A DNA stretch of 58,916 bases. It comes from a virus. Lineage: Duplodnaviria > Caudoviricetes. Below the pieces are notes generated by a model. The model was not told the DNA's origin. It worked only from the letters and a program-made list of their open reading frames with translations, and did no database searches. Positions 1 through 58,916 of the stretch are shown piece after piece. The number at the start of each line of letters is the position of its first letter. The first letter of the stretch is position 1. The position numbers and the translations under genes are program-made. The stretch covers positions 1 through 58,916 of the IMG/VR virus record IMGVR_UViG_3300031227_000045. One strand, written 5' to 3'.

Positions 1-5
1 AGTCA

Positions 6-296
6 ATGCCATCTGAGTTATCTAATACGCAATTTGTAAAATGGTTGTTTCATAATGTCATTTATGAACCACACAAAGACTCTGGGTCACATGCTTTAGA
101 AATCCTAAGAGACTTAAATTATGGTGTTGCCCTAAAGGGTGGAGAATTAGTAGAAGTTAAACGTGAAGACATCTTTAAACAGTTTTGTGGTTATGCTCAA
201 AATAAAAACATCTGTGAGAAAAGTCGCTTTGCCAACTTAGACCAACCAGATTTTATTAAGTATGCACACATGAAAGAACAGAGTGGTAAACGATAA
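6..296 (+). CDS. hypothetical protein, probably the 3' end of a gene truncated by the window edge
   Basis: The frame is open to the window start; its stop overlaps the next ATG (TAATG). Confidence 0.55.
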   Translation: MPSELSNTQFVKWLFHNVIYEPHKDSGSHALEILRDLNYGVALKGGELVEVKREDIFKQFCGYAQNKNICEKSRFANLDQPDFIKYAHMKEQSGKR

Positions 297-1408
297 TGAA
301 AAATATTTTGTTCATTGGTCCGTACAGACAAACAGATGGGTGGGGGTTTGCCGCACGGGATTATATCCAAGCGTTAGCCCTAACTAAGCATAACATCAGT
401 GTTAAGCCAATATTTCTAGGACTGCCAAATGAAACAGGACTACCAGTATCTATTCTTCAACTGGAAAAAAAGGTCTTTGACACTAGACCAGATGTAGTTA
501 TACAAAATGTATTACCTCCATATATGGATTATCAACATGGTATGAAGAACATAGGGTTGTGTTTCTTAGAAACTGCCGGTCTAAGACATACTTCGTGGAT
601 GGACAAATTGAGCCTGATGGATGAAGTATGGGTAGCGTCAACCACAGAAAAGCACAACTTAGAAAACGATAGTTTAGATGTACCAGTACGTGTTGTACCC
701 ATGCCTGTTGATATGGAAGCAATCAAGAACTGTCATCAGCAGTGGCCGATAGCAGGCGATGAGGACTCTTTCGTTTTCTATGGCATATCTGAATATAGTG
801 AACGTAAGAACATACTAGCTTTGTTAGTAGCATTTTACAGCGAATTTCACCACACCGAGCCGGTACAACTGTTATTAAAGCTACATAAGCCTGGTGTGTC
901 TGAAACAGAGTTGTATCAATTAGTAGCAAAAGACCTTAGCACCCTTAAGAAAAGATTGCGTCTATACAACAACGGTTGGGGATATAATGACATATTATTA
1001 GTAGTACAAAATCTATCTCCACAAGATATGACTTCCATTCACAATAGATGTAATTGTTTTGTTATGCCTTCTCGTGGAGAATCTTTATGTCGCCCACTAA
1101 TGGATGCAATGTGTGTTGGTAACATGGTAATAGGCACTGGTAAAACTGGTATGGAGGACTTATTAACAGATGCGGCAAACGCCTGGATTGTAAAAAGTCA
1201 AACCACACCTGCCATGGCGGCACAACCACCATTGCCATATCTATATACTGGCCATGAAACCTGGGAAGAAGTAGACATATTACATCTTCGTAGTTGTATG
1301 AGAGAGGCATTTCTAAGGTGGAAAAAGAACCCAGACAAAACTAATCATCTCTGGTTACAAGGCTACAATTATAAGTCTATAGCTAATACCATGGAACAAA
1401 TACTATGA
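296..1408 (+). CDS. GT-B (GT4-like) glycosyltransferase
   Basis: N-terminal GPY..DGWG.AAR, DEVWVAS, ERKNI..LL.AF..EF, and FVMPSRGESLCRPLMDAMCVG (variant of the GT4 E-x7-E motif). Confidence 0.85.
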   Translation: MKNILFIGPYRQTDGWGFAARDYIQALALTKHNISVKPIFLGLPNETGLPVSILQLEKKVFDTRPDVVIQNVLPPYMDYQHGMKNIGLCFLETAGLRHTSWMDKLSLMDEVWVASTTEKHNLENDSLDVPVRVVPMPVDMEAIKNCHQQWPIAGDEDSFVFYGISEYSERKNILALLVAFYSEFHHTEPVQLLLKLHKPGVSETELYQLVAKDLSTLKKRLRLYNNGWGYNDILLVVQNLSPQDMTSIHNRCNCFVMPSRGESLCRPLMDAMCVGNMVIGTGKTGMEDLLTDAANAWIVKSQTTPAMAAQPPLPYLYTGHETWEEVDILHLRSCMREAFLRWKKNPDKTNHLWLQGYNYKSIANTMEQIL

Positions 1409-2376
1409 CACAAATACGTTCGTTAGTAAGAAAATCTACCAAGTCAGACAATTTCAAAGCATTTAGCCTGTTCTGGGATGGTGGATTTGACATAGACCTT
1501 ACATCTACAGGACTACAACTCTGTGGTGTACAAGATACTGCCGTCAGGGGATGGGAACCGATATCACCATCAGATAGTAGCGCTATACAGTTTGTGTCAA
1601 GCGATTTTACGCCGTATGGTCACGACCTAACATTTGATTTTATTATTTGCAACGATAGATTAAAGCAATTTGATGTTGCTAGACACCTATCTCACAAATT
1701 TCATTTACCATTAATCATTATAGACCACGCTACCCCTGGTGAATTAAATCTAACAGACATTGCGGTTGTTAATCAAAGTCGTGAATTTGCTATCAGTGTT
1801 GGTTGCCATCCTTTAATTAGTAAGGAATGGGACTGTGACTTTACTATACCATATGGTATAAATGTAGTAGATGACATTGAGCGAGACAGAACCAATGATG
1901 TATTAATACATGGTTCATTTTACCAACTGATTGAACAACAACAACCGCTTATTGAAAAAATTGTTAATGACACCAAGGCTAAGTTGTTTGGTCATAATAA
2001 GAAGCTTTCTAAACCATTCGCTTCATGGAGTCAATGTGAGACTGAACTATTAGACAGTAAAATTTATGTTAATCTATCAACAACACACTCACTTCCAAGA
2101 GGATTGTTATTAGCCATGGCTCATGGGTGTGCAGTAGTAACCAATTCTATTGATTTAACAGATGCAATCTTAGACAACAGACAAAATTGCATCATCATAA
2201 AAAACATTGAAGACATTACACCGTCTGTAAAGGAGCTATTAAACAACCCCATGTTGCGCACTAAACTGGCAACTAATGCTAGACAAACTATATTAGACAA
2301 TTTCCCAATGGACAAATTTGTTACTGAATGGAAGAATCTAATCAACACGTTTAAAGGAACATTATATTTACCATGA
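1405..2376 (+). CDS. GT-B (GT4-like) glycosyltransferase
   Basis: C-terminal KIYVNLS..SLPRGLLLAMAHGCAVV and LATNARQTILDNF....FVTEW are typical of Glycos_transf_1; ATGA overlap with the previous gene. Confidence 0.75.
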   Translation: MTQIRSLVRKSTKSDNFKAFSLFWDGGFDIDLTSTGLQLCGVQDTAVRGWEPISPSDSSAIQFVSSDFTPYGHDLTFDFIICNDRLKQFDVARHLSHKFHLPLIIIDHATPGELNLTDIAVVNQSREFAISVGCHPLISKEWDCDFTIPYGINVVDDIERDRTNDVLIHGSFYQLIEQQQPLIEKIVNDTKAKLFGHNKKLSKPFASWSQCETELLDSKIYVNLSTTHSLPRGLLLAMAHGCAVVTNSIDLTDAILDNRQNCIIIKNIEDITPSVKELLNNPMLRTKLATNARQTILDNFPMDKFVTEWKNLINTFKGTLYLP

Positions 2377-2783
2377 CTAAACTTACAGTTGTACATACCG
2401 AACCACAAAGCGACAATGAAATTCACATTACACAAATAGACACCGTAGTAAAGAATGCCATTGACCACTTGGTTGTAGGAGATAGTTTAGATTATATTGA
2501 AAATAGACTGGCCGGTTTAAAATTGTTGGTTTCTAAATTGCGCTATGATGGCATAATAGAGGTATCTGGCGTAGATATTTTTGCCCTCGCTAGAACTATA
2601 CATATGGCCTCCCAATCGTTACCAATGATTAACCAAATACTGTATAGTGGCCGACAGTCTATAGACTCCCTCAGAGGAATATTAGATGTGTTTAAACAAT
2701 ACGGCCTAGAAATACAAATCAAACAATTAAACGATGACTATATTTATTACGTAAAGGCTAAACGATGCTTCCCCCAATCTTAA
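2373..2783 (+). CDS. truncated class I SAM methyltransferase-like protein
   Basis: DSLDYI...LKLLVSKLRYDGIIEV resembles the methyltransferase post-motif-II L..LKPGG segment; no GxGxG motif visible. Confidence 0.45.
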   Translation: MTKLTVVHTEPQSDNEIHITQIDTVVKNAIDHLVVGDSLDYIENRLAGLKLLVSKLRYDGIIEVSGVDIFALARTIHMASQSLPMINQILYSGRQSIDSLRGILDVFKQYGLEIQIKQLNDDYIYYVKAKRCFPQS

Positions 2784-3592
2784 CTTCATGTAAAGACTGC
2801 TGTTTCGCCACATATGTTGATAATACTCAGGTTGGCTGCCAGGTTAGTATGATTGACAGGTTTAAGGCTGTAAATACTGTTGTTGATGCTTACGACAAAG
2901 ACAAAGAGTTCTTCGTTATATTAAATCATCAATGTATGCTTAAGCGCAGCCATGTGTGGAAAGATGAAAATGTATCATCTCAAATGTTTTGTCATGTGTT
3001 ATATGATACCCCATTCCCATATCATGTTGTCATTCTAGGTGATGATAGCGCCACGGACATTGTAGATACCATTAACAACATGGAAGGACAAACTCTTCTT
3101 CCTGCTAAAATTTCTGTTATAAGACCGTTTGGTTCTACGTCAAATATTACAACTGTTAGAGTAGCATTAGCTGATGTTGCCTTTAAGTCTGGTATCAAAT
3201 GGAGACTAGAAAATATCTTAAATCCAGATATTAATTTACCTACTACAATGCAACAATTGGTACTTAACAACAACAAAATTCCATATGTGGTATTTATAGA
3301 TGCTGGTATATTGTTAAGTAAAACCACACTAGCAGAGATTAGAGAAAAAATCTACATAGACTTATTACAATTTTCAGCAATAGAGTATCACGGTGTAACC
3401 ATTATGCCATTCAACATTTGGAAATACTTTAAACTAACAAGTAATCCTCAACACTCTATTGTAGATAACATTAGACAAAGTAATATTGCAGAAGAAAAAG
3501 ACGAATACACTAACATACATCAATTAACCAAATTAGTACCACAATGCCTATTAAACCAAAAACTACTATCATATACGCCGGTTCTGAGCTAA
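2765..3592 (+). CDS. hypothetical protein with N-terminal Cys cluster and degenerate GT-A (GT2-like) domain
   Basis: CKDCCFA..GC N-terminus; GQTLLPAKISVI and PYVVFIDAG resemble GT2 strands and the DxD region. Confidence 0.45.
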   Translation: MLPPILTSCKDCCFATYVDNTQVGCQVSMIDRFKAVNTVVDAYDKDKEFFVILNHQCMLKRSHVWKDENVSSQMFCHVLYDTPFPYHVVILGDDSATDIVDTINNMEGQTLLPAKISVIRPFGSTSNITTVRVALADVAFKSGIKWRLENILNPDINLPTTMQQLVLNNNKIPYVVFIDAGILLSKTTLAEIREKIYIDLLQFSAIEYHGVTIMPFNIWKYFKLTSNPQHSIVDNIRQSNIAEEKDEYTNIHQLTKLVPQCLLNQKLLSYTPVLS

Positions 3593-4125
3593 CTACACAG
3601 GACTATCCAAACCTAGAGGTTATCTGTGAAGAAACAGATAAGCCTGCTGAGCTATTTAATCGTCATATAGAACAGGGGTTCGGAGACAGTGTAGTAGTTG
3701 GCTTCATGGGGCGGGATTACGATTTCACTATGGATAATGCTGTGTCTCTGATGGTAGATAAACTGTCTGATGCGGCTATTATTGGTGCTGTATATGCTGA
3801 TTTGATAGTAGAAAATGTCATAGATGAATCATCCACTATGATGGCTAATCAATACTTACCAGCATTTCATGCCAATCTGTTAAGCGGACACATACCTATA
3901 ATGTCTCCGGTGTTTATAAAAACTAACTTACTTACACAACAGAGATTTCACCCTAAGTTAAAAAAGCTATATCATTGGTTATTTTTCTTAACCATTAGTC
4001 AAAACATCTTGAGCGCACATATACCACTACCGTTATTTAAACGTCATCAGGTATATGACGCTAATACTACAACAGCATCCGATTATAAATACATACAGCA
4101 ATGGCTAACGCAACAAGACACATAA
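3544..4125 (+). CDS. degenerate GT2-like protein
   Basis: QDYPNLEVI, IGAVYAD and HIPLPLF are GT-A-like segments; cluster context. Confidence 0.45.
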   Translation: MPIKPKTTIIYAGSELTTQDYPNLEVICEETDKPAELFNRHIEQGFGDSVVVGFMGRDYDFTMDNAVSLMVDKLSDAAIIGAVYADLIVENVIDESSTMMANQYLPAFHANLLSGHIPIMSPVFIKTNLLTQQRFHPKLKKLYHWLFFLTISQNILSAHIPLPLFKRHQVYDANTTTASDYKYIQQWLTQQDT

Positions 4126-4817
4126 CGGCTACTAAAGCCCCGCGCAAAACTAAAAAGTACAGCATTATTATACCTGCTGCTGGTGCGGGTACAAGAATGA
4201 TAACATATGGGGCTAAGTCATTAATCAAATTAACAACACACAAGACTGTATTAGATAGACAGATAAGTCTTGTTGATAAGGTGTTTGGTAAATATGAGAT
4301 TGTTTTAGTCACAGGATTTCAATCTGAGAGGGTAATGAATGCAGCACCACACCATCTTATTCAAGTGCAAAATCCACATTATCAAGAAACTAATGTAGCA
4401 TATAGTATAGGACTGGGTTTGAGGGCAGCAACAACCAACAATATAGTAATCCTTTATGGTGACTTAGTATTTAATGTTGAAGCACTGAGGGTGCCATTTG
4501 ATAGAGACTCAGCTTTAGTCGTGTGTAATACTATGAAGGAAGAAGAGGTAGGCTGTGTTCTTCATAAAAATATGGTTGAACAAATCTTCTATGGGTTGGA
4601 CAACAAATGGGCGCAAATTGCATACTTTACCGGTCAACCGTTAGAAATGCTTAGGACTCAAACGTGGGATAAAACCAACAACAAATGTTTTACATTTGAA
4701 GTTATCAATAATATTTTAGATGCGGGGCATCAAATTAAAGCTTTTATACCAAAAAATGCTCAAGCTATTGACATTGATACTTCCAAGGACATAGAAAGGG
4801 CAAAGAAAATCAAATGA
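4101..4817 (+). CDS. sugar/phospho-ligand nucleotidyltransferase (NTP_transferase, LicC/MobA-like)
   Basis: IIPAAGAGTRM...KSL, NPHYQETN..YS, ILYGDLVF, IDIDT..D. Confidence 0.85.
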   Translation: MANATRHITATKAPRKTKKYSIIIPAAGAGTRMITYGAKSLIKLTTHKTVLDRQISLVDKVFGKYEIVLVTGFQSERVMNAAPHHLIQVQNPHYQETNVAYSIGLGLRAATTNNIVILYGDLVFNVEALRVPFDRDSALVVCNTMKEEEVGCVLHKNMVEQIFYGLDNKWAQIAYFTGQPLEMLRTQTWDKTNNKCFTFEVINNILDAGHQIKAFIPKNAQAIDIDTSKDIERAKKIK

Positions 4818-5695
4818 AGATAATGTTTTCGTCCAACTCTTTACAAGATGGCTATATGTATAGTATCAGTCATGCGTTTAAAGCTATCGGTGAAAAGATA
4901 GTACATTGGTCACCACAAGTTTCTGCATTTGATGCTTTAGACTTAGAAAAACCAGATGTAATATTTGTAACACACAAAAACCTAACCAGGGAAACCCTGC
5001 TAGCATTACATGAATATCCTGATATGCGTATTGTATTATATGGTATCAATCTACCACTTAAAATGACAGAGGGTTGTCCTCCATCACTAGTGATATTACC
5101 ACCGCACACACCCGAACATATCAGACAACACATTGAACATGATAATGTTATACATGCTAATTATGCGGCAGATATTGTAAACTTTACCAAGGGCTATTAT
5201 AGAGATAAAACTAAAAGTGATATTCTAATTATCACCGATGTAAATACTAGTATCGACATGATAGCTCTTGAACAAATTAACAGTTTATTAGCATATCCTG
5301 ATTTGTCTATTAAGTGTGCTGGATATAGAATACCAAGTGCTTTATATATTGGTAGTATGGATGCTCATACACTTACTTGTTTTATACAATCAACCAAAAT
5401 GGTAATTGTCTATTCTCTAGATATGTTATACAATTGTATTATCAATAGAACTTTTTGTGTCACACCTTATAAACAGGAGTTAATGCCACAGTTCTTAGAC
5501 AGTGACGGGTTAATAGAAAGCATAGAAAAATACTTAAATGAAAACAAACTAAAAAATAGTATGACTAAAAAGGCGGCTAAACAAGTTCGTAAAGAACATA
5601 CATATTTTCATCGAGTCATGGAACTTGGTGAAGCTTTAGACATCCCAGAATGGGTTAGCAAGGCCACCGATACATTACCAAGGTACATAACATGA
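4814..5695 (+). CDS. CgeB-like / Glyco_trans_1_2 glycosyltransferase
   Basis: KPDVIF N-terminal motif and C-terminal V.KEHTYFHRV signature. Confidence 0.65.
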   Translation: MKIMFSSNSLQDGYMYSISHAFKAIGEKIVHWSPQVSAFDALDLEKPDVIFVTHKNLTRETLLALHEYPDMRIVLYGINLPLKMTEGCPPSLVILPPHTPEHIRQHIEHDNVIHANYAADIVNFTKGYYRDKTKSDILIITDVNTSIDMIALEQINSLLAYPDLSIKCAGYRIPSALYIGSMDAHTLTCFIQSTKMVIVYSLDMLYNCIINRTFCVTPYKQELMPQFLDSDGLIESIEKYLNENKLKNSMTKKAAKQVRKEHTYFHRVMELGEALDIPEWVSKATDTLPRYIT

Positions 5696-6156
5696 AACTA
5701 GGATTTTTAGTACAAACACTCGGAACATCGCAATTAGGAACTTATCTTATATTAGAGGTAAATAAACTAATTCAACAATACCCCCATATAGATACCATGG
5801 TATTCTATGAAGAATATGATAAAATTCCAATACAACCACGATTTACATTGATGCAAAGTTATCATGTACAAAGTTTTACCGGTCCAGTAATTTCAACATG
5901 CTTACAAACAACACGATTACTCAAACACTTACATCAAGTAACACACAAATATTTTTATGTATGGAACCTAGAATGGGTTATTGCAGATTTTCCATTCAAT
6001 GTGTTATCTGACTTATATCAAGATGATGACATTAAATTAATAGCTCGTAGTGTTTATCATGCTGATATTATAACCAAACTATGGAAACAACCTACAATAA
6101 TACTAGAGGATTTTAATTATGAGACCCTTAACCAAATCGCTTCAAACAGCGTCTAA
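5692..6156 (+). CDS. hypothetical protein, GT-B N-terminal domain-like
   Basis: VISTC..T, KYFYVWNLEW and LIARS..HA resemble a GT4 N-lobe; ATGA overlap. Confidence 0.4.
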   Translation: MKLGFLVQTLGTSQLGTYLILEVNKLIQQYPHIDTMVFYEEYDKIPIQPRFTLMQSYHVQSFTGPVISTCLQTTRLLKHLHQVTHKYFYVWNLEWVIADFPFNVLSDLYQDDDIKLIARSVYHADIITKLWKQPTIILEDFNYETLNQIASNSV

Positions 6157-6949
6157 GAAATTAGACATATTATCATTAGACAAACTAACATGGTTTCTGA
6201 AAGAAACTTTTGAAACCAGAGAAATGAGTGTGCCCGCCATAGCTAAATTATGTGACACTTATCCTAATAGAATCAGAAGACTACTGAAAAAATGTGGTTT
6301 TACTACTCGTAGTAGGAGTGAGGCACAAGCACTAGCATTACAACAAGGACGACATCCACATCCCACTAAAGGAAAAAAGCGCTCACAGGAAACTAAGGTT
6401 GCCATTAGCGAAACAATGAGTGATGTTTGGAAAAATTTGACACCGGTTGAACAAGAGTATCGTTCACAAATAGGTAGAGACCATTGGAATTCGTTAACCG
6501 AACAAGAACAACAAGACCTACATAATAAAGCTAATGAGGGTATTAGAAAGGCTGTAAAAGAAGGCTCACAATTAGAAAGACATTTACTAAAAGAGTTATT
6601 GGTTGCTGGTTATCATGTTGATTTTCATAGAGACCAAGTAATAAAAAATGAACAACTTCAAATTGACTTGTTACTACCTGGGATTTCAGTCGCTATTGAA
6701 GTAGATGGTCCAAGTCATTTTCTACCAGTATGGGGTGAAGAAACCTTACAAAAAACACAGGCGGCAGACTCACAAAAAAACGGGCTATTACTAGACTTAG
6801 GCTATTGTGTTATAAGGGTACAACAACGAAAAAATCTTTCAAATAAGTACAAGCGAGATGTAGTTAACGCCGTATTGGCAACATTGGTTAAAATCCAAAC
6901 CAAATTTCCGAGTAGAAGTAACAGATACATTGTATTAGGAGACATTTAA
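6119..6949 (+). CDS. HTH/NUMOD3 + Vsr/DUF559-type PD-(D/E)xK endonuclease (homing-endonuclease-like)
   Basis: KGKKRSQETKVAISE (NUMOD3); SQLE..QIDLL...AIEVDGPSHF...D..KN..L..LGYCVIRV. Confidence 0.75.
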   Translation: MRPLTKSLQTASKKLDILSLDKLTWFLKETFETREMSVPAIAKLCDTYPNRIRRLLKKCGFTTRSRSEAQALALQQGRHPHPTKGKKRSQETKVAISETMSDVWKNLTPVEQEYRSQIGRDHWNSLTEQEQQDLHNKANEGIRKAVKEGSQLERHLLKELLVAGYHVDFHRDQVIKNEQLQIDLLLPGISVAIEVDGPSHFLPVWGEETLQKTQAADSQKNGLLLDLGYCVIRVQQRKNLSNKYKRDVVNAVLATLVKIQTKFPSRSNRYIVLGDI

Positions 6950-7845
6950 TGAGCGATTTAGCAACCGGTAAAGTAACCGCTGAAGACATTAGGGTTGAAT
7001 TAGTAGAGCTAGGACTAACCAGAGAACAAGCTGATGCTATTAAGGGTAAGGCTAATCTTTCAGCTAAAAGAGATGGGTTGACAAAACAAGACGAAGACCT
7101 ACCAGATTTAGATGAGGCACAAATTGATATAGTAGAAGACGAAGTGCAAAAAACTGATACTATTGATATCATATCTATTGATGACCCAAAGTGGAACGAC
7201 TTTGTACTATCTCAGTTAACGACAGAAGAAAAGGTCAAGGATAATCCAACAGTAGATGGATTACGTAGGGTAGCCCAACAACTTATTGGACCTATTATCA
7301 ATATGCATACTCATATAGTACAAGCGCCAACTCCAGAAAATGAAAAAAGAGCAACTGTTACTGTTTATTTAAAATTTAACGTACAATCTCCACATTGTAA
7401 GTATTATGGTAATATCGAAGTTATGGGTAGCGCTGATTCATACTGGGGTAACACCGATAAGATATATCGTAATCACCCTACTGCGGTAGCAGAAACCAGA
7501 GCAGAAGGACGTGCCCTACGACGTATTCTTAGACTGCGCAAGGTTATAGCAGCAGAAGAACAGGCAGACGAAACTGAAATGGAAACTCTTGGTATGGAGA
7601 CAGTCGGCAAGATTACCCAACCACAGATTTCATATTTAGAAATTACCTGTCGAGATAAATTGGGTATAAATGTCAGGAATTTTATCAACAAAGAGCTACC
7701 AATGGTGAAGAATGTTATTAACATCTCCCATGCAGAAGCGCTGGGATTATTTAAGGTTTTGTCATCATATCAAGCTACTGGTGTTCCAGAAGATTTGCAA
7801 GGTTATGATGGCGCAGATTGGAAAACTAATTTAACAGGAGAGTAA
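6949..7845 (+). CDS. putative Rad52/Sak-like single-strand annealing protein
   Basis: AVAETRAEGRALRRILRL resembles the Rad52-family A.T.A.kRA helix; C-terminal helical repeat ITQPQI. Confidence 0.45.
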   Translation: MSDLATGKVTAEDIRVELVELGLTREQADAIKGKANLSAKRDGLTKQDEDLPDLDEAQIDIVEDEVQKTDTIDIISIDDPKWNDFVLSQLTTEEKVKDNPTVDGLRRVAQQLIGPIINMHTHIVQAPTPENEKRATVTVYLKFNVQSPHCKYYGNIEVMGSADSYWGNTDKIYRNHPTAVAETRAEGRALRRILRLRKVIAAEEQADETEMETLGMETVGKITQPQISYLEITCRDKLGINVRNFINKELPMVKNVINISHAEALGLFKVLSSYQATGVPEDLQGYDGADWKTNLTGE

Positions 7846-8205
7846 TTGATGAAGGCATATTTTAGACCATCACCTAAACTAACTATAGAATTTGATGCTA
7901 GTGACCACAAAGAGTTATTTGAAAGACTGGCACAAGTACAAGAAATAGTAGTTCACCAATGTGGTAAGTGTAAGGCACAAGCTGACAACCTAATCTTTAA
8001 AGTACGAGTAGTAGATGATAATAAGTTCTACGAATTAAAGTGTGCTAAATGTGGTGCCATGTTAGTATTTGGCTCGCATAGGAAAGGTGGGACACTTTTC
8101 CCCAAGAGGTATGTTGAAGAGAATGGTAAGAAAAAGATACCAGTGGAGTGGTTGCCGCATAACGGCTGGACTAAGTGGGATGCTGAAAAAGGTATTCGTG
8201 TGTAG
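7846..8205 (+). CDS. small zinc-ribbon protein
   Basis: CGKC and CAKC pairs; AGGAG Shine-Dalgarno upstream. Confidence 0.65.
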   Translation: MMKAYFRPSPKLTIEFDASDHKELFERLAQVQEIVVHQCGKCKAQADNLIFKVRVVDDNKFYELKCAKCGAMLVFGSHRKGGTLFPKRYVEENGKKKIPVEWLPHNGWTKWDAEKGIRV

Positions 8206-8233
8206 CCCACACTCTCTCAGATTTCGTTCATTT

Positions 8234-8266
8234 AAAAGGGTGGTACTCTCGGGTGCCACCCTTTTT
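8234..8266. terminator. bidirectional intrinsic terminator between convergent arms
   Basis: AAAAGGGTGGTAC-TCTCGG-GTGCCACCCTTTTT, with an A-tract on one side and a T-tract on the other. Confidence 0.85.
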
Positions 8267-8270
8267 CTAT

Positions 8271-9104
8271 TTAACCACCGCAACACCTGTGTTCAGACGC
8301 CGGAACCGTATGTTTAGCTGTTTCCTTAGCCACCACTTTATCAAGTTCGTCTGTGTTTAGCTCTGAGGTGTCCACTTTTACATCTGCTTCCCATTTTGAC
8401 ACTGGTAAAGTACAGCTTTCTGTAGCCCAAGCCAATTTATTCATTAGTAAAGTATCCCTTTTAATACGACATCCGCAAATACCGCAACTATCTGAATCAA
8501 ATGCTTCACATTGTGAACACACAGTATCATATAACTCTTGAACTCTTTCTAAAGTTCTAGTTGGCTTGCCCGCCTTAACCCACTTAGCTCTTGCATAGAT
8601 AAAACGTTTAACACGCTCTGTAAATGTGGATTTTCCTAACTCTTGAATCTTTCCAATTGATAGTGAGTTCAAATAATCAGGCAGATGAATAAAATCTAAT
8701 ATCTTTCTGGGAATATCAGCATCCGTAGAACATATACATAACAAATTATCGTTATTTATACAACCCATAACCGTATTATAATATTCACCATCTCCCTCTG
8801 TATAATTGTTCTCATTCTGTGTTACTAAAATAAACTTAGCCTCGGGAAATAAAGTTTGTATTCTATCCCAATCCCTATCAATAGTATATCCAGCTAAAAC
8901 TGGAAATCGACTAGCTAATGAATTGTAATCTGGTTTTTTACAATCTGGTTGATACATATTACGACCACTACCAATACCTAGTACTCTAAACACCTCTAGT
9001 ATTACTCTTTGGCTACCACTTGGTCGACTACCAATTAAAACTATAAGTGGTAATGTAAAAATCTCACCTGTTGCAGGAAGAATTAACCGTTTGTATTTGT
9101 TCAT
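8271..9104 (-). CDS. degenerate sulfotransferase-like domain fused to a Cys-rich domain
   Basis: VLIGSRPSGS..LG and TLFPEAKFILVT resemble P-loop sulfotransferases; C-terminal CSQCE..CGICGC..KLAWATESC..KW. Confidence 0.5.
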   Translation of the reverse strand: MNKYKRLILPATGEIFTLPLIVLIGSRPSGSQRVILEVFRVLGIGSGRNMYQPDCKKPDYNSLASRFPVLAGYTIDRDWDRIQTLFPEAKFILVTQNENNYTEGDGEYYNTVMGCINNDNLLCICSTDADIPRKILDFIHLPDYLNSLSIGKIQELGKSTFTERVKRFIYARAKWVKAGKPTRTLERVQELYDTVCSQCEAFDSDSCGICGCRIKRDTLLMNKLAWATESCTLPVSKWEADVKVDTSELNTDELDKVVAKETAKHTVPASEHRCCGG

Positions 9105-9835
9105 AAATGAACACCTAGATTGGTTGTTCCACCAAAGAAATAAACACCGGCTACGCCAGTAAATTGACCATCTTTATAAGATGCACTTGAACCAACACCA
9201 ACAGGATTGGGTGGAGACCATACAAAATTTGTAATTTGTTCAATAGGAACTTGTGAATTAGTACTAGCTATTTTGATATCTTTATCTCTACTGGTTATAC
9301 CAAGAGGAAAAGAGTTTAGTATATTTGTTTCTTGGGTTATGGGAGATTCCCATAACAACTCACCGTTGTGATACAAATCTAATCTTATTTCTTTTTCCCA
9401 TTCATATGTACCATCTGCTACTACCACATAACGAGCTTCTAATTGGCGCATTATCACAGATACCCAACTACCCACTGCGCCAAACCACACATCTACTAGT
9501 ATAGTTCCTTCTATCCATTGACTGTCAAAAAAGGCATAATTACTGTCATCTAAACCACATAGTCCTTCTTGAATGTCTTGTGTTTGATGTAACATAAAAC
9601 GCCCTTGGGTAACATACCAATTTAATTGTGGATAATTAGTTGGTAAACCAGATACCTTGGGATTAACCAAACAACATTCTTTATTGATGGGGCGGTTATG
9701 TAAAGATGTACCAAAGTCATCCATAAAATAATCAAACGCATGTTTAAACTCATGTCGTCCAAACATAATGCGCGCCTTAGTCGTTAATAATTTCGTTCTG
9801 TTTTTCTTAAGTTCCCCTATTACAATATCTGTCAT
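9101..9835 (-). CDS. hypothetical protein, possible tail-tip/receptor-binding component
   Basis: Beta-rich sequence, translationally coupled downstream of the large tail protein. Confidence 0.4.
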   Translation of the reverse strand: MTDIVIGELKKNRTKLLTTKARIMFGRHEFKHAFDYFMDDFGTSLHNRPINKECCLVNPKVSGLPTNYPQLNWYVTQGRFMLHQTQDIQEGLCGLDDSNYAFFDSQWIEGTILVDVWFGAVGSWVSVIMRQLEARYVVVADGTYEWEKEIRLDLYHNGELLWESPITQETNILNSFPLGITSRDKDIKIASTNSQVPIEQITNFVWSPPNPVGVGSSASYKDGQFTGVAGVYFFGGTTNLGVHL

Positions 9836-12800
9836 TTGCGCACCTTTAATAAATGTCCTTCTTCGTCGAATTCCATGTATCCCATTACAGGAATAAGTTC
9901 GTTACCCTTTTTATGTAATCTACTTACAAAGGAAACTACTTTACCTACCATTTTGTCTGCATCATCGCTTGCTAAAGCATCATATCTACCTTCTGGAGTC
10001 GCAAAACTAAGTCTACCAATTTTGTTACTACCAATTATCTCAACGCTCAAAGTGAAATCATCGGAAAATGCTAATGTATCAACTTCTGTTGTTTCGCCAC
10101 CCCATAATATTGCTTGTGGATATGAATCTTCAGCCTTAACGCTAAGTTTAATAGTACACTCATCTACTGATTCAGCATACAATGAGTTTTCATCAATTTG
10201 TATGGTTGATATATAATTATCAGCAACAGCACTACAACCGGTAGCCGCACCAGACGCACACTCAAAGTGTACCCCGGCTTGTACGGTTACTTCTCCGTCT
10301 CCATCATCGTTACCCATTAAACCAAGACCTAGGTTCATCTTAGTAACCCAGTCAACAGTCGCCATAGCAGCCGGTGCTAAACATGTATCATAAGTACTAA
10401 TTTCCATACCTGCACCTATTTCAACTGTACAACAGTCTTCACCAGTTCTAGCAGTTAAGCCATCTCCAAACTTTAAAAGATTAAATGGTATACCTTCTGT
10501 GGTACCAATACCTACAGCAGAATTTATCCAATCAGTACTATTCATAACTTGGGGAGCATGACCTTCTAACACTCTATAATCACATTTATATGGGTCGTAG
10601 TATACAGTTAGTTTTTCACCAGATTTATAACAGTTATTATGTAATTCTACTACGTCAACTATAGGTGTTGAAATTTCATCACCTTCCTCATCATAAAAAT
10701 CTGGGCTTCTACTAGTATCTACCTTAGCTTTTACAGTTTTACCTGAACATAAATCTTCACACAATTCTACCAATAAACGGCGACGTTCTGGAGGTGAAGT
10801 CCATACACCACGTTGTCTGTCCCAACGTAGGTCTAGTGGACCAACTGGCCAAGTGTGAGGTTTAGACATCCAACCATCTAAAAACTTACCTCGTAAAGCT
10901 GTTGTAGTAAATGTACCATTAGATGCATCTTCTGCATCATCCGCAAAATTTGGCATAGGCTTACCATCTAAATCATAACCCCACTGTTGAATTAAAATTG
11001 GACCTTTCCAGGCAAACACCCTATAGTCATTATGATAATCAGCATGATTAGTACCATCAAATCCAGCCCAGGTTGGCATAGATAAACCATCACTTGGAGG
11101 TGAACTTCCCCTACCAACAATATCAACATCGTGACCTATGGTAGTATCACTAGTAGATTTATCTCGTACAACACTACAACGACTAAAACCATCAGGATTA
11201 GAAAATGGGTTTAAGTAGTCTTGGTGAATTTGATTATAATGTTTATCATCCCCACCATAGTAAGGACCACCTTTGTCAGCGCACTCTGCATCACCCTTAT
11301 GTATAGGTGGAGTTGTTCCCTGTGATTGATAATCATCACAATTTCTTATATAGTTACCATAGCGAGGTAAACTACCACCACCATCCATAGACACAGGACG
11401 AATTAATCCGTCTAATGACATCAATGCAGTTTCATCATACTTATCACGACTGATTGTTACACTAGCATCCACCATACTTTCTGCTGTATTAATAGTACGA
11501 CTTAATGCTACACCATTTTTATCAAGAGGAAGTATTTGACCAACAAATACCTCCATAGGTGTTGCTGGTGCTTGTTTTTTAGCACCGAACACACGTCTTC
11601 TACGGTCGGTTTTTTGACCAGCTCTAACAGACATACGTATTTGCTTCAAAAACAAAGCGGCAAACTGCTTTTGTGTTCTAAGTTTACCACGTCCAACTGC
11701 CTTTAATCTCTCAGCATTATATTGACTAAAGCGTCCAAATTTAGGAGTGAATGTAGAGAAACTATATGATGTATTAGTCCCACCGGTTCCTACAGACACA
11801 CTAATACCAGTTACATTTGGTCCATATAAACCAGTCCATGAACCGCCATAGGAAAAGTAACCCCAGTTATATGTAGTAGAACCATCACTCACATGGTCAC
11901 CAGTATAACTATCACTAGTTGATGCTCTATTTTCTATAAGTTGTGTACCAGCACCAAAGAAACCTCCAGCATAAGCACCTAATTCTGCACCCAATGGAAT
12001 TTCAGGATAACCTGGCACATTAGCGCTACCCTTTTCACCATATTGCATGTTGGTTACACCTTCTGCTGACAAAGCCAGACCAGCAACATTCATAGCAGCA
12101 GAACCCCCATATTCCCAAGGGGTTAAACCAGATTCGTGAACAACTCTAACTTTACCTGCTGGACCAGCGTTACCCCAAGGACCATAAACATGGATATTAC
12201 TCTTAACACCAAATGAAATACCATCTGGGTCATTTACCTTATATGGTAATACTACATTCATGGTAACAACACCAGGAAGACTATGCCAATTAGGAATACT
12301 ACTAGCTAAACCAGCAAGTTTATCTAACAACCAGGTCAATCCTCTAACACCTTCAGGAATTTCATTACCAGCATCTAAGTCTTCAAATGATGGAAATTTA
12401 ATAGCCTGTTCTAAAACAACCACTGCTCTTGGATATAACCTATTTGAGTAATCTCCATAAATCCAGTCATCACCTTCTACAGAACTTTTCATATAAAGAA
12501 CACTGTCATAAACAATATAGTTGTTTTCTGACAGATTAGACCAGTTCATAATTTTATCACCAATGGTCATAGAACAGAAAGAATTATACTTACCATCTTC
12601 ACTTCTAAAGAATTGCATATAAGGACTAGAGGTTGGCAATCCTAATATATCTGATTCATCTGTCCAACCTTCGCTTTGAGGAACCTCAGAATTAGTAACT
12701 AAGGTACTTTCTCCATCAACTTGTGCGCAACTATACGGAACTCTAACGGCATACTTTTTACCATAAAAATCTGTAGCAAAGGTGTGTAACCATTCATAAA

Positions 12801-14385
12801 TCTTATCAATGTCTGTACACATTTTTCCCTCATCATCAGCAGTAGCAGTATCAACAGCGCTCTTACGGGTATTTATAAAATCTCTGGCAGCAACAGAGGC
12901 ACCCTTACCAGCCATAAAAGCAAGGACTCCTTTAAAGTTGTGTACGCCACCATTAAAAGCTGAGATTTGGTCGAATAACGCTTTTCCAATATCGTGTCCT
13001 ACACCAGCTTCTCCTGCATCTTCTTGTTCTGCGGCTAACATCTCATAAGATTCCCACTCATCAAATCCCGCAGCAGCAAACAATAGTTCCTTTTCATTAA
13101 TTGTAACTGTTGAGGGCATAGTTAATACTTGAAGTTGATAATTAAGAGCTTCGGTTTCTATATTAAACTCCCACCAACCATCATCATCTTTACAAGAGAC
13201 GATAAAGTTTTTATTACTATCTAATCCCCAATATGGTAAAACGATATCATCTTGGTCACAATTTGGGTCATTAGAACCAGTATTTTGATATATTGTTTCT
13301 TGATTACCACCAAAGTAGAATGTTGATGTAACTTCATTACGTAGTTCAAAACCTGCTGCACTATCTATTAATCCATCAGATGCAGCACCTTGTAATTTTG
13401 TTGATTCTCCATCAATGAATGAAGCAATGGCACCTACGGTGGGTGCTACAACTCTAGATACAGTACGGAATTTAATGAACTTAGCAACACCCGTGGTTGG
13501 GTCTAGTGTTGCATCTTGAACAGGAAGTAGTTCTACATAGTAGTCATAACCTGATTCTTCACAGAGTTGTGATATAGATTCTAATAAACCAACCGACGGT
13601 CCTTGTAGGCGATAATAACTAGGTGGAATAGGAAGTTCACTAATATCAACATAGTAATGATAACCTGGCATTAAACCATAGCCACCAACTGCTGCTGTAT
13701 TAGCATAGGAATAGCCACGATACTGGACAAGACCGCCACCCCAATTACCACCTATAGTACCACCGAAAGAGTTACACAAAATATTAAAACCTCGTGAAAT
13801 TTGATTCCATGCCATACCATTATTATTACGACCAGAACCACCGTAACCACCGGCTAATGTACCAAAGGTAGCACCAGCGAAAGTTGTTAGAGGACATGCT
13901 ATTCCAAAAGATTCCATAAAACCAAATGGGTTATATAGATTGGTAACTACAGAGGTCGCACCGCTATATTCTCCTACAATTAATTGAACACCTTCTAGAA
14001 TTAATTGAGGGCTAACTATTTTGACTGTATATACAGGACGACCACTTGATGAACTATGTGCTTCATAATCTTGTAGTAAACCACTAAATTCAAAGTCGGC
14101 AACCCTAAAGTACATAGGGGCACCAATCATTTCTTTAGTCCCAATAAAGCCTGGGTCAACAGCAGTTGTAGTTTGAGCGTTTAAGTCTTCGTCCCAATAA
14201 TGTTTTGGAGATGCTACTGGAGCAACACACGGGTCTTCTACAAGCTGTACTGTTACTTCAGAAATTTGTTCGTTCCAACCCACTGAGGCCGAAAACGACA
14301 TAACGCTACAACCCATGAACAATGTATGGTTAAATCCACCGTATATATTACTAGGCGAACAGATATTTTTAACTGGTTGAGTCAT
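9832..14385 (-). CDS. large tail-tip / baseplate hub-like protein (1517 aa)
   Basis: Second gene after the tape measure gene; Gly/aromatic/acidic composition; Cys-rich fibre-like C-terminus. Confidence 0.6.
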   Translation of the reverse strand: MTQPVKNICSPSNIYGGFNHTLFMGCSVMSFSASVGWNEQISEVTVQLVEDPCVAPVASPKHYWDEDLNAQTTTAVDPGFIGTKEMIGAPMYFRVADFEFSGLLQDYEAHSSSSGRPVYTVKIVSPQLILEGVQLIVGEYSGATSVVTNLYNPFGFMESFGIACPLTTFAGATFGTLAGGYGGSGRNNNGMAWNQISRGFNILCNSFGGTIGGNWGGGLVQYRGYSYANTAAVGGYGLMPGYHYYVDISELPIPPSYYRLQGPSVGLLESISQLCEESGYDYYVELLPVQDATLDPTTGVAKFIKFRTVSRVVAPTVGAIASFIDGESTKLQGAASDGLIDSAAGFELRNEVTSTFYFGGNQETIYQNTGSNDPNCDQDDIVLPYWGLDSNKNFIVSCKDDDGWWEFNIETEALNYQLQVLTMPSTVTINEKELLFAAAGFDEWESYEMLAAEQEDAGEAGVGHDIGKALFDQISAFNGGVHNFKGVLAFMAGKGASVAARDFINTRKSAVDTATADDEGKMCTDIDKIYEWLHTFATDFYGKKYAVRVPYSCAQVDGESTLVTNSEVPQSEGWTDESDILGLPTSSPYMQFFRSEDGKYNSFCSMTIGDKIMNWSNLSENNYIVYDSVLYMKSSVEGDDWIYGDYSNRLYPRAVVVLEQAIKFPSFEDLDAGNEIPEGVRGLTWLLDKLAGLASSIPNWHSLPGVVTMNVVLPYKVNDPDGISFGVKSNIHVYGPWGNAGPAGKVRVVHESGLTPWEYGGSAAMNVAGLALSAEGVTNMQYGEKGSANVPGYPEIPLGAELGAYAGGFFGAGTQLIENRASTSDSYTGDHVSDGSTTYNWGYFSYGGSWTGLYGPNVTGISVSVGTGGTNTSYSFSTFTPKFGRFSQYNAERLKAVGRGKLRTQKQFAALFLKQIRMSVRAGQKTDRRRRVFGAKKQAPATPMEVFVGQILPLDKNGVALSRTINTAESMVDASVTISRDKYDETALMSLDGLIRPVSMDGGGSLPRYGNYIRNCDDYQSQGTTPPIHKGDAECADKGGPYYGGDDKHYNQIHQDYLNPFSNPDGFSRCSVVRDKSTSDTTIGHDVDIVGRGSSPPSDGLSMPTWAGFDGTNHADYHNDYRVFAWKGPILIQQWGYDLDGKPMPNFADDAEDASNGTFTTTALRGKFLDGWMSKPHTWPVGPLDLRWDRQRGVWTSPPERRRLLVELCEDLCSGKTVKAKVDTSRSPDFYDEEGDEISTPIVDVVELHNNCYKSGEKLTVYYDPYKCDYRVLEGHAPQVMNSTDWINSAVGIGTTEGIPFNLLKFGDGLTARTGEDCCTVEIGAGMEISTYDTCLAPAAMATVDWVTKMNLGLGLMGNDDGDGEVTVQAGVHFECASGAATGCSAVADNYISTIQIDENSLYAESVDECTIKLSVKAEDSYPQAILWGGETTEVDTLAFSDDFTLSVEIIGSNKIGRLSFATPEGRYDALASDDADKMVGKVVSFVSRLHKKGNELIPVMGYMEFDEEGHLLKVRK

Positions 14386-14397
14386 CCTCTATTTCCT

Positions 14398-15915
14398 TTA
14401 TGTACATGACATTGAAGTTCCGATAGCATCACCGGTACAGATACCCATAGTCCACGATACATTACGAGAATATCTTCCGGTCTTTGGACTCCACGATTCA
14501 CCATCACTGGTTTTAAAAACTTGGTCATAAGCTGCTGTTAAACTATCTTCTACGGTTTTTAGTAAACATTCTACTGTACTAGTTGGGGCGCCTGCAATAG
14601 CTGCGGCAAAATCAGAACACCCCGTCATTGGTGGCATTACTGCTTCAATACTCACATCTTTAGTTGGTGATGTAACGGTATCAATAGATTGTAATACTGG
14701 TCCCTTAGCTCTACCTAGTACTGCTAGGGATGCAAAAATATCAGTAGGATGAGTTTCATTGATTTGTATTAGTTCTGATAAGGCACCAGAAATATAATTA
14801 CATGGTCTATCATCAAATTCCCATGTATATTTTAATGAACCCTGGGCTAAAGTATGAGCTAAACTTTGTAATAATGGAGTGATATGTAGTGACCTAATGG
14901 CGATACCATTACTGGCTTGTACAGCCCTATTGTATAAACGCCCACTAATAGTAGGCCATGCGCTTACAGCCTCTTCATACTTGGTGGTTGAAATAGTAAA
15001 CTCTCCAGGGTCATCACCATAACTACGAGTTTCTAATCCCTGAATACTACCATCTACAGATACACTTGTTAAATCGCTATCTATATTACTTTTGCGCACA
15101 CTGACATTAAAATCTTCAGTTACATTACCAGGCTGACCAGTAACCGTAGTATCTAAGATAAGCCAGTTTTCAGTAACTTGAAAGTTACCCGCAGTTTCAT
15201 CAACGATTTTACTACGCATGTGGTTAAACCTGGAAAAGCCTCCAGTGGTCATATTCAATACACCGTGACTAGCCATCATGGCGTCACCACCGACACCACC
15301 ATACCAACCTAGGCGACCAGTAACCCACTCTTCTGCCTGTTCCCATGCCTCTTTTATTATGCCCCCAGATTGAAAAACATGCTTACCTGTAGCGGAAATA
15401 TTTCTTGATACACGCATAAGAATACTATTAGCATCCGTAGTACCATTTGCACTCCAAGAAAACTTACTAACATTATCTTGAAATTCAACAGTCCATGAGT
15501 CATTAACATTTTTAACATAGGGCGCTATGGAATCACCATCACTATCTGATAGTTGGGTTTCATCCCACTCTAAAGAAATAGTGAAGGTAGATGTTAAGGT
15601 CCAATTGTTACTTGTTGGCGCAAATGATATATTAACTACCCTAGGATATTTATCAATTAATGTATCACTACCACACTTAACCACAAAATGTTGACCATCA
15701 TCATCCATAGCTGCTCTAAGTTCATCTTGTAAAGTAATGATTTGGTCTAATCCACTATCATTTGCTGGTAGCGGTGTTAGAGTACCGGTTAAAGTTGCGC
15801 TAACAGTAGTACCTAACATAGTATCATCACCACGTTTGTCAAACGGTTCTGATAAAGTTAACATTGGTACTGGAGAAAAACTATATGCTCCATATGTCAT
15901 TGTAGTAGCAGACAT
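14398..15915 (-). CDS. distal tail / minor tail protein
   Basis: Immediately downstream of the tape measure gene; Ser/Thr-rich beta composition. Confidence 0.55.
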   Translation of the reverse strand: MSATTMTYGAYSFSPVPMLTLSEPFDKRGDDTMLGTTVSATLTGTLTPLPANDSGLDQIITLQDELRAAMDDDGQHFVVKCGSDTLIDKYPRVVNISFAPTSNNWTLTSTFTISLEWDETQLSDSDGDSIAPYVKNVNDSWTVEFQDNVSKFSWSANGTTDANSILMRVSRNISATGKHVFQSGGIIKEAWEQAEEWVTGRLGWYGGVGGDAMMASHGVLNMTTGGFSRFNHMRSKIVDETAGNFQVTENWLILDTTVTGQPGNVTEDFNVSVRKSNIDSDLTSVSVDGSIQGLETRSYGDDPGEFTISTTKYEEAVSAWPTISGRLYNRAVQASNGIAIRSLHITPLLQSLAHTLAQGSLKYTWEFDDRPCNYISGALSELIQINETHPTDIFASLAVLGRAKGPVLQSIDTVTSPTKDVSIEAVMPPMTGCSDFAAAIAGAPTSTVECLLKTVEDSLTAAYDQVFKTSDGESWSPKTGRYSRNVSWTMGICTGDAIGTSMSCT

Positions 15916-15930
15916 TATTGTTCTTTCTTA

Positions 15931-18900
15931 TTAAGCATTATATGTTGGATTTACCCTTAGTTCAGTAGTAAGTGGGTCTATCCATCCCTTTATCTGATTA
16001 TTAACAACCTCTTCCATCTGTGCTTTAAGACCTCCCTCTAAACCACCTAAACCATTAACATTAACATCAAAGGTATGTCTACATACCATTTCAATCTTGT
16101 CAGGTGTTTGTATACTAGCACCTTGACCTGATTCAGGCCCACCTCTTGCAGCATCTAAGAAATCTTTCTCAAATTGTGCCTGTGGCGTCAAAGGAGGTGG
16201 TGCTTGCTGTAAACCAGGTGGAGCAATTGGGTTTTGAGGCAATATATTTTGTTGAGATGGTCTGCTCACAGGAATATTAGAACCCATCATAACAGCATTT
16301 TGTTCAGCTAATCTTTGTTCAACCTTCTCTAAAACATTAGGTAATCTGTCTAGTTTAAATAATGCCTCAGCTAACTGTGTTTGTGACCTTACTAAATTTC
16401 TAGCTTCATCTTGTTTAATACGAGCAGCATCAACTCCTAAATCCATACCTATACGTCCAGCTTCAGTGCCACCCCATCCCTGAGCGTTTAATCGTTCTTT
16501 TCTTGCTTGTTCAGCAGGATTTTCTCTAATACGAGCTTTTACGTGCTCTGGTAAAGGTCTATCTCTTAAATATTCTTCAACCCCTGCTGGACCACTACCC
16601 AATAATTGAAAATTTCTTTGGGCACCAGCTTGAGCAGCAGTACTCATATTATTACGAGGTATACCCAATCTACTAGCATATCCTGCTGTAGTTGCCATAG
16701 CTTTAAAACTACCAATGACATTATTGATTTCATTTTCTCTACCCGGATGTACCGTACTTGCCATAGGTCTTATTTCTTCCATTCCTTTGACAGCTTGAGC
16801 TTGCTGTTTTTCACTCATACCCTTACCACCAGTTTGTATAAATTTACCAATCAGATTTATCTTTTGTTGAAATTTAGCCCTATCTTTAAAACCGCCAGAC
16901 ATTAAATCTAACATACTCTTATTACCCTCATCTCTTCTCTTGTTTATTTGGGCAATTTCTGACTGTATTGTTGATAACCGTACAGTATCTTTAGACAGGG
17001 TATCCAAGGCCATTCTGTTAGCTTGTAATTGGAAATTTACTCCAGCAAGCTCTCTAATCATTATAGCTTCTTCTTTCCACTTACCTTGTTCTGCAAAATA
17101 CTTACCTGCTGCTGTAAGATTAGTCTTTCTACCCTCTAGGCTTTGCATTTTTCGTTCAATTTCTTGCTGATTTGTAGTTCCACCAGCAATACCACCGGAT
17201 TTTGTTAGCCCTCTCATGCGAGCTACAAAAGGTTCAAGTTGCTGAGTGCTAGAAAGAACTATACCAAATGATTTAGATAATTGATTTTGTTTAGTTATAC
17301 CATCACTTTGTATAGCTGCCATCTTAGCGCGTTGTTTAAGCTCTCGTGTAGCTTCTACTGCATAATCAGTTATAAACTTTTCACGCATACCCATTTCTAC
17401 ATCAACATTCTTAGCTAACATATCCTGGGCAGCCTGTTTGGCCGGTGCTACGACCTTTGACAAATTACCCTGATTAAATATATCCTTAAAATCTACATTA
17501 CCCTTATTAGAGTTTACTTGTTTTTTAATATTGGTAATAACAATATCTAAAATTTCTTTTGGTACACTACCACTAAAGTTGTTAGTAATAGCTTCAATAA
17601 CTAAACCCTCTGGATTTTCACCTGCCAACGGTGGACCTCCTGCCTCTATTTTCGCTAATACTTCACCAATAATTTTTTCAAGACCATCTTGTAATCTTTT
17701 ACCACCCTGAGCAATCTCTACGGCTTGGCTCGTACTACCTCCAGGACCACCCATTCTAGTAATTAAACGTTGTGATGCATCATCATATTGACCAGGAGTA
17801 AAAGCTCGTGGATTAGCAAAAACATTTTGTTGACCCGCTGCGAAATTTCTTACACCCACACCCCCACTACGTTGAGCATTCATTAATCTGATATCTTCTG
17901 TTGCACCACCACCAGCGGCGGCTGCTCTATCCATAATAGCAGACATAGTTTCAAAACGAGTAACAAGTGCATCTAAAACTTTGATATTGGCTTGCATTGC
18001 TGTATCTAGTTTCTTACGTAAGGCTGTTTCCTCCAAAATCTTCCCCATATTTTTTTCACCCTCACCTCTCAAGAATCGACCCAATTTAGTCAACTTACCC
18101 AACTCATCTGTTATTTCCCAAGTACCAAAATCTTTAACAGCTTTAGCAATATTGGCTGTCTTTAGACCTAATGCAGCCAAGGCTTTATCCTTTTTTAACC
18201 CTTCTTCTCCTAGGGTAGTCTCGCCACGTAAACTAAGTGCTTTTTCAACAGCTCCAGTTGAACCAGCTAAATTTTGTTTCAGATTTTCCAGACGAAGTGC
18301 ATTACCAGCATCTTTCCTATTTCTAACATTAGTCTGCAAATCTGCTGCGGCATTTTTTCCCATTGTATTAAAATCTAATCCAGTACCACCAAATTTAGTG
18401 ACAATTTTTTTTGCACCTCTGAACATATCCCCTATATAAGTCAAACCCATTTTATCAGGAAGTGTTTCTGGACTTAACGCAGTAGTTACTACCGCTTGAC
18501 CATAAGTAAATCTATCAATATCTTCTGTACCCTCACCTATCTTTTTACCAAACATCGAACCATACGAAGTCTGACTAGCTTCTGAAACAGCCTTTTCTTG
18601 GGTCTGAATAACCTTACCTAAACCACCAAATGAAGTTTGTAATTCCTCTATACTACCTGTTGCTAAAAGTTTTTCAAAAGCCGCGTTTAATGCCTTCGTA
18701 GTTCTTGCTAATATCATTTCTGCTTTAGATGTAGCCCTAGCAGTTCTAGCTCCTTTAATACCTGTTGCCGCTCCCATAATACCACCGGCTACAGCCCCCA
18801 TTGGACCCAAACCTAACATAGATGCCATACCACCAGTACCAATACCACCACCAAAAGCTTGTGTGATTGAACTTTCTCCCTTTGGGTCAAACTGTGAAGC

Positions 18901-21900
18901 TAGCATTGGTGCGGCAAATGTAGCGACACCACCTATTCTATCAGTAAACTTATTCAGCGCAACGCTAGTACCTGATTTACCTGACAAAAATCTATTTTTT
19001 AGAGCATGTAATTTACTACCCCTACTTGTTTTTTTAGTATATTCTTTTTCTGCCTGTATCGCTGCTTGTCTACCCTTATTTAATGCATCTGTTAAGGCAC
19101 CTTCTTTTTGTACTTTATTAGTAGTATCTTTTAACTTTCGTACAAAAGCGTGCATTCCTGCCTGATAAGCCTTATCGCTTATATTCATCTTACCTAATAC
19201 ATCTCTACCAACGGCTACAGATTTATGTCCCTGAAATGGAAGAGCGGCAGCTTGTTGTTGAGTTTTAGCTCTTAACTCTTGTGGTCCTATTCTGCCTTGT
19301 GTAGGCATCATTATTGCATTTCTAGGAGCGGGTGCAGGGGGTGGCATCTGATGAGGTGGACTAGTACTTGGTACTACACCACGAGAACCAGGTGGCATAA
19401 TAGGAGGCGGACTAGTACTTGATACCCTACCCCCGGGTGGTAAATGAGTACTTGGATGTGGTGGTCTAGTTGAAGCTACCCTTCTAACTGGAGGTGGTGA
19501 AGGTGCCGCTCCTTTATTAGCAGCTTGTCTTCTGTTAAAGTCATCTGTCCATTGTTGTTGACCATAATTTACTGGAACATGATGAATATCGCTAACCGAA
19601 ACAGAACGCGGACGCTCCGCTTTTTGATATCTCTCTACACCCTTTTCTACATCTTTACTCCCCCATCTTTTTGCAAGTTCTTTCTGTCTATTCGCTCTTT
19701 TTGCGTTAGCTAATCGTGCTTGTCTTTGAGCTTCTTTATTAGTAATAGGTTGTGCTCTTTTTGCCTTTTCAGCTTTAATCTTTTCAAGTGCAGCATATAT
19801 AGCATTAGGAGGAAGATTTTGTACAATATTATCTATTCTCTCTCTTCGACCACCATCTGTATATCCCACAAGCCCACCATCATGAAACTTATGAACATTA
19901 TTCAAATCATCCATAAATGATTTACCCAATTTGCCCGCTGGGCCACTACCCATAACATATTCACCCTTAGTCAATAAGGCATTGACACTACCACCAGTAC
20001 TTGCTCTAATAAACTTTGGAGGTTTACCTAGACGTTTTAGTCGAGCATTTGTGACATCTTCGCTTTTAATTCTAATTGCTTTAGCTCTAGCGGATTCCGC
20101 CTTGGGTATATTGCCACCCATTGTTCCACGTTTTTCATTATGAGACTTTTCAAAGTTAAGTTGGTTTTCTATCTTTTTTTGAAATTCACCAGGCTTAGCA
20201 GAGTTCATAGAATATTTAGCATCAATATATTTAATAGACTTAAGCTTATTAAAATATGTGCCAAGTTTACCCTGTGAGGAAAAGAAATTACCGGTAAAGT
20301 CAAAATTACCAGGATTTTCGTCATTAGCCCCAGAGTCAAAAATACCTTGTTGTCCTACAGTTCTTAACATACCTTCAAATAGATGACCCCCTAAAGAATC
20401 AATATCTAATGATTTAATAAGTCCTACATCAGTACCAATTTTAGTAGATAATTCAGTACCGGCAAAAGATTTAGCTGCATCTTTAACACTTGCTACTACA
20501 CCCTTTGAAAAAATTCCATGGGTTGATTCAGCAATACTCTTAGGAATACCAGCTCGTACTAAACGATAGGTTTTATTTTCACCATTTAAATAAGAAACGT
20601 TCTGAGCGCGAGCGGTAACCGTATTATCTGTTGGAGATGGCGGCTTTAACAACGCACCACCAACCATCCTTTCCTTCATAAGCGGTCTATCTATTTTTGG
20701 TCCTATAGCCGCACGTCTCTTAGCACCAGCCTTTACGGGTATATTAGGTTTTGTCTCACCACCTACACCATAACGATTCAATGCCTCTAAATAAGGACGA
20801 CCAACAGCACTAACTGCCTTTTGTTGAATAACATATTCACCCTTACCAAGCTTAGCAGGAACATCATCTCTCATACCGCTACCACTAGATACATAACCAC
20901 CACCCTTAAATCCCTTGGGACTACCAGGAACTTCCGTACCCTTTAAACCAGAAGGAAAACCCCTTCTACTTAAGAACATCTTTGAGATACCAATACCTTT
21001 AACTAAAGCAAACGCAGTAATTAGAGGTAGCAATCCCTTAAAAGCCTCAGCAAACTGTACCAACTGACGAGTGGCCTGAATGATGCCGCTAATTAATACA
21101 CTGAAAGTTTGAGTATTAGAAATTTCACGAACAAGAGCTATAAACTCTTCCTTGACTCTCTTTAACTGAATCTCCCAAGCTTCTTGTGCTGTTAAACTAT
21201 CTCTAGTTAAAGAATTATAACCCTGTTGGGCAACTGCTAAAGCCTTCATACGAGTTTCAGTTTGTTGAATCAAAGGAATAACCTTAGAAATTTGACGGAA
21301 ACCACCAAGCTGTTCAGCGATTTTAGAGAATCTTGACTCTCTAGGGTCTAGACTCTTTAATTCATTACCTAGAATATTGATAGCGTCATAAGCTCCTACA
21401 AATTTGCCTTCTACATCAGTTAAGGTAATACCCATCTTCTCTAGGTTTCTGATAGTAGAACCACGCTGAATACGTGTAAAAACAGTACGTAAACCTGTAG
21501 CAATAGATTCAGCACTTTCACGAGTAGTAGCTCTTACTGACGTAAATGTAGCAATAAACTGTTCGAGAGATTTTTGTCCTTTATCTGATTCTTTAGTAGC
21601 GGCAGCGAATACACCACCAGCACGTCGAATAGCAGCAATAATATCATCGGATTCAACAGCAAATTTACCAGCAACAGCATTAATAGAACTTAAAGATTTT
21701 TCCAAGCCCTCAGTTCCAATTTTAAATTGACGCATAAGAGCGACAGCACCTTCTGCTGTTTTTTCTATACTTGAAAATGTTGGTGCTAAATCAGATTTAG
21801 CTAGAGCCTCTAGGGCTACTTTAGTTTCTGATGCAGACAGACCTGTCTGAGATAGAATGCGAGATACGCCAATCAATTGTGAAGATGAAACACCAAGAGA

Positions 21901-22467
21901 TGTAGATAGGTGCGTAATTTCTTTTCGTAGGCCACTTAAAGCCCCAATGGATGTTCCAGTAACCTGAGATACTCTAACAAGTTCTCGTTGGAATTTAATA
22001 GCCTCTCCAACAGCACCGGAAATACTACGCAGTAAACCAAACACAACAGTAGTAGCAATAGTGAATCCAGCGAATCTACGAATAGCCAAACCAGATACAC
22101 GACCGAATTCTTCAATTTCATTTTTAGCTACTTTGGCAGCCTTACCGGTAGCTTTCAAACCACTAGCTGCTTTCTTAGCAGTAGTAGCTGTTTTAGCTAA
22201 TGGTGTAGTAGCGGTATGTACAGAAGCACCAAGTGCTTTTAGAGCCGCAGAAACTTTTGTTACTGAACTAGCAGTAGTCGCCAAAGTGGTATTAAATGAT
22301 GTAAAGGTTGTATCTAACTTTTTGATACTAGCACTGGCATTAGTATCGACCTTAATGGAAACAACACCTTTAACACCATTAATTTTACTTCTTAAGAGAC
22401 TAATTTGGCTATCAACATTGCCTAGTTTAGCATTGATTTGTGCTGTAAGATTAAAATTTGCTGCCAT
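15931..22467 (-). CDS. tail tape measure protein (TP901-like core), 2178 aa
   Basis: N-terminal Ala/Lys-rich helical core (ATTRESAESIATGLRTVFTRI); two GG..LxxGEYV motifs; Gly-rich hydrophobic segments; coiled coils. Confidence 0.9.
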   Translation of the reverse strand: MAANFNLTAQINAKLGNVDSQISLLRSKINGVKGVVSIKVDTNASASIKKLDTTFTSFNTTLATTASSVTKVSAALKALGASVHTATTPLAKTATTAKKAASGLKATGKAAKVAKNEIEEFGRVSGLAIRRFAGFTIATTVVFGLLRSISGAVGEAIKFQRELVRVSQVTGTSIGALSGLRKEITHLSTSLGVSSSQLIGVSRILSQTGLSASETKVALEALAKSDLAPTFSSIEKTAEGAVALMRQFKIGTEGLEKSLSSINAVAGKFAVESDDIIAAIRRAGGVFAAATKESDKGQKSLEQFIATFTSVRATTRESAESIATGLRTVFTRIQRGSTIRNLEKMGITLTDVEGKFVGAYDAINILGNELKSLDPRESRFSKIAEQLGGFRQISKVIPLIQQTETRMKALAVAQQGYNSLTRDSLTAQEAWEIQLKRVKEEFIALVREISNTQTFSVLISGIIQATRQLVQFAEAFKGLLPLITAFALVKGIGISKMFLSRRGFPSGLKGTEVPGSPKGFKGGGYVSSGSGMRDDVPAKLGKGEYVIQQKAVSAVGRPYLEALNRYGVGGETKPNIPVKAGAKRRAAIGPKIDRPLMKERMVGGALLKPPSPTDNTVTARAQNVSYLNGENKTYRLVRAGIPKSIAESTHGIFSKGVVASVKDAAKSFAGTELSTKIGTDVGLIKSLDIDSLGGHLFEGMLRTVGQQGIFDSGANDENPGNFDFTGNFFSSQGKLGTYFNKLKSIKYIDAKYSMNSAKPGEFQKKIENQLNFEKSHNEKRGTMGGNIPKAESARAKAIRIKSEDVTNARLKRLGKPPKFIRASTGGSVNALLTKGEYVMGSGPAGKLGKSFMDDLNNVHKFHDGGLVGYTDGGRRERIDNIVQNLPPNAIYAALEKIKAEKAKRAQPITNKEAQRQARLANAKRANRQKELAKRWGSKDVEKGVERYQKAERPRSVSVSDIHHVPVNYGQQQWTDDFNRRQAANKGAAPSPPPVRRVASTRPPHPSTHLPPGGRVSSTSPPPIMPPGSRGVVPSTSPPHQMPPPAPAPRNAIMMPTQGRIGPQELRAKTQQQAAALPFQGHKSVAVGRDVLGKMNISDKAYQAGMHAFVRKLKDTTNKVQKEGALTDALNKGRQAAIQAEKEYTKKTSRGSKLHALKNRFLSGKSGTSVALNKFTDRIGGVATFAAPMLASQFDPKGESSITQAFGGGIGTGGMASMLGLGPMGAVAGGIMGAATGIKGARTARATSKAEMILARTTKALNAAFEKLLATGSIEELQTSFGGLGKVIQTQEKAVSEASQTSYGSMFGKKIGEGTEDIDRFTYGQAVVTTALSPETLPDKMGLTYIGDMFRGAKKIVTKFGGTGLDFNTMGKNAAADLQTNVRNRKDAGNALRLENLKQNLAGSTGAVEKALSLRGETTLGEEGLKKDKALAALGLKTANIAKAVKDFGTWEITDELGKLTKLGRFLRGEGEKNMGKILEETALRKKLDTAMQANIKVLDALVTRFETMSAIMDRAAAAGGGATEDIRLMNAQRSGGVGVRNFAAGQQNVFANPRAFTPGQYDDASQRLITRMGGPGGSTSQAVEIAQGGKRLQDGLEKIIGEVLAKIEAGGPPLAGENPEGLVIEAITNNFSGSVPKEILDIVITNIKKQVNSNKGNVDFKDIFNQGNLSKVVAPAKQAAQDMLAKNVDVEMGMREKFITDYAVEATRELKQRAKMAAIQSDGITKQNQLSKSFGIVLSSTQQLEPFVARMRGLTKSGGIAGGTTNQQEIERKMQSLEGRKTNLTAAGKYFAEQGKWKEEAIMIRELAGVNFQLQANRMALDTLSKDTVRLSTIQSEIAQINKRRDEGNKSMLDLMSGGFKDRAKFQQKINLIGKFIQTGGKGMSEKQQAQAVKGMEEIRPMASTVHPGRENEINNVIGSFKAMATTAGYASRLGIPRNNMSTAAQAGAQRNFQLLGSGPAGVEEYLRDRPLPEHVKARIRENPAEQARKERLNAQGWGGTEAGRIGMDLGVDAARIKQDEARNLVRSQTQLAEALFKLDRLPNVLEKVEQRLAEQNAVMMGSNIPVSRPSQQNILPQNPIAPPGLQQAPPPLTPQAQFEKDFLDAARGGPESGQGASIQTPDKIEMVCRHTFDVNVNGLGGLEGGLKAQMEEVVNNQIKGWIDPLTTELRVNPTYNA

Positions 22468-22480
22468 ATTATATACCTAG

Positions 22481-22526
22481 AAAAAAAGGTTATACCGGTA
22501 GAACGCTAATTCTTCCGGTATAACCT
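22481..22526 (-). terminator. intrinsic terminator-like hairpin directly upstream of the tape measure gene
   Basis: AGGTTATACCGG..CCGGTATAACCT 12-bp stem followed by a T-tract on the - strand. Confidence 0.75.
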
Positions 22527-22537
22527 ATGTCCACGAT

Positions 22538-23410
22538 TTATTCAGATTGAGATGCTTCTTCAGAAACATCACTTGGTGCAGGAGAAATGTCAACAACAAC
22601 AGGATTACCGTCTTCATCTAAGAATGGTAAAGATTCATCAACTACTAATCTACCATCATCATTTAGGATATTACCATCTTCATCAATACGACAATTATCT
22701 TCATTAACTAAATTACCCTCTTCGTTAATTAGTTTTCCGTCTATATCAACGTATCTACCATCTTTGCGAATCAAACGGAGATTTTTATCCACAAACTTAA
22801 AGGTTTTCAAAAAGGCATTTTCAGGCAACTTTTCTTCAAAATTGTCTTCCACTCCCCATTTAATAGTCGCATACTTCATAGATGCGGCCATGGCAATTGC
22901 GGGAATGTCAGGATTTAAGTATTCACCTATATCCTTCCAGACCCTTTCTCCAGTATCATTATACACCGTACACCCTGCAATCAAATAATTATACCTTGCT
23001 TCTTCTGCCTGAGATTCAGCAGTCATATTTTCCAACTGGGTTTCAATGGTGAGCAATTCTCTTAATTCATACCGCCACTTTCTCATTTCAATAGCTAGGG
23101 AACGAGCTTCAGCTAAAGAAAAGCCTCCTTTTGCCAGTTTAACTTCGGCACCATGTAAATTGGCGCGTAATTCTGTAACCTTAGCTTCTTTATTGTCGTC
23201 CCATAACCCTTCGTCTTTAACAAAATCTGCCAACTTGAGATGCAGAATAGCACCACTTTTGCGCGCTGTATTCCAAGTACGGTTATAGATAGCCTTTGCT
23301 TCTTCCAACTGTTCCACTGAAGGGTTTACAATCTTACACACTATCTGATGTTCTACCTTCTCACTATCGGTATATGTAGTTTCAAATGTGCGCTTTAATT
23401 CCTTAGTCAT
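22538..23410 (-). CDS. putative tail assembly chaperone
   Basis: Located between tail tube and tape measure genes; helical N-terminus; C-terminal (D/N)xxG 7-aa repeats. Confidence 0.5.
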   Translation of the reverse strand: MTKELKRTFETTYTDSEKVEHQIVCKIVNPSVEQLEEAKAIYNRTWNTARKSGAILHLKLADFVKDEGLWDDNKEAKVTELRANLHGAEVKLAKGGFSLAEARSLAIEMRKWRYELRELLTIETQLENMTAESQAEEARYNYLIAGCTVYNDTGERVWKDIGEYLNPDIPAIAMAASMKYATIKWGVEDNFEEKLPENAFLKTFKFVDKNLRLIRKDGRYVDIDGKLINEEGNLVNEDNCRIDEDGNILNDDGRLVVDESLPFLDEDGNPVVVDISPAPSDVSEEASQSE

Positions 23411-23412
23411 AA

Positions 23413-23778
23413 TTACTCTCCTTTTTGCTTAATAATAAAATCAGTTTTGTATTTATTAAATGTAATAGTGTAGTTAGCAACTTCCTCTAATGCAGACCTC
23501 TTCTGTACATTTCCTTTGTCTAATATGGTTGTTCGTAATTCCAACCACAAGGCATACATTTGTTTTTCATCATCTGTTTTATCTTCTAGGGGCTTGTCGT
23601 GTCCCCACAAAAATCCAAACACATCTTCACATGCGGAAATGGCTCCTATCATGGAAGTTTGCATTTTTTTGCCTATAGTATTCATAAGGCGTTTGCGCGA
23701 ATATAAAATAGCGCGCTCTGCATTCAAACGTTTCGCCTCATCATGTATACGTTGTAATGATACGTGATTATCCGACAT
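23413..23778 (-). CDS. hypothetical tail-module protein
   Basis: Coupled ORF within the tail operon. Confidence 0.6.
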   Translation of the reverse strand: MSDNHVSLQRIHDEAKRLNAERAILYSRKRLMNTIGKKMQTSMIGAISACEDVFGFLWGHDKPLEDKTDDEKQMYALWLELRTTILDKGNVQKRSALEEVANYTITFNKYKTDFIIKQKGE

Positions 23779-24821
23779 TATTGTTTTCCTTTCTGCTTAA
23801 TAGCTTCACTAGCTTGACGCTGTGCTTGCATTGAAATATCTCGTTTAGTATCTGGCATATCCATTTCACTAATCTCACCTTGTCTCTGAATATGCTCGGT
23901 GCGCAATCTGTGTTTAGCTCTTGCCTCTAATGTATTTTGTGCAAAAATTTTATTAGCATCTTCTTGGGTTTTTGCTGGAATACCTATTTCTCCAGCTCCC
24001 CTCTTACCAATTGTAGACATAGTTTTTTCTTTTTGCTGTTGTTCAGATTCTTTTCTTTGTGATATTATCCATCCATCTAAGATGTCGTCATCATTAATAA
24101 TGTCATCTGTAGGACATTCAGGATTTTTATGAATATTATCATAAAACTTACTGTATGATATGATATGGTCTAATAATTCACCACCAACATGGGGTGTAAT
24201 TGTATTTTTGTATGCTGTCCAATATGACACCCAAGGAGTAGTACGAGCTAGTTCTCTATATTGTTTTTCAGTAACCGTCTGAAGCATATAGGAATGTGCA
24301 ATATGTTCTAATAAATAGCTGTCGCAATCTTTCGGATTCTGCCATAACAAATCGTGATTACTATCACATATAGTACGAACATATATAAAATAGTTACGCA
24401 TGTGTTCGGCCAACCCCTCTAATGTATAAGTATCAAGTTGATAACGACGCGCATACATTTCATTTTGTTTCTTCTTCGTCATCTCTAATTGTTTGCGCAA
24501 TTTTTGATGTTTTTTGTTATCGCCAAAAATAGTATTATACAACTGTAATTTTAAATTATCAATAGATTCATTTATAGTATCGAAGTTTTTATCACCACCT
24601 AATGTCCATAAACCATTGCTAACCAATAACAATAAAGCTCTATGTTTAGTTAGACAGTCATCATATTTATGTTTATCTATAATGGTATTATAAAATTCGT
24701 ATGATTGATATAATACAGACTGGCTTGGTTCTTGAACAAGATATTGTGTGCCGTCTACAGTACAAATCGTATAATGAGACAAAATACGATGTACTATATT
24801 AGCTCTCTGATGTGTTTCCAT
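23778..24821 (-). CDS. hypothetical protein, possible tail assembly chaperone
   Basis: 347-aa helical ORF with PECP..DIINDDDILDGW; lies between tube and tape measure genes. Confidence 0.5.
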   Translation of the reverse strand: METHQRANIVHRILSHYTICTVDGTQYLVQEPSQSVLYQSYEFYNTIIDKHKYDDCLTKHRALLLLVSNGLWTLGGDKNFDTINESIDNLKLQLYNTIFGDNKKHQKLRKQLEMTKKKQNEMYARRYQLDTYTLEGLAEHMRNYFIYVRTICDSNHDLLWQNPKDCDSYLLEHIAHSYMLQTVTEKQYRELARTTPWVSYWTAYKNTITPHVGGELLDHIISYSKFYDNIHKNPECPTDDIINDDDILDGWIISQRKESEQQQKEKTMSTIGKRGAGEIGIPAKTQEDANKIFAQNTLEARAKHRLRTEHIQRQGEISEMDMPDTKRDISMQAQRQASEAIKQKGKQ

Positions 24822-24993
24822 CGGCTTTATTATCTTTAGAAAAATCCAAAATTTTGCCTTCTAACTCCTTGATTTTTTCGTCCTTGGTAACAATAAGTTG
24901 CTGTAAATGATTAAGCATTTGTGTACCGTTATAACCTTCTACATATAATTGTCCTATAACTTCATACAATTGTTTAGCGCGTTGTGGTTCCAT
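24799..24993 (-). CDS. small coiled-coil protein
   Basis: AGGAG Shine-Dalgarno upstream; heptad pattern. Confidence 0.6.
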   Translation of the reverse strand: MEPQRAKQLYEVIGQLYVEGYNGTQMLNHLQQLIVTKDEKIKELEGKILDFSKDNKADGNTSES

Positions 24994-25135
24994 GTTTTTC
25001 TCCTAAGTAATAAAAAAAGGTCAGAAGTTATACTCGACTGCCTGCCAAGGAAGCCTATCGCATTTCTTCTGACCCAGAGATTAATTTAACAGAGATGTAC
25101 ATAATCTCTGAGTCCTAAAAACTCGTCCTAAATTG

Positions 25136-25164
25136 AAAAAGGGGCACAGTTACCTGTACCCCTT
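25136..25164 (-). terminator. intrinsic terminator after the tail tube gene
   Basis: - strand AAGGGGTACAG-GTAA-CTGTGCCCC followed by TTTTT. Confidence 0.8.
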
Positions 25165-25171
25165 AATCGAA

Positions 25172-26329
25172 TTATCCGCCTAAGTAAGTTGCTCTATCGG
25201 TCCACCATGCACTACCGGATGCATTGGGGTCACCGCTATGAACTACAGTAAAGTCATTAAACGTAGTAAATGAGTATGTTACTGCCACATTACCACCACC
25301 AGCATCACCACCAGAGTAATTTACAGATGCCAACTTGTTCTTAGTACCCAAGTAAATTCGAGTACCTTCGCAAGTTGCAATACGAATAGTGCGGTCAACC
25401 AGATTGCTCTTTTCAGCGCAAACTCCTGTACCGGTTCCGTAAATACCTGCTTCGGTTGCTGAGACCATATCACCAGAGATAGAAGTAACTTCAATCTCAG
25501 TAGTAACTTCCACTGGGAATGTTACAACACGGTGATAAGGACCACGACGACCCAACTCATTAATTTGTTCACGACCAAAATCTACAGATATAGTAATGCT
25601 ACTCATGTGAGCACCATATACATCTGTAGCTGCATCTAGTTCATTAGTTCCAGAAGAGCTAATACCATATACATCTGGTGGGAACAAACAAAAATCGACT
25701 GTACCATTAGTACCGTCAAAAGTTAAGTCTTGTCGTCTATTGACACCGCCTGTACCTATTGGGGAATCGTTATTGCCGTCAAGTTGACCAGCCATATCAA
25801 TGTTGTCCCAATCTAAGGTATCATCAGTGTTAGTCAGATGGACGTTGCCAGCTTTCCATAATTTATGATTACCAACCAAAGTACACTCTTCAGTAAAGTT
25901 ATCATCTAGTGGAAAGGAATAGGTTACTGAACCAATATACATACCAGAACATGCTAGTACTGAATTAGGAACAGTGGTTGATGCAGCACTGGTTTCGGTA
26001 TCCGGCCAAATACCTAAACCAAATTTACATTTAGCGTTTGAACGTCCAGCTAGTGTTGGCAATACAGCATCTACTGTAGACAAATGAAACATTAAAGGAC
26101 TACCATCAAGTAGCTTACTTAAAGATACTTCAACATCTGGTAATTCTTCAATATTTTCATAAATTGCTTGCTGCCCAAGCTGGAAAGCTTGAGTCAAGTT
26201 ATAATTGGTGCTTACAGAAGCATTTTGAAGTCCCTTAACCACTGCATTCGCAGTATCAAAGTCCCAATCGCCGCCGTCGCCTTCAATCATAGCTTGTTGA
26301 ACAGCATAATAAATGCGTTTATTAGCCAT
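25172..26329 (-). CDS. major tail (tube) protein
   Basis: Own upstream motif, strong SD and terminator; Gly/Thr/Asp-rich; REQINELGRRGP motif; upstream of chaperones and tape measure. Confidence 0.7.
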   Translation of the reverse strand: MANKRIYYAVQQAMIEGDGGDWDFDTANAVVKGLQNASVSTNYNLTQAFQLGQQAIYENIEELPDVEVSLSKLLDGSPLMFHLSTVDAVLPTLAGRSNAKCKFGLGIWPDTETSAASTTVPNSVLACSGMYIGSVTYSFPLDDNFTEECTLVGNHKLWKAGNVHLTNTDDTLDWDNIDMAGQLDGNNDSPIGTGGVNRRQDLTFDGTNGTVDFCLFPPDVYGISSSGTNELDAATDVYGAHMSSITISVDFGREQINELGRRGPYHRVVTFPVEVTTEIEVTSISGDMVSATEAGIYGTGTGVCAEKSNLVDRTIRIATCEGTRIYLGTKNKLASVNYSGGDAGGGNVAVTYSFTTFNDFTVVHSGDPNASGSAWWTDRATYLGG

Positions 26330-26377
26330 TGTAAAAAAGTCTCCTTTAAAGGATTAAAATCTTTGCTGATGTACATC

Positions 26378-26387
26378 ATTATACACC
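26378..26387 (-). promoter_or_regulatory. candidate late promoter GGTGTATAAT
   Basis: Intergenic copy of the recurring RGTGTATW motif, about 50 nt upstream of the tail tube ATG. Confidence 0.55.
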
Positions 26388-26393
26388 GTTAGC

Positions 26394-27368
26394 CTATGAA
26401 CCGCCTAAAACTATCTCCATCGTCATGCGTACAACACCTTCGAAAAGCTTAGGGTATAATGTATCTATTTCTGAAACGACTGCATTTCGCATATAACACT
26501 GATTCCATTGATATCCACCATTTGTAATAGTGTCCACTAGGTCAGTATACATTTTTGTACCAACTAATGCCCCATCCATATCTAGCGGCCATCCACTACC
26601 AGCATTAACCAAGTTGGTATCAAACAACCAAATAGCCCTATCAGATTGTTGTCGTATAATATCTACAATATTATTGCGCGAATATCTACTATCTGATACC
26701 ACATGAAATAACACATCCTGTTGGATAACCAAAGAGCCACTACCCATTTCAAATGCCCTAGACGTACCTCTTGAAACACCCTCAATAATAACAACTGGTA
26801 GCTGTACCCTATGTTGTCCACCTATAGACCATTCTCCACTATCAGTTTCAGAGATTTGAACATCATCACTTCTATATGACCTAAACTGTAATTCTCTAAA
26901 CCATGGCACATCATCTGCTACATAAACTTGTACATTTCTATATGCATGAGTAGTCTTAACTGTTGAGGTAGTTGCAATAGCAGTATCAAATACAATGCGC
27001 CCCAATGGATAATTGATTGAATATGACTCAGCAGTAGCTACACCACCAACTGTTGGAGTTCCAACACCGGACGGATTTTGAGTAGCACTATCTACATCAG
27101 AATAATTAACACCTGTTTCCCATACCCAGTCTTTGCGCATACCCTGCCAAACCTGTCCATCAGTGTATGATGGGTCTTCAACCATTCTAAGTTGACTAGT
27201 ATCTCCATCCCATATATCTGCCTGTGTATTAGAGATGTCTACCCAGCCGCCTATTTTTAGCATAGACCAATCAAGATATGACTTAAGATTAACCTCAAGC
27301 ATATTGATTAACTGGTCATTACCAAAGTGTGTTACACCTTTGAAATCAGTAGCAGTTGTAGTAGACAT
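26394..27368 (-). CDS. putative tail terminator/completion protein
   Basis: Directly upstream of tail tube; LPVVIIE and QDVLFHV beta pattern. Confidence 0.5.
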   Translation of the reverse strand: MSTTTATDFKGVTHFGNDQLINMLEVNLKSYLDWSMLKIGGWVDISNTQADIWDGDTSQLRMVEDPSYTDGQVWQGMRKDWVWETGVNYSDVDSATQNPSGVGTPTVGGVATAESYSINYPLGRIVFDTAIATTSTVKTTHAYRNVQVYVADDVPWFRELQFRSYRSDDVQISETDSGEWSIGGQHRVQLPVVIIEGVSRGTSRAFEMGSGSLVIQQDVLFHVVSDSRYSRNNIVDIIRQQSDRAIWLFDTNLVNAGSGWPLDMDGALVGTKMYTDLVDTITNGGYQWNQCYMRNAVVSEIDTLYPKLFEGVVRMTMEIVLGGS

Positions 27369-27376
27369 ATGAATCC

Positions 27377-28015
27377 TTAAAATGCTTTGGCGAATAATTG
27401 ATTTAATTTATCATTGGCAGATTTGATAGCTCTAGTAGTCCAATTGTTTTCTTCGTTACCTCTATATTGACTAGGTACACTCCATCTACCAGACTTTTTA
27501 CTTCTCATTATCTTAGTACCAGCACGTCCATGAAAAAGACCACCTTCAACAATAATGTAATCTTTAATAATAATTGCATCACCAGCTAATAATAACCAAT
27601 GTAACCAATGTAAGTCTTCGCCCTTTTCAGTTATTTGATAAGCTTCTGTTAAACTCATAACATCTCTAAAGTCAGACCTTATAGCTTGAACTGTCAATCC
27701 ACCAGTAATATTACCACCTACATATTTAAACTTCTTAGTTGTTATCATAATGGTATCAAGCCATTTGTCGAGAATAACACTAAGTTTCCAAACCCCATCT
27801 GGAATACCAAAGTGTTCGCGCAAGTCACCACCTACAATAGAGTTATATTCATCTTGATTAGTTAAGGCTACCCTAAGAACAGCGGGAAGATTCTGCTTGA
27901 TGTATATAGCAGCCTTGGCTAATTTTATATTCAACTCTACTAATAAAGCTTTCATTATCTGCTGTTTAATTTGGGCAGGTGTTTCAAGAAGAGTTACTGT
28001 TATTCCTAATGACAT
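27377..28015 (-). CDS. putative neck/tail completion protein
   Basis: Position in the neck cluster; basic composition. Confidence 0.45.
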   Translation of the reverse strand: MSLGITVTLLETPAQIKQQIMKALLVELNIKLAKAAIYIKQNLPAVLRVALTNQDEYNSIVGGDLREHFGIPDGVWKLSVILDKWLDTIMITTKKFKYVGGNITGGLTVQAIRSDFRDVMSLTEAYQITEKGEDLHWLHWLLLAGDAIIIKDYIIVEGGLFHGRAGTKIMRSKKSGRWSVPSQYRGNEENNWTTRAIKSANDKLNQLFAKAF

Positions 28016-28016
28016 A

Positions 28017-28568
28017 TTATGAGCTTCGTTTCCACATGGCTACAACAAAATTACTTGCGCCCAAACCACATGGTTGAGGCTCTCCTATTCTAGTAAATCT
28101 TAATTCAACACTAGTTTCAACATCAGTGTCAAAAATAATCTCGTTAGCTCTACGCAACTTATCATATGTAGTTGAAAATTTACTAAGTGTTTGGGCAAAC
28201 GAATCTTTGGTGTTAGATGATGCAGATGCTACTGATGAACCAATACCACCCAATTTCATCCACAGTTTCATATCCCAAATGACTGCTAAATATACTTCTT
28301 CTGTTTGTTCGTCTTGTGTACGACCCTTACCATGACAATATGGACACATTTGACCATTGGGAAATGCTACTGGGCCACCAGCAGTATATCTATTTGAAGA
28401 CTTACCTCCCATAACATCAAAGTCACAGTTAGGGCAGTCTGTCCACTTAGTTTCACCATAGTATAGGCGACAGGGCACAGTAAGAGCAGTGTCCTCTAAG
28501 AGTGCGTCTATAGCATCTTTATGGAGGTCTTTAAAACTAGATGTAATAATACCGTCAAATAAACCCAT
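28017..28568 (-). CDS. putative head-closure/neck protein with Zn-binding motifs
   Basis: CPNC and CPYCHGKG; neck-cluster position. Confidence 0.5.
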   Translation of the reverse strand: MGLFDGIITSSFKDLHKDAIDALLEDTALTVPCRLYYGETKWTDCPNCDFDVMGGKSSNRYTAGGPVAFPNGQMCPYCHGKGRTQDEQTEEVYLAVIWDMKLWMKLGGIGSSVASASSNTKDSFAQTLSKFSTTYDKLRRANEIIFDTDVETSVELRFTRIGEPQPCGLGASNFVVAMWKRSS

Positions 28569-28586
28569 TATTTTATACCTTCGCTA

Positions 28587-28790
28587 TTATGCATCAGTAT
28601 CACCCTGATAATAACGTGGGTCGTCAAAACGAGCGTCCCAAGTAGTAGTATAGGTTGCATTACTAATAGTTGTTCCCTTATCAATAGTTTTATACACTCC
28701 ACCACCTGGACCCTGTGCGTTAACCACTACAGTACCACGTTTTTGTGTACCGCTAGCATTGCCCGCACAATCAAATATATCATTAGCCAT
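28587..28790 (-). CDS. small hypothetical virion protein
   Basis: Co-oriented ORF filling a gap in the neck cluster. Confidence 0.55.
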   Translation of the reverse strand: MANDIFDCAGNASGTQKRGTVVVNAQGPGGGVYKTIDKGTTISNATYTTTWDARFDDPRYYQGDTDA

Positions 28791-28796
28791 TATTAA

Positions 28797-29309
28797 TTAT
28801 CTCCCGTTATAGTATGTACCGATATTAGAAAGTGATTGTGGGCTAAAGTTATTTCCAACAAATGGACTTAAAATAGCTCTACAAATGTTTCCGCTACCAA
28901 AATTATAATCATATCGCATGACCTCGTATGCTGCACAAGGCCCCTTATTTAACAGGTCTTTAAAACCTGGTAGTCTATCTACAGTTTCTAATATAGCCGG
29001 ACCACATCTTGCCTTAATACCCGCTCGCAGAGCCTCTGTTCTAAATGTAGATTGGTCCATTAAACATGCGGCCTTCATTACCACAAAGTTCATATATGTA
29101 GTATCAGAGCCATCCACTGGGTCAGGGGTAATAGAGCAGGAAGAAATACTCACAGTATACGAATTACCATAAGACACATCCATAGGGAATAAATGGGCGG
29201 CGACTATGAGCATTTTTTCTAGGCGACCATCTGAGTATGTTGGAGTCTCACCCAGGTCGCTTATAAGAGCCCTTAAAATGGGCACCATTTCATCTTGCCA
29301 ACTTGCCAT
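28797..29309 (-). CDS. putative head-tail adaptor
   Basis: LRALISD..TYSD.RL N-terminal pattern typical of adaptor proteins; position. Confidence 0.55.
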   Translation of the reverse strand: MASWQDEMVPILRALISDLGETPTYSDGRLEKMLIVAAHLFPMDVSYGNSYTVSISSCSITPDPVDGSDTTYMNFVVMKAACLMDQSTFRTEALRAGIKARCGPAILETVDRLPGFKDLLNKGPCAAYEVMRYDYNFGSGNICRAILSPFVGNNFSPQSLSNIGTYYNGR

Positions 29310-29310
29310 A

Positions 29311-29616
29311 TTATTTATCCGATAGTTTGAGAATGCCGTCGCCCTCTATGATTGCGCCGGTGCTTGTTGTTACCTTAACTTCAACTCTATAGCGATTACA
29401 TGCTGTACCACCGGCAATCCACATTGTCACCGTTTGGGCAACAATAGTGGGACTGGTGATAGTAAGGTCTGTGGTTCCGCCACCTAGCATTTCAGATGTT
29501 AGGGTTGTTATTGATGCAATGGTTTCTCCGGTGACCATAAGGTTCTGGAAATTTAAGGTATATTGTCGAACCTCCGAGGGTTGTTTCATTAGTTGCTTGG
29601 TAGCTTCTACACTCAT
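29311..29616 (-). CDS. small Ig-like virion protein
   Basis: KQPSEVRQY..F...GETI..WIAGGT..YRV; all-beta 101 aa. Confidence 0.5.
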   Translation of the reverse strand: MSVEATKQLMKQPSEVRQYTLNFQNLMVTGETIASITTLTSEMLGGGTTDLTITSPTIVAQTVTMWIAGGTACNRYRVEVKVTTSTGAIIEGDGILKLSDK

Positions 29617-30401
29617 GATTGTGTCCTATTATCATTAGATTGAAATTCAATAAATTGTTTTTTTGTATTATGTTTAATACCATATATGCTATGAAATTTG
29701 CGATGACAACTATTACATAAAGTAATACCATTATTTATATCTGTACGTTTTTCTTTACACCAATGAAAACCATCTAAATGATGTACAACAATCTTTCTAT
29801 TACTGTTACATAAAATACATTTATAATTATCTCTTTTCATAGTATTATGAATAAATTCTGGATAACCTTCAATAGAAATGCTCCTATGCTCTTGTGCTTT
29901 AAATCTATCTTTTTTGGTTAAATCATGATTATAATTATGGTGGGCTTTGCCATATTTCCAAACTTTATGTTTCAAAGTACATATTTTACATAAACCATAT
30001 TTTCTTTTAGTCTTGGATAAAATTTCAGTTGTAGTAGCCGTGAATATCATCTGGCATTTTGGACACCTACAATTCCAATAAGTTGCAGCAAATTTTTTGG
30101 TTTTTTCCTCATTTTTATCAATAACAATCGCCCCGTCTCCAAATATTACCCCGGTGACATCTTTTCTTTTTCTTATTTTATTCGCACAAATTCTACATCC
30201 ATTTTGTTGTTTAATAGCATGTGTTCTCAATTTAAAGGTTTGACCACATTTACATTCTGCTAACCACATAGCACAATTAGAATTACCAGAACCTAAATAT
30301 GCAATAATTACACATCCATCACCAAATTTAGTACCAATTTTATTTTTAGTATGTTTACTCTTGGGAATATATGATTTGGCCATCATTACTTCATCTAACA
30401 T
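29613..30401 (-). CDS. HNH homing endonuclease
   Basis: Repeated W..C.CG / WNCRC modules; RDNYKCILC..VHHLD..NGITLCNSCHRKFH. Confidence 0.85.
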   Translation of the reverse strand: MLDEVMMAKSYIPKSKHTKNKIGTKFGDGCVIIAYLGSGNSNCAMWLAECKCGQTFKLRTHAIKQQNGCRICANKIRKRKDVTGVIFGDGAIVIDKNEEKTKKFAATYWNCRCPKCQMIFTATTTEILSKTKRKYGLCKICTLKHKVWKYGKAHHNYNHDLTKKDRFKAQEHRSISIEGYPEFIHNTMKRDNYKCILCNSNRKIVVHHLDGFHWCKEKRTDINNGITLCNSCHRKFHSIYGIKHNTKKQFIEFQSNDNRTQS

Positions 30402-30427
30402 ATTATTGTCCTATCTAATATAGCCCC

Positions 30428-31192
30428 TTAAGTAGTCGAGCCTTCACTATTCATTGTCCATGTAGATTTGCCAGCAGCAGCCCCGGCCGTGAGTGACATT
30501 TTTAACCAAATTCCGCACGCACTACCTGGAGCTATATCAGTACCGGGAACATTCTTATCATCATCACTAAATGCTTCGGAAATTCCAGTTGGCGCAGTAT
30601 CTAGGCGCGAGGCTACAATTTCATCATCATCTTGAGCATCTTCTAGAGTAAAACTAATAATACCAGTTGGGTCGGCATTTTCTTTAATAATGGCGCTAAG
30701 TAAAGCGTTAACAGCATTGGTATTTTTCATAAAGAGTTTTTCATAAAAGTCTCTACTAGAACCACCGGCTGCATCAGCGGACACATCATAGAATGGACGA
30801 CGCACTTGTAGCACACCAGATTCCATATCTACCATTGTAGTAGTTGTACCATTATCAGTTACATTAACTACACCAGCATGAGCGGCATCACATACGACCT
30901 TAAGAATTCTCTCAAAGGTTACAGCCCCAGCTTGAGAATTAACTCCAGCTAAAGTAAAAGCTTCACTAGTAATAACGCCCGTAGATGAGCGACCAGTCAC
31001 AGTAACAGTTTGAGTAGTATCGGCAGCACTACCGCTAACTACATCAACTGTATCATTTAAAGTATTGGCGAGAGTTGAGTCATCAAACACATAGCGAACC
31101 CCTGTGTCAATACCTCCACCTTGAGCAGTAGTATTATCTTCTGCTATTCCGGTTGCGCCATAAACGATTAACTCACTTGCTATAACAGACAT
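30428..31192 (-). CDS. virion structural protein
   Basis: Ala/Thr/Asp-rich beta sequence; AGGAG SD; located in the structural operon. Confidence 0.55.
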   Translation of the reverse strand: MSVIASELIVYGATGIAEDNTTAQGGGIDTGVRYVFDDSTLANTLNDTVDVVSGSAADTTQTVTVTGRSSTGVITSEAFTLAGVNSQAGAVTFERILKVVCDAAHAGVVNVTDNGTTTTMVDMESGVLQVRRPFYDVSADAAGGSSRDFYEKLFMKNTNAVNALLSAIIKENADPTGIISFTLEDAQDDDEIVASRLDTAPTGISEAFSDDDKNVPGTDIAPGSACGIWLKMSLTAGAAAGKSTWTMNSEGSTT

Positions 31193-31216
31193 ATAAGTCT
31201 CCTAATTATTTGAACA

Positions 31217-33352
31217 TTACCTAGATGGTAAGGTCCATGTAGTATTTCTTGTTAGTAAGGTCCATGTTAAACCAGGTATAGTAGAATTGAATCCATACAT
31301 CCAGTCTAATAGTAATATACACGAAATGGCTAGGTTTAGATGGTTATCAAAGGGAATAGTATCGCTTTGAGAAATATCCGCCAGCCAACTTAAATTAAAT
31401 GTATCCGTAGCACTAATAGATGTATAAGCTGCCCCACCCCATCCCAATAATAAATCTTGATTAATGCCCAATTTTGCTAAGTATGCTAAGTTGACCACTT
31501 TTTCACTGCTCAAATTAGTACGCCAATCATAGTTAATAATGTCATTTGTAGATAATTCGCTTCTTAATGAGATTGGAATGATGCTCGTCGGGGATAAACC
31601 ACGTAACCATGATAATGGTACAGTGGTAGAACTTGGGATTAAGTTTAGTATCCAAGACAGTGGCATAGTATTAGAAGTGGCTAAACTACCTCTCCAATCC
31701 AATGGAACAATACTTTCAACATCTAGATTATTTTTCCACCCTAGCAATAAGATGTCTAAAGCACTTACTGAAATGTTGGTTGCTTGCCATCCCAATGTAA
31801 ATATATTTGATAAGGCCAAACTTTGTAACCATGATAACGATGTTATATTTGATAATGCTAAACCCTGTAACCACGATATGGGTATCTCACCAGATAATAC
31901 CAAAGCCCCCAAATATGATAATGGTGTTATGTTTTCTCTGCTCAAATTAGTACGCCAACCATAATTGACAATATCATTTGTAGATAATTCACCCCTTAGT
32001 GAGATTGGAATGATGCTCGTTGGGGATAAGCCGTGTAACCATGATAGTGGTAATTGATGAGAACCAGATATTCCACCTAACCAAGACGATGGTAATTCAG
32101 AAGATGTAGCTAATTGGGTTAACCATTCTAAAGTTAATATACTTGAGGCAGTTATAGGTGTAGTGCTACCATCACCCTTCCAGCCTAAGTTCAGAATATC
32201 TAAAGAAGAAATTCCTTGTAACCAATCTGGATTAGTTATTGTACCACTAGAGATTTTTTGTAACCATTCTAAGTTTAGTATTTGAGACCTGAGTAGGTTT
32301 AGTCTCCAGTCTAAGTTTAAGATACTAGGTAAAGATAAACCTGTTAACCACGATGATGGTAATGTACTAGAATTAGATATATTTTGTAACCATGACAAAG
32401 CTAATATTTTAGATGTTACTAGGTTTAACCTCCAGTCTAGGTCTAAAATATTTGATGGAGATAAATTAACTAATGAATCAATGTTAATAATACTAGATTG
32501 TGACAAACCTTGCAACCACGTTAATGCTAGTATTTGAGATTTGACTAAATTAAGCCTCCAGTCTAAGTTTAAAGCACTTGATAAAGACAAATTAACCTGT
32601 GGGTCAATATCAATAATATCAGATTTAGATAGACCTTGTAACCATGACAAAGCTAATATTTTAGACGTTGCTAATTTTAATCTCCAATCTAAATCAACAA
32701 CATCAGATTTAGACAAACCTTGTAACCATTCTAAAGGTAACAATTGAGATTTAACAAGATTTAATTGCCAGTCTTCATTTAAGATATTATCTAATGATAA
32801 TTGGGTCTTCCAAGAAACATTTATAATAACCCCAGGTGATATGGTAGAATTCCAATCTACATTCATAACACCTAAGTTGGCTATTACTCCACACCATGAA
32901 ATTGGTATTGTACTACTTTGAGCAGCAGTGTACGCAGCAAAAGTTATAAAATCACGCTTGCGTCTTGGATAACTTTCTTTTAGAATTGTGCGAGGATATA
33001 TTCTACCCAGTCTATGGTAACCCATAGCACCGGTAACACTACACTGTCTGTTTTTTTTACCCGATATTACAATAACAGTAGCGGTGCCGGTCAGGCCACT
33101 CGGCACCGCCCCCACGGTAGCCGTGCCGGCATAGGTGACTGGGGCATATTCGCCAGTTATGCCGTCAGCACGAGCCCAGCACAAGCCAACCGTGCCTTTT
33201 ACAACGCTGATGTACCAGCCTCCGAAAATTGAGAAAATCCAGTACGCCCCATCTCCCCGCTCGTATGCCGTCTTGCCGTTGTACGTGCCGTTCGCAGTAT
33301 AGGTACCCGTGGCGTCGGGGTCTAGGGTTCCGGTGACGCGATAGGCAGACAC
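31217..33352 (-). CDS. repeat-containing fibre/appendage protein with a GC-rich foreign N-terminal domain
   Basis: About 14-aa periodic LxW..L/S..IL repeats over most of the protein; the first ~90 codons are GC-rich. Confidence 0.6.
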   Translation of the reverse strand: MSAYRVTGTLDPDATGTYTANGTYNGKTAYERGDGAYWIFSIFGGWYISVVKGTVGLCWARADGITGEYAPVTYAGTATVGAVPSGLTGTATVIVISGKKNRQCSVTGAMGYHRLGRIYPRTILKESYPRRKRDFITFAAYTAAQSSTIPISWCGVIANLGVMNVDWNSTISPGVIINVSWKTQLSLDNILNEDWQLNLVKSQLLPLEWLQGLSKSDVVDLDWRLKLATSKILALSWLQGLSKSDIIDIDPQVNLSLSSALNLDWRLNLVKSQILALTWLQGLSQSSIINIDSLVNLSPSNILDLDWRLNLVTSKILALSWLQNISNSSTLPSSWLTGLSLPSILNLDWRLNLLRSQILNLEWLQKISSGTITNPDWLQGISSLDILNLGWKGDGSTTPITASSILTLEWLTQLATSSELPSSWLGGISGSHQLPLSWLHGLSPTSIIPISLRGELSTNDIVNYGWRTNLSRENITPLSYLGALVLSGEIPISWLQGLALSNITSLSWLQSLALSNIFTLGWQATNISVSALDILLLGWKNNLDVESIVPLDWRGSLATSNTMPLSWILNLIPSSTTVPLSWLRGLSPTSIIPISLRSELSTNDIINYDWRTNLSSEKVVNLAYLAKLGINQDLLLGWGGAAYTSISATDTFNLSWLADISQSDTIPFDNHLNLAISCILLLDWMYGFNSTIPGLTWTLLTRNTTWTLPSR
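31509..32052. repeat. internal direct duplication of ~112 bp (31509-31620 and 31941-32052)
   Basis: Both copies begin CTCAAATTAGTACGCCAA and share GAGATTGGAATGATGCTCGT; offset 432 bp = 144 codons. Confidence 0.85.
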
Positions 33353-33354
33353 AA

Positions 33355-33813
33355 TTAACCTCCTATTTCTCTAAATACGACCTGCATATTTAAAGTGTGC
33401 GATGCACTTGGTGCAGTAAGAAGTCTAAGTCCTACCGCTCCACTTGGACTAATAACTGGGCGCTCTTCGGGAATTGGGTCATAGCGATAACCAGCTAGGT
33501 TATTGAAACCTTGTTGGTCAAAGGCTAAAGTATCATAAGTATCGGGCTCAGTTTCTAAGTGGGCGGTTGCGGTAACCGTACTAGCCACATCGCCGTTTTC
33601 ATGTTTTTGGGGCGTGACTTCAGTACCACTGGGGGCACCAATAGAATTAACACGATATAGTCCACAGTGAAGTTGTTCACTGGTATCTACATCTTGATTT
33701 GTTATTGATGCGCCAAGAATCTCCAAAGCCATATCTGATGGTACTTCTAGTAACATCAAAGTTTCTACACCTGTAACGGCGATATCATGTTCAGCCGTAT
33801 ATACACCTCTCAT
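33355..33813 (-). CDS. putative virion protein (beta-sandwich)
   Basis: 152 aa, native AT-rich composition, located in the structural operon. Confidence 0.55.
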   Translation of the reverse strand: MRGVYTAEHDIAVTGVETLMLLEVPSDMALEILGASITNQDVDTSEQLHCGLYRVNSIGAPSGTEVTPQKHENGDVASTVTATAHLETEPDTYDTLAFDQQGFNNLAGYRYDPIPEERPVISPSGAVGLRLLTAPSASHTLNMQVVFREIGG

Positions 33814-33816
33814 TAT

Positions 33817-34983
33817 TTATCTCCGATATATTGATTTACGTCTTTTTTGAAAAATAGCAATCAGGTAGGCAGGAGCCACCGCCGCCACCGTGTACGTCGC
33901 GTAGATCGACCAGAGATTGGTACTATCGGCACTCCAACCCCATCCGGGGAAGGTACTGGGAAACGAGTAGCCGCAGGGGTATGTCGCTGTTGCGGACCGC
34001 CCCCACTTCCGTGAGGCTCCGCCCGTGTCATAGCCAATCCCGATCGCAGGCCATTCGTGGTTGAATCCCAGGTAATGCGTGCCCGGGCTAAATGCACCAC
34101 CGCTCTCGATGTTCTGTGTCCACAAACTTACGTAATTGATAATTACTTCCCACTCGTTAGATTGCCCCTTGAGAGCATCTGGCGTGGTAGAGGTACCATC
34201 ATAGCAGCAGAAACGTCCCGCGATTGTTGAATCACTGTCTCGGCCCATGTAGGCGGACAAACTGGTTATCGTTCCACCTACGCCAACATCACCGATGCAA
34301 AACAGCCAGACATAATTTCTTGTCAGGTTGCCATATTTGGACGCACCATGCGACGTGTACCCGAACGTCGGATCGACGACGACCGGGTACGCCGACTTGG
34401 CCAGCGTCTTGAGCCACTTAACTAGCCCCGGCACCACGACCAGCCGCCCAAAGTGCCCGTGCTGCTGAACCTGGAGCCTAAACCACTTCACCTCGCCGGC
34501 TGCCGTCTCGGCCCTGGCCGCCGGGATGTGCCCGATCTTGCAGCCCGTCCCGTCGAATACGGCGTAGCTGCCAACACACCAATCGGGGCGGACGCAGCCC
34601 TTGGCGACCTCCTCCGCGGTCAAGGCCGGCTGATAGTGAAGTTGGCAGCCGGCCGGCAGTTCCAGTTGTGAGCGGTACTGGCCGAACTTCGGTACGCCGT
34701 CGAAAATCACCGTCTCTTTGAACCCGCCGCCCTCGGACGGGAAGCCGGGATAAAGCTTTTCGATGTCGGTCGCGTGCTCCCATTGCAAGAGCGTCTTGGT
34801 GTCCAGGGCGAACTCCCGACCACGGTCCAGCGGCCGATTGTGCGTCAAGCTGCCGTCGACGAACCGCTTCGTAACCGGCACACCCCAGCAATCCAACAGT
34901 GCCGTAGGTGTAGAGGCGATGCGGTCGATGGTCCGCGTGGACCACCGTTTCGACTCCCATCGTGCTGTCGTGCAAAACGCCAT
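33817..34983 (-). CDS. GC-rich two-domain protein, putative receptor-binding/appendage
   Basis: YPVVVDPTFGY domain junction; aromatic-rich C-domain; AT-rich hydrophobic+basic tail AYLIAIFQKRRKSIYRR. Confidence 0.55.
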   Translation of the reverse strand: MAFCTTARWESKRWSTRTIDRIASTPTALLDCWGVPVTKRFVDGSLTHNRPLDRGREFALDTKTLLQWEHATDIEKLYPGFPSEGGGFKETVIFDGVPKFGQYRSQLELPAGCQLHYQPALTAEEVAKGCVRPDWCVGSYAVFDGTGCKIGHIPAARAETAAGEVKWFRLQVQQHGHFGRLVVVPGLVKWLKTLAKSAYPVVVDPTFGYTSHGASKYGNLTRNYVWLFCIGDVGVGGTITSLSAYMGRDSDSTIAGRFCCYDGTSTTPDALKGQSNEWEVIINYVSLWTQNIESGGAFSPGTHYLGFNHEWPAIGIGYDTGGASRKWGRSATATYPCGYSFPSTFPGWGWSADSTNLWSIYATYTVAAVAPAYLIAIFQKRRKSIYRR

Positions 34984-35165
34984 TAGGCTGCCATTGGGTC
35001 TTTGAAAAACGGGCCGCCGCCGCCGAGGCCGTTGAGGCTGCCGCTTTGGCGGAAGAGTCCGCCTGCCACCGGCCCCGCCACCTTCGGCGTCAGCGCGTCG
35101 AGCTTGTCCACGAGGGCATCGGCATCTTTGAGCCTCGCCCGCTCTTGTGTCAGGTCTCTTGGCAT
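34983..35165 (-). CDS. small GC-rich hypothetical protein
   Basis: SD-like AAGGATAGGG upstream; TAATG coupling to the next gene. Confidence 0.55.
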   Translation of the reverse strand: MPRDLTQERARLKDADALVDKLDALTPKVAGPVAGGLFRQSGSLNGLGGGGPFFKDPMAA

Positions 35166-35169
35166 TTCC

Positions 35170-35268
35170 CTATCCTTTCATTGCTGCGAATACCACGCGG
35201 GTGTTGTACATCCGCACCTGTTTTTCGTCGACAGTCGGCTCGATGATGGTTTGAATTTGATTTGCCAT
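35170..35268 (-). CDS. 32-aa ORF MANQIQTIIEPTVDEKQVRMYNTRVVFAAMKG (not in the supplied track)
   Basis: AAGGA SD; its TAG lies 4 nt before the next ATG; spans the AT-to-GC junction. Confidence 0.5.
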   Translation of the reverse strand: MANQIQTIIEPTVDEKQVRMYNTRVVFAAMKG

Positions 35269-35330
35269 AAGAATTTCCTTGTATTAAAAAAAACATTATT
35301 GAGAATGTGGGATATATTTGTTAACATACT

Positions 35331-35340
35331 ATAATACACT
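35331..35340 (-). promoter_or_regulatory. candidate late promoter AGTGTATTAT
   Basis: Intergenic motif copy upstream of the appendage/neck genes. Confidence 0.45.
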
Positions 35341-35376
35341 AAATTAAAGTTTTTCTACTCTAAGTCAATAGTGGTC

Positions 35377-36975
35377 CTATACCTCAAAGCAATATTTCGC
35401 CTGTCCGCAATCCCAAATCTTAACTAGACCCTTATCGTAACCAGTATTACTGGGAAATTTACTTCTGTGAAATACCTCATATTGTCCATTTGTCCACTTA
35501 AAACTAGGATGTTCTCCAACATACTTAAAACCCAAGTTGGTAAGATATGACCCATTTCCATACCTTAAGTCTATAAAAGTTGTTATAGATGTAGGCTTTA
35601 ACTGTCCCACAGCATATTTTAGCAACCTAGAAAATCCTCCACGCACACTACAATTTAATAGTGGGCAAAAGCGAGAAATCTCATATGTAGAATCTTCAAC
35701 ACAACACACCCTCATCAAACATACGATTTCATCATTAAGTATTAATGCGTAGGATGTACCCCTACCATTACCCATTAAATGATTCTTCTGTAAGAAATCC
35801 TTAGAAGTAGTCTTGTCCACCGTTTGAATTTTACATTCTCTAGCGTTTAACTTGCGCGCACCACCAAACTTATTAGATATGATAGACTTTACAATATCAA
35901 ATTTATTATTGATTTCATCCTCTCTGAAAAATAGCGGAGTATATTCATTTTTAATATAAAGTTTGCGTTTGTTAACATGATAATTGTTATCTTTCACTAC
36001 TGCATCTGAATGCCAATAAAGACCATCACACTCTATGATTAAGTTATGAGAGGGAATAAAGAAGTCTGCAATTTTTCCTTCTACACGAAATTGTTTTTGA
36101 TATGGGATAGATAAGGTGTTGAACCATTCTCGCATAGTTACCTCTAAAGAACTTTCTTGTGGAGTTAATGTAATAGCTTTTTCTATACCATATTTAACTA
36201 CCAAAGTATAAAAATGAGAGCGCGAAAACCCAACCTGCTCAGCAATAGTAGGATATGTTTGGTCTTTATATAGTTTGACATCTCCGTTTGCAATTCTTGT
36301 TAAAAGCCCTTTATGCACTGCATCCTTAGCAACATTAGATATCTTCATATGATGAGTAACTCCACGCTTTTGAATATGGGTTGCGCGGATTTTGGCCTTT
36401 ATCCCTTCATCCTGAAAGGCGTTATCTACGCCAAATTTAGTTTGACACCCATCTTTCATAAGCTCTTTTCCTGCATCACTTTGAGAAGCATAAGCAGTAC
36501 CAAATCGCTCTTTACAAGTCTCCATTCTTTTTTGTTTAACATCTTCTAAGAGAGAGGGGTTATCTACGCCATATTTATCAATAAATACTTGTTTTTGATG
36601 TTCCTTTACATCGTCGTTTTGTATAGCATGTTCACAACCATATTTTTTTAGATTGGTTTGTTTAACTTGCTCTTTAAATTCATCTGATTGGAGACGGTCT
36701 ATATTAGCATCTCTAATCTTATCTTTTACATCCTTTAACTGAGATACATTTTTCACTCCGTACTTAGCCATATTTACATCCGACATCTTTTCATAGCGAC
36801 AAGCTTTACAAGAATCCTTATCAACCAGGACATTTGATTTAGTTCGTCGTTTTGGAGTCGTGTCATAAATCCTATCACAATAATCACACTGAACTTTAAC
36901 CTTTTTATTTGAGCCACTACTTAAGCTTGCAGGATAATAACTATAGGTCTCTAAAGTTTGTTGTACTAATAACAT
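35377..36975 (-). CDS. Hef-like/Vsr-type homing endonuclease with KYGV repeats
   Basis: Repeated K(Y/F)GVDN units; SSLE..ADFFIP..IECDGLYWH; C-terminal GGFSRLLKY, DLRYGNG, WDCGQ. Confidence 0.8.
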   Translation of the reverse strand: MLLVQQTLETYSYYPASLSSGSNKKVKVQCDYCDRIYDTTPKRRTKSNVLVDKDSCKACRYEKMSDVNMAKYGVKNVSQLKDVKDKIRDANIDRLQSDEFKEQVKQTNLKKYGCEHAIQNDDVKEHQKQVFIDKYGVDNPSLLEDVKQKRMETCKERFGTAYASQSDAGKELMKDGCQTKFGVDNAFQDEGIKAKIRATHIQKRGVTHHMKISNVAKDAVHKGLLTRIANGDVKLYKDQTYPTIAEQVGFSRSHFYTLVVKYGIEKAITLTPQESSLEVTMREWFNTLSIPYQKQFRVEGKIADFFIPSHNLIIECDGLYWHSDAVVKDNNYHVNKRKLYIKNEYTPLFFREDEINNKFDIVKSIISNKFGGARKLNARECKIQTVDKTTSKDFLQKNHLMGNGRGTSYALILNDEIVCLMRVCCVEDSTYEISRFCPLLNCSVRGGFSRLLKYAVGQLKPTSITTFIDLRYGNGSYLTNLGFKYVGEHPSFKWTNGQYEVFHRSKFPSNTGYDKGLVKIWDCGQAKYCFEV

Positions 36976-37063
36976 ATTAAACCCCTAAAAAAGAAATATT
37001 AGAATACATAAATAATTATGGTACGATACCGTGTTCGGTGTATCCGATTTATCCCTTTTTGAC

Positions 37064-37096
37064 AAAAAAATAACCGGAAGATTGCTTCCGGTTATT
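37064..37096 (-). terminator. intrinsic terminator after the major capsid gene
   Basis: AATAACCGGAAG/CTTCCGGTTATT perfect 12-bp stem plus a T-tract on the - strand. Confidence 0.85.
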
Positions 37097-37121
37097 CTTG
37101 TTTATTAGTAACTTAAATTAC

Positions 37122-38132
37122 TTATAAGGAACCTAGGATGGCTCTTCGGTTGTCTAATACTGCGAACCCTTGTTCAGACCATCCGTAAACGCCAGCCCGC
37201 TTCTGGCGATGCAATGCATCATCAGGGAACACACTTGGCTGTTCACGTAGGGGCATAACGAAAGAGTCACGACGGTCTAGGTCTAAACCAACTACTAGTT
37301 CAACGTCGCCAGTTGGCATAGTGCCAGATAGTTCGTTGTCGTAGAATAGCTGATATTCTTGACCTTCACCTAGTTCATCTAGGTCGTGTAGATTTACACC
37401 AAAGATACGAGAAAGTGCATTATCACCTTCTGCAATCATAATTTGTCTACGGGTTACATCATCAACTTGGTCAACATTCCAGTTACGGATGTCTTCCATA
37501 GCTTCTGGGGACAAGTACAGGTCGGTTAGTTTGCCGCGGTTTACAGAAGTGGAGTTACCACCACCGTTACGACGCATAACAACCTTTAGAAGAGATACTA
37601 GTCTCTTGGTAAATTGTCCAGCAGCAGCATCACTGTCGGTAACCACTACGTTACGGTCATAAGCTGCGGATAGAAGGGTATGCCAACCGTCATCGTTCAA
37701 TTTCTTGACGAATCCAGCTTGGTATACTTCCATGGCGCGACCAATGATATCCCAACGTGCATCGCGGGCGTACTTCAGATTCCAATCAATTGCGTTACCA
37801 CAATCGTAAGTAGGAACCATGACGTAATCACCTTCAACACTACGCTGTGGAATGTAACCATGATTAGGAATAGTATATGCTACGTGGTCTTTTTCCGTTC
37901 CTGGTGCCAATAGGTCCAGAGGAAATTCAGGTGTTGCACTCTGAGCTAGTTTAATTACCTCAAAGATACCATCTAGAATATCCCCATTCAGGACGCCTTG
38001 ACGTAGAGGTAGTTCTAGAGCCTTAGCTAGTTCGACTAGCGCAGCTAAAGATTCCTCTTTTTTGTATGAACCGGAAGCTACAAGAATCTGAGTTTCTTTT
38101 TTGCCTGGTTCAAACGCTTTTGTCTTAGCCAT
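37122..38132 (-). CDS. major capsid protein (HK97 fold, inferred)
   Basis: 336 aa; follows scaffold and decoration genes and ends at a strong terminator; C-terminal GVYGW..GFAVLD pattern. Confidence 0.8.
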   Translation of the reverse strand: MAKTKAFEPGKKETQILVASGSYKKEESLAALVELAKALELPLRQGVLNGDILDGIFEVIKLAQSATPEFPLDLLAPGTEKDHVAYTIPNHGYIPQRSVEGDYVMVPTYDCGNAIDWNLKYARDARWDIIGRAMEVYQAGFVKKLNDDGWHTLLSAAYDRNVVVTDSDAAAGQFTKRLVSLLKVVMRRNGGGNSTSVNRGKLTDLYLSPEAMEDIRNWNVDQVDDVTRRQIMIAEGDNALSRIFGVNLHDLDELGEGQEYQLFYDNELSGTMPTGDVELVVGLDLDRRDSFVMPLREQPSVFPDDALHRQKRAGVYGWSEQGFAVLDNRRAILGSL

Positions 38133-38148
38133 TATTTATTTACTCCGA

Positions 38149-38613
38149 TTATAGGGGGATATTAATTGCTACTTTAGCATAGCCATCACTGTCTGCACCA
38201 GATAGGAACTTGCCTACCTGATAGTATCCACCGGTGACTGTTAGTTCACCAGATGTGGAATAATACGCAGGGCTGCCAGCCACAGGGGTCTGACCACTCA
38301 CAATGGAATCGGTAACTACCCAACCATCTACTAGAAGTGTTACCTTGCCACCTAACTGGATTTCATCCTTGTGCCAATTAATATGTTGGCGAGTTAGGTC
38401 TAGGTTAACAACGTCGTTCAATAGCAAGCCAGCAGGTACACCATCGCCTGTACCAGTAGGAACCTTAACAGTAGCATTAGCGTCATCCATAGCAGCACCG
38501 ACACCTGTGGTGTCTGTATCATGGGTAACGATAATACCTCTGGTAGCAGTTTCGTTCATGAAGAAACTGATTTCGCTTCCTATACCAATTTTACGGTCTG
38601 GTTTTAAAGCCAT
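38149..38613 (-). CDS. capsid decoration/cement protein
   Basis: Beta-tulip-like pattern (G.V..GWVVT, AGSPAY...G.L, VGKFLS..D.DG..KV); between scaffold and major capsid genes. Confidence 0.65.
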   Translation of the reverse strand: MALKPDRKIGIGSEISFFMNETATRGIIVTHDTDTTGVGAAMDDANATVKVPTGTGDGVPAGLLLNDVVNLDLTRQHINWHKDEIQLGGKVTLLVDGWVVTDSIVSGQTPVAGSPAYYSTSGELTVTGGYYQVGKFLSGADSDGYAKVAINIPL

Positions 38614-38635
38614 TAGTTATTGTCTCCTTTAGAGA

Positions 38636-39355
38636 TTATTCTTCAGATGAATCCGCAGATTTCATCTTTTTACCTAAACGATGTGATACAAATGCAGCTA
38701 ATGCCTGACGAGTTTCAACTAGTTCATCTGCTTCAGTATCTACAGCAGCAGCACCAGCACCTTCGACATCATCAGTTTCTACATTTTCTAAAGTGTCAGT
38801 AGAAGCATTGCTATCATTTTTATCTGTTTCCTTATCGGAAATCACAGACTCGGCAGCTTTTGCTTCCTTATCTTTCTTTGCTTTCTTTGTTTTCTCATCA
38901 TCTTCGCTTGGTTTCTTAGCAGCATTAATAAGTTCAGTAGCCAGAACTTCAAATTGCTCATCAGTTAAATTACTGAATGTTTCAACCTTAGATTCTGCCT
39001 CACTCTTATCAATATCGCCATCAACCAATGTAGAGATGCGACTCGCACGAACTTTCTGAGCTTCAACATCAGCTACTTCTTGAGTCAAGCCGGCGTTAGC
39101 CTTAGTTAACTCTTCGATTTTAGCTTCTAGTTGTGTAATCTTTTCGCTGAGTTGAGCGACTTGCTCACTATCAGCTTGAGCCTTTTCACCAGCGGTCTTT
39201 ACTGCGACTTCTAGAGTATCAATCTTGGTTTCATACTGGGCAATTCCAGCACTAGTAACCTTCTTCTCTAGTTCGGTCTTAGCGTCCGACACGGCTTGCA
39301 AAGCCTCTTTAGTTTCAGATAGCTGTGACTTTAGAAGTTCAATTTCTGAACTCAT
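38636..39355 (-). CDS. nested in-frame scaffolding protein (MSSEIELL..., 239 aa)
   Basis: GAGGAGA SD at 39364-39370 upstream of an in-frame ATG at 39355; GGTGTATACT motif at 39415-39424. Confidence 0.65.
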   Translation of the reverse strand: MSSEIELLKSQLSETKEALQAVSDAKTELEKKVTSAGIAQYETKIDTLEVAVKTAGEKAQADSEQVAQLSEKITQLEAKIEELTKANAGLTQEVADVEAQKVRASRISTLVDGDIDKSEAESKVETFSNLTDEQFEVLATELINAAKKPSEDDEKTKKAKKDKEAKAAESVISDKETDKNDSNASTDTLENVETDDVEGAGAAAVDTEADELVETRQALAAFVSHRLGKKMKSADSSEE

Positions 39356-40237
39356 ATTATTAGTCTCCTCTTGGGATTTTTCTAAATTAGCAGCAACAAG
39401 CTGCTCGTTATTTAAGTATACACCAGCACTATCTTTAAGCGAGGTTTCATAGACGGCAGTTTTAAAATTGACCGATTTTACGCTACCCTTACTGAATATT
39501 ATACTATCTGGATTAGCAGGTTCATCAACGTACCCCTTACCAGAAAACACAAAATTCCGCAAATATCTACATACTCGCTTGTCGTTATATACACCCGAAC
39601 CTCCATAGACTCTAAGATGTTTGGTTAAAAATGCAGTTGTTGCATTTCTAGTTATCACTTCTAACTTATTGTCACTGTCAATCATGGCATAGTCAAACAT
39701 TGCAAATAGGCATTCCATACTTACATATTTCTTACCTGCCTCAATCTCTTCAATTAAAGTATCCACCTGTTCTTGAAGTTCATCCTTACTCCAATTGGTG
39801 TAGATTACCGAAGCATTACACACATGAAATAAGTCTGGTAAATCTTCAACTGTATCAATAGAGGATTCATCTAACACCTCTCCAGCGTCATCAATAATCC
39901 AACTACGAACCATATGACCAACGATTCGTTCTTCGTTATGGTCTAGATTATCTGGCTTATTAACAGGCGTACTTCTAGCCTGATAAGTATCCCATTGAGG
40001 AAACATATCATCATTGAGATTGCAAATGGTACTAGCTAGTAATGATTCGGTGGGATACAAATCTTGGATGGTTAAAGAAGAGGCGCTGGACGCAACGATA
40101 CCATCAATAACCTTTTGATGTTTCTTTGGGTCAGCGGGTTTTAGCTGTGTAACATATGAAATTGACCTATTAGCTCTAATCTTGTTGGCCAATCCCTCTA
40201 TGTCAGCTTCGGCTTTAAAAATAGGAATATCAAGCAT
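38636..40237 (-). CDS. prohead protease-like protein fused to a C-terminal scaffold
   Basis: N.NDD.F, DH...IVGH, VSMEC and G.V..PANPDS protease-like motifs, then a long coiled coil; start placed at the ATG after GGAG. Confidence 0.7.
   Translation of the reverse strand: MLDIPIFKAEADIEGLANKIRANRSISYVTQLKPADPKKHQKVIDGIVASSASSLTIQDLYPTESLLASTICNLNDDMFPQWDTYQARSTPVNKPDNLDHNEERIVGHMVRSWIIDDAGEVLDESSIDTVEDLPDLFHVCNASVIYTNWSKDELQEQVDTLIEEIEAGKKYVSMECLFAMFDYAMIDSDNKLEVITRNATTAFLTKHLRVYGGSGVYNDKRVCRYLRNFVFSGKGYVDEPANPDSIIFSKGSVKSVNFKTAVYETSLKDSAGVYLNNEQLVAANLEKSQEETNNMSSEIELLKSQLSETKEALQAVSDAKTELEKKVTSAGIAQYETKIDTLEVAVKTAGEKAQADSEQVAQLSEKITQLEAKIEELTKANAGLTQEVADVEAQKVRASRISTLVDGDIDKSEAESKVETFSNLTDEQFEVLATELINAAKKPSEDDEKTKKAKKDKEAKAAESVISDKETDKNDSNASTDTLENVETDDVEGAGAAAVDTEADELVETRQALAAFVSHRLGKKMKSADSSEE
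39415..39424 (-). promoter_or_regulatory. candidate internal late promoter GGTGTATACT
   Basis: Motif copy 60 nt upstream of the internal scaffold start. Confidence 0.5.
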
Positions 40238-40252
40238 TGTTAGCTCCATAAA

Positions 40253-40262
40253 TTAATACACC
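40253..40262 (-). promoter_or_regulatory. candidate late promoter GGTGTATTAA
   Basis: Occupies the short gap upstream of the protease gene. Confidence 0.5.
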
Positions 40263-40266
40263 ACTA

Positions 40267-40668
40267 TTAAGATTTACTTGGTAAAAGCGCCTTGGCTAGA
40301 CTCTCAGAAAGCTCTTGTTGCTTTGCCGGGTCATTAGACACCTCACGAAAACCACCTAGATTTTCTACAATTTGCGAAGCCACAGCTTTCACTTGTTCAT
40401 CCCATACTTCACCATCTTTTGAAGCCATAGTACGAATAACTGTAACAGTATCATCTTTTTCATTACGGGTCACTTGAGAAACCTCAAGAGAAAATTTACC
40501 ATCATCATCCCACTTGGGATATACATAAATACCAGATACATCTTCTAAGACAGTTGCACCCATCTTAACCGACATAGTCTTTTCGGTGGTATCATAATTA
40601 ATTGTTATTTTCATATTCATCTCCTGATAAGTGTATACAAACACTTGTCTGAACTTTTCTAAGTTCAT
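40267..40668 (-). CDS. hypothetical protein (likely start at MNMKITINY after AGGAG)
   Basis: Between portal and protease genes; AGGAG SD near 40620. Confidence 0.6.
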   Translation of the reverse strand: MNLEKFRQVFVYTYQEMNMKITINYDTTEKTMSVKMGATVLEDVSGIYVYPKWDDDGKFSLEVSQVTRNEKDDTVTVIRTMASKDGEVWDEQVKAVASQIVENLGGFREVSNDPAKQQELSESLAKALLPSKS

Positions 40669-42769
40669 CTAAGGTTAGTTTTCTGTCCATTTGACTAGCT
40701 ATCTCACCTGACCACTCCTTACACAAAGCAACTGCCTGTTGGCTTACAGGTAATTGTAGAGCAGCAGAAATAGTAGTCTCGCTTACTTCACTCAATGGTT
40801 CAATATTACATAAAACACCAAATTTAACATTTTCAGCCATTCCCAACTGCTTGGCGGTTAGACTGCGCATATTCTTTTTTTGGTAATGCTCAATAAAGCC
40901 TTCATTCAATACCTCTGAAATTGCTGATTGCGCAAAATCTGCCCAAATCTCCATTACAGCTTTAGACTTAGGGGTAAATGTCTTCTTCTTGCGCGGCGTA
41001 GAGTCTTTCTTATTCTTGGGGCGACCCTGTCCAGGGGCACCTTTCTTCTTAGTCGTGGTAGTACCACCTGGCGGCACCTTCATTTTTAGTGCTGGTTGTT
41101 CGCCGGATGGCTTGGGGTCTAACTTTAAACCTACTTGACCTGGAGTAACAGCGCCGGTTTGTAAAGCAACTTTCTTGAGTGCCAACATAAACTGAGGGTC
41201 ATAGAATGCGCCAGCTTTAGGAGGCAAGGAACCATTCTCACGACCTCTATGTTCTCTTCTAATTCTAATGTTTTCCATTTCTTCATCATGTCCAAAGTAA
41301 CGTTGAAACAACTCGTCAGAAATTAGATTGCGGTCTACCATTTGAATTAACAATGCTTTTTCGGCAGCCTCATCACCTAGAGAGGTCCAAGTAAATTCTA
41401 ACCTAGCCGGAAAACGAAAACCCATAGCTTCTTGAACTAATTTGAATTCGTTATTCCAGAACTCTTCTAATACTTCACGACCATACTCTAGGCGCTGTAC
41501 TAAGGTTTTGATAGAAATAAAGTTGTTGGTTGTGCCAGCAGCGCCAAATGTACCAGTAAGAGTTGGGGGAATACCTAGACCAGCATAGATATTATTAAGA
41601 GTAGGCTTGTACTTGTCTTCACCTAAGAATTGATGGACGGTAGTTTTACTTTCTACTAATTCAATATCTGGACCCCATATTAGGTCCATAGTACCAGCAC
41701 CCATATGGTTTTCAAGAATCTCACCTAGGCGAGCAGCAGCAGTTCTAGTAGGGGCAATTTTATGTTCCAAACTACCTAACTTGAAAATACGAATGTTAGA
41801 TATTGCACCATCTAAAGCTGCCGTATCAGCCAACTTGAGTTTCTGTAAAAGGTTAATATCTTCCATGATAGAATAAATCATGGGATTAGCCCAAGTTTGC
41901 CAGTCATCTTTTTTGTAATGATAAACGATGGTTTTATCTGGTGGTAATAAAACAGGTTTATTAGTTCGAGCGGCCTCTTTGATTTCAGGTGGTAATTCTT
42001 TAACTAATTCTATTTCTTCTGGTGTTTGAGGATTGGTAATCATCCTACGTAAATGAGCTGGTATAATTAAAGAATATAAACTTTTACCAACAAAAGAAGA
42101 TAGTTCCTTACCAACTACATCTATTGTAATAGGATTGAGGAATGTATACCTCCAAGGAATTTCTCTTTTATGAACTACATCTTTGACCATCTTAGTATCA
42201 GGTTTAGCCTGAGCCTTCTTGGTCATTTCTGTTTGGTCTTTAACGCTAATACGCGCAGTTTGCTTACGTATTACAACATTTCCTAAGCGATACAAATGAT
42301 TCAAAAATCTTTCTGAACGTTCTTTCCCATGTACCTTCTTCCACCAACTACGCATAAAGCGTTGGATTTTAGGATTAGGATGAACAACACGTACTCCTTG
42401 GCAGGCAAAATCTCCCATTAAATCAATAATATTCTTTATTAAACCGACCTTTTGATATGACCTATCAGACATGAACATAATAGCTTTATGGTCACCAATC
42501 TGAGGAATAGCCTCATTGGGTCTAAAAGCATCATAACCATCACGACCTAGTCCTGGTCTACTAGATACATTAGTAGCTAAATCAGAATAGTCTTGTCCGT
42601 ATGGGGCACTATAATAACCGTTGTATGAACCAACCGCTTTACCCATTTCGACAAAAGCCTTATCTCGTTGAACAGCACTACCAGCCCACGAAATAAACAT
42701 AGGACCATCATCATGGGATGCTTCTGGCACCCCTTTGATTTCAGCAGCACTTCTACGTCTCTTAGCCAT
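40598..42769 (-). CDS. portal protein
   Basis: Follows terminase; IIDLM.DF..G, YRLGNV, L..IYAGLGIP..L.G; basic/Pro-rich C-terminal extension; start moved to MAKRRR. Confidence 0.8.
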   Translation of the reverse strand: MAKRRRSAAEIKGVPEASHDDGPMFISWAGSAVQRDKAFVEMGKAVGSYNGYYSAPYGQDYSDLATNVSSRPGLGRDGYDAFRPNEAIPQIGDHKAIMFMSDRSYQKVGLIKNIIDLMGDFACQGVRVVHPNPKIQRFMRSWWKKVHGKERSERFLNHLYRLGNVVIRKQTARISVKDQTEMTKKAQAKPDTKMVKDVVHKREIPWRYTFLNPITIDVVGKELSSFVGKSLYSLIIPAHLRRMITNPQTPEEIELVKELPPEIKEAARTNKPVLLPPDKTIVYHYKKDDWQTWANPMIYSIMEDINLLQKLKLADTAALDGAISNIRIFKLGSLEHKIAPTRTAAARLGEILENHMGAGTMDLIWGPDIELVESKTTVHQFLGEDKYKPTLNNIYAGLGIPPTLTGTFGAAGTTNNFISIKTLVQRLEYGREVLEEFWNNEFKLVQEAMGFRFPARLEFTWTSLGDEAAEKALLIQMVDRNLISDELFQRYFGHDEEMENIRIRREHRGRENGSLPPKAGAFYDPQFMLALKKVALQTGAVTPGQVGLKLDPKPSGEQPALKMKVPPGGTTTTKKKGAPGQGRPKNKKDSTPRKKKTFTPKSKAVMEIWADFAQSAISEVLNEGFIEHYQKKNMRSLTAKQLGMAENVKFGVLCNIEPLSEVSETTISAALQLPVSQQAVALCKEWSGEIASQMDRKLTLDELRKVQTSVCIHLSGDEYENNN

Positions 42770-42838
42770 AATAAAGTATACCTTTGTTATAATAGAATTC
42801 AGTATAACTACAATACTATTGTAATAGCATTGTGTAAT

Positions 42839-42848
42839 ACTATACACC
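42839..42848 (-). promoter_or_regulatory. candidate late promoter GGTGTATAGT
   Basis: Motif copy just past the terminase stop, upstream of the portal gene. Confidence 0.55.
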
Positions 42849-42853
42849 AACCG

Positions 42854-45800
42854 TTATTTTTTACGCACAGCGAACCCAGAAAAAGTATCTGTTCCCTTAG
42901 TAAACCATTCTGGGCCATTATACATACGCTCTCCCTCTTTGGGTGGACCCATCTGACCAACAAAACCCCCAATAGCCTCATACTCTATAACTGGTAAACG
43001 ACGTTGAATTTGACGAGCTACCATATTTGCAATCACCAGCGCAGAATAACGGTCTTTACGTAAGTGGCCCTTTCTACCCGTTTCGGTTTTAACCTCTGGG
43101 GTGTCCCAACGGTCTCGACCTTGTGTGCCAGTACCGGTTCTAGTCATAACAATTGTAGTTAATTCATTCTTCAGTTCTTCTATTTCTAACACAGCATCTT
43201 CTAATGAATCATATATAGTCAATTCCTTACCATGTTTTTTACGAAATGCATCAACCCTCTCTCCATCATCAATAGCGGATAACTCTAAGGTAACAGGGTC
43301 AAACTGAGGAAACAATAATACCTTATCTTCCATATCTTTACGTAAACCATGGTTTGCCTCACTGGTCCAATCAAACTTAGCAAATTGTACTAAATCTACT
43401 ATGTGAGAACCTGGTAAATCATCAGTATCTTTTTCCTTATCAGGGTCAATAATGGGCCACAGAGAAATTTCACCCGGATGTATTTTATCTGGGTCATGTA
43501 GTGCTTCCATAACAGCAATACCACCGCCCTGGGCATCCATACCTATTGAAGCACCCTTCGGGTGTCCTATAGCAGGAGGAAATACAACCATTAAGTCTCT
43601 AATCTTGCGCGCACAAAAACCGTAGAAATCAGCAGTTTCAGTAAGCCCTGCTCTTTGGCGCTTTTTGAAATCACCTCGGTTTGTGGTCCAACAATAAACC
43701 ACACGTTGATGTTCGGGGTGAATTTCTAGAACGACAATAGAAAAATTATCAGCTTCAGAGGCGGGGTCTATACCATAAGCATATTGTGCCGTAGGATTAC
43801 CGCGAGTCATAGTGTTATATGGTTGATTGCACCATACAGGGAAATGGCCCGAGTTAATGTTTTTTTCGACAGCAACACATGACTCAATCAGAGACCTCTT
43901 AAAGAATCCATCACTATCAGCAGTAAAACAATTATGGGTAGTAGCATTAAGGGTTGAATATGAACTATCCTCTTCAACTTCTAGGTTATATACTAAACCA
44001 TCATAATCTATTTCTTCTTTTTCTAAAATTGGCAAAATAGTCATATTATTAATATTGCGAATAAAACCACATCCAATATCAATATGTATTTTCTTATAAA
44101 ATTCAGCTAAAAATTTACGATGATTATTTCCAGACATAGTTAAGCTAACAGTACCATCTGCTTTATCTAATAATGAAGAAGAAATTTCAAAATAAGATAA
44201 TCCAATTCTAATTTGATTCAACAAACTTTGATTAATACAATGGGCATCAGAACAATCTTTATCATAACTAATATAACCATCACCATTCCAATACCCTTCA
44301 ATAATACCCTTAAGACATTCTTCATTAGCAAACATTATATTATGTTTAATTAACTTATCATGAGATATCCCAGGACAAATATGTTTCATAATTTCCGCAA
44401 CCAGTCTACTATTAACACATATCTCAACAGTATTTTTTTTCTTAACATATCTTTTACCCTGAAAACCAAAAACTTTTTGAATAGCTTGTAATAACTGTTT
44501 TTGATACTCTGTATCTTTATGTTCATCTAATGCAAAACTAACTTGTCTGCCATCAGCTCCTACACTGCCCTCTGCTGCATAGTAACCAATAATCAAACCA
44601 AAATTATAATCTAGCGAAACCGTTTTTATAATTGAGGTCTTTGGTTTCCTGTTGTCATTTTCAATATAGGATATAGCCGTTTGCCCTATACCAAACTCTT
44701 TGGATAATGAGACTTGGGTTCGACTACCCTGTCTTATATACCGTTGTTGTTCTAAATTTATTTTAGACTGAGAACTTTGAGGATAAATGTATTTTTCATC
44801 TAAGGTTTCTAAGTAATTAGTACATACATCTTCTATATTAAGTATATTTATGTTTGCTAATTCATTTAAGTTAGTTAAACATGTTTGTTCTTTTAGTGGT
44901 TCAAATAGATTGTTACCATACCAGAACGGATGGTCTACTGTTATCCCAATTTGTTTACTATAACCAAAAGTTTTATATTGATATATTTTACCCACATAAT
45001 GTCTATATGTTCTTTTAGTAACTGGTCTAAAACGACCTTGGTGTGTAAGCACTAAATCACCAAGCTGTACATTTTGAATAAACTTAACACCATTATTAGT
45101 AGTGATACTAGTGTTTTTACATTCGCACGCCCCATATTCCATTTGGTAAATACCACTATGTACTGTAGCCCTAGCTCTAGCCACAACTTTGTCATCCATG
45201 AAGCCTTGAGGGATTAATTTGTAAGGTATGCGAATAACACAGTAGTCTGAACTGTGAAAGTGTTCACCCATTTCATCTACAGTAAAACCCTGTTCTCTTA
45301 ATGCTGTAGCATTATTCTCAGCCCTAACAAAAGCGCAATATCTTTTCCAATAATCGGCATAGTGTTTAAAATCATAATCGGCAGTACCAGAAATAATAAT
45401 TTGGTTTCCATGCTTAGTTTGAAAGTCTGTTTCTTGTATCTCTGTCCATGTACCAACTCTCTTGCGGTGCTCTCTACTAGCAAATGCTTTTACATTATCA
45501 ATAGGGTCTGCGGACACAGCGGCGAAACCCTGAACAACAGTTTCGTAAATAGAGGGAGGAATAGAACCAAATTCGTCAGCAATAATGATAGTAGCACGCA
45601 AACCACGAATCTTAGAACCATCACCAAGAGGTACGGCAATTGTCCAATTTTCATTAACGCGCATAGTACAACGGTCAGTGTCTTTACGAGGGCCACTTTC
45701 GCTATCAACTAAGTCTCTATAGATAGGAGCATTGCGCCACAACGTTTCCATGTATTCAAAGATAACCTTAGATTGACGGAAGGCCGCACCAACAATAACA

Positions 45801-46183
45801 ATTTTACAACCAGCTCCACCAGACAAAGCGCTGGGAGTTAATATCATTCTTAACATACAATATACAGCCATTAACCACGATTTACCAAAACCACGACTTG
45901 CCACGAACATTGGGAAGGGACGAGTCCACATTTTATACAACACCACAGCTTGTTCGGGTAGCAATTCAATGTTCAAGAGTATCTTACATGCAAATGACAG
46001 ATACCATGGGTTGCGCATCAACTTTAATTCATAGTACCCAGGTGGTTTATGAATCCAGTCTTTTGGTCTCTTTAACGGATTTTTAAGAGTGCGGCGTCTA
46101 TGTTTTTTTAAATCTAGGTCTAACCATGCCCTAGATTGGTCTTCTAAATATTGTTTATATTGATTATCCATATTTCTCAGCAA
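42854..46183 (-). CDS. terL: terminase large subunit containing an intein
   Basis: Walker A ASRGFGKS; Walker B IIIADEF; RGLRA; nuclease motifs YGIDPA and KDRYSA. Confidence 0.92.
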   Translation of the reverse strand: MLRNMDNQYKQYLEDQSRAWLDLDLKKHRRRTLKNPLKRPKDWIHKPPGYYELKLMRNPWYLSFACKILLNIELLPEQAVVLYKMWTRPFPMFVASRGFGKSWLMAVYCMLRMILTPSALSGGAGCKIVIVGAAFRQSKVIFEYMETLWRNAPIYRDLVDSESGPRKDTDRCTMRVNENWTIAVPLGDGSKIRGLRATIIIADEFGSIPPSIYETVVQGFAAVSADPIDNVKAFASREHRKRVGTWTEIQETDFQTKHGNQIIISGTADYDFKHYADYWKRYCAFVRAENNATALREQGFTVDEMGEHFHSSDYCVIRIPYKLIPQGFMDDKVVARARATVHSGIYQMEYGACECKNTSITTNNGVKFIQNVQLGDLVLTHQGRFRPVTKRTYRHYVGKIYQYKTFGYSKQIGITVDHPFWYGNNLFEPLKEQTCLTNLNELANINILNIEDVCTNYLETLDEKYIYPQSSQSKINLEQQRYIRQGSRTQVSLSKEFGIGQTAISYIENDNRKPKTSIIKTVSLDYNFGLIIGYYAAEGSVGADGRQVSFALDEHKDTEYQKQLLQAIQKVFGFQGKRYVKKKNTVEICVNSRLVAEIMKHICPGISHDKLIKHNIMFANEECLKGIIEGYWNGDGYISYDKDCSDAHCINQSLLNQIRIGLSYFEISSSLLDKADGTVSLTMSGNNHRKFLAEFYKKIHIDIGCGFIRNINNMTILPILEKEEIDYDGLVYNLEVEEDSSYSTLNATTHNCFTADSDGFFKRSLIESCVAVEKNINSGHFPVWCNQPYNTMTRGNPTAQYAYGIDPASEADNFSIVVLEIHPEHQRVVYCWTTNRGDFKKRQRAGLTETADFYGFCARKIRDLMVVFPPAIGHPKGASIGMDAQGGGIAVMEALHDPDKIHPGEISLWPIIDPDKEKDTDDLPGSHIVDLVQFAKFDWTSEANHGLRKDMEDKVLLFPQFDPVTLELSAIDDGERVDAFRKKHGKELTIYDSLEDAVLEIEELKNELTTIVMTRTGTGTQGRDRWDTPEVKTETGRKGHLRKDRYSALVIANMVARQIQRRLPVIEYEAIGGFVGQMGPPKEGERMYNGPEWFTKGTDTFSGFAVRKK
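43931..45127 (-). mobile_element. 399-aa intein with LAGLIDADG endonuclease and internal HTH
   Basis: Starts C(ECKNTSITT..G); block B ITVDHPF; IGYYAAEGS and EGYWNGDGY; ends VYNLEV..THN followed by C; splicing restores MEYGA-CFTADSDG. Confidence 0.92.
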
Positions 46184-46619
46184 CTCTTTTCATAATACTA
46201 GTAGCTATACTAACTGCGTTTATTGTAGTACCAGCTAAAATAATTGGTATTCTATCATTAATCATAATTTCCGACATTCTTTTATGTATATACGGACCCT
46301 TCACCTTTAGTTTTCTCCACATCTTTTTAGGCACACCAGAACCCATAGGATAAGCATTGATTTCTTCTAAGCCAAATTCAAAGATGAGAAACGCATATGG
46401 AAACTGTGCCATCCTTTTAAGCTCTCTCTCAAAGCGTGCTTCAGTAGCATTGGTAGCAAATTCTGCTACATTTCTTTTGCGCTCAATACATAACTCATCT
46501 TCTAAACCCTCTATAGTATAATCCCCGGTAGGTAATTTATGACGAATAGTACGCGCTACAGCCACACTTGTAAATTGCCACGGAAGCTGTTCTTTGGTAT
46601 CAATAATAACATTAAACAT
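46164..46619 (-). CDS. ERCC4-domain nuclease
   Basis: IIDTKEQ.P, LPTGDY, CIERK, RFERELKRM; TAATG coupling to the HNH gene. Confidence 0.85.
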   Translation of the reverse strand: MFNVIIDTKEQLPWQFTSVAVARTIRHKLPTGDYTIEGLEDELCIERKRNVAEFATNATEARFERELKRMAQFPYAFLIFEFGLEEINAYPMGSGVPKKMWRKLKVKGPYIHKRMSEIMINDRIPIILAGTTINAVSIATSIMKRVAEKYG

Positions 46620-46921
46620 TAGGTAGTTCCTACAATAGTAATTAAAAGAGGTGCATATGTTTCTTCTGCACCAGTAACCTGTTTGTGATGTGCCCAACAT
46701 AGCGTAACCCCATTATTTACGTCATAGCGCAAGAATGGATTACTTGACCATTTTTGAATATGATGCGCAGATAATCTACGCTTACATTTACATCCAGGCC
46801 ACCTACATTGATATTTATCCCTTTTATAAACCGCCGTACGCCACTGTTTATACTGTGGGTCCAATGTTTGCTCAGGGCGATTTGGGTTAAACCAAAATTT
46901 CTTTTTATATCTTCTTCGCAT
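46619..46921 (-). CDS. small HNH endonuclease (terminase-associated type)
   Basis: WRTAVYKRD..C..C..AHHI..NGVTLC..HH. Confidence 0.85.
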   Translation of the reverse strand: MRRRYKKKFWFNPNRPEQTLDPQYKQWRTAVYKRDKYQCRWPGCKCKRRLSAHHIQKWSSNPFLRYDVNNGVTLCWAHHKQVTGAEETYAPLLITIVGTT

Positions 46922-47996
46922 GTTCTATATCGCTAAATACCATTCTTTTAACTAAATCTTTAAAGTTAACAGTGGGTTCCCAGCCTAATCTCTTTTTAGC
47001 TTTAGCAGCATAACCGCATAAATATTGCACATCAGAAGGACGATAAAATTTAGGGTCTATAACAACTAAATTTTTCCAATCATCTATATGGGCTAATTTA
47101 AAAGCTAAATCTAAGAACTCTCTAATTGTATGTACTTTACCAGTAGCAACAACATAGTCACCTGGTTCATCAGCATTAACCATCATCCACATCATACGAA
47201 CATAATCTTCAGCGTGGCCCCAGTCTCTAGCAGCCTCTATATTACCTAGTCTTAGTTTTAAAAATGAATGTTCTTTTCCATGATATTTAAGATTGAGTGT
47301 ATAAATTTCGTTTTCATTAGGTATTAACCTAGACTTGTCAATATGGAAATAATTACACCATGCTACAAATTCCCCAATCCACTTAGTAATCTTACGTGTT
47401 ATAAAATTCTCACCACGACGCTCACTTTCATGATTAAATAGAATACCTGCGGATGCATGTATACCATATGCATTACGATACATGCTAACTAAATGGTGGG
47501 CCGCAGTTTTAGCAATAGCATAAGGAGAAGTCGGCATTAATGGAACAGTTTCATCTTGATAAGCTGTGTTTATATCAACACCTTGTACATCTCGTTTAAA
47601 ATTATTTCCAAACATCTCCGAGGTTGACGCTTGATAAAAATGCGTATCAGGACTACACACTCGAATTGCCTCTAGGATATTTAGAACACCACCAGCACAC
47701 ACATCTAATGTATAACAAGGCTGTTGAAAACTAGTACCTACGTGTGATTGTGCCGCAAGATTATAACATTCATCGGGTTTATATTCAGAAATTATACCTG
47801 TTACGGATGGCATATCTGTGACATCACCCTGAACTAACGTAAAGTTGTCATTGGACAACACATTCAATAATCTCTCTGTGTTATTAACACTTGAACGCCT
47901 TGCAACCCCTATAACCTTATATCCTTTCCATAATAAGAGTTCACTTAAATACGAACCATCTTGTCCGGTAACTCCAAAAATTACTGCATTCCTCAT
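46905..47996 (-). CDS. gmd: GDP-mannose 4,6-dehydratase
   Basis: GVTGQDGSYL, NLAAQSHV, FYQASTSEMFG, SPYAIAK, GILFNHES.RRGENFITRKIT, RDWGHAEDYV. Confidence 0.95.
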   Translation of the reverse strand: MRNAVIFGVTGQDGSYLSELLLWKGYKVIGVARRSSVNNTERLLNVLSNDNFTLVQGDVTDMPSVTGIISEYKPDECYNLAAQSHVGTSFQQPCYTLDVCAGGVLNILEAIRVCSPDTHFYQASTSEMFGNNFKRDVQGVDINTAYQDETVPLMPTSPYAIAKTAAHHLVSMYRNAYGIHASAGILFNHESERRGENFITRKITKWIGEFVAWCNYFHIDKSRLIPNENEIYTLNLKYHGKEHSFLKLRLGNIEAARDWGHAEDYVRMMWMMVNADEPGDYVVATGKVHTIREFLDLAFKLAHIDDWKNLVVIDPKFYRPSDVQYLCGYAAKAKKRLGWEPTVNFKDLVKRMVFSDIEHAKKI

Positions 47997-48008
47997 GATA
48001 TCATCCTT

Positions 48009-48491
48009 TTAAGCGTGTCGTGTTTTAGTAGGGTCATTAATTGATTTACCTGGGTTGGGAATAAATACTCCGGTTCTACTACCAGGAATTGATTTGAGTG
48101 GTTGAGTAGGCACAACTGAATGATTACGTTGTGTTGGACCAGCTATCACTGGGACATTCTTACCATGCGCACGCGAAACATTATGGACGTTTCTAACTGC
48201 TTTAACAGTTTCATCAGATAAACTCTTATCATATGCATCTGGTTTAGCAGGAGAAGATATAGGTTTCATTGGTCTTGCTTCAACAATAGACTTTACGGGT
48301 ACTTCTTCGTCTACAGCAAAACCTTTTAGGGGTGCTGTATACTTTGCTAATGCCGCTAGTTCTTTTTCTTTTCTTAATAGGGTTTCCTTTAATCTATTTG
48401 CTGCATCTTGCATAATACCATCGTCATCAGATGGTACTGATTGTAAACTCTCTTCTTTATTCGTCTTATTCATCTTGTAAATACTCCACAT
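48009..48491 (-). CDS. hypothetical low-complexity protein
   Basis: Co-oriented ORF in the operon; start uncertain. Confidence 0.5.
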   Translation of the reverse strand: MWSIYKMNKTNKEESLQSVPSDDDGIMQDAANRLKETLLRKEKELAALAKYTAPLKGFAVDEEVPVKSIVEARPMKPISSPAKPDAYDKSLSDETVKAVRNVHNVSRAHGKNVPVIAGPTQRNHSVVPTQPLKSIPGSRTGVFIPNPGKSINDPTKTRHA

Positions 48492-49275
48492 CTAGTAAGG
48501 GTTGGTCTACTTTTCCGTCTTCATACTCGTGAAACTCTGCTAATTTTTTAGCTTTCTGTTCTGCCGCAATCTTAAAGAGTTCAGCTTCTTCTCCCATGTC
48601 TGAGCGCCTCTCTTCGTCTTCTAACATTCTCAATAATCCTTGCCAGCTAGTCTTACTATCTTCGACCCTTTTAATACGGTCATCTCTACTAGCTTTAAGC
48701 GCCTTGGTAAGGTATTTAGATACATCTGATAATTTAGCATATTCAGTAGTGTATGCCATTACGGATGCGCGAGATGCAGCAATCTGAGTGGATAAATTAG
48801 CCATCAAATCTTTATCTCTATCTCCAGGCTTTGCTTTATACTCTTTATCAAGCTGTTGTTGTAAGTCTTCAGCGCCCATTTGATTTTGTCGTCTATCTCT
48901 CATGGCGCGATTCATAGAGATTTCTATGGTAAGATATTGTTTGAGTTGCATCTCTTCAGATGGAAGCATATCTTCCTTAAACTGCAACTGCATATCAGTC
49001 CACTGTTCTTCAAAATATCTCAATTCTGTATCAGTAAATTGTTGTTCAACAATAGGCCAATATTTCTTTTCGTGTAACGTTTGCTTTAAACGTATACGAG
49101 TAGCGCTTGCCTCCTGGTCTATTTGAGGGCGCAAACTCTTTAATTTTACAAATTTAGCAATTGTTTCAACTGTTCTATTAAGTTGCTGGGCTATGTCCTC
49201 ATCAGACATTTCAGCAACATTACGTCGAATAAAGTTAATGTCGTTGTTACTAAATTTCCCACGCTTCTTTGGCAT
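48466..49275 (-). CDS. HTH + coiled-coil protein, candidate terminase small subunit
   Basis: N-terminal SDEDIAQQLNRTVETI HTH followed by long helices; upstream of terL. Confidence 0.45.
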   Translation of the reverse strand: MPKKRGKFSNNDINFIRRNVAEMSDEDIAQQLNRTVETIAKFVKLKSLRPQIDQEASATRIRLKQTLHEKKYWPIVEQQFTDTELRYFEEQWTDMQLQFKEDMLPSEEMQLKQYLTIEISMNRAMRDRRQNQMGAEDLQQQLDKEYKAKPGDRDKDLMANLSTQIAASRASVMAYTTEYAKLSDVSKYLTKALKASRDDRIKRVEDSKTSWQGLLRMLEDEERRSDMGEEAELFKIAAEQKAKKLAEFHEYEDGKVDQPLLDVEYLQDE

Positions 49276-49879
49276 TGATACCTGCCTCCTCTAATATAAC
49301 TAATATCGCTTGTTGTAATTTGATTCTATGATTTTTTGGTATGTGAACATCTTTTTTACACAGTAACCAATCTTTACGTAAAGTCACAGGTAGTTTTTCA
49401 TCTATAATATCTATCAACTCTTTATACATAAGTGTCTTAACAATATTATCGAAGTGTTTGGTTGATGATTCTTCCTCATCATTGATGCCCGATAAATCCA
49501 ATGGTTTCATTAGGTTCTTTTTAGCATCATTGCGCCTAACCCAATTTGTGTGCAATGGACAATCTTTAATGATATCATACACAGAGCATTCACCATTGAC
49601 AAGCTTGCTACATGAATCACATGGGGTATTAGGGCGTTCGAAATTATCTCGCTTAAAATTAAATAATCTATTATGAACATGAGTCCATAAAAAGTTTTCG
49701 AGTGGACGCTTGCCATCATATTTACCAGATGCCAAAGCTTTTATAGCCAATAGGCGTCCCTGTTGTTTCATATCGTCTATGTCATGATATCCAAAACGAA
49801 ACTTATATGCCAATCTATAAACTACTTTGTTAATGATTTGTACGACCTCATTCTCGGTCATTCCCTTGGGTATGTTCAT
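49250..49879 (-). CDS. phage sigma-factor-like protein
   Basis: Region-2-like DIDDMKQQGRL..KYD.KRPLENFL...V.NRL.N..R; Cys-rich insert; region-4-like IDEKLP..LR. Confidence 0.7.
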   Translation of the reverse strand: MNIPKGMTENEVVQIINKVVYRLAYKFRFGYHDIDDMKQQGRLLAIKALASGKYDGKRPLENFLWTHVHNRLFNFKRDNFERPNTPCDSCSKLVNGECSVYDIIKDCPLHTNWVRRNDAKKNLMKPLDLSGINDEEESSTKHFDNIVKTLMYKELIDIIDEKLPVTLRKDWLLCKKDVHIPKNHRIKLQQAILVILEEAGINAKEAWEI

Positions 49880-50000
49880 TAGCTTTTATGATTGCCTCTG
49901 CTTTTTCTGGTGATGGGTCTGGAACCTTTAACTCTTCAGCGACAGCCTTATTGAGCGAACCAGTGGATTGTATGATTACCTCGGATGGAACAAATGTCAT
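49848..50000 (-). CDS. 50-aa ORF MTFVPSEVIIQ... (not in the supplied track)
   Basis: GGAG SD upstream; overlaps the start of the sigma-like gene. Confidence 0.55.
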   Translation of the reverse strand: MTFVPSEVIIQSTGSLNKAVAEELKVPDPSPEKAEAIIKANEHTQGNDRE

Positions 50001-50019
50001 GATTTTCTCCAAAAAGTGG

Positions 50020-50048
50020 TTGACAGAATTATAAAACTAGCCTATAAT
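50020..50048 (+). promoter_or_regulatory. consensus sigma70 promoter
   Basis: TTGACA-17 nt-TATAAT. Confidence 0.9.
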
Positions 50049-50058
50049 AGTATACACT
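50049..50058 (-). promoter_or_regulatory. candidate late promoter AGTGTATACT facing the structural arm
   Basis: Motif copy in the divergent intergenic region. Confidence 0.45.
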
Positions 50059-50113
50059 GTAAGTGTGGCGTATGACACCAAGAAATGTGGATATTTCAAG
50101 AAATAGGAGCAAA

Positions 50114-50380
50114 ATGATGAATAAAATATGGTCAGACGTAGATAAACAGTTCGTTAAGGACAACGCTGGTAAGATGAAGGATAGTAAGATAGCAGAAGAA
50201 TTGACTAAGCGTAACAATAGAAAGGTCAGTTTACAAGCTGTACGTAAACAACGCCAAAAGCTAGGTTTAAACAAAAAACCTGGCAGAGGTATATGTGCGC
50301 TAGTAGAGCAGGAAAAAATTCAACAACCAATGGCGGCACCAACCCCATCATCGGGTGTCCCCGCTAATGTAGCTTTATAA
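50114..50380 (+). CDS. small HTH (Myb/GcrA-like) DNA-binding protein
   Basis: WS..D..F......D.KIAEEL.....SLQAVRKQRQKLGL; AGGAG SD before ATG 50114. Confidence 0.65.
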   Translation: MMNKIWSDVDKQFVKDNAGKMKDSKIAEELTKRNNRKVSLQAVRKQRQKLGLNKKPGRGICALVEQEKIQQPMAAPTPSSGVPANVAL

Positions 50381-50391
50381 GGAGGCTTAAA

Positions 50392-50874
50392 ATGAAGACT
50401 AAAGTACTGAGTATAGTTAGTCTGATATTCTTGTGTGGGTGTTTATTAACATCAGAGACTATGGGACAAGAACGCATACCTTACCATCCATATGTTCATT
50501 CACCTAATTTGTCTAAGATTATACCACAAATGGTACAGTATAACGTAACATTATACACAGACCATAAGGACACTAATGGTATTTCCTTTCTGCAACACAT
50601 ACGTATCTATGCGAATCCAGAATCAACATTAGCCTATCGTGCCGTGTACAAAGATGTGTTCAACACTCTGGTTGTGATACCTTTAGAAACCGGTGGGGTG
50701 CTGTTCGTTCCCCAACCATCTATTAAGGGAATTAAGATTGTCCACTCTCCCAAAAAGCAAAAAACCACGCTAAGCATGACGAAACCCACAAATTATTTGA
50801 CAGAAATTCCAAATGGTCCAACAGTTCGGCTTGACAAACTGCCGACTTATGATATAATGCCGATGCCGCAGTAG
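50392..50874 (+). CDS. exported/membrane-anchored hypothetical protein
   Basis: MKTK followed by a hydrophobic stretch ending FLCGC (signal peptide or atypical lipobox); AAGGAGG SD. Confidence 0.55.
   Translation: MKTKVLSIVSLIFLCGCLLTSETMGQERIPYHPYVHSPNLSKIIPQMVQYNVTLYTDHKDTNGISFLQHIRIYANPESTLAYRAVYKDVFNTLVVIPLETGGVLFVPQPSIKGIKIVHSPKKQKTTLSMTKPTNYLTEIPNGPTVRLDKLPTYDIMPMPQ
50831..50858 (+). promoter_or_regulatory. sigma70 promoter with extended -10 upstream of NAMPT
   Basis: TTGACA-16 nt-TATAAT with TGn, embedded in the upstream CDS. Confidence 0.8.
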
Positions 50875-50919
50875 GATGGCGAGGTTTCAAAGACATTTTC
50901 AAATTTTGAGGAGTAAGGT

Positions 50920-52344
50920 ATGATACTAGGTTATAATGAGAACATTATGCTGTTGACTGACTCGTACAAGACAAGTCACTACAAACAATATCCCCCAAAG
51001 ACAACCAATGTCTATTCTTATTTTGAGAGTAGGGGCGCCCCTTATGATATTTGTTTCTTCGGTTTACAATACATCCTTGAGCGATATTTAGCTGGCGTAC
51101 AAGTTACACCTGATAAAATACGACAAGCTAGAGACCTTGTTAATGAACACATGGGCGGCGATGTTTTCAATACTGATGGTTGGAACTATATTCTCCACAA
51201 CTATCAAGGACGCTTACCCGTGCGCATTAAAGCAGTTCCCGAAGGTACTGTGGTTTCCCCACACAATGTTCTGATGACTATTGAGAACACTGACCCAAAT
51301 TGCTACTGGCTGACTAACTATCTTGAAACACTCTTAGTTCAAGCATGGTATCCTACTACGGTAGCCTCTCAAAGTCGCGCCATGAAACAAATCATACAAA
51401 GACACGCCGATGTAACCAGCGAAGACACAAATGTAGATTTTAAACTTCATGACTTTGGTTTTCGGGGTTCTACCTCTGTTGAGAGCGCTGCATTGGGTGG
51501 GGCCGCACACCTTTTAAACTTCAGGGGCACTGATACAATAGCCGCCCTCTCATTACTAAAGCAGTATTATGGAGCAGATGATGTAGCGGGATTTTCTATT
51601 CCAGCATCGGAACACAGCACTATGACGGCGTGGGGTCAGGACCGTGAACTTGATGCCATGCGCAATATGCTTGAACAGTATCCTACTGGTCTAGTTGCAT
51701 GTGTTAGTGATTCATTTGATATTTATCAAGCATGTGAAAAATACTGGGGCACATTACTAAAAGACCGAGTATTGGCGCGAGATGGTATATTAGTAGTGCG
51801 TCCTGATAGCGGTGACCCACCAACAGTAGTCAGAAAGGTTTTAACAATCCTTGGTAAACAATTTGGATATACTGTTAATAGTAAGGGGTATAAAGTACTA
51901 AATCCCAAGGTAAGAGTTATCCAAGGTGACGGTATTGACATTAAAATGTTAAAGGAAATTCTTTATCATATACAAGTAACAGGTCAGTGGGCCTCAGAGA
52001 ATGTTGCATTTGGGTCTGGTGGTGGTTTATTACAAAAGGTTGATAAAGACACTTGTAAATTTGCCTTTAAGTGTTCTAGCGTGGTTGTAGATGGCGAAAA
52101 AAGAGATGTTTGGAAAAAGCCCATAACTGACTCTGGTAAGGACAGTAAAAGAGGGCGATTGTCATTAATTCGCAGTGATGCTAATTTTATTAGGCGTCAT
52201 AAAGATGAATTTATAACTGTAGCAGAAAATCGTAATAAAAACTACGATGAACTTCAAACTGTCTTTCTGAATGGAGCAATAGTAAGAAGAGATTCTTTGA
52301 CAGCTATTAGAAAGAGAGTAACTAGCCCACCAGTCGGTGTATAG
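50920..52344 (+). CDS. nadV: nicotinamide phosphoribosyltransferase (NAMPT)
   Basis: TDSYKTSH, YFESRG, LHDFGFRG, IPASEHS, VRPDSGDP, IQGDG, FGSGGGLLQK. Confidence 0.95.
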   Translation: MILGYNENIMLLTDSYKTSHYKQYPPKTTNVYSYFESRGAPYDICFFGLQYILERYLAGVQVTPDKIRQARDLVNEHMGGDVFNTDGWNYILHNYQGRLPVRIKAVPEGTVVSPHNVLMTIENTDPNCYWLTNYLETLLVQAWYPTTVASQSRAMKQIIQRHADVTSEDTNVDFKLHDFGFRGSTSVESAALGGAAHLLNFRGTDTIAALSLLKQYYGADDVAGFSIPASEHSTMTAWGQDRELDAMRNMLEQYPTGLVACVSDSFDIYQACEKYWGTLLKDRVLARDGILVVRPDSGDPPTVVRKVLTILGKQFGYTVNSKGYKVLNPKVRVIQGDGIDIKMLKEILYHIQVTGQWASENVAFGSGGGLLQKVDKDTCKFAFKCSSVVVDGEKRDVWKKPITDSGKDSKRGRLSLIRSDANFIRRHKDEFITVAENRNKNYDELQTVFLNGAIVRRDSLTAIRKRVTSPPVGV

Positions 52345-52522
52345 TAATGTGGTGGGACGCACTTTTTGTTGCCCCTTAACTATTCTAGGTTTTAAGAAAA
52401 GGAGGAGACACTCGATGTACTTCACTTCAATTCTAGCATAGGGAGGGGGTGGTCATATCTCGGTGTGTCTTGCCGTATCATAGACAACATGAGGGTCGCA
52501 TCAATTGGTGCGACCCTCTTTA
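52336..52522 (+). ncRNA. putative small structured RNA carrying an 8-codon ORF (52415-52441, MYFTSILA)
   Basis: GGTGTATAGT motif, AAAGGAGG SD, micro-ORF, second extended SD-like tract, and terminator hairpin. Confidence 0.45.
52491..52522 (+). terminator. intrinsic terminator-like hairpin
   Basis: GAGGGTCGCA..TGCGACCCTC 10-bp stem followed by TTTA (short T-tract). Confidence 0.7.
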
Positions 52523-52542
52523 TATTGAAAGGAATACTTAAA

Positions 52543-52929
52543 ATGTGTTTGGTTAAAAGTAAGGTTCATACTAAAGAATTTCGTAAAGAAGCACCTAAAA
52601 TTGTTACTGTATGGAAAGTTCTATTGGTAAGGAATGATAGGTGGTTTAGTCCATATAGATGTACGGATAATGCTATTAAACCAGGCGAGTGGTTACTTTC
52701 TAATAGACGCTGGTATCACCGCTGGCAAGAACGATTAGGAACAGTCCATAATGGAATTCATGTTTATCTAGACGAAAACTGGGCTAGGTGTTATGCTATT
52801 GGTAATTCTACAAACCTAATTCTTGTAGAATGTACCGCCAGAAGAAAAGATTTTGTTAGTTGTTGTTATTCCAAACGACATGCAGTTTTTACTAAGATTC
52901 TTATACCAAAGCAACCAGACTGGCAGTAA
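52543..52929 (+). CDS. hypothetical protein, paralogue of the next gene
   Basis: MCL..IVTVWKV..SPY..SNRRWY..GIHVYLD..HAVFTKI shared with 52963..53367; start at ATG 52543 after AAGGA. Confidence 0.75.
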   Translation: MCLVKSKVHTKEFRKEAPKIVTVWKVLLVRNDRWFSPYRCTDNAIKPGEWLLSNRRWYHRWQERLGTVHNGIHVYLDENWARCYAIGNSTNLILVECTARRKDFVSCCYSKRHAVFTKILIPKQPDWQ

Positions 52930-52962
52930 CTAGAAAAGAAGATACAAAAAGGATAACAAAAT

Positions 52963-53367
52963 ATGTGTTTAATCGCTGAACCTGTTAATACTCAACGTCT
53001 ATTAGAAAAATTACATCCAATTGTTACAGTATGGAAAGTAGTAAAAAGAATACCCAATAGTATACAATCACCACATTATTACACACCATATTATTGCAAA
53101 CGAATTAAACAAAAGGGTTGGATGCGCTCTAATAGAAGGTGGTACACACCTACTATAGAAAGATTTTTTTCACTTCCTCACCCATACTATAGTGTACGCA
53201 AAGGCATTCATGTGTATTTAGACAAACGCACAGCAGTTGGAATGAGTCATATACTTCAAGGTGATGTAGTAAGATGTAGAGCCTTAAGAAGTGATTTAGT
53301 TGCTTGTGATGGATTACAAAGCCATGCTGTATTTACTAAGATTTATGTACCAAAGTTAGACATATGA
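52963..53367 (+). CDS. hypothetical protein, paralogue of the previous gene
   Basis: Same motif series; AAGGA SD. Confidence 0.75.
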   Translation: MCLIAEPVNTQRLLEKLHPIVTVWKVVKRIPNSIQSPHYYTPYYCKRIKQKGWMRSNRRWYTPTIERFFSLPHPYYSVRKGIHVYLDKRTAVGMSHILQGDVVRCRALRSDLVACDGLQSHAVFTKIYVPKLDI

Positions 53368-53888
53368 ACAATATAGCAGAACATATAATTGTCGTTAACC
53401 ATGCTTTAAAAAATAACCTACCTATTTACTGGCATCAAGACGATAACTTTCAATGTGAGTTCGATGACATCTTTGATAACCAACAATTAGACATAGTTAA
53501 TGAGCCTATTCCTCTTACATATCCAAGTGTATTACCAGGAATAAACAAGGTAATGTTCAAACCCTCTATAATTTGTCGCGCAGAAGAAATGTCACAACAA
53601 CTTAATGTGGGCGAATGTATGGGGGTTGAAATGGATAGTATTGGGGTAAAGGATGATGGACTGCCTTTGTTCTTGAGTGTGCGCAATAGACAGGAGATAA
53701 TTGAGGGGCGCAGGAAATGGGGCGAGAGAATCACATATTATAATAGGTCTGTATGGGGCTACCATAGGAAGGACGGGGTCGTAGAAGGGGTTATAAACTT
53801 TCTTCTGTTCGTTATGTGTGGTCAAATTAATACCTCAACGTATAATGGCTTTTTAGCTCAGCGTTTTAGTGGGGCCGTTAATGTATAA
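53364..53888 (+). CDS. hypothetical protein
   Basis: ATGA coupling; 174 aa. Confidence 0.6.
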   Translation: MNNIAEHIIVVNHALKNNLPIYWHQDDNFQCEFDDIFDNQQLDIVNEPIPLTYPSVLPGINKVMFKPSIICRAEEMSQQLNVGECMGVEMDSIGVKDDGLPLFLSVRNRQEIIEGRRKWGERITYYNRSVWGYHRKDGVVEGVINFLLFVMCGQINTSTYNGFLAQRFSGAVNV

Positions 53889-54303
53889 ACACCAACACGC
53901 CAATACAACGATTTGCGGGCCTATAGCCTTGGCTAACCTACAGATATGGGAGGGAGGCACCACCTATACCTTGAAACAACTCAAGCAAATGTGTCATTGT
54001 ACTAATGGGAGGGGCTCTCCTATGATTTGGTTTGCAAGGAGTCTTTGTGAGATGGGTAGTACATACGGGTGGCAAATAGAGGCCGTGAATCGTTTAGAAT
54101 TGGTTGTGGCGCAAGATACAATAATGGTCGGGCATTTTCGCAATGAAGAATTTCCGCGCGGGCATTATATGTTAATCACAGGTGGTCACGGTAGTGTTTT
54201 TTGCTGCATAAATTGGAGGAGGAGAGTAGAGCATGTGGCTTTGGAGGAGCTGTTGAAACTAAACATTTCGAAGACGTGGATTGTGAGGAAAGGTGTTAAA
54301 TAA
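53881..54303 (+). CDS. papain-fold (C39-like) cysteine peptidase
   Basis: Q....CGPIALAN, GHYMLI, and a downstream Asn (INW) giving a Cys-His-Asn triad pattern. Confidence 0.6.
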   Translation: MYKHQHANTTICGPIALANLQIWEGGTTYTLKQLKQMCHCTNGRGSPMIWFARSLCEMGSTYGWQIEAVNRLELVVAQDTIMVGHFRNEEFPRGHYMLITGGHGSVFCCINWRRRVEHVALEELLKLNISKTWIVRKGVK

Positions 54304-54374
54304 AAGTGACTGTTTGTTAATATGGTGTATTTGATAAAGGTGGTATATTTCACATTTTTGAATGAGGCGTAGAT

Positions 54375-55790
54375 ATGGGAAGACCAGCAGGTTCTTTAGA
54401 TAAGAAAAGACGTAAAACTAAAACACAATGGACTACTAGTGAAGTAGAGTTGCTTAAACAAAACTTATGTGATTTAACAATAGTAGAATTAGCAATATTA
54501 TTACATAAGTCTAAAAGTTCCATACGTAATAAATTAAAACAATTAAGGCTAATTAAACCTAACATTTTAAAAACATGTACTTTAGATAAATCTATAGAAT
54601 GGTCTTTTGCTGGTGTTTATGGTTTATTAAACATTAAAACTAATTGTATCTATATAGGTAGTAGTGCGAATATTGCTAATAGAATACAAAATCATTTAAG
54701 TCGCTTAAGGGTTGATTCACATTGTACTAAAAAACTACAATCTAATTGGAATAAATCAGATTTTGTAGTTGCGTTATTATTTGTGTGTGATAAATACAAA
54801 ACTGAGTTATATGAACAAAGATTTACAAGGTCGTGGCCTGAAGACAAATTGTATAATTCTCCCCCGATACAACATACTAAATTACGTTTACTACCACTAG
54901 AGAGACAAAAGATATTAGATTTAATAGATAAAAAAGGGGACGATGAATGTTGGAATTGGAAAGGGCCATTAGATAGTAATGGCAAATATGGCAGAATAAG
55001 GTTTGACAATAAGCAGTATACGCCTCATCGCCTGGCAGTGTTTTTAGATGGACGAGACCCATTTGGTTATGCAGTTTGTCATTTATGTAATAACCCATTA
55101 TGTTGTAACCCCAAACATTTGCAACTAGGAACCGCTATAATTAATAATGGGCATAAACCCCACCCTTTGGATATCTATAAAGATGAAATGATTAAATTAT
55201 ACAATAGTGGTATGACTTACAATAGTCTAGGTAAAAAATACAATAGAGACGGTGTAAGTATTAAAAGGTATTTACAACAACATGTTACATTAAGGCCCGC
55301 ACAACGCAAGAGGACATATGTAGCCTTTGGAGAGTATAAATCTTTATCCGAGTGGGTTTTAGATAACAGGTGTATTATTACACTATTTAGACTAAAACAA
55401 AGAGTCAAAACAACAAACTTAAATGATAATAATATTGAAAAAATTATTACAACCCCATTCATAAGAAAAACCCCGTTTTCTACAAAAACATTTGAAGCTT
55501 TTGGAGAACAAAAAACAGTGCGAGAATGGCTATTAGATAAAAGATGTGTAGCATCAGAATCAACCCTAAAGGTTAGGTTATTTACTATTGGTTATGATGT
55601 AGAAAAAGCTTTAACAATCCCATCTAAACCTGTATTTAAAATATCTCAATTAGAATATCCTAAGATTATTGAAGCGGCTGCAAAAGGTGAAACATACAAA
55701 ACTATTGCCGAAAGATACAATGTTTCTATAACAACGATTAGACTCATTTGTGTCTATAGATATTCATCGGATGTGTATACATTGCCGTAA
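54375..55790 (+). CDS. multidomain endonuclease: HTH + GIY-YIG + HNH + DNA-binding repeats
   Basis: GVYGLLN....IYIGSS..R..H; CWNWKG..YGRI..HRL..VCHLCNNPLCCNPKHL; AFGE.K...EW..D.RC twice. Confidence 0.85.
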   Translation: MGRPAGSLDKKRRKTKTQWTTSEVELLKQNLCDLTIVELAILLHKSKSSIRNKLKQLRLIKPNILKTCTLDKSIEWSFAGVYGLLNIKTNCIYIGSSANIANRIQNHLSRLRVDSHCTKKLQSNWNKSDFVVALLFVCDKYKTELYEQRFTRSWPEDKLYNSPPIQHTKLRLLPLERQKILDLIDKKGDDECWNWKGPLDSNGKYGRIRFDNKQYTPHRLAVFLDGRDPFGYAVCHLCNNPLCCNPKHLQLGTAIINNGHKPHPLDIYKDEMIKLYNSGMTYNSLGKKYNRDGVSIKRYLQQHVTLRPAQRKRTYVAFGEYKSLSEWVLDNRCIITLFRLKQRVKTTNLNDNNIEKIITTPFIRKTPFSTKTFEAFGEQKTVREWLLDKRCVASESTLKVRLFTIGYDVEKALTIPSKPVFKISQLEYPKIIEAAAKGETYKTIAERYNVSITTIRLICVYRYSSDVYTLP

Positions 55791-55920
55791 AAGTGGCCAT
55801 TTCAATAAATAGGTGGGGGTATTTATGATAAATGAGGCTCACCACTTAGCCTGAACCCCTGCCAGAAATCTTACCTAAAGTACCTACCCTTTTTACATTG
55901 AAAAAACCCCCTGGGTTCAT

Positions 55921-55964
55921 CGGGTACAGCGAGTGTGCTTCGGGTACAGCGAGTGTGCTTCGGG
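55921..55964. repeat. 20-bp tandem repeat (CGGGTACAGCGAGTGTGCTT) x2.2
   Basis: Exact copies; flanked by inverted GGGTTC (55913) and GAACCC (55965). Confidence 0.9.
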
Positions 55965-56210
55965 GAACCCCTTGACAATCCCCTCAATCTACTGTATGTC
56001 AACCATGCAAACCGGCACCGATTATCCCCCTCGAATAGAAAATAAAGTATTTTCAATCGACGTAACCTATTGCTATCAAAGGGATTACATCGGGGGGTGT
56101 GGCCCAATTCACAATGGGTACAATGGGGTATTTTTCGACGTAAATTGTTGGTGTGTAACTACTTAAGTATTACCCCACCTTTGGTGGTAAACTGTAGGGT
56201 AGAGGGACAC

Positions 56211-56351
56211 ATGAAACACAAACAACAACGCCCCGACGGTAGCAAACGGCCCCGACGTAACGGGGAACGGGGTATTGCAAGGCAAAGCTATTATGCAAAG
56301 TATCGGGCAAAAAGGTTTGCGGCCCGATTCTTCCCTTCTGAAAAGGAGTAG
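56211..56351 (+). CDS. 46-aa highly basic peptide
   Basis: AGAGGGA SD; candidate extended -10 TGGTAAACT at 56185-56193; its end contains the SD of the next gene. Confidence 0.55.
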   Translation: MKHKQQRPDGSKRPRRNGERGIARQSYYAKYRAKRFAARFFPSEKE

Positions 56352-56356
56352 CGACA

Positions 56357-56626
56357 ATGGGAGCCCTGCCACTTAGCTTGAAACGTTTCGAGGGAGCGAC
56401 GCCGGGTTGTATCGCGTTCAGCCATAGGGACAAGAACGGCACCGTTACCTACCACAGTTGGAGTCTGAACCATGAGGGGGCCAGGGTATACCTCCGGCGT
56501 GGGGTGCTGGTCGTCAAGGGATACGACTACAATGCCCCCGCCCGCTACGGGTGTGGTTTGGGCGATTGGAGAACCCTTGAGCTAGCCCGCATGTTCACCC
56601 GACATTCTGACATAGTGGTCGGATGA
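56357..56626 (+). CDS. hypothetical protein (89 aa)
   Basis: AAGGAG SD. Confidence 0.65.
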   Translation: MGALPLSLKRFEGATPGCIAFSHRDKNGTVTYHSWSLNHEGARVYLRRGVLVVKGYDYNAPARYGCGLGDWRTLELARMFTRHSDIVVG

Positions 56627-56634
56627 TAACCAGG

Positions 56635-56695
56635 GGCTCCCCTCGCAAGAGGGGAGTCGCCGCCTGCCCCCTCGCTGGAGGGGGTGGGTGGCGGC
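56635..56695 (+). other. intergenic double-hairpin element, copy 1
   Basis: GGCTCCCCTC-GCAA-GAGGGGAGTC immediately followed by GCCGCCTGCCCCCTC-GCTG-GAGGGGGTGGGTGGCGGC. Confidence 0.8.
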
Positions 56696-56726
56696 TAACT
56701 ACAATCCTCTTTTTTGGAGAGTCGGA

Positions 56727-56939
56727 ATGCATTACAGCCCCTATGAGACAAGTTTGTTTATCGCCATGTTGGACCAAGCACCCATTCGCGTCAACGGATT
56801 CACCCCAGCGAGGGACTGGATTCGTATTATGGCAGTCGTCTTAAAGCTGGAAGTTAAAAAGGACGGCCTTGGTGAGTTAATTGCCACAGTCGAGGACAAC
56901 AAGGGTTGTGTTCTGGTTGTCGAAATAGCCGATGGTTAA
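56727..56939 (+). CDS. hypothetical protein (70 aa)
   Basis: GGAG SD before ATG 56727. Confidence 0.6.
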   Translation: MHYSPYETSLFIAMLDQAPIRVNGFTPARDWIRIMAVVLKLEVKKDGLGELIATVEDNKGCVLVVEIADG

Positions 56940-56948
56940 CCAGCACCA

Positions 56949-57009
56949 GGCTCCCCTTCGTAAGAGGGGGAGTCGCCGCCTGCCCCCTGCTAAGGGGGTA
57001 GACGGCGGC
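56949..57009 (+). other. intergenic double-hairpin element, copy 2
   Basis: GGCTCCCCTTC-GTAA-GAGGGGGAGTC followed by GCCGCCTGCCCCCT-GCTA-AGGGGGTAGACGGCGGC. Confidence 0.8.
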
Positions 57010-57041
57010 TGAAACCCTTACTTTTACTTGGAGTGGTTACC

Positions 57042-57236
57042 ATGCAAACAATGAATCTCAGCTTGCAAGTGGTTACAAGAGACGGAGAAACGGTCGTCAA
57101 GGCTAGAGTCGGACGTGGTATGTCAGTCATGGAAAAAGACTTCTCGATTGTGGAGTGGAAAAGTCTGGCTAGTGACATTGCACAAGAGATTAGAGAGATT
57201 GAATTGGCACAATGGGCGGAGTGTTTCTGCCCCTAG
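57042..57236 (+). CDS. hypothetical protein (64 aa)
   Basis: GGAG SD before ATG 57042; followed by a terminator. Confidence 0.6.
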   Translation: MQTMNLSLQVVTRDGETVVKARVGRGMSVMEKDFSIVEWKSLASDIAQEIREIELAQWAECFCP

Positions 57237-57245
57237 GGTAGCGTA

Positions 57246-57283
57246 CCCTCCCCCTCACTTGAGGGGGAGGGCCTTTTGCTTTT
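57246..57283 (+). terminator. intrinsic terminator
   Basis: CCCTCCCCCTC-ACTT-GAGGGGGAGGG then CCTTTTGCTTTT. Confidence 0.8.
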
Positions 57284-57765
57284 GGTATTCATCGTAAGTT
57301 GTTATTACATAAGGACTTACAACTCGTACTGCGTGACGTGACTTAACCTCTTGCTATCAAAGGCTTTACGTCGAATCGTCCTTAAGTGGGGGTTACATAG
57401 AGGGGTGAGTATCCCAGAGTACCCAGCTTATCTATACTACTCAAACAGCACACCTTGCCCAGTTGTCCCAGCTTAACTAGCTTCGTCCGCCGGGGGGTAT
57501 GTGCCCCTGCTAGCGAAGTACCTCTAATTATTTTTTGGAATCCCCATAGGTGGCAACCCCCTCTGAGGTAGTACAAATGGTAAGATGGGTAAGCTGCGCT
57601 AGATAGGTATGTTACTATGGGGTGTTTGGGTACATTAGGTTGACCTACCCCCCCGTACCGGAAACGGAAGTGTCCTTTACACCCGTTTGGGGGGGTGACG
57701 TGACGTAACCCCTTATGGCATAACGACTTACGACTACCCCTCCTATGGGTGGCATAGGCTAACCC

Positions 57766-57792
57766 TTGACTACCCCTGTATAATACTATAGA
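57766..57792 (+). promoter_or_regulatory. possible promoter for the second small-gene operon
   Basis: TTGACT and TATAAT/TACTAT hexamers are present, but spacing is non-canonical. Confidence 0.35.
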
Positions 57793-57866
57793 GGGGTTCG
57801 GGGGAGGCAGGGGGGTGAGTAAACCCCCCACCCGAACTACGGCACCCCACTAGAGGAGTACTCATT

Positions 57867-58208
57867 ATGGCGGAAACCCAGACCTGGAAGAGTGGGCAAG
57901 CTACGCAAGATACGCAAGCTCCGCGGTTCTGCGGCACTGCGTCGATTAGTCAAGCCATAGAATGTGGCGGGTATGGGAAAACCTGGGGGTTTTGGTACTT
58001 TGGGAAGAAAGACCAAGCCCCGCGATATAGGTGGGCTACGGTCCACCCCCCGACTGGGGACAAGCCCACCCTCGTGAGTGGTAGTCACTTCGTGGGGTAC
58101 GACCCCCACGCGAAAGATAGGAAGACTGGGGCGATTGGGGGGTTTAGGTTCTTCTACTTCGGAAAGATGGACGACCTTAGTCCTGTGGAGGGGTACTTCA
58201 CCCCCTAG
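57867..58208 (+). CDS. hypothetical protein (113 aa) with internal GFWYFGK/GFRFFYFGK repeat
   Basis: GAGGAG SD; structured leader at 57796-57837. Confidence 0.65.
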   Translation: MAETQTWKSGQATQDTQAPRFCGTASISQAIECGGYGKTWGFWYFGKKDQAPRYRWATVHPPTGDKPTLVSGSHFVGYDPHAKDRKTGAIGGFRFFYFGKMDDLSPVEGYFTP

Positions 58209-58226
58209 ACTGAGTAGTCCAAGTGG

Positions 58227-58285
58227 GGTGCCCCTCGCAAGAGGGGTGCCTCTCCCTGCCCCCCAGAGTAAGGGGTCAAAGAGAG
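58227..58285 (+). other. intergenic double-hairpin element, diverged copy 3
   Basis: GGTGCCCCTC-GCAA-GAGGGGTGCC followed by CTCTC..CCCC-AGAGTAA-GGGG..GAGAG. Confidence 0.65.
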
Positions 58286-58316
58286 TCAACAACACCCCCA
58301 CAAGAGGAGCATACAG

Positions 58317-58688
58317 ATGTTCAGCAACTCCGAGTTCGCCCAAATTACCGGCATCCCCCAAGATGCCATGGGTGCCCTGCCCCCCTTGGGTGCCCACCTT
58401 TGCAGGGAGCTGTCATTTGCCGAGTTTGCCCTATTTACCATCCCGGTGGTTGAGGTAAACGGGGCAACCCACGACCTCTGGGCTGTTAAGCGACAGTCGG
58501 CAACCCGCATGGGCCTGGATGCTCGCGGGGAAGAGGCAAGCTGGGCAAAAGAGGAAGAACGGAGAAGGAAGGAAAACCTTGCACACTACATCGAGTTGGC
58601 TGAAAAGGGGTTCTGCGACGGTGAGGAAGTCGAGGAACTTGAGGTAAGCCTGACCGACTGTGCCCTTCATAGGAAAGGGGAAGGTTAG
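58317..58688 (+). CDS. hypothetical protein (123 aa)
   Basis: GAGGAG SD; followed by a terminator. Confidence 0.65.
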   Translation: MFSNSEFAQITGIPQDAMGALPPLGAHLCRELSFAEFALFTIPVVEVNGATHDLWAVKRQSATRMGLDARGEEASWAKEEERRRKENLAHYIELAEKGFCDGEEVEELEVSLTDCALHRKGEG

Positions 58689-58704
58689 GCTAGTTGGGTA
58701 AGTC

Positions 58705-58728
58705 GCCCCCCGAAAGGGGGGCTTTTTT
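58705..58728 (+). terminator. intrinsic terminator
   Basis: GCCCCCC-GAAA-GGGGGGC-TTTTTT. Confidence 0.9.
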
Positions 58729-58810
58729 ATGTAGTCATCCTATTTGTCCCAGCTTAACTTGCTTCTTCCACCGGGGGGTGCGCCACCCTGCCAGCGAACT
58801 AGGGTGAGCA

Positions 58811-58883
58811 CACTTAGTGAAAATACACTAGGTGTGTTAGCACTACCGTAGTGTAGTAACACTTAGTGCGTTAGCACCTTGAG
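58811..58883. repeat. periodic CAC..GTG mini-palindromes
   Basis: CACTTAGTG (58811), CACTAGGTG (58826), CACTACCGTAGTG (58841), CACTTAGTG (58860), CACCTTGAG (58875); spacings 15,15,19,15. Confidence 0.7.
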
Positions 58884-58916
58884 TCGCCATAAGCCCTTTG
58901 ATAGCCTAGACTTAGG

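Follow-up and report, generated by a model that had tools for sequence, protein, structure and literature searches.

A candidate switch-like RNA element with two Shine-Dalgarno-like tracts at the 3′ end of a phage NAMPT gene

Between a phage NAMPT (nicotinamide phosphoribosyltransferase) gene and two small paralogous ORFs lies a 198-nt spacer that is a candidate RNA element. Judged from its sequence, it is probably functional, with a layout retained in one distant phage. Our tentative reading of the predicted folds is that it may be a short translated RNA carrying a switch composed of an anti-Shine-Dalgarno (anti-SD) tract, a first SD (SD1) and a decoy SD (SD2). We infer that the RNA is made, that ribosomes translate its micro-ORF and that the switch works, as well as any output it would have. 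The whole 58,916-nt stretch of DNA analysed, referred to as the window, is about 39% of the genome.

Results

The element and its locus

The features discussed are as follows.

50920–52344, + strand: NAMPT gene, 474 aa (ORF list, tblastn)
52337–52346, + strand: box A, GTGTATAGTA, −10-like, lying over the NAMPT stop (motif read from sequence)
52347–52363, + strand: P1 5′ arm, predicted to pair with 52462–52478 in 17 bp, 7 of them G-U
52369–52377, + strand: C-rich anti-SD-like box, UUGCCCCUU, the predicted P2 5′ arm (pairing probability)
52380–52389, + strand: P3 5′ arm, CUAU.CUAGG, predicted to pair with 52432–52441 and close a 42-nt apical region
52397–52405, + strand: SD1, AAAAGGAGG, 9 nt before ATG 52415
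52415–52441, + strand: micro-ORF MYFTSILA, 8 codons and TAG (ORF list)
52439–52454, + strand: SD2 box, TAGGGAGGGGGTGGTC, an extended SD look-alike and the predicted P2 3′ arm (16S pairing, fold, L122)
52462–52478, + strand: P1 3′ arm (fold pair probabilities)
52463–52483, + strand: possible GTG ORF, 6 codons, MCLAVS (read from sequence)
52491–52526, + strand: intrinsic terminator, followed by UUUAUAUU (terminator scan, fold)
52543–53367, + strand: small paralogous ORFs, a pair of 128 and 134 aa with 45% identity

NAMPT is up to 50.9% identical to annotated phage NAMPT genes by tblastn, and its relatives in metagenomes reach 66–69% identity at best. The start of the element coincides with the NAMPT stop codon, TAG at 52342–44. 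Both downstream paralogues begin with MCL, the first of them starting 24 nt past the terminator, and no Pfam or PHROG family was matched by either. A homologue of the paralogues is present in metagenomic locus L144, upstream of NAMPT there; against the ORFs 3′ of NAMPT in L123 and L002, hhalign gave the paralogues a probability of 0.14%. ARAGORN found no tRNA or tmRNA gene in the window. The whole element is single-copy within the window, and element-spanning contigs from three of four runs are identical to it, showing no population variation.

The motifs that the original prediction had listed are present: GGTGTATAGT at 52336–52345, AAAAGGAGG at 52397–52405, MYFTSILA-TAG at 52415–52441, AGGGGGTGGTC at 52444–52454 and a terminator at 52491–52518, along with TGTCT (52466–70) and AGACA (52482–86). 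The first of these had been taken as a promoter. Box A overlaps the last NAMPT codons and the stop. A σ70 promoter is not supported: a scan requiring −35 and −10 hexamers 16–18 nt apart called neither this site (52336–45) nor its counterpart in the metagenomic contig L122 (1836–45); the same scan found two 12/12 consensus promoters elsewhere in the window. Box A occurs in the window at the chance level (16 observed vs 14.7 expected), and similar boxes lie at the gene junctions 26377(−), 42838(−) and 57776(+). From its sequence, box A is a possible phage promoter. At the other end, both the G+C-rich stem-loop and the U-run of a rho-independent terminator are found; the stem-loop (52491–52518) closes a 4-nt loop with 12 pairs, of which 8 are G-C, at a pair probability of 0.98–1.0, and is followed by TTTATATT. 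It lies 50 nt from the micro-ORF stop and 36 nt from SD2.

Complementarity of SD2 to the 16S 3′ end

When 117,802 16-nt windows on both strands of the window were scanned, no site was predicted to form a stronger duplex with the 16S 3′ 11-mer GAUCACCUCCU than SD2 (−19.4 vs −16.8 for the next best). The predicted complementarity to this conserved 16S sequence extends over 11 nt including two G-U pairs. AGGGGGTGGTC occurs in exact form only once in the window, at 52444–52454. Most SDs of the phage's own genes are GGA or AGGAG, and SD1 ranks among the strongest SDs of the window; the SD2 box extends on through GGUGRUC. The absence of an ATG at normal spacing after SD2, noted originally, is confirmed; GTG 52463, 8 nt past SD2 and in frame with the micro-ORF, would open a 6-codon ORF. 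The next real gene starts 89 nt past SD2 and has its own SD.

A predicted fold that can exchange SD partners

The 181-nt + strand RNA has a predicted folding energy of −70.5 kcal/mol (z −5.9), and the hairpin alone −46.9 (z −3.9); none of 200 shuffles was as good in either case. The prediction is a ~130-nt hairpin with SD1, the AUG and the 8-codon ORF in its apical part, followed by the terminator. It is built from P1 (52347–63/52462–78, 17 bp), P2 (52369–77/52444–52, 11 bp) and P3 (52380–89/52432–41, 9 bp), with pair probabilities of 0.55–1.0. In P2, the SD2 tract at 52444–52452 pairs with the upstream C-rich box at 52369–52377 at a probability of 0.79–1.0, and the SD2 bases are predicted to be unpaired at only 0–0.2 except at three looped-out or bulged positions. 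SD1 is predicted to be only partly open in the ground state, in the window and L122 alike. The 3′ half of the micro-ORF lies along the P3 3′ arm, and its stop adjoins SD2. The fold is strand-specific, as the 17-bp P1 with its 7 G-U pairs disappears on the minus strand. Among the 25 strongest windows of a GC-corrected sliding scan, the element is the only + strand one outside 56.5–58.7 kb.

This differs from the local hairpin originally drawn (−25 kcal/mol), which forms only with the 5′ arm omitted; its three helices have a pair probability of about 0 in full context, where P1, P2 and P3 form instead. When a ribosome footprint was placed on the 3′ arm in a constrained fold, the freed C-rich box re-paired with SD1 in both the window and L122. 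The earlier suggestion of a translation-coupled switch fits these constrained folds, in both sequences.

We propose that a conserved RNA module would adjoin NAMPT on its 3′ side and be read as a + strand transcript. This RNA would start at the −10-like box A, or would be the NAMPT 3′ UTR, and would end at its own intrinsic terminator. It would present three SD/anti-SD boxes in order, namely the anti-SD look-alike (52369–77), SD1 with AUG 52415 and the short ORF, and SD2 (52439–54), where SD1 with its AUG would be a genuine ribosome-binding site. In the ground state, SD2 would hold the anti-SD box, with P2 stacked on P3 and, in the window phage, on P1, and SD1 with the AUG would thereby be left in the apical region. 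A ribosome on the micro-ORF would enter the 3′ arm, melting P3 and P2, and the anti-SD box, once free, would pair with SD1. SD2 would thus be the anti-anti-SD, or decoy SD, of a translation-gated switch rather than the ribosome-binding site of a missing gene. Candidate outputs are self-limited translation, RNA stability and transient exposure of SD2 to 30S subunits. Several points weigh against the switch: it has only two examples (window and L122), its alternative pairing is partly built in because C-rich tracts pair with any SD, and self-limiting the translation of an 8-codon ORF has no evident purpose. The only partly open SD1, the uncalled σ70 promoter at box A and, as given below, the departures of the L122 fold also count against it.

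Conservation of the layout in a second phage

A scan of metagenomes for NAMPT gave 26 loci. Fifteen NAMPT-downstream regions were examined, 14 of them from these loci and one from the viral contig locus L002; L131–133 and L146, which have the same match as L130, are represented by that locus, and L139–L145 and L147 were uninformative because the contig ends before, or is without, the NAMPT 3′ end. The ordered boxes were found directly after NAMPT in L122 alone. L122 also aligns best of the 15 (score 70.5, z 2.8; the runner-up scores 58). Its NAMPT is 64% identical in amino acids, and nothing else is common to L122 and the window.

The order in L122 is GTGTATAATA, 23 nt, ACCUCUU, a helix around a 41-nt apical region containing AAAGGAG and ATG, TAAGGAAGGGGTGATC, and a hairpin with a U-run. 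The box A 10-mer, GTGTATAATA, lies at the NAMPT stop, outside coding sequence, and its spacing to the C-rich counterpart (ACCUCUU, 1869–1875) is the same as in the window (23–24 nt). AAAGGAG stands 6 nt before ATG 1892. The SD2 counterpart is a 16-nt box, TARGGARGGGGTGRTC (1930–1945, TAAGGAAGGGGTGATC in the RNA), at the same place after the orthologous NAMPT, and is the top 16S-tail partner within the L122 locus; a homologue preserving the second SD, by which the original prediction could be judged, is thus at hand. Three transitions are the only differences between the two 16-nt boxes. Selection is implied, as two phages that share only a NAMPT of 64% identity differ by just three transitions in a 16-nt non-coding box. 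A TTG (1955) sits 9 nt past SD2, two codons short of the stop. RNAfold places the L122 terminator hairpin at 2004–2036, followed by UUUUUAUUU; a simple scanner does not call it. The element is single-copy in L122.

On the structural side, the modelled window and L122 folds have topology, not detail, in common. The L122 apical region (41 nt, vs 42 nt in the window) is closed by a helix, 1872–82/1924–34, of different sequence, and no P1 counterpart was found in L122. When nascent L122 RNA is folded up to 1946, the partner of the C-rich box is the SD2 G-run; at full length, the P2-like register has a probability of about 0, and the SD2 G-run pairs with a downstream ACCCCU (1980–85). Between the window and L122, P2 shows no compensatory double changes, only three one-sided ones. 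RNAalifold on a MAFFT alignment did not recover P2 and P3, because their 5′ arms were left unaligned.

Searches beyond L122 gave no further example. The element had no match in GenBank phages by blastn in distant mode. A NAMPT protein search of viral contigs gave one locus (L002, 49% identity) without the element, searches there with paralogue 1 and with the paralogue alignment gave nothing, and the patterns SD1...SD2, box A...SD2 and SD2...C-rich box gave 0 matches each. Several candidates were dismissed as chance: a lone 41-nt match of the L122 element to GenBank phages (E 0.2); at least 119 viral-contig loci with the exact SD2 14-mer, none matching past ~35 nt by blastn; and three SD1...SD2 matches in genome contigs (an RBS directly before an ATG, a repeat region and an intergenic site) where the other boxes are absent. 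The Rfam scan that had been proposed as a check matched no family: with Rfam 15, no match in the whole window reached the gathering score, five matches within 52250–52600 (E 2.6–9) were all at least 28 bits below gathering, and the L122 element had no match with E up to 10.

As for the peptide, its conservation is not supported by the comparison. The L122 ORF, 23 codons long, continues across SD2, and both peptide and ORF length differ from those of the window; its predicted basic 23-aa product has no similarity to MYFTSILA. We also considered a small-protein gene, in which an ancestral peptide of ~22–23 aa would be intact in L122 and broken in the window by TAG at codon 9. From AUG 52415 to the second in-frame stop (52481–83) there are 23 codons, compared with 24 in L122 (1892–1963); SD and ATG are kept in both; and the conserved box reads KEGVI in L122 and REGVV, in another frame, in the window, which are conservative differences. 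However, the similar frame of the window is not the AUG frame, peptide similarity is nil outside the box, the TAG is not recoded, since TAG ends NAMPT in both phages, and the strong strand-specific fold of the window would be left unexplained. We give this gene little credence.

Hairpins for RNase III-type processing stand between cistrons in the T7 early region. A processing or stabiliser hairpin of this type would suit the long imperfect stem (P1 17, P2 11 and P3 9 bp) between two same-strand genes, but L122 lacks a conserved P1, its longest helix having 11–14 bp, and the conserved SD1 with ATG and box sequences would be left unexplained, making this role improbable.

The arrangement of promoter-like box, short ORF, terminator and genes follows the classical order of a leader-peptide attenuator, or of a 5′ leader governing read-through into the paralogues at 52543–53367. 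Only 24 nt separate the terminator from ATG 52543, with no room for a promoter, and a frame from GTG 52465 or ATG 52489 crosses the terminator in frame with the first paralogue. On the other hand, no antiterminator or other structure competing with the 12-bp terminator appeared in free or footprint-constrained folds, and the terminator stem is 50 nt from the micro-ORF stop. The L122 element precedes a convergent gene (2043–3152, minus strand), so co-oriented downstream ORFs occur in the window only. Neither the antiterminator nor the conserved co-oriented downstream genes of a transcription attenuator being found, control of this kind is very unlikely.

SD2 as a 30S-binding site

Ribosome binding or trapping, as suggested originally, would make the element a 30S-binding small RNA, its SD2 binding the 16S 3′ tail without productive initiation, so that the RNA would be stabilised or 30S subunits would be tied up during infection. 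SD2 is the best 16S-tail partner in both the window and L122, its box is longer than ordinary phage SDs, through GGUGRUC, and its sequence is kept in L122, unlike that of the neighbouring helix P3. Two precedents are rreB (PMC5711450) and STAB-SD (PMC4113751).

According to PMC5711450, rreB is a chromosomal gene of alpha-proteobacteria with a 165-nt mRNA; its 17-nt SD causes the mRNA to associate strongly with 30S and hinders translation. In rreB/rreR, the perfect complementarity covers 16–17 nt, the last of them being the GTG that starts a conserved 14–18-aa ORF. The element resembles them in being a ~165–180-nt unit with a terminator, a very short ORF and unusually long 16S 3′ complementarity. 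Unlike those tracts, that of the element, from an uncultured phage, is 11 nt with two G-U, comes after the ORF and is internally paired. The GTG of the element comes 8 nt further on rather than at the end of a perfect 16–17-nt tract, and its peptides, 8 aa in the window vs 23 aa in L122, are not a conserved one of 14–18 aa.

STAB-SD of cry3A mRNA, according to PMC4113751, binds 30S without initiating, near the 5′ end of a long mRNA, where it blocks RNase J1. Compared with that account, SD2 is likewise a 16S 3′-complementary SD-like sequence not used for initiation, but only about 70 nt with the terminator follow it. Rather than standing near the 5′ end of a protected mRNA, it is followed in L122 by no co-oriented gene.

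Against 30S binding, the predicted folds of both RNAs leave SD2 paired, and its predicted complementarity is 11 nt with two G-U vs the 16–17 perfect nt of rreB. A general ribosome trap would also strike the phage's own SD-using genes, and a STAB-SD role would have nothing but the terminator downstream to protect. We therefore regard a 30S-binding RNA as unlikely. Combining it with the switch is more speculative still: translation of the micro-ORF might unmask SD2, which would capture the 16S 3′ tail and, with every round of translation, park a 30S subunit on a start-less site, or might free the anti-SD mimic for the SDs of other mRNAs, as a ribosome- or SD-titrating RNA travelling with NAMPT. 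Such a role has only a slim chance of being correct.

Related hairpins and the boundary of the NAMPT cassette

Parts of the element recur elsewhere in the window. The 11-mer GGAGGGGGTGG of the SD2 box is found again in hairpin B1 (56675–85), and the stem UGCCCC...GGAGGGGGU is shared with plain intergenic hairpins in the GC-rich region. Besides the element, the stem pattern UGCCCC(C)U/(GG)AGGGGGU has two matches, B1 and B2, vs 0.18 expected, with B3 as a looser third copy. The SD-likeness of SD2 could, with a P2-like stem recurring in plain hairpins, be a by-product of a G/C clamp. Around the B hairpins, hairpin and promoter-like boxes repeat between small ORFs at a periodicity of about 1281 nt, and box A followed by a 5′ hairpin, SD and gene is an arrangement seen also at 57776. 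A giant non-coding RNA at 55.8–58.9 kb was ruled out, as this region holds small SD-led ORFs and GC-rich hairpins; an Rfam search of it gave one match, at E 0.27.

These recurrences bear on a possible, if doubtful, reading in which the element is a passive boundary cassette or gene remnant, forming the regulatory 3′ boundary of a NAMPT cassette, PeSL-like and/or the scar of a small gene. A lost ORF would once have started at SD1 and its ATG, a G/C-clamp hairpin would account for the G-rich tract as one of its arms, and no RNA role would be needed past termination and 3′-end protection. Two otherwise unrelated contigs have only NAMPT and the element in common, as expected for a shuffled module, and the recurring stem of B1 and B2, the periodic boxes around the B hairpins and the arrangement at 57776 all agree with it.

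PeSLs, according to PMC4122927, are composite promoter/terminator cassettes of T4-type phages, located at points of genetic exchange. The element likewise has a promoter-like box, stem-loops and a terminator edging a gene module common to otherwise unrelated phage genomes, and hairpins akin to its own are found again among the small ORFs of this phage. It differs in being single-copy, conserved in short boxes only and not at high identity, far longer than a promoter and one stem-loop, and in containing an RBS and start codon. The whole element is single-copy in the window and L122, whereas PeSLs repeat at high identity within a genome; only the P2-like stem recurs (B1, B2, B3), in a window of about 39% of the genome.

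A neutral scar, at 64% NAMPT identity, should have lost the 16-nt box, the SD and ATG spacing, the equal apical size (42/41 nt) and the box A-to-C-rich-box spacing. For a remnant, no protein similarity was seen between the frames of the element and the post-NAMPT ORFs of 12 other loci: tblastn with 13 downstream ORFs from these 12 loci gave no match with E < 0.06, in a tiny database.

Discussion

Platforms of SD, anti-SD and anti-anti-SD are familiar from translational riboswitches, thermometers and the erm and cat translational attenuators. The proposed switch resembles them in that its C-rich tract has two possible purine-rich, SD-like partners, and in that a ribosome on the short ORF is predicted to shift the pairing. 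It is unlike them in its order (anti-SD, SD1, ORF, decoy SD), in lying 3′ of a gene rather than 5′, and in being without a known ligand or stalling signal. After its sequestered SD2 there is only a terminator and no regulated gene, and the sequestered SD with the start of a regulated gene at normal spacing, as in erm/cat-type attenuators, was found in neither the window nor L122.

With two examples compared at the sequence level, the element is a lead rather than a discovery. Phage-encoded regulatory RNAs are poorly catalogued, and start-less SD look-alikes are usually written off as chance; SD2 is the most 16S-complementary site in 59 kb and is kept in a second phage despite diverged surroundings. 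If the switch is real, it would be a compact new layout for translation-dependent RNA refolding. The element rides with NAMPT, a NAD-salvage, counter-defence gene by which phages restore NAD+, and if it is a boundary cassette only, it would mark the form in which the NAMPT module is packaged and passes from phage to phage.

The spacer downstream of NAMPT

The element occupies a 198-nt spacer on the + strand between the stop codon TAG (52342-44) of the nicotinamide phosphoribosyltransferase (NAMPT) gene and ATG 52543, in a 58,916-base IMG/VR virus record with an estimated completeness of 39%. The gene was identified by tblastn (2019 phage records; top match 50.9% identical and annotated NAMPT). 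The surrounding + strand gene block, 50063-55790, begins at a divergent promoter region and is driven by two perfect sigma-70 consensus promoters, the second of which sits within the ORF upstream of NAMPT.

Features in and around the spacer (all + strand)
50020-50048 and 50831-50858, sigma-70 promoters (12/12; TTGACA, 16-17 nt, TATAAT)
50920-52344, NAMPT ORF
52336-45, box A GGTGTATAGT, -10-like
52347-63 with 52462-78, helix P1, 17 bp, 7 G-U
52369-77 with 52444-52, helix P2, UUGCCCCUU with AGGGGGUGG, and 2 more pairs; its 5′ arm is the C-rich, anti-SD-like box
Between P2 and P3, internal loop AA/GG
Helix P3, CUAU.CUAGG with UCUAG.AUAG
Apical region, 42 nt, containing SD1, AUG and the first codons
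52397-405, first Shine-Dalgarno tract SD1 AAAAGGAGG, 9 nt upstream of ATG 52415
52415 to TAG 52439-41, micro-ORF of 8 codons, MYFTSILA
52444-54, second tract SD2 AGGGGGTGGTC
52491-52518, terminator, 12 pairs (8 G-C)
52543-53367, two tandem paralogous small ORFs, 128 and 134 aa

The two paralogues, 45% identical and both starting with MCL, belong to no Pfam or PHROG family. A homologue adjoins NAMPT in another metagenome contig (L144, 22-432), so that the family adjoins NAMPT in two contigs; all three proteins begin with MCL and have GIHV, C97 and D103 in common, and their closest clusters in the Atlas consist of hypothetical proteins of viruses. The invariant Cys2 could, as a guess, serve as a nucleophile at the N terminus. 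In a further contig (L126), a tRNA-Gln gene (anticodon TTG, 3864-3936) lies immediately 3′ of the NAMPT stop, so the site downstream of NAMPT holds an RNA gene there too.

Near-identical DNA was found in 20 listed runs, all salt lake metagenomes and none recorded as RNA. In three of the four runs examined, contigs cover the whole element without any difference from the window, leaving no population variation to exploit. The phage population is otherwise near-clonal over 51500-53500 in the runs examined, the sole variant common across them being 52046 A>G within NAMPT (three of four).

Motifs and predicted fold

All motifs of the original prediction were found in place; the observation is real and not a product of chance. 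The tract AGGGGGTGGTC has a single exact copy in the window, and 22 sites with up to 2 mismatches against 8.5 ± 2.9 expected. When the 16S 3′-end 11-mer quoted in that prediction was paired with every 16-nt segment of both strands, 52440-55 ranked first of 117,802, at -19.4 kcal/mol versus -16.8 for the next best. The usual SDs of the phage genes are mostly GGA or AGGAG, 7-10 nt upstream of the start, and SD1 ranks with the strongest of these. The original prediction saw no ATG at normal spacing behind SD2; a GTG (52463) does come 8 nt after it and opens a 6-codon frame, in frame with the micro-ORF.

The 181 nt of 52345-52525 fold at -70.5 kcal/mol (z -5.9), and at -46.9 kcal/mol without the terminator (z -3.9), with none of 200 shuffles as good in either case. 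Helix pair probabilities are 0.55-1.0. P1 is absent from the minus-strand fold (-46.1 kcal/mol), so the structure is a feature of the + strand RNA. Among the 25 strongest segments of a GC-corrected sliding scan, the element is the only + strand one outside 56.5-58.7 kb. The helices originally proposed (AGACAC/GTGTCT and others) have pair probabilities of about 0 in context, and that local hairpin (-25 kcal/mol) forms only in a fold that omits the 45 nt upstream. Instead, the predicted P2 pairing makes the ‘second SD’ the 3′ strand of a helix with an anti-SD-like 5′ strand. It is very unlikely that this folded element is an RNase III site.

The ‘promoter’ box overlaps the NAMPT coding end and drew no call from a sigma-70 scanner. 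A self-contained promoter-to-terminator unit is not established. GTGTATA(A/G)T(A/G) boxes occur at gene junctions at 26377 (-), 42838 (-) and 57776 (+) and at 1836 of the NAMPT contig L122, the 57776 box matching the latter at 15/17 positions (TGTATAATAnTATAG). This motif may be a phage-specific -10-type promoter, with a window-wide count at chance level.

A counterpart in a second NAMPT locus

Rfam gave nothing for the element, GenBank phages no similar DNA, and the IMG/VR contigs scanned no relative; three matches in the species-representative genomes scanned were all judged chance. A metagenome scan with NAMPT gave 26 loci, and among the 15 NAMPT-downstream regions examined the element is present in L122 only, whose NAMPT is 64% identical.

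Features of L122
1836-45, box A GTGTATAATA, directly after the NAMPT stop, then a 23-nt spacer
1869-75, C-rich box ACCUCUU
1872-82 with 1924-34, helix; the apical region that it closes has 41 nt and contains AAAGGAG and ATG 1892
1930-45, SD2 box TAAGGAAGGGGTGATC
Between SD2 box and terminator-like hairpin, a further hairpin
2004-36, terminator-like hairpin, then UUUUUAUUU; no call by a simple scanner

The similarity is weak overall: the alignment scores 70.5 against 49.9 ± 6.5 for shuffles (maximum 71.5, n = 300), the top of the 15 real regions (runner-up 58), and in tblastx NAMPT is the only shared part. The second SD is nevertheless kept, three transitions apart, and is the best 16S-tail partner in the 4.8-kb locus (-14.9 versus -11.4 kcal/mol). 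Box A falls within the coding sequence in the window but beyond it in L122, so coding constraint does not account for its conservation.

P1 is not conserved, and neither P2 nor P3 emerged from RNAalifold run on a MAFFT alignment. In the full-length L122 fold, unlike in the window, the SD2 G-run pairs with downstream ACCCCU (1980-85); it takes up P2-like pairing with the C-rich box upstream only when the nascent RNA is folded up to 1946. The apical-closing helix is built from wholly different sequences in the two RNAs, which fits structure conservation, two sequences being no proof. The peptide is not conserved either (8 aa in the window versus a 23-aa basic ORF reading through SD2 in L122), and a peptide gene of ~23 aa, broken in the window, is improbable.

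The next gene in L122 is convergent, so a leader function for genes further downstream cannot be the shared role. An attenuator is most improbable: the window terminator persists in every constrained fold and the micro-ORF stop is 50 nt from it, making classical attenuation unlikely.

Hairpins elsewhere in the window

The element could also be a passive module boundary or small-gene scar, a possible but doubtful reading. Two intergenic hairpins of the GC-rich region at 55.8-58.9 kb, B1 (56665-85) and B2 (56981-99), repeat its stem UGCCCC(C)U / (GG)AGGGGGU, with the 11-mer GGAGGGGGTGG; B3 is a looser copy. That region has small SD-led ORFs with repeated double hairpins and promoter-like boxes between them, at ~1281-nt spacing, and is reminiscent of the PeSL cassettes found in T4-type phages (PMC4122927).

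On the + strand, 55800-58916 has a GC content of 0.52-0.60 versus 0.38 elsewhere in the window, contains its strongest folding outliers and has no Rfam family. Each double hairpin consists of a GNRA-loop hairpin and then a UGCCCCC...GGGGGU hairpin. Its appearance is that of a hyperplastic region of PeSL-like cassettes, perhaps foreign in origin, and it directly follows a homing endonuclease gene (54375-55790; GIY-YIG, HNH / His-Me finger and HTH domains). Another homing endonuclease ORF (35377-36975; HNH, phrog_3339) sits in a local GC peak (0.50, 34-36 kb). On the minus strand, a 350-nt spacer between two structural-block genes (24822-25171) has two terminator-like hairpins, GGGGUACAGG...CUGUGCCCCUUUUU and GGGUCAGAAG...CUUCUGACCUUUUUUU, separated by a structured stretch of ~120 nt (z -3.8). 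This spacer may represent a tandem terminator or another small RNA unit.

A proposed three-box switch

The ribosome-related role originally proposed is plausible once modified. A 30S-binding RNA akin to rreB (PMC5711450) or STAB-SD (PMC4113751) is unlikely, the reading being weakened because SD2 is predicted to be paired, is shorter and imperfect, and has nothing downstream to protect.

Our preferred, still tentative, explanation is a model with three boxes, anti-SD, SD1 and SD2. In the ground state, SD2 would hold the anti-SD look-alike; occupation of the 3′ arm would release the look-alike, which would then close SD1. SD2 would act as an anti-anti-SD, looking like an SD because it competes with one. 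When folding was constrained so that a stretch of ribosome size on the 3′ arm stayed unpaired (at the stop of the micro-ORF in the window, on SD2 in L122), the freed C-rich box paired with SD1 in both RNAs, a pairing that is partly inevitable for such sequences.

It is plausible that SD2 serves an internal anti-SD box as a decoy partner, the two enclosing a putatively translated micro-ORF. The logic of the element is a variation on known SD / anti-SD logic, and the element is a candidate for a novel NAMPT-linked RNA module of phages.

Follow-up and report, generated by a model that had tools for sequence, protein, structure and literature searches.

The stretch of DNA analysed here, referred to as the window (58,916 nucleotides), comes from an uncultured phage with a genome of about 150-170 kb, of which it represents 39%. 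Its last 3 kb form a GC-rich island in which an array of small, presumably early genes begins (Table 1). A first-pass annotation of the window had described small-gene operons there, with hairpin spacers, terminators and a repeat, bracketed by six spaced palindromes. The hairpins between the cistrons fold at -55.4 and -49.8 kcal/mol (z -6.3 and -6.2) and, like both terminators, are present as described; so is the repeat near the sites, listed there with 55 bp and measuring 63 nt (copies 81% identical). Fold scores of z -0.9 and +0.5 do not support this repeat as a structured RNA. The view that the sites are conserved while the accessory genes arrayed between them vary was likewise right: five of the six array ORFs in the window lack a homologue in any of the relatives compared, and the 123-aa protein of operon 2 shows 35% identity to a protein encoded in the array of a related phage, G001. 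The GC content of the array exceeds that of its flanks in 36 of 36 loci, a compositional feature of the putative early genes.

Table 1. Features of the window that bear on the small-gene array and its palindromic sites.
Feature	Position	Strand	Remarks
269-aa protein	48466..49275	-	N-terminal helix-turn-helix-like motif; conserved in 6/6 genomes
Sigma-factor-like gene	49250..49879	-	weak Sigma70_r2 match below the Pfam cut-off; beside the array in 6/6 genomes
105-aa protein	50063..50380	+	helix-turn-helix and basic GRP/GRG tail; in 3/5 complete relatives
GC-rich island, start of the putative early small-gene array	55870..58916	+	52% GC vs 35-40% elsewhere
Site 1	56063..56087	.	exact motif, GACG on 5' flank
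Site 2	56141..56165	.	exact motif, flanked by GACG; offset from site 1 by 78 bp
Operon 1	56211..57236	+	ORFs of 46, 89, 70 and 64 aa (56211-56351, 56357-56626, 56727-56939, 57042-57236); without family match
Intercistronic double hairpin	56635..56692	+	-55.4 kcal/mol, z -6.3
Copies of the double hairpin	56949-57009, 58227-58284		
Intrinsic terminator of operon 1	57246..57271	+	11-bp stem and T run
Site 3	57295..57319	.	exact motif; distal member of a 49-bp pair, after the terminator
Site 4	57344..57368	.	exact motif; proximal member of the 49-bp pair with site 3
63-nt repeat	57458..57520	+	second copy at 58739-58801, 81% identical
Site 5	57706..57730	.	exact motif, GACG/CGAC flanks
Operon 2	57867..58688	+	ORFs of 113 and 123 aa (57867-58208, 58317-58688)
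Second intrinsic terminator	58705-58722		
Site 6	58890..58914	.	two mismatches; promoter-proximal site, promoter starting 31 nt downstream, beyond the window end

The palindromes of the form TAA-N4-TT-N7-AA-N4-TTA are real. Exact matches number 6 in the window against 0.43 expected from dinucleotide shuffles of the same 58,916 bp (sd 0.62, largest count 2, and 0 of 100 shuffles reaching 6). Five of them correspond to sites 1-5 of the first-pass annotation, lying one base inside the 27-bp intervals given there, and the sixth, at 23928 in AT-rich coding DNA, looks like a chance match. With one mismatch allowed, the count over the whole window is near background (15 matches, 10.4 expected), so that nothing but the exact motif of the final 3 kb rises above it. 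Of the six sites originally proposed, five thus fit the pattern exactly, whereas site 6 departs from it by two mismatches, having CT where the pattern has AA, and is missed by the motif scan even at one mismatch. Site 6 is nevertheless a true member of the motif family: it shares GCTATCAAAGGG.TTA, in inverted orientation, with site 1, and in L290, another public contig from this phage, TTGACA-N16-TATAAT begins 31 nt beyond it, with a paralogous proximal site carrying the same variant. The GACG/CGTC flanks and the central GCTATCA common to sites 1 and 4 agree with the earlier description. Site 4 is a paralogue of site 1 (a 34-bp repeat, 85% identical), which accounts for the shared 7-mer; only sites 1, 4 and 6 of the window have a central 7-mer in common.

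The five exact sites of the window are themselves atypical: they are spaced at 78 and 49 bp, the adjoining promoters have poor -10 hexamers, and CGATA, discussed below, occurs in none of these. In front of the first small ORF, site 2 abuts what may be an extended -10 element (TGgTAAACT, 56186-56194), and a TTGACT (57766-57771) with a poor -10 lies 35 nt downstream of site 5. The contig L290 matches window positions 54153-58916 at 99.96% identity and extends the small-gene array for at least 5.7 kb. It also excludes a chimeric assembly at the GC shift, which it spans at this identity and which belongs to a layout shared by the relatives. Beyond the window end, L290 holds six modules, the first of which uses site 6, with site-to-promoter distances of 31, 31, 40, 29, 31 and 31 and CGATA in every spacer, and the 49-bp pair spacing recurs there in 5 of 5 further pairs.

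For comparison we used five near-complete relatives (G001-G005) and, more widely, 119 other viral loci from IMG/VR (1.07 Mb in total). The genome of G001 has 172,878 bp and its portal protein is 45% identical to that of the window's phage, and the structural genes of the window show 64-77% DNA identity to many of the 119 loci. Among cultured relatives, neither a DNA match to the window nor a portal match was found; the best cultured match of the major capsid protein is Bacillus phage G (21% identical), and the large terminase is 26-28% identical to those of Bacillus phages.

The sites are conserved throughout this clade and confined to the array. Strict sites in the five relatives number 76, of which 75 fall within one block of 9-18 kb (15/15 in G001, at 6,077-18,324; 19/20 in G002, 21/21 in G003, 12/12 in G004 and 8/8 in G005). 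In G002-G005, a reversed-pattern control matches 0-3 times per genome. The 119 loci contain 589 sites, compared with 19 for the reversed control, and 65 of these loci carry at least four. A scan with the single site GCTATCAAAGGNNTTA over viral contigs was uninformative, returning lone matches in unrelated contigs only. Sites come in pairs at a fixed distance: of 193 short intervals from one site to the next, 152 measure exactly 53 bp, this being the usual spacing and 49 bp that of the lineage of the window's phage. Such a difference between lineages would be hard for a rigid two-site complex to tolerate. The two sites of a pair together make up a single element of about 78 bp, with dyad symmetry about a GC-rich, GGCCGGCC-like centre, and the full site with its flanks reads GACG-TAA-N4-TT-N7-AA-N4-TTA-CGTC. 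Its dyad-symmetric contact positions comprise ten invariant ones and the GACG/CGTC flanks; the N positions are weakly or not informative and show no covariation. The preferred N4 bases differ between relatives (for example AGAGTTTA in G003 and GTCCTT in G004).

The pairs are tied to promoters that point away from them. With a promoter counted at a score of at least 10 of 12 and within 130 nt of a pair, 89 of 122 unique pairs have a sigma70-type promoter on exactly one side, facing outward, none has one on both sides, and 33 have none. The distance from site to -35 hexamer, in 80 non-redundant cases, clusters at 20-21, 29-32, 40-41 and 51-53 bp. It is thus quantised at 20/31/41/52 bp, that is, helically phased: in a Rayleigh test on the 60 cases with distances up to 60, p is about 6e-9 for a period of 10.5 bp and 0.3-0.6 for 7-8 bp. 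The distance classes might in part go back to a few old families of paralogous modules instead of ongoing selection; counting only four independent classes, we estimate that agreement in phase would still arise by chance with a probability of about 0.02. A conserved CGATA lies inside 66 of the 80 core promoters (about 0.015 expected per search window).

The element thus has dyad-symmetric contacts and a fixed or phased position relative to the promoter, two of the properties by which we would recognise an operator. This is the alternative that the first-pass annotation had mentioned beside its preferred recombination system, and it is the reading that the evidence supports. Counting against it are the 33 of 122 pairs with no strong promoter close by, the atypical character of the five exact sites in the window and the difference in pair spacing between lineages. 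Judging from the DNA, the sites are probably operator pairs for a putative regulator of early ("host-takeover") promoters, and not recombination sites. We infer that a protein binds and regulates, in which direction it does so, and that the genes are early. The 25-bp spaced palindrome would be the binding site of a symmetric (dimeric) DNA-binding protein, and two sites with the GC-rich centre between them would form a single upstream element preceding nearly every host-type (sigma70) promoter of the array. The bound protein may act on RNA polymerase, or on a second core-promoter element, in a manner dependent on the face of the helix, and in this way could switch all of the putative early genes as one set. 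Given how close these promoters already come to the consensus, shut-off or modulation appears likelier than activation.

Known upstream regulators that depend on the face of the helix include Fis (rrnB P1), IHF (lambda pL, Mu Pe) and CRP at its class I sites. Here too, the sites lie upstream, and the positions they may take are whole helical turns apart; the distance of 9 bp between the TT and AA steps, within a site of 25-33 bp, recalls the sites of DNA-bending proteins. However, the consensus fits none of the three, the nearest resemblance being that of AA-N4-TTA to the IHF core CAA-N4-TTR. In the host-takeover module of phage SPO1, which lies in a terminal redundancy, short operons contain many small early genes, each operon with its own strong host-type promoter; we know of no paired palindromes of this sort in that module. 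The present array resembles it in many small (here putatively) early genes and in short operons with strong host-type promoters of their own. It also shares the compactness of the SPO1 module, which is a compact block of early genes (PMC6873191).

Protein p4 of phi29 recognises CTTTTT-15 bp-AAAATG at the A2c/A2b/A3 promoters (PMC3100819, PMC1904284). Both kinds of site are spaced inverted repeats with conserved positions that are mostly A/T, occur as two sites per region, each bound by a dimer (a prediction in our case), and lie upstream of sigma-A/sigma70-type early promoters, where they switch early transcription (again predicted here). Motif and spacing are different, however; a single region of phi29 contains four sites, the present phages having a pair before each of a dozen or more promoters, and phi29 also needs protein p6. 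The promoter-early stem-loop (PeSL) cassettes of T4-type phages, for which shuffling has been proposed (PMC4122927, PMC2839356), are likewise composite regulatory modules that recur among the small ORFan genes of a hyperplastic region, each with an upstream element, an A/T-rich stretch, a near-consensus sigma70 promoter and a Shine-Dalgarno sequence. In contrast to these, the upstream part is here a dyad-symmetric double site and not a stem-loop (spacer z +0.25), and indel ends are not enriched at the element. The phages are also unrelated, given a major capsid protein that is at best 21% identical to that of phage G.

An alternative to control of initiation would be an architectural role, in which the protein-bound pair acts as an insulator or roadblock, stopping read-through from upstream and shielding a strong promoter from occlusion. 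A hairpin-plus-T-run terminator occurs within 160 nt before the pair in only 8 of 80 cases (4 in control stretches), and in 29 of 80 pairs an open frame of at least 30 codons has its stop codon in the initial TAA of the distal site (9 and 16 of 80 in the other two frames); both facts suggest that the element is often the sole separator of two operons. We still consider this role unlikely, since a roadblock does not require helical phasing with the downstream -35, and in the window itself good intrinsic terminators precede sites.

Slightly less probable, in our estimation, is that the modules of site and promoter serve as homology patches for PeSL-like shuffling, homologous recombination swapping, deleting and inserting small-gene cassettes. 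Modules at different positions are 70-88% identical over 100-260 bp, the gene content between sites is hypervariable, and the array keeps its own GC level in all 36 loci. Some replaced cassettes do end at sites, with breakpoints 4 and 14 bp from the site centre in the pair of loci L193/L226, 18 bp in L130/L157 and 13 bp in L181/L237. Over all 103 similarity breakpoints, however, 30 lie within 100 bp of a site where 24.6 are expected (62 of 500 randomisations reach 30), and 36 within 150 bp where 34.4 are expected; clean indels are found 75-575 bp away from sites. Shuffling alone would moreover leave the conserved contact positions, the dyad symmetry and the phasing unexplained, and it could be a by-product of regulatory repeats.

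Transcribed palindromes might also be signals for processing, antitermination or stability at the RNA level, which we regard as very improbable. Taken as a whole, the 90-nt element has a more stable fold than its mononucleotide shuffles (mean z -2.3), and overlap between the distal site and the upstream stop codon is frequent. This z value follows from the palindromic consensus alone, however, and the site 3/4 pair of the window reaches only z -1.2. Variable positions show no covariation within or between sites, with complementarity not above permuted controls, which argues for a protein site and not an RNA structure. The GC-rich spacer has a small excess of complementarity only (8.46 vs 8.02 of 14) and folds no better than shuffles (z +0.25). 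The lack of complementarity at variable positions and the poor fold of the spacer speak against a cruciform as well, and Rfam and tRNA scans of the window gave no matches.

The least probable reading is the recombination system favoured at first, in which a tyrosine recombinase would excise or invert operons at inverted arms around an asymmetric overlap; it is close to refuted, also on the terms that the first-pass annotation itself had set. Its basis was the form of the sites as spaced inverted repeats and the GCTATCA of sites 1 and 4, inverted in site 6. Among 474 unique sites, though, the central 7-mer is hypervariable: GCTATCA occurs in 4 of them and the commonest 7-mer in 15. The phasing with promoters also speaks against this reading. 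Among related arrays, breakpoints are not enriched at sites: by a coarse test that takes the ends of blastn segments, 3 of 103 are no further than 12 bp from a site centre, where 4.8 would be expected. The recombinase sought in the relatives was likewise missing, with Phage_integrase (PF00589) and Resolvase (PF00239) domains in 0 of the 5 near-complete genomes (the window itself being 39% complete), while the two profiles matched 14/14 and 12/14 control genomes. Logan contigs of four salt-lake DNA runs (X7, X8, X12, X16), in which rare variants are dropped, contain no rearranged junction over 53000-58916; loose ends at 57700/57734 belong to a different contig that shares only an element resembling site 5.

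As for the protein that would bind the proposed operators, it could be encoded by the phage or by the host, and candidates are the 269-aa and the 105-aa helix-turn-helix proteins (Table 1) or a host factor. The former is a candidate for either a regulator or the small terminase subunit, and the gene of the latter is the first one transcribed towards the array. Weak matches to the PHROG family 'D5-like regulator' (E 3e-4 to 7e-4) came up in the search. At the level of BLAST, none of 14 array-encoded families occurs in all five complete relatives, in none of which an HU/IHF-type gene was found. The same holds for a gene of the phi29 p4 type (PF05464; 0/5), a search that had no match in any control genome either. 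PDB relatives of the two helix-turn-helix proteins were not found.

If the operator reading is correct, one short DNA signature would mark the early-gene block of a large, widespread group of uncultured phages and would also predict the positions of promoters and the direction of genes. The 78-bp element would then be a handle for finding a new phage transcription regulator, and the modules would constitute a natural promoter series in which an upstream site is offset by whole helical turns. In the literature, supplementary files aside, we found no description of this motif. We offer, as a tentative conjecture that is doubtful when all its parts are taken jointly, that a widespread clade of uncultured phages of ~150-170 kb may run its whole early programme through one undescribed device. 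This device would consist of the promoter-phased tripartite 78-bp element, the CGATA within the promoter and a new kind of binding protein; the GC-rich island housing it would serve as a plug-in expression platform for ORFan genes that turn over fast, and its repeats would occasionally mediate the exchange of cassettes between phages of very different base composition.

Regarding the host, a search of genome contigs returned 36 stretches, all in records titled as metagenome-assembled genomes (MAGs) of mixed taxonomy and none in isolate genomes, so that no host can be named. A few of these are tandem repeats or AT-rich chance matches (L256, L258, L269, L280, L263, L273). Contigs from three runs all end 58 nt beyond the window end; assemblies of these phages break inside the array, probably because of its repeats. 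The array might also lie at a genome end, or contigs may simply break at repeats. Site pairs are present in IMG/VR contigs, in contigs of the 36 MAG-filed stretches, which are spread over many phyla, and in the salt-lake runs.

The palindromic sites reported towards the end of the window in the first-pass annotation are real. Its sites 1 to 5 are five of the six exact matches to TAA-N4-TT-N7-AA-N4-TTA in the whole window (0.43 expected), the sixth (at 23928) being AT-rich and probably due to chance. Site 6 has two mismatches to this pattern but belongs with the others, and a promoter follows in L290, a second contig of the same phage, which reads TTGACAtagCCGATAActatagTATAAT 31 nt after the site. 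GACG and CGTC flanks are part of the motif. Short gaps between successive sites measure exactly 53 bp in 152 of 193 cases. In promoter orientation, the consensus is gacg-TAAaccCTTg-N5-tAAggacTTA-cGaC for the distal site and GaCG-TAAgt.CTTa-N5-cAAcgACTTA-cG for the proximal one, with a 75%-GC spacer and a GGCCGGCC-like center between them; from this consensus of both sites and spacer, the pair is a single dyad-symmetric unit of about 78 bp. On sequence grounds, this is a pattern of protein recognition and not of RNA or cruciform formation, since the spacer has no greater hairpin potential than shuffles (z +0.25) and free positions within sites show no complementarity above control; complementarity between sites is in small excess only (8.46 versus 8.02 of 14), confined to the spacer.

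A sigma70-type promoter (at least 10 of 12 matches, within 130 nt of the pair) flanks 89 of 122 unique 53-bp pairs on exactly one side and is directed away from the pair; 33 pairs have one on neither side, and none has one on both. Distances between the proximal site and the −35 hexamer, across an A/T-rich stretch, cluster at 20–21, 29–32, 40–41 and 51–53 (80 non-redundant cases), and the 60 cases with distances up to 60 are phased at a 10.5-bp period (Rayleigh p ~6e-9; 0.3–0.6 at 7–8 bp). These clusters could partly reflect old paralogous module classes, but that four classes should share one phase is unlikely even then. Of 80 promoters adjoining site pairs, 66 have CGATA, which may be a second operator, inside the promoter spacer or just past the −10, whereas window-internal promoters are without it. 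A further element, GCAA[AC]..TGCCA, is found in 18 of 27 long-distance promoters. Terminators upstream of pairs are rare (8/80), and the distal site's first TAA serves as the stop codon of the upstream open frame in 29 of 80 pairs.

The most likely function is joint control of early promoters by a putative binding protein: a regulator would bind the site pairs, and the early promoters of the array (the small-gene block carrying the sites) would be controlled together. The element resembles the paired p4 sites of phi29 in working (PMC3100819), as it does phased upstream regulator sites, and the PeSL cassettes of T4-type phages in layout (PMC4122927); it belongs to neither the p4 nor the PeSL family. 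A literature search found no description of this element.

The main reading of the first-pass annotation, tyrosine-recombinase sites that shuffle operons, finds no support from breakpoints, central 7-mers or recombinase searches. Chained blastn segments between related arrays (82–98.5% identical) gave 103 breakpoints within arrays after de-duplication. Individual ones located at sites do occur, yet only 3 fall 12 bp or less from a site center (4.8 expected), and 30 lie within 100 bp of a site (24.6 expected), a count reached in 62 of 500 randomizations. Across sites, the central 7-mers are hypervariable, and in none of five near-complete relatives was an integrase or resolvase domain found.

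The motif is shared across a clade of phages. A two-site pattern search of IMG/VR returned at least 120 stretches; 119 new loci among the matches listed carry 589 sites, versus 19 for the backwards-read pattern (at least four sites in 65 loci, two or three in 16, one in 38). Structural genes of the window are 64–77% DNA-identical to those of many site-bearing loci. The relative G001 (172,878 bp, rated complete), reached via a 123-aa array protein, has a portal 45% identical to that of the window and all 15 sites within 6,077–18,324; it also carries two tRNA genes inside its array, and none were found in the window. Four more near-complete genomes hold 19/20, 21/21, 12/12 and 8/8 sites in one 9–18 kb block each. 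Beside the array, 6/6 genomes show synteny, with genes for a nuclease, GDP-mannose dehydratase and a 269-aa helix-turn-helix protein as well as a sigma-like gene. Typical arrays also occur in contigs assigned to metagenome-assembled genomes from many unrelated phyla (L254–L289), among them the 141-kb contig RFTN01000003.1; mistaken binning of phage contigs is the probable reason.

The window is an entire IMG/VR record, linear and 58,916 bp long, with estimated completeness of 39%. Tail and head genes are encoded in its first 55.8 kb at 35–40% GC, and the last 3 kb, with the array at 55870–58916, leap to 52%. Arrays exceed their flanks in GC in all 36 loci with enough flank (mean +7.6 points, up to +17), at about 39–51% irrespective of backbone GC (30–50%); therefore the step is a clade feature. 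L290, 99.96% identical to window 54153–58916, crosses the step and extends 5.8 kb beyond. Its five further modules have 49-bp pairs, site–promoter distances of 31, 40, 29, 31 and 31 nt, and CGATA throughout; hence the 49-bp pair of sites 3 and 4 is typical of this lineage. Module repeats start where the window ends, and contigs of three other runs end 58 nt beyond this point. The stretch is present in many runs labelled salt lake metagenome, with identical pieces in the four compared. Cultured phages are very distant: neither the window DNA nor its portal matched any, the capsid protein is 21% identical to that of Bacillus phage G, and the terminase 26–28% to those of Bacillus phages. Terminase residues ~329–754 match PHROG 36001 as well as ORFs of other phages that are not terminases, suggestive of an intein or homing element inserted there.

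Features of the window and of related contigs (window positions unless a contig is named)
Feature	Position	Strand	Remark
Tape measure protein	15931-22467
50%-GC patch	34001-36975		amid structural genes; 532-aa homing endonuclease within (PHROG 3339, E 7e-72)
Portal	40598-42850
Large terminase	42854-46183	-	1,109 aa
Sigma-factor-like gene	49250-49879	-	Sigma70_r2, E 2.8e-4, below cut-off
Fused GIY-YIG + HNH endonuclease	54375-55790
Nicotinamide phosphoribosyltransferase gene	within 1-55.8 kb
GDP-mannose dehydratase gene	within 1-55.8 kb
Homing endonuclease genes	within 1-55.8 kb
Site 6	58890-58914
Double hairpins between small-gene cistrons	56635-56692, 56949-57009, 58227-58284; L290 5205-5265
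Non-coding 340-bp stretch	57370-57700		contains 63-nt repeat
Promoter-like site	57556 to 57527	-	10/12 matches; within non-coding stretch
Repeat pair 1	56050-56094/57331-57375		offset 1281 bp
Repeat pair 2	57460-57519/58741-58800		offset 1281 bp
CGATA(A/T) examples	L290 4794-4821; L124 11546-11575
tRNA-Glu, tRNA-Trp (G001 array)	L124 9449-9523; L124 18674-18746

As to the binder, none of 14 array families occurs in all five complete genomes; a 105-aa helix-turn-helix protein is present in three. All six genomes carry the 269-aa protein and the sigma-like gene; the former could be the small subunit of the terminase, and the latter, which diverges from the array, may be the phage's own late sigma factor. 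No phage HU/IHF gene was found in five relatives, nor a p4 gene, by a search that matched no control genome either. A conserved host factor is possible: the TT and AA steps of the site lie 9 bp apart, the spacing at which IHF-type complexes kink DNA, which is a lead only.

Two terminators of the small-gene region are present as previously described, as is the repeat, at a length of 63 nt. The hairpins between cistrons are indeed very stable (−55.4 and −49.8 kcal/mol); these double hairpins have GCAA/GUAA-type loops, with z down to −6.3, and are likely mRNA stabilizers or processing sites. A small or antisense RNA could be transcribed from the non-coding stretch. The two repeat pairs of identical offset are unrelated, with identity at background level everywhere between them, and 1281 ranks top in an offset scan of 200–2500 bp.

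Follow-up and report, generated by a model that had tools for sequence, protein, structure and literature searches.

Why should a phage carry the same pair of RNA hairpins three times between its small early genes? The locus that raises this question belongs to an uncultured salt-lake phage, and lies in a stretch of 58,916 nucleotides, the window, that represents about 39% of its genome; genomes of this phage lineage measure about 150-200 kb. The original prediction, made from the sequence alone, described the hairpins as a conserved element between small genes, and proposed that it serves RNA processing, stabilisation or antitermination, or that it is a single-stranded recombination signal.

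Position, fold and stability of the three copies

The element occurs in three copies, all on the plus strand and 59-61 nt long (Table 1). Each is made of two hairpins with a linker of 0 nt between them: hairpin A has a stem of 9-11 bp and a GYAA loop, and hairpin B, which in copy 1 begins at the base directly following hairpin A, has a bulged stem of 13-15 bp. Stacked, the two amount to about 25 bp, interrupted in B either by a bulge of 3 nt or by an internal loop of 2x2 nt. The computed folds agree with what had first been read here by the original prediction, namely a GNRA-capped stem (loops GCAA, GTAA and GCAA) abutting a longer bulged stem. A direct-repeat finder puts the three copies into a single family (D8), and when the 58.9-kb window is searched with a covariance model built on copy 1, called R1, the three are the only matches at E <= 2e-4, scoring 99.4, 56.5 and 31.0 bits.

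The folding strength of all three copies is well above what their composition leads one to expect. The 104-nt intergenic spacer of copy 1 reaches a minimum free energy of -60.5 kcal/mol (z = -4.77) and that of copy 2 reaches -56.9 kcal/mol (z = -4.94), values equalled by 0 of 200 shuffles in both cases; the spacer of copy 3 folds at -44.4 kcal/mol (z = -3.33), equalled by one shuffle in 200. Copies 1 and 2 also prefer the sense strand, because of their G.U pairs: the plus and minus strands fold at -55.5 versus -42.6 kcal/mol for copy 1, and at -49.0 versus -40.2 kcal/mol for copy 2. This bias is absent from copy 3 (-32.7 versus -34.1).

The copies share the orientation of the genes and occupy inter-ORF gaps of 100-108 nt. 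Hairpin A starts 8, 9 and 18 nt after the stop codon in copies 1, 2 and 3 (for copy 1, 5 nt after a second in-frame TAA), and the end of hairpin B is 31, 32 and 31 nt away from the next ATG, which bears out the distance of about 30 nt announced for each copy. The spacer that follows copy 3 has the same length as the other two, and its sequence is unrelated to theirs. By eye, a TACAAT box is seen only at copy 1, without a -35 element.

Table 1. Features of the early region, in order of position, with coordinates in the window.
Feature	Position	Strand	Description
ORF A	56211..56351	+	46 aa, arginine-rich; opens operon 1
ORF B	56357..56626	+	89 aa; no family match
Element copy 1	56635..56695	+	between ORF B and ORF C
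Copy 1 hairpin A	56635-56658	+	10 bp, GCAA loop
Copy 1 hairpin B	56659-56695	+	outer helix of 5 bp and inner helix of 10 bp, separated by a 3-nt bulge; alternatively a continuous register of 15 bp
Spacer 3' of copy 1	56696..56726	+	31 nt; Shine-Dalgarno GGAGAG for ORF C
ORF C	56727..56939	+	70 aa; no family match
Element copy 2	56949..57009	+	between ORF C and ORF D
Copy 2 hairpin A	56949-56974	+	11 bp, GUAA loop; one additional U.G pair, inserted on both strands
Copy 2 hairpin B	56975-57009	+	
Spacer 3' of copy 2	57010..57041	+	32 nt; Shine-Dalgarno GGAGUGG for ORF D
ORF D	57042..57236	+	64 aa; no family match
Operon 1 intrinsic terminator	57246..57282	+	11-bp GC stem, then CCUUUUGCUUUU
Operon 2 leader hairpin	57795..57838	+	bulged stem, loop GUGAGUAAA; ends 28 nt before ORF E ATG
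ORF E	57867..58208	+	113 aa; no family match
Element copy 3	58227..58285	+	between ORF E and ORF F
Copy 3 hairpin A	58227-58250	+	9-10 bp, GCAA loop; tenth pair uses C58250, also in hairpin B
Copy 3 hairpin B	58250-58285	+	outer helix CUCUC/GAGAG, then a 2x2 internal loop and a weaker inner helix; loop of 8 nt, CAGAGUAA
Spacer 3' of copy 3	58286..58316	+	31 nt; Shine-Dalgarno GAGGAG for ORF F
ORF F	58317..58688	+	123 aa; single relative, in complete genome G001
Operon 2 intrinsic terminator	58705..58729	+	7-bp GC stem, then UUUUUU

Pairing kept through sequence change

The alignment of the three copies has 26 structural columns: 13 are invariant, four show two-sided changes, four one-sided changes and one a mismatch, and the remaining four occur in fewer than three copies, including the paired U.G insertion of copy 2. 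Copy 3 has diverged in 8 of the 26 paired columns, and pairing is lost in only one of them. The swap of its outer helix from GCCGC/GCGGC to CUCUC/GAGAG, with the pairing kept, had been spotted at the outset, and amounts to three two-sided changes among five pairs, offset by one nucleotide in register with respect to the invariant CCUGCCCCC core. A weak test on this helix is given by composition-preserving shuffles, which pair in 2049 of 20000 trials with G.U allowed, and in 870 of 20000 with Watson-Crick pairs only.

Pairing-preserving changes of the kind that the original prediction described are present, but they carry little statistical weight, since there are only three copies and the first two are nearly identical: copies 1 and 2 are 78% alike as far as the Shine-Dalgarno site (56635-56719 versus 56949-57033).

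It is natural to ask whether an intergenic segment was simply copied along with gene insertions, its hairpins being functionless. The small number of copies and their confinement to 1.65 kb of a single genome, together with the lack of a homologue found elsewhere and the weak covariation statistics, agree with such a neutral spacer. However, a neutral origin fits poorly with a third copy that has lost a single pair in the course of its divergence and has kept a 31-nt spacing despite an unrelated spacer, and with a second copy whose hairpin A gained one base on each strand, the two forming an additional pair. We regard it as quite improbable.

Operons around the copies and candidate functions

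The proteins encoded on either side of the elements are mutually unrelated ORFans; in this phage, then, unrelated ORFs do sit between the elements, a point that the original prediction wished to see checked. The flanking ORFs have Shine-Dalgarno sites and coding-type GC1/GC2/GC3 patterns; two ORFs that cross the elements on the minus strand (186 and 149 aa) were rejected as genes, having no Pfam match, Shine-Dalgarno site or coding-type GC pattern. ORF A has no Pfam or PHROG family and no usable match in the ESM Atlas, and is separated from ORF B by an element-free gap of 5 nt. Among viral contigs, no relatives were found for ORF E, nor for the repeat pattern D9.

The copies lie inside two short operons, each closed by a canonical U-tract terminator and each presumably transcribed as a unit. 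The 23 sequencing runs listed include none of RNA. A TATAAT at 57779-57784, just upstream of the leader hairpin of operon 2, is its putative promoter box, and the leader itself folds into the bulged stem that the original prediction had seen there, with a loop said to be shared with hairpin B of copy 3 (both loops are given in Table 1). The next operon, which lies past the end of the window and is seen in a second assembly of the same phage (L101), has a clear promoter of its own and a hairpin 26 nt before its first gene.

We propose that the element is an mRNA module peculiar to this lineage, placed between cistrons and serving as a processing site, an exonuclease barrier or a 5' stabiliser, a tentative reading to which we give a probability of about 0.45; of the functions listed earlier, processing or stabilising fits the context best. 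What we observe is a folded repeat with a strand bias that lies between cistrons, at a fixed distance from the start codon, and retains its pairing through substitutions; its cleavage, its stabilising effect and the nuclease involved are inferred. Host RNA polymerase would produce short polycistronic early transcripts consisting of a promoter-proximal leader hairpin, small ORFan genes and a U-tract terminator, in which the RNA between cistrons would fold, on the sense (+) strand, as two abutting stable GC hairpins. Cleavage would occur inside the longer bulged stem, by an RNase III-type double-strand endonuclease of the host, or else in the A/U-rich single strand just 3' of the double hairpin, by an enzyme of the RNase E type. 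The upstream cistron would then keep a 3'-terminal hairpin that blocks 3'-5' exonucleases, and the downstream cistron would begin with a leader of set length, about 30 nt, comparable to the arrangement at promoter-proximal genes, whose 5' leader hairpins stand 26-28 nt before the gene.

Two further features of the region are counted in favour of processing. Promoter-proximal genes, too, are preceded by a hairpin that stands about as far away (28 nt before ORF E, 26 nt in the next operon), and canonical hairpins with a U-tract stand at operon ends only. Indeed, a terminator scan of the plus strand flags only 57246-57271 and 58705-58722; it flags none of the elements, whose 3' flanks are UAACUACAAU, UGAAACCCUU and UCAACAACAC, in keeping with the absence of a U-tract noticed from the start. 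With no U-tract behind it, the double hairpin does not qualify as a terminator, and the hypothesis of an intrinsic (Rho-independent) terminator was rejected on both grounds.

On the opposite side, RNase III (PF14622) has no match in any of the three records searched, namely the window and the complete genomes G001 and G017 of two relatives; a nuclease of this type would have to be supplied by the host. Substrates of RNase III typically extend over about two helical turns, and each stem here, at 9-11 and 13-15 bp, is shorter. The closest parallel in position is phage T7, where host RNase III cleaves the early polycistronic precursor at five intercistronic sites into mature mono- and dicistronic mRNAs with a 3'-end hairpin (PMC4858673). 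The T7 sites (R0.3 to R1.3, for example R1.1) and the element are both intercistronic hairpins in an early polycistronic transcript of the host polymerase, at least as we picture that transcript here, and neither is a terminator. A T7 site is one hairpin only, about 60 nt long and containing an internal loop, whereas the element has two abutting shorter hairpins with near-perfect GC stems: the likeness is claimed in position, not in sequence.

Should the element serve processing or stabilisation, the lineage would arrange its early ORFan genes in a manner close to that of T7, through structured intercistronic RNA punctuation, but with a different fold, a double hairpin whose distance to the following start codon is fixed. 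Compact insulators of such a kind would be useful as parts of synthetic operons. The lineage is uncultured and widespread: IMG/VR contains more than 360 relatives of its portal protein, and GenBank phages contain none. Since the evidence is confined to one genome, we regard the element as a starting point for experiments, not as an RNA family already established.

Another class of repeated, stable and transcribed palindromes found just after stop codons is that of the REP/BIME sequences of enterobacterial operons, and a REP can shield upstream mRNA from 3' exonucleases. REP sequences are repeats of host chromosomes, present in hundreds of copies and linked to RAYT transposases; the element, in contrast, has three copies in a phage, where no gene of the RAYT type was seen.

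The same hairpins might instead hold back RNA polymerase, slowing it or stopping it in part, or serve to load Rho, and so act as U-less attenuators or pause sites that set an expression gradient along the operon. Their extreme stability (-49 to -55 kcal/mol per 61 nt) and their position directly behind stop codons would suit this role, as would the stem-loops with G and C runs of the T4-type modules called PeSLs (promoter-early stem-loops), which were shown to attenuate transcription (PMC2839356). Yet no U-tract follows the elements in a region that does use canonical U-tract terminators at its operon ends, and the good Shine-Dalgarno sites and fixed spacing of the downstream cistrons suggest that their expression is intended; attenuation thus appears to us very doubtful.

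Would the downstream terminators be read through instead? A processive antitermination signal, either put-like and acting on its own or with its hairpin A bound by the product of ORF A, would allow early read-through of the terminators that close the operons. An intrinsic terminator does lie downstream of every copy, and the first gene of operon 1, ORF A, encodes a small arginine-rich protein. We take the GNRA-like loops of hairpin A to resemble boxB loops; lambda N binds boxB, and HK022 put RNA acts on RNA polymerase by itself. Both size and architecture fit the description of put in PMC8632103: an element of about 65 nt in the early transcript that folds into a double hairpin. Both the element and HK022 put are thus RNAs about 61-65 nt long that fold as double hairpins and precede terminators in early transcripts.

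The details, however, diverge. Model R1 scores nothing at the putL or putR regions: within the 8-kb locus of HK022, neither the cro-cII gap nor the PL-nun leader gives a match, and the best match elsewhere has E >= 5.6. The put regions themselves fold weakly (z = +0.61 and -0.34), with irregular, thermodynamically unremarkable stems, unlike the near-perfect GC stems found here, and judged by sequence and predicted structure the element is not a member of the HK022 put family. Sites of the put and nut types normally occur once per operon, near the promoter, and put is found once in each early operon of HK022, whereas the element recurs between cistrons. ORF A, for its part, has no Pfam, PHROG or Atlas-cluster match. 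Finally, read-through is not obviously needed, because the operon beyond the window has its own promoter and a TATAAT box precedes operon 2. The element is thus not put-like in sequence, and we keep the antitermination proposed in the original prediction as a rival of low probability. More doubtful still is the bolder version in which the double hairpins would be the RNA half of a new processive antitermination system, either protein-free with a fold more regular than that of put, or with hairpin A as a boxB-like tether for the product of ORF A, linking the early units in a timed cascade across the terminators at 57246 and 58705.

Some further candidates were tried and rejected. In a translational-coupling switch, the ribosome at the upstream stop codon would melt hairpin A and free the downstream Shine-Dalgarno site; forcing the modelled ribosome footprint to be unpaired has no consistent effect, the accessibility of the site going from 0.25 to 0.29, from 0.20 to 0.12 and from 0.30 to 0.30. 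A ribozyme, a CRISPR repeat and a MITE or IS end are disfavoured by the lack of an Rfam match and of conserved unpaired core nucleotides; for MITE or IS ends, terminal inverted repeats and target duplications are absent by eye, and no transposase was seen.

Searches for relatives and the recombination reading

No match to Rfam 15 reaches the gathering score in the whole window, and at E <= 10 the four weak matches in 55800-58916 fall outside the elements. Model R1 has no match at E <= 1 in any of 50 records of relatives, including two complete genomes; these records are the longest contigs among the loci of 81 relatives, the other 31 being on contigs shorter than about 11 kb. Two strict patterns returned no match in viral contigs. 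A pattern scan of metagenomes gave 12 loci, the sole genuine one being L101, the second assembly of the same phage, and a looser pattern gave at least 120 genome loci and 28 viral loci, with E = 0.75 for the best R1 match among the matches listed. A scan for abutting double hairpins by structure only found no recurrent family in G001 and G017, and must be taken as insensitive, because copy 3 itself escaped its filter.

Within the limits of these searches, the element has no detectable relatives outside the phage and no match to any described RNA family. The word "conserved" is thus appropriate among the three copies of one phage, and does not extend beyond it: none of the 50 relatives has the element, and the pattern scans return the same phage only. 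The outcomes named in advance as counting against the original prediction were a lack of further homologues or of significant covariation, the first of which is what we find within the reach of the searches, and a match to a described motif or a simple terminator, which neither Rfam nor the terminator scan returned.

For the gene-capture role once suggested for the element, single-strand recombination in the manner of integrons finds no integrase here. Integron attC sites and the element are both imperfect palindromes that divide promoterless, unrelated small genes of the same orientation. An attC site typically has extrahelical bases, which the nearly perfect stems of the element appear to lack, and the genes here differ from those of integrons in having their own Shine-Dalgarno sites at a fixed distance. 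Tyrosine recombinase (PF00589) is absent from all three records searched, that is, from the window, about 39% of its genome, and from the complete genomes G001 and G017, while the control matched in 14 of 14 genomes; an attC site was rejected on the absence of an integrase.

A different kind of exchange was also considered. The PeSLs of T4-type phages are repeated intergenic modules of about 100 bp that reach from stop to start codon and flank ORFans in plastic early regions; their stems consist of runs of G and C, and a Shine-Dalgarno site lies on their 3' side (PMC2839356, PMC4122927). Compared by this published description, the element also belongs to a repeat of about 100 bp that runs from stop to start codon and flanks ORFans, with a stem-loop of G and C runs and a Shine-Dalgarno site on its 3' side. 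The copies could thus be junction cassettes, stretches of about 100 bp of DNA homology, with any RNA fold arising as a by-product or serving regulation in a secondary role, and homologous recombination between them would delete, duplicate or swap small early genes. They do divide unrelated ORFans in an early, compositionally odd region, and the similarity between copies 1 and 2 spans almost the entire spacer to the Shine-Dalgarno site. Moreover, ORF F, the only gene with a relative (35% identity over 100 residues), follows a different junction in G001: its relative there comes directly behind a promoter of the TTGACA/TAGAAT type, at the place where the phage studied here has a double hairpin.

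On the other hand, a PeSL combines a sigma-70 early promoter with a stem-loop that serves as terminator or attenuator, whereas the element is promoterless, has two hairpins and lies inside operons; a sigma-70 scan of the plus strand over 55700-58916 finds 0 promoter-like sites, and the promoter is the defining half of a PeSL. The pairing-preserving changes, both two-sided and mediated by G.U pairs, and the sense-strand bias point to selection on the fold and not to homology alone. Compared with 55500-58916, the contigs of four further runs (X15, X19, X20 and X21) show no differences wherever they cover the region, with patchy coverage of 8-25 bins out of 30. Among the relatives found none is close, the portal protein reaching at best 56% identity. 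Recombination junctions are, in our view, an unlikely explanation; if the repeats did act in this way, they would extend the cassette-shuffling idea of PeSLs beyond T4-type phages.

A chimeric assembly was considered as the source of the jump in GC content and rejected: L101 crosses the junction with 2 mismatches in 4764 nt, and the gene order agrees with that of G001, with the portal gene 14-15 kb from divergently oriented early genes.

The early-gene region at the end of the contig

The linear IMG/VR virus contig, 58,916 bp long, is estimated to hold about 39% of the genome. Large structural genes occupy the minus strand across its bulk, where the GC fraction is about 0.35-0.41; in the last 3 kb (56,000-58,916) it is 0.52. 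IMG/VR holds 367 relatives of the portal protein, at about 50% identity and at best 56%, and a tblastn search (E <= 1e-5) against 50,697 GenBank phage records gave no match; the lineage is one of uncultured, widespread phages of 150-200 kb.

One complete relative, G001 (172,878 bp, GC 0.49), has a portal 45% identical to that of the window and an early region of dense small genes, with TTGACA/TATAAT promoters and one tRNA, lying 14 kb from the portal in divergent orientation. The window has the same portal/early-gene arrangement. A second, independent assembly of the same phage, L101, matches positions 54,153-58,916 (4,764 nt) apart from 2 mismatches, and extends 134 nt past the window end, where it reaches a consensus promoter, a leader hairpin and another ATG. 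The match to L101 and the G001-like arrangement rule out an assembly chimera: since L101 spans it and G001 is arranged alike, the GC-rich end is the start of the early-gene region of the phage.

The compositional break is sharp, GC3 being 0.49-0.68 in the early-region ORFs versus 0.21-0.34 in five bulk genes (56000-58916 versus 1-56000). The GC fraction is 0.49 throughout G001 and 0.34 in G017, another complete relative. The break in the window and the GC content of these two genomes suggest that the early module was exchanged between relatives infecting hosts of different GC content. Directly before the break lies the gene of a 471-aa protein (54375-55790) with GIY-YIG, His-Me/HNH and helix-turn-helix domains, which looks like a composite homing endonuclease; a second GC-rich island, at 34001-36975 (GC fraction 0.498 in 34-36 kb), is adjoined by a 532-aa homing endonuclease (phrog_3339, 35377-36975).

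Six small ORFs, A to F, form two operons, separated by some 590 nt of non-coding sequence rich in other short repeats. All six have Shine-Dalgarno sites, and ORFs B-F show the coding-type pattern GC1 > GC2 < GC3; none has a family match in Pfam or PHROG, and ORF A has none in the ESM Atlas either. Overlapping them on the minus strand are long ORFs that are rejected as genes, having no Shine-Dalgarno site, family match or coding pattern. ORFs A-F are mutually unrelated: in this phage, unrelated ORFs do sit between the copies of the double hairpin, a point that the original prediction had proposed to check in relatives.

Features of the window, with the three copies of the double hairpin
Feature	Position	Strand	Remarks
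Portal protein	40598-42850	-	phrog_2739
ORF A	56211-56351	+	46 aa, strongly arginine- and lysine-rich; first gene of operon 1
ORF B	56357-56626	+	5 nt after ORF A
Element copy 1	56635-56695	+	
ORF C	56727-56939	+	operon 1, after element copy 1
Element copy 2	56949-57009	+	
ORF D	57042-57236	+	operon 1, after element copy 2
Operon 1 terminator	57246-57282	+	11-bp GC hairpin and U-tract
TATAAT box of operon 2	57779-57784	+	
Leader hairpin of operon 2	57795-57838	+	
ORF E	57867-58208	+	operon 2, before element copy 3
Element copy 3	58227-58285	+	
ORF F	58317-58688	+	operon 2, after element copy 3
Operon 2 terminator	58705-58729	+	hairpin and U6 tract

Fold and distribution of the double hairpin

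In copies 1, 2 and 3, hairpin A has 10, 11 and 9-10 pairs, its loops are GCAA, GUAA and GCAA, and hairpin B starts at the nucleotide right after it; from the end of the element to the following ATG there are 31, 32 and 31 nt. Every feature first listed for it (stems, GNRA-type loops, abutting hairpins, no U-tract, a spacing of about 30 nt) is present in the sequence. The repeat finder places the three copies in one family, and R1, a covariance model built on copy 1 and run over the whole window in both orientations, recovers these copies and nothing else at E <= 2e-4; its weaker matches fall on the opposite strands of these hairpins and on the terminator stem at 57247. The weakest full-length hit (34565-34627, minus strand, E = 0.64), inside the second GC-rich island, is probably unrelated. 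Compared with dinucleotide shuffles, the spacers of copies 1, 2 and 3 fold with z = -4.77, -4.94 and -3.33, and 0, 0 and 1 of 200 shuffles fold as well.

The structural alignment of the three copies by coordinates has 26 paired columns. Thirteen are invariant, four show one-sided changes via G.U, and four show two-sided changes that still pair: in hairpin A, U-A becomes G.U, and in the outer helix of hairpin B, G-C becomes C-G, C-G becomes U-A and G-C becomes U-A. Four more columns occur in fewer than three copies, among them an extra U.G pair of copy 2 that comes from one inserted base per strand, and one is a mismatch, in copy 3. G.U pairs give the sense strand a more stable fold than the complement has in copy 1 (-55.5 versus -42.6 kcal/mol) and copy 2 (-49.0 versus -40.2 kcal/mol); copy 3 has no such advantage (-32.7 for the + strand versus -34.1 kcal/mol for the - strand). 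A structure that is read on the + strand, whether in RNA or in single-stranded DNA, would be expected to show this pattern.

The swap of the outer helix in copy 3, said to keep the pairing, is real, though one nucleotide out of register: CUCUC/GAGAG is one nucleotide out of step with the invariant CCUGCCCCC core, and C58250 is common to this helix and hairpin A. Covariation is judged on three sequences, and two of these closely duplicate each other. As a conservative check, the 3' half of copy 3, which is rich in purines, was shuffled, and a 5-mer pairing with CUCUC was sought no more than 3 nt from the expected position; 2049 of 20000 shuffles had one by chance, and 870 of 20000 did so when only Watson-Crick pairs were allowed. 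Of the compensatory changes claimed, what stands is that pairing is kept through substitutions; the covariation is suggestive and not significant. That the sense strand does fold in this way is very probable.

The element was presumed to be conserved, and as far as our searches reach it is confined to one phage, the outcome that the original prediction had named as counting against a conserved family. Rfam gives no match in the window at gathering score, and none that overlaps an element at E <= 10 in 55,800-58,916. Model R1 has no hit at E <= 1 in 50 records of relatives, complete G001 and G017 included, these being the longest of 81 loci (the early-region locus of G001 and 80 portal relatives). 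Strict patterns, in which the top of hairpin A is joined to the CUGCCCCC core, match no viral contig and 12 metagenome loci, of which only L101 scores with the model; a looser pattern matches at least 120 genome loci scattered across phyla and 28 viral loci, and the best model score among those listed is E = 0.75. When G001 and G017 are scanned on structure alone for strong hairpins that abut, with a filter so strict that it missed copy 3, a few unrelated singletons turn up and no family. The stretch is present in 23 salt-lake runs, all DNA (0/23 RNA), and contigs of four of these runs are identical to the window wherever they overlap it. The element is a three-copy, single-genome repeat and not a conserved family; that it is a duplicated spacer devoid of function seems improbable.

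A proposed place in early messenger RNA

The elements are in gene-sense orientation, only in gaps inside operons and never at operon ends, and the 31-32 nt to the start codon are kept though the copy 3 spacer sequence is unrelated to the other two. This orientation, this placement and this fixed distance point to a role in messenger RNA. Promoter-proximal genes of this region, too, are preceded by a hairpin, here a single one, about as far from the ATG: 28 nt ahead of ORF E and 26 nt in the next operon, seen in L101. There is therefore a common design: a stable hairpin, about 30 nt with a Shine-Dalgarno site, and an ATG. For internal cistrons, the simplest route to it would be a polycistronic RNA cut at or beside the double hairpin, which would leave the upstream message with a 3' hairpin barring exonucleases, and the downstream message with a short, defined leader at its start.

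T7 has its early precursor cut in this manner by host RNase III, at five sites (PMC4858673). For the element, a like role is proposed from position alone. Each of its stems, taken singly, is rather short for RNase III, and a phage-encoded RNase III is absent from the window and from both complete relatives. We put at about 45% the probability that the element is a processing site or a stabiliser of early messenger RNA. It is best grouped with a known kind, the structured intercistronic punctuation of phage early operons.

The elements are not intrinsic terminators: they have no U-tract, the terminator scan does not flag them, and both operons end in true terminators. A U-less attenuator or pause site has a slim chance of being the answer. 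According to PMC8632103, the put RNA of HK022, a polymerase-utilisation antiterminator, folds into a double hairpin about 65 nt long. The element is not of that family, since the HK022 cro-cII gap and PL leader fold weakly and irregularly (z = +0.61 and -0.34), and model R1, applied to the HK022 immunity region, has no score at either. Antitermination, be it put-like or through the arginine-rich ORF A acting on the GNRA hairpin, is given little credence.

The promoter-early stem-loop (PeSL) cassettes of T4-type phages are described as a sigma-70 early promoter with a terminating G/C-run stem-loop (PMC2839356; PMC4122927), whereas the promoter scan associates no promoter with the elements, which are thus not strict PeSLs. 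They could still serve as PeSL-like recombination homology for the shuffling of ORFans, a reading compatible with a role in RNA: unrelated ORFans lie between the copies, and ORF F, the sole gene with a relative, is bordered upstream by a promoter in G001. We hold this to be unlikely. Judged by the integrase, an integron-type site is rejected: PF00589 is absent from the window and from both complete relatives, and its control is positive in 14/14 genomes. Constrained folding gives no support to a translational-coupling switch, in which melting of hairpin A by a ribosome at the stop codon would free the next Shine-Dalgarno site.

Other repeats

A hairpin with CGTAA/TTACG arms and loop TTG(C/G)TATCAAAGG lies after terminators at 56059-56092, 57340-57373 and, inverted, 58881-58905, and also in the distant relative G001, near 17417. 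Its half-site TTACGWCG is clustered in early regions: 12 of 23 matches fall within 6-22 kb in G001, and 11 of 13 within 22-34 kb in G017. This motif, unlike the double hairpin, is conserved across the lineage, and it may be a regulator-binding site.

A 63-nt repeat starting GTCCCAGCTTAAC, at 57458-57520 and 58739-58801, is 81% identical between copies exactly 1281 bp apart, which is the spacing of the 56059/57340 hairpin pair; viral contigs hold no match to it. The 35-nt stretch at 57700-57734, of the type GACGTAACC...TTACGAC, has 85% identity to G001 18296-18329 and recurs with 3 differences and different flanks in other contigs of three salt-lake runs; further copies therefore lie outside the sampled parts of this genome or of a related one.

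In the early region of G001 (L004 4140-4530 and 5430-5480), T-arm-like GGTTCGAnTCC sequences, which may be tRNA fragments or tRNA-like elements, flank the single ARAGORN tRNA-Glu. Finally, a 711-aa minus-strand ORF of the window (31217-33352) contains coding tandem repeats of periods 42 and 126 nt, in several families of up to 10 copies.
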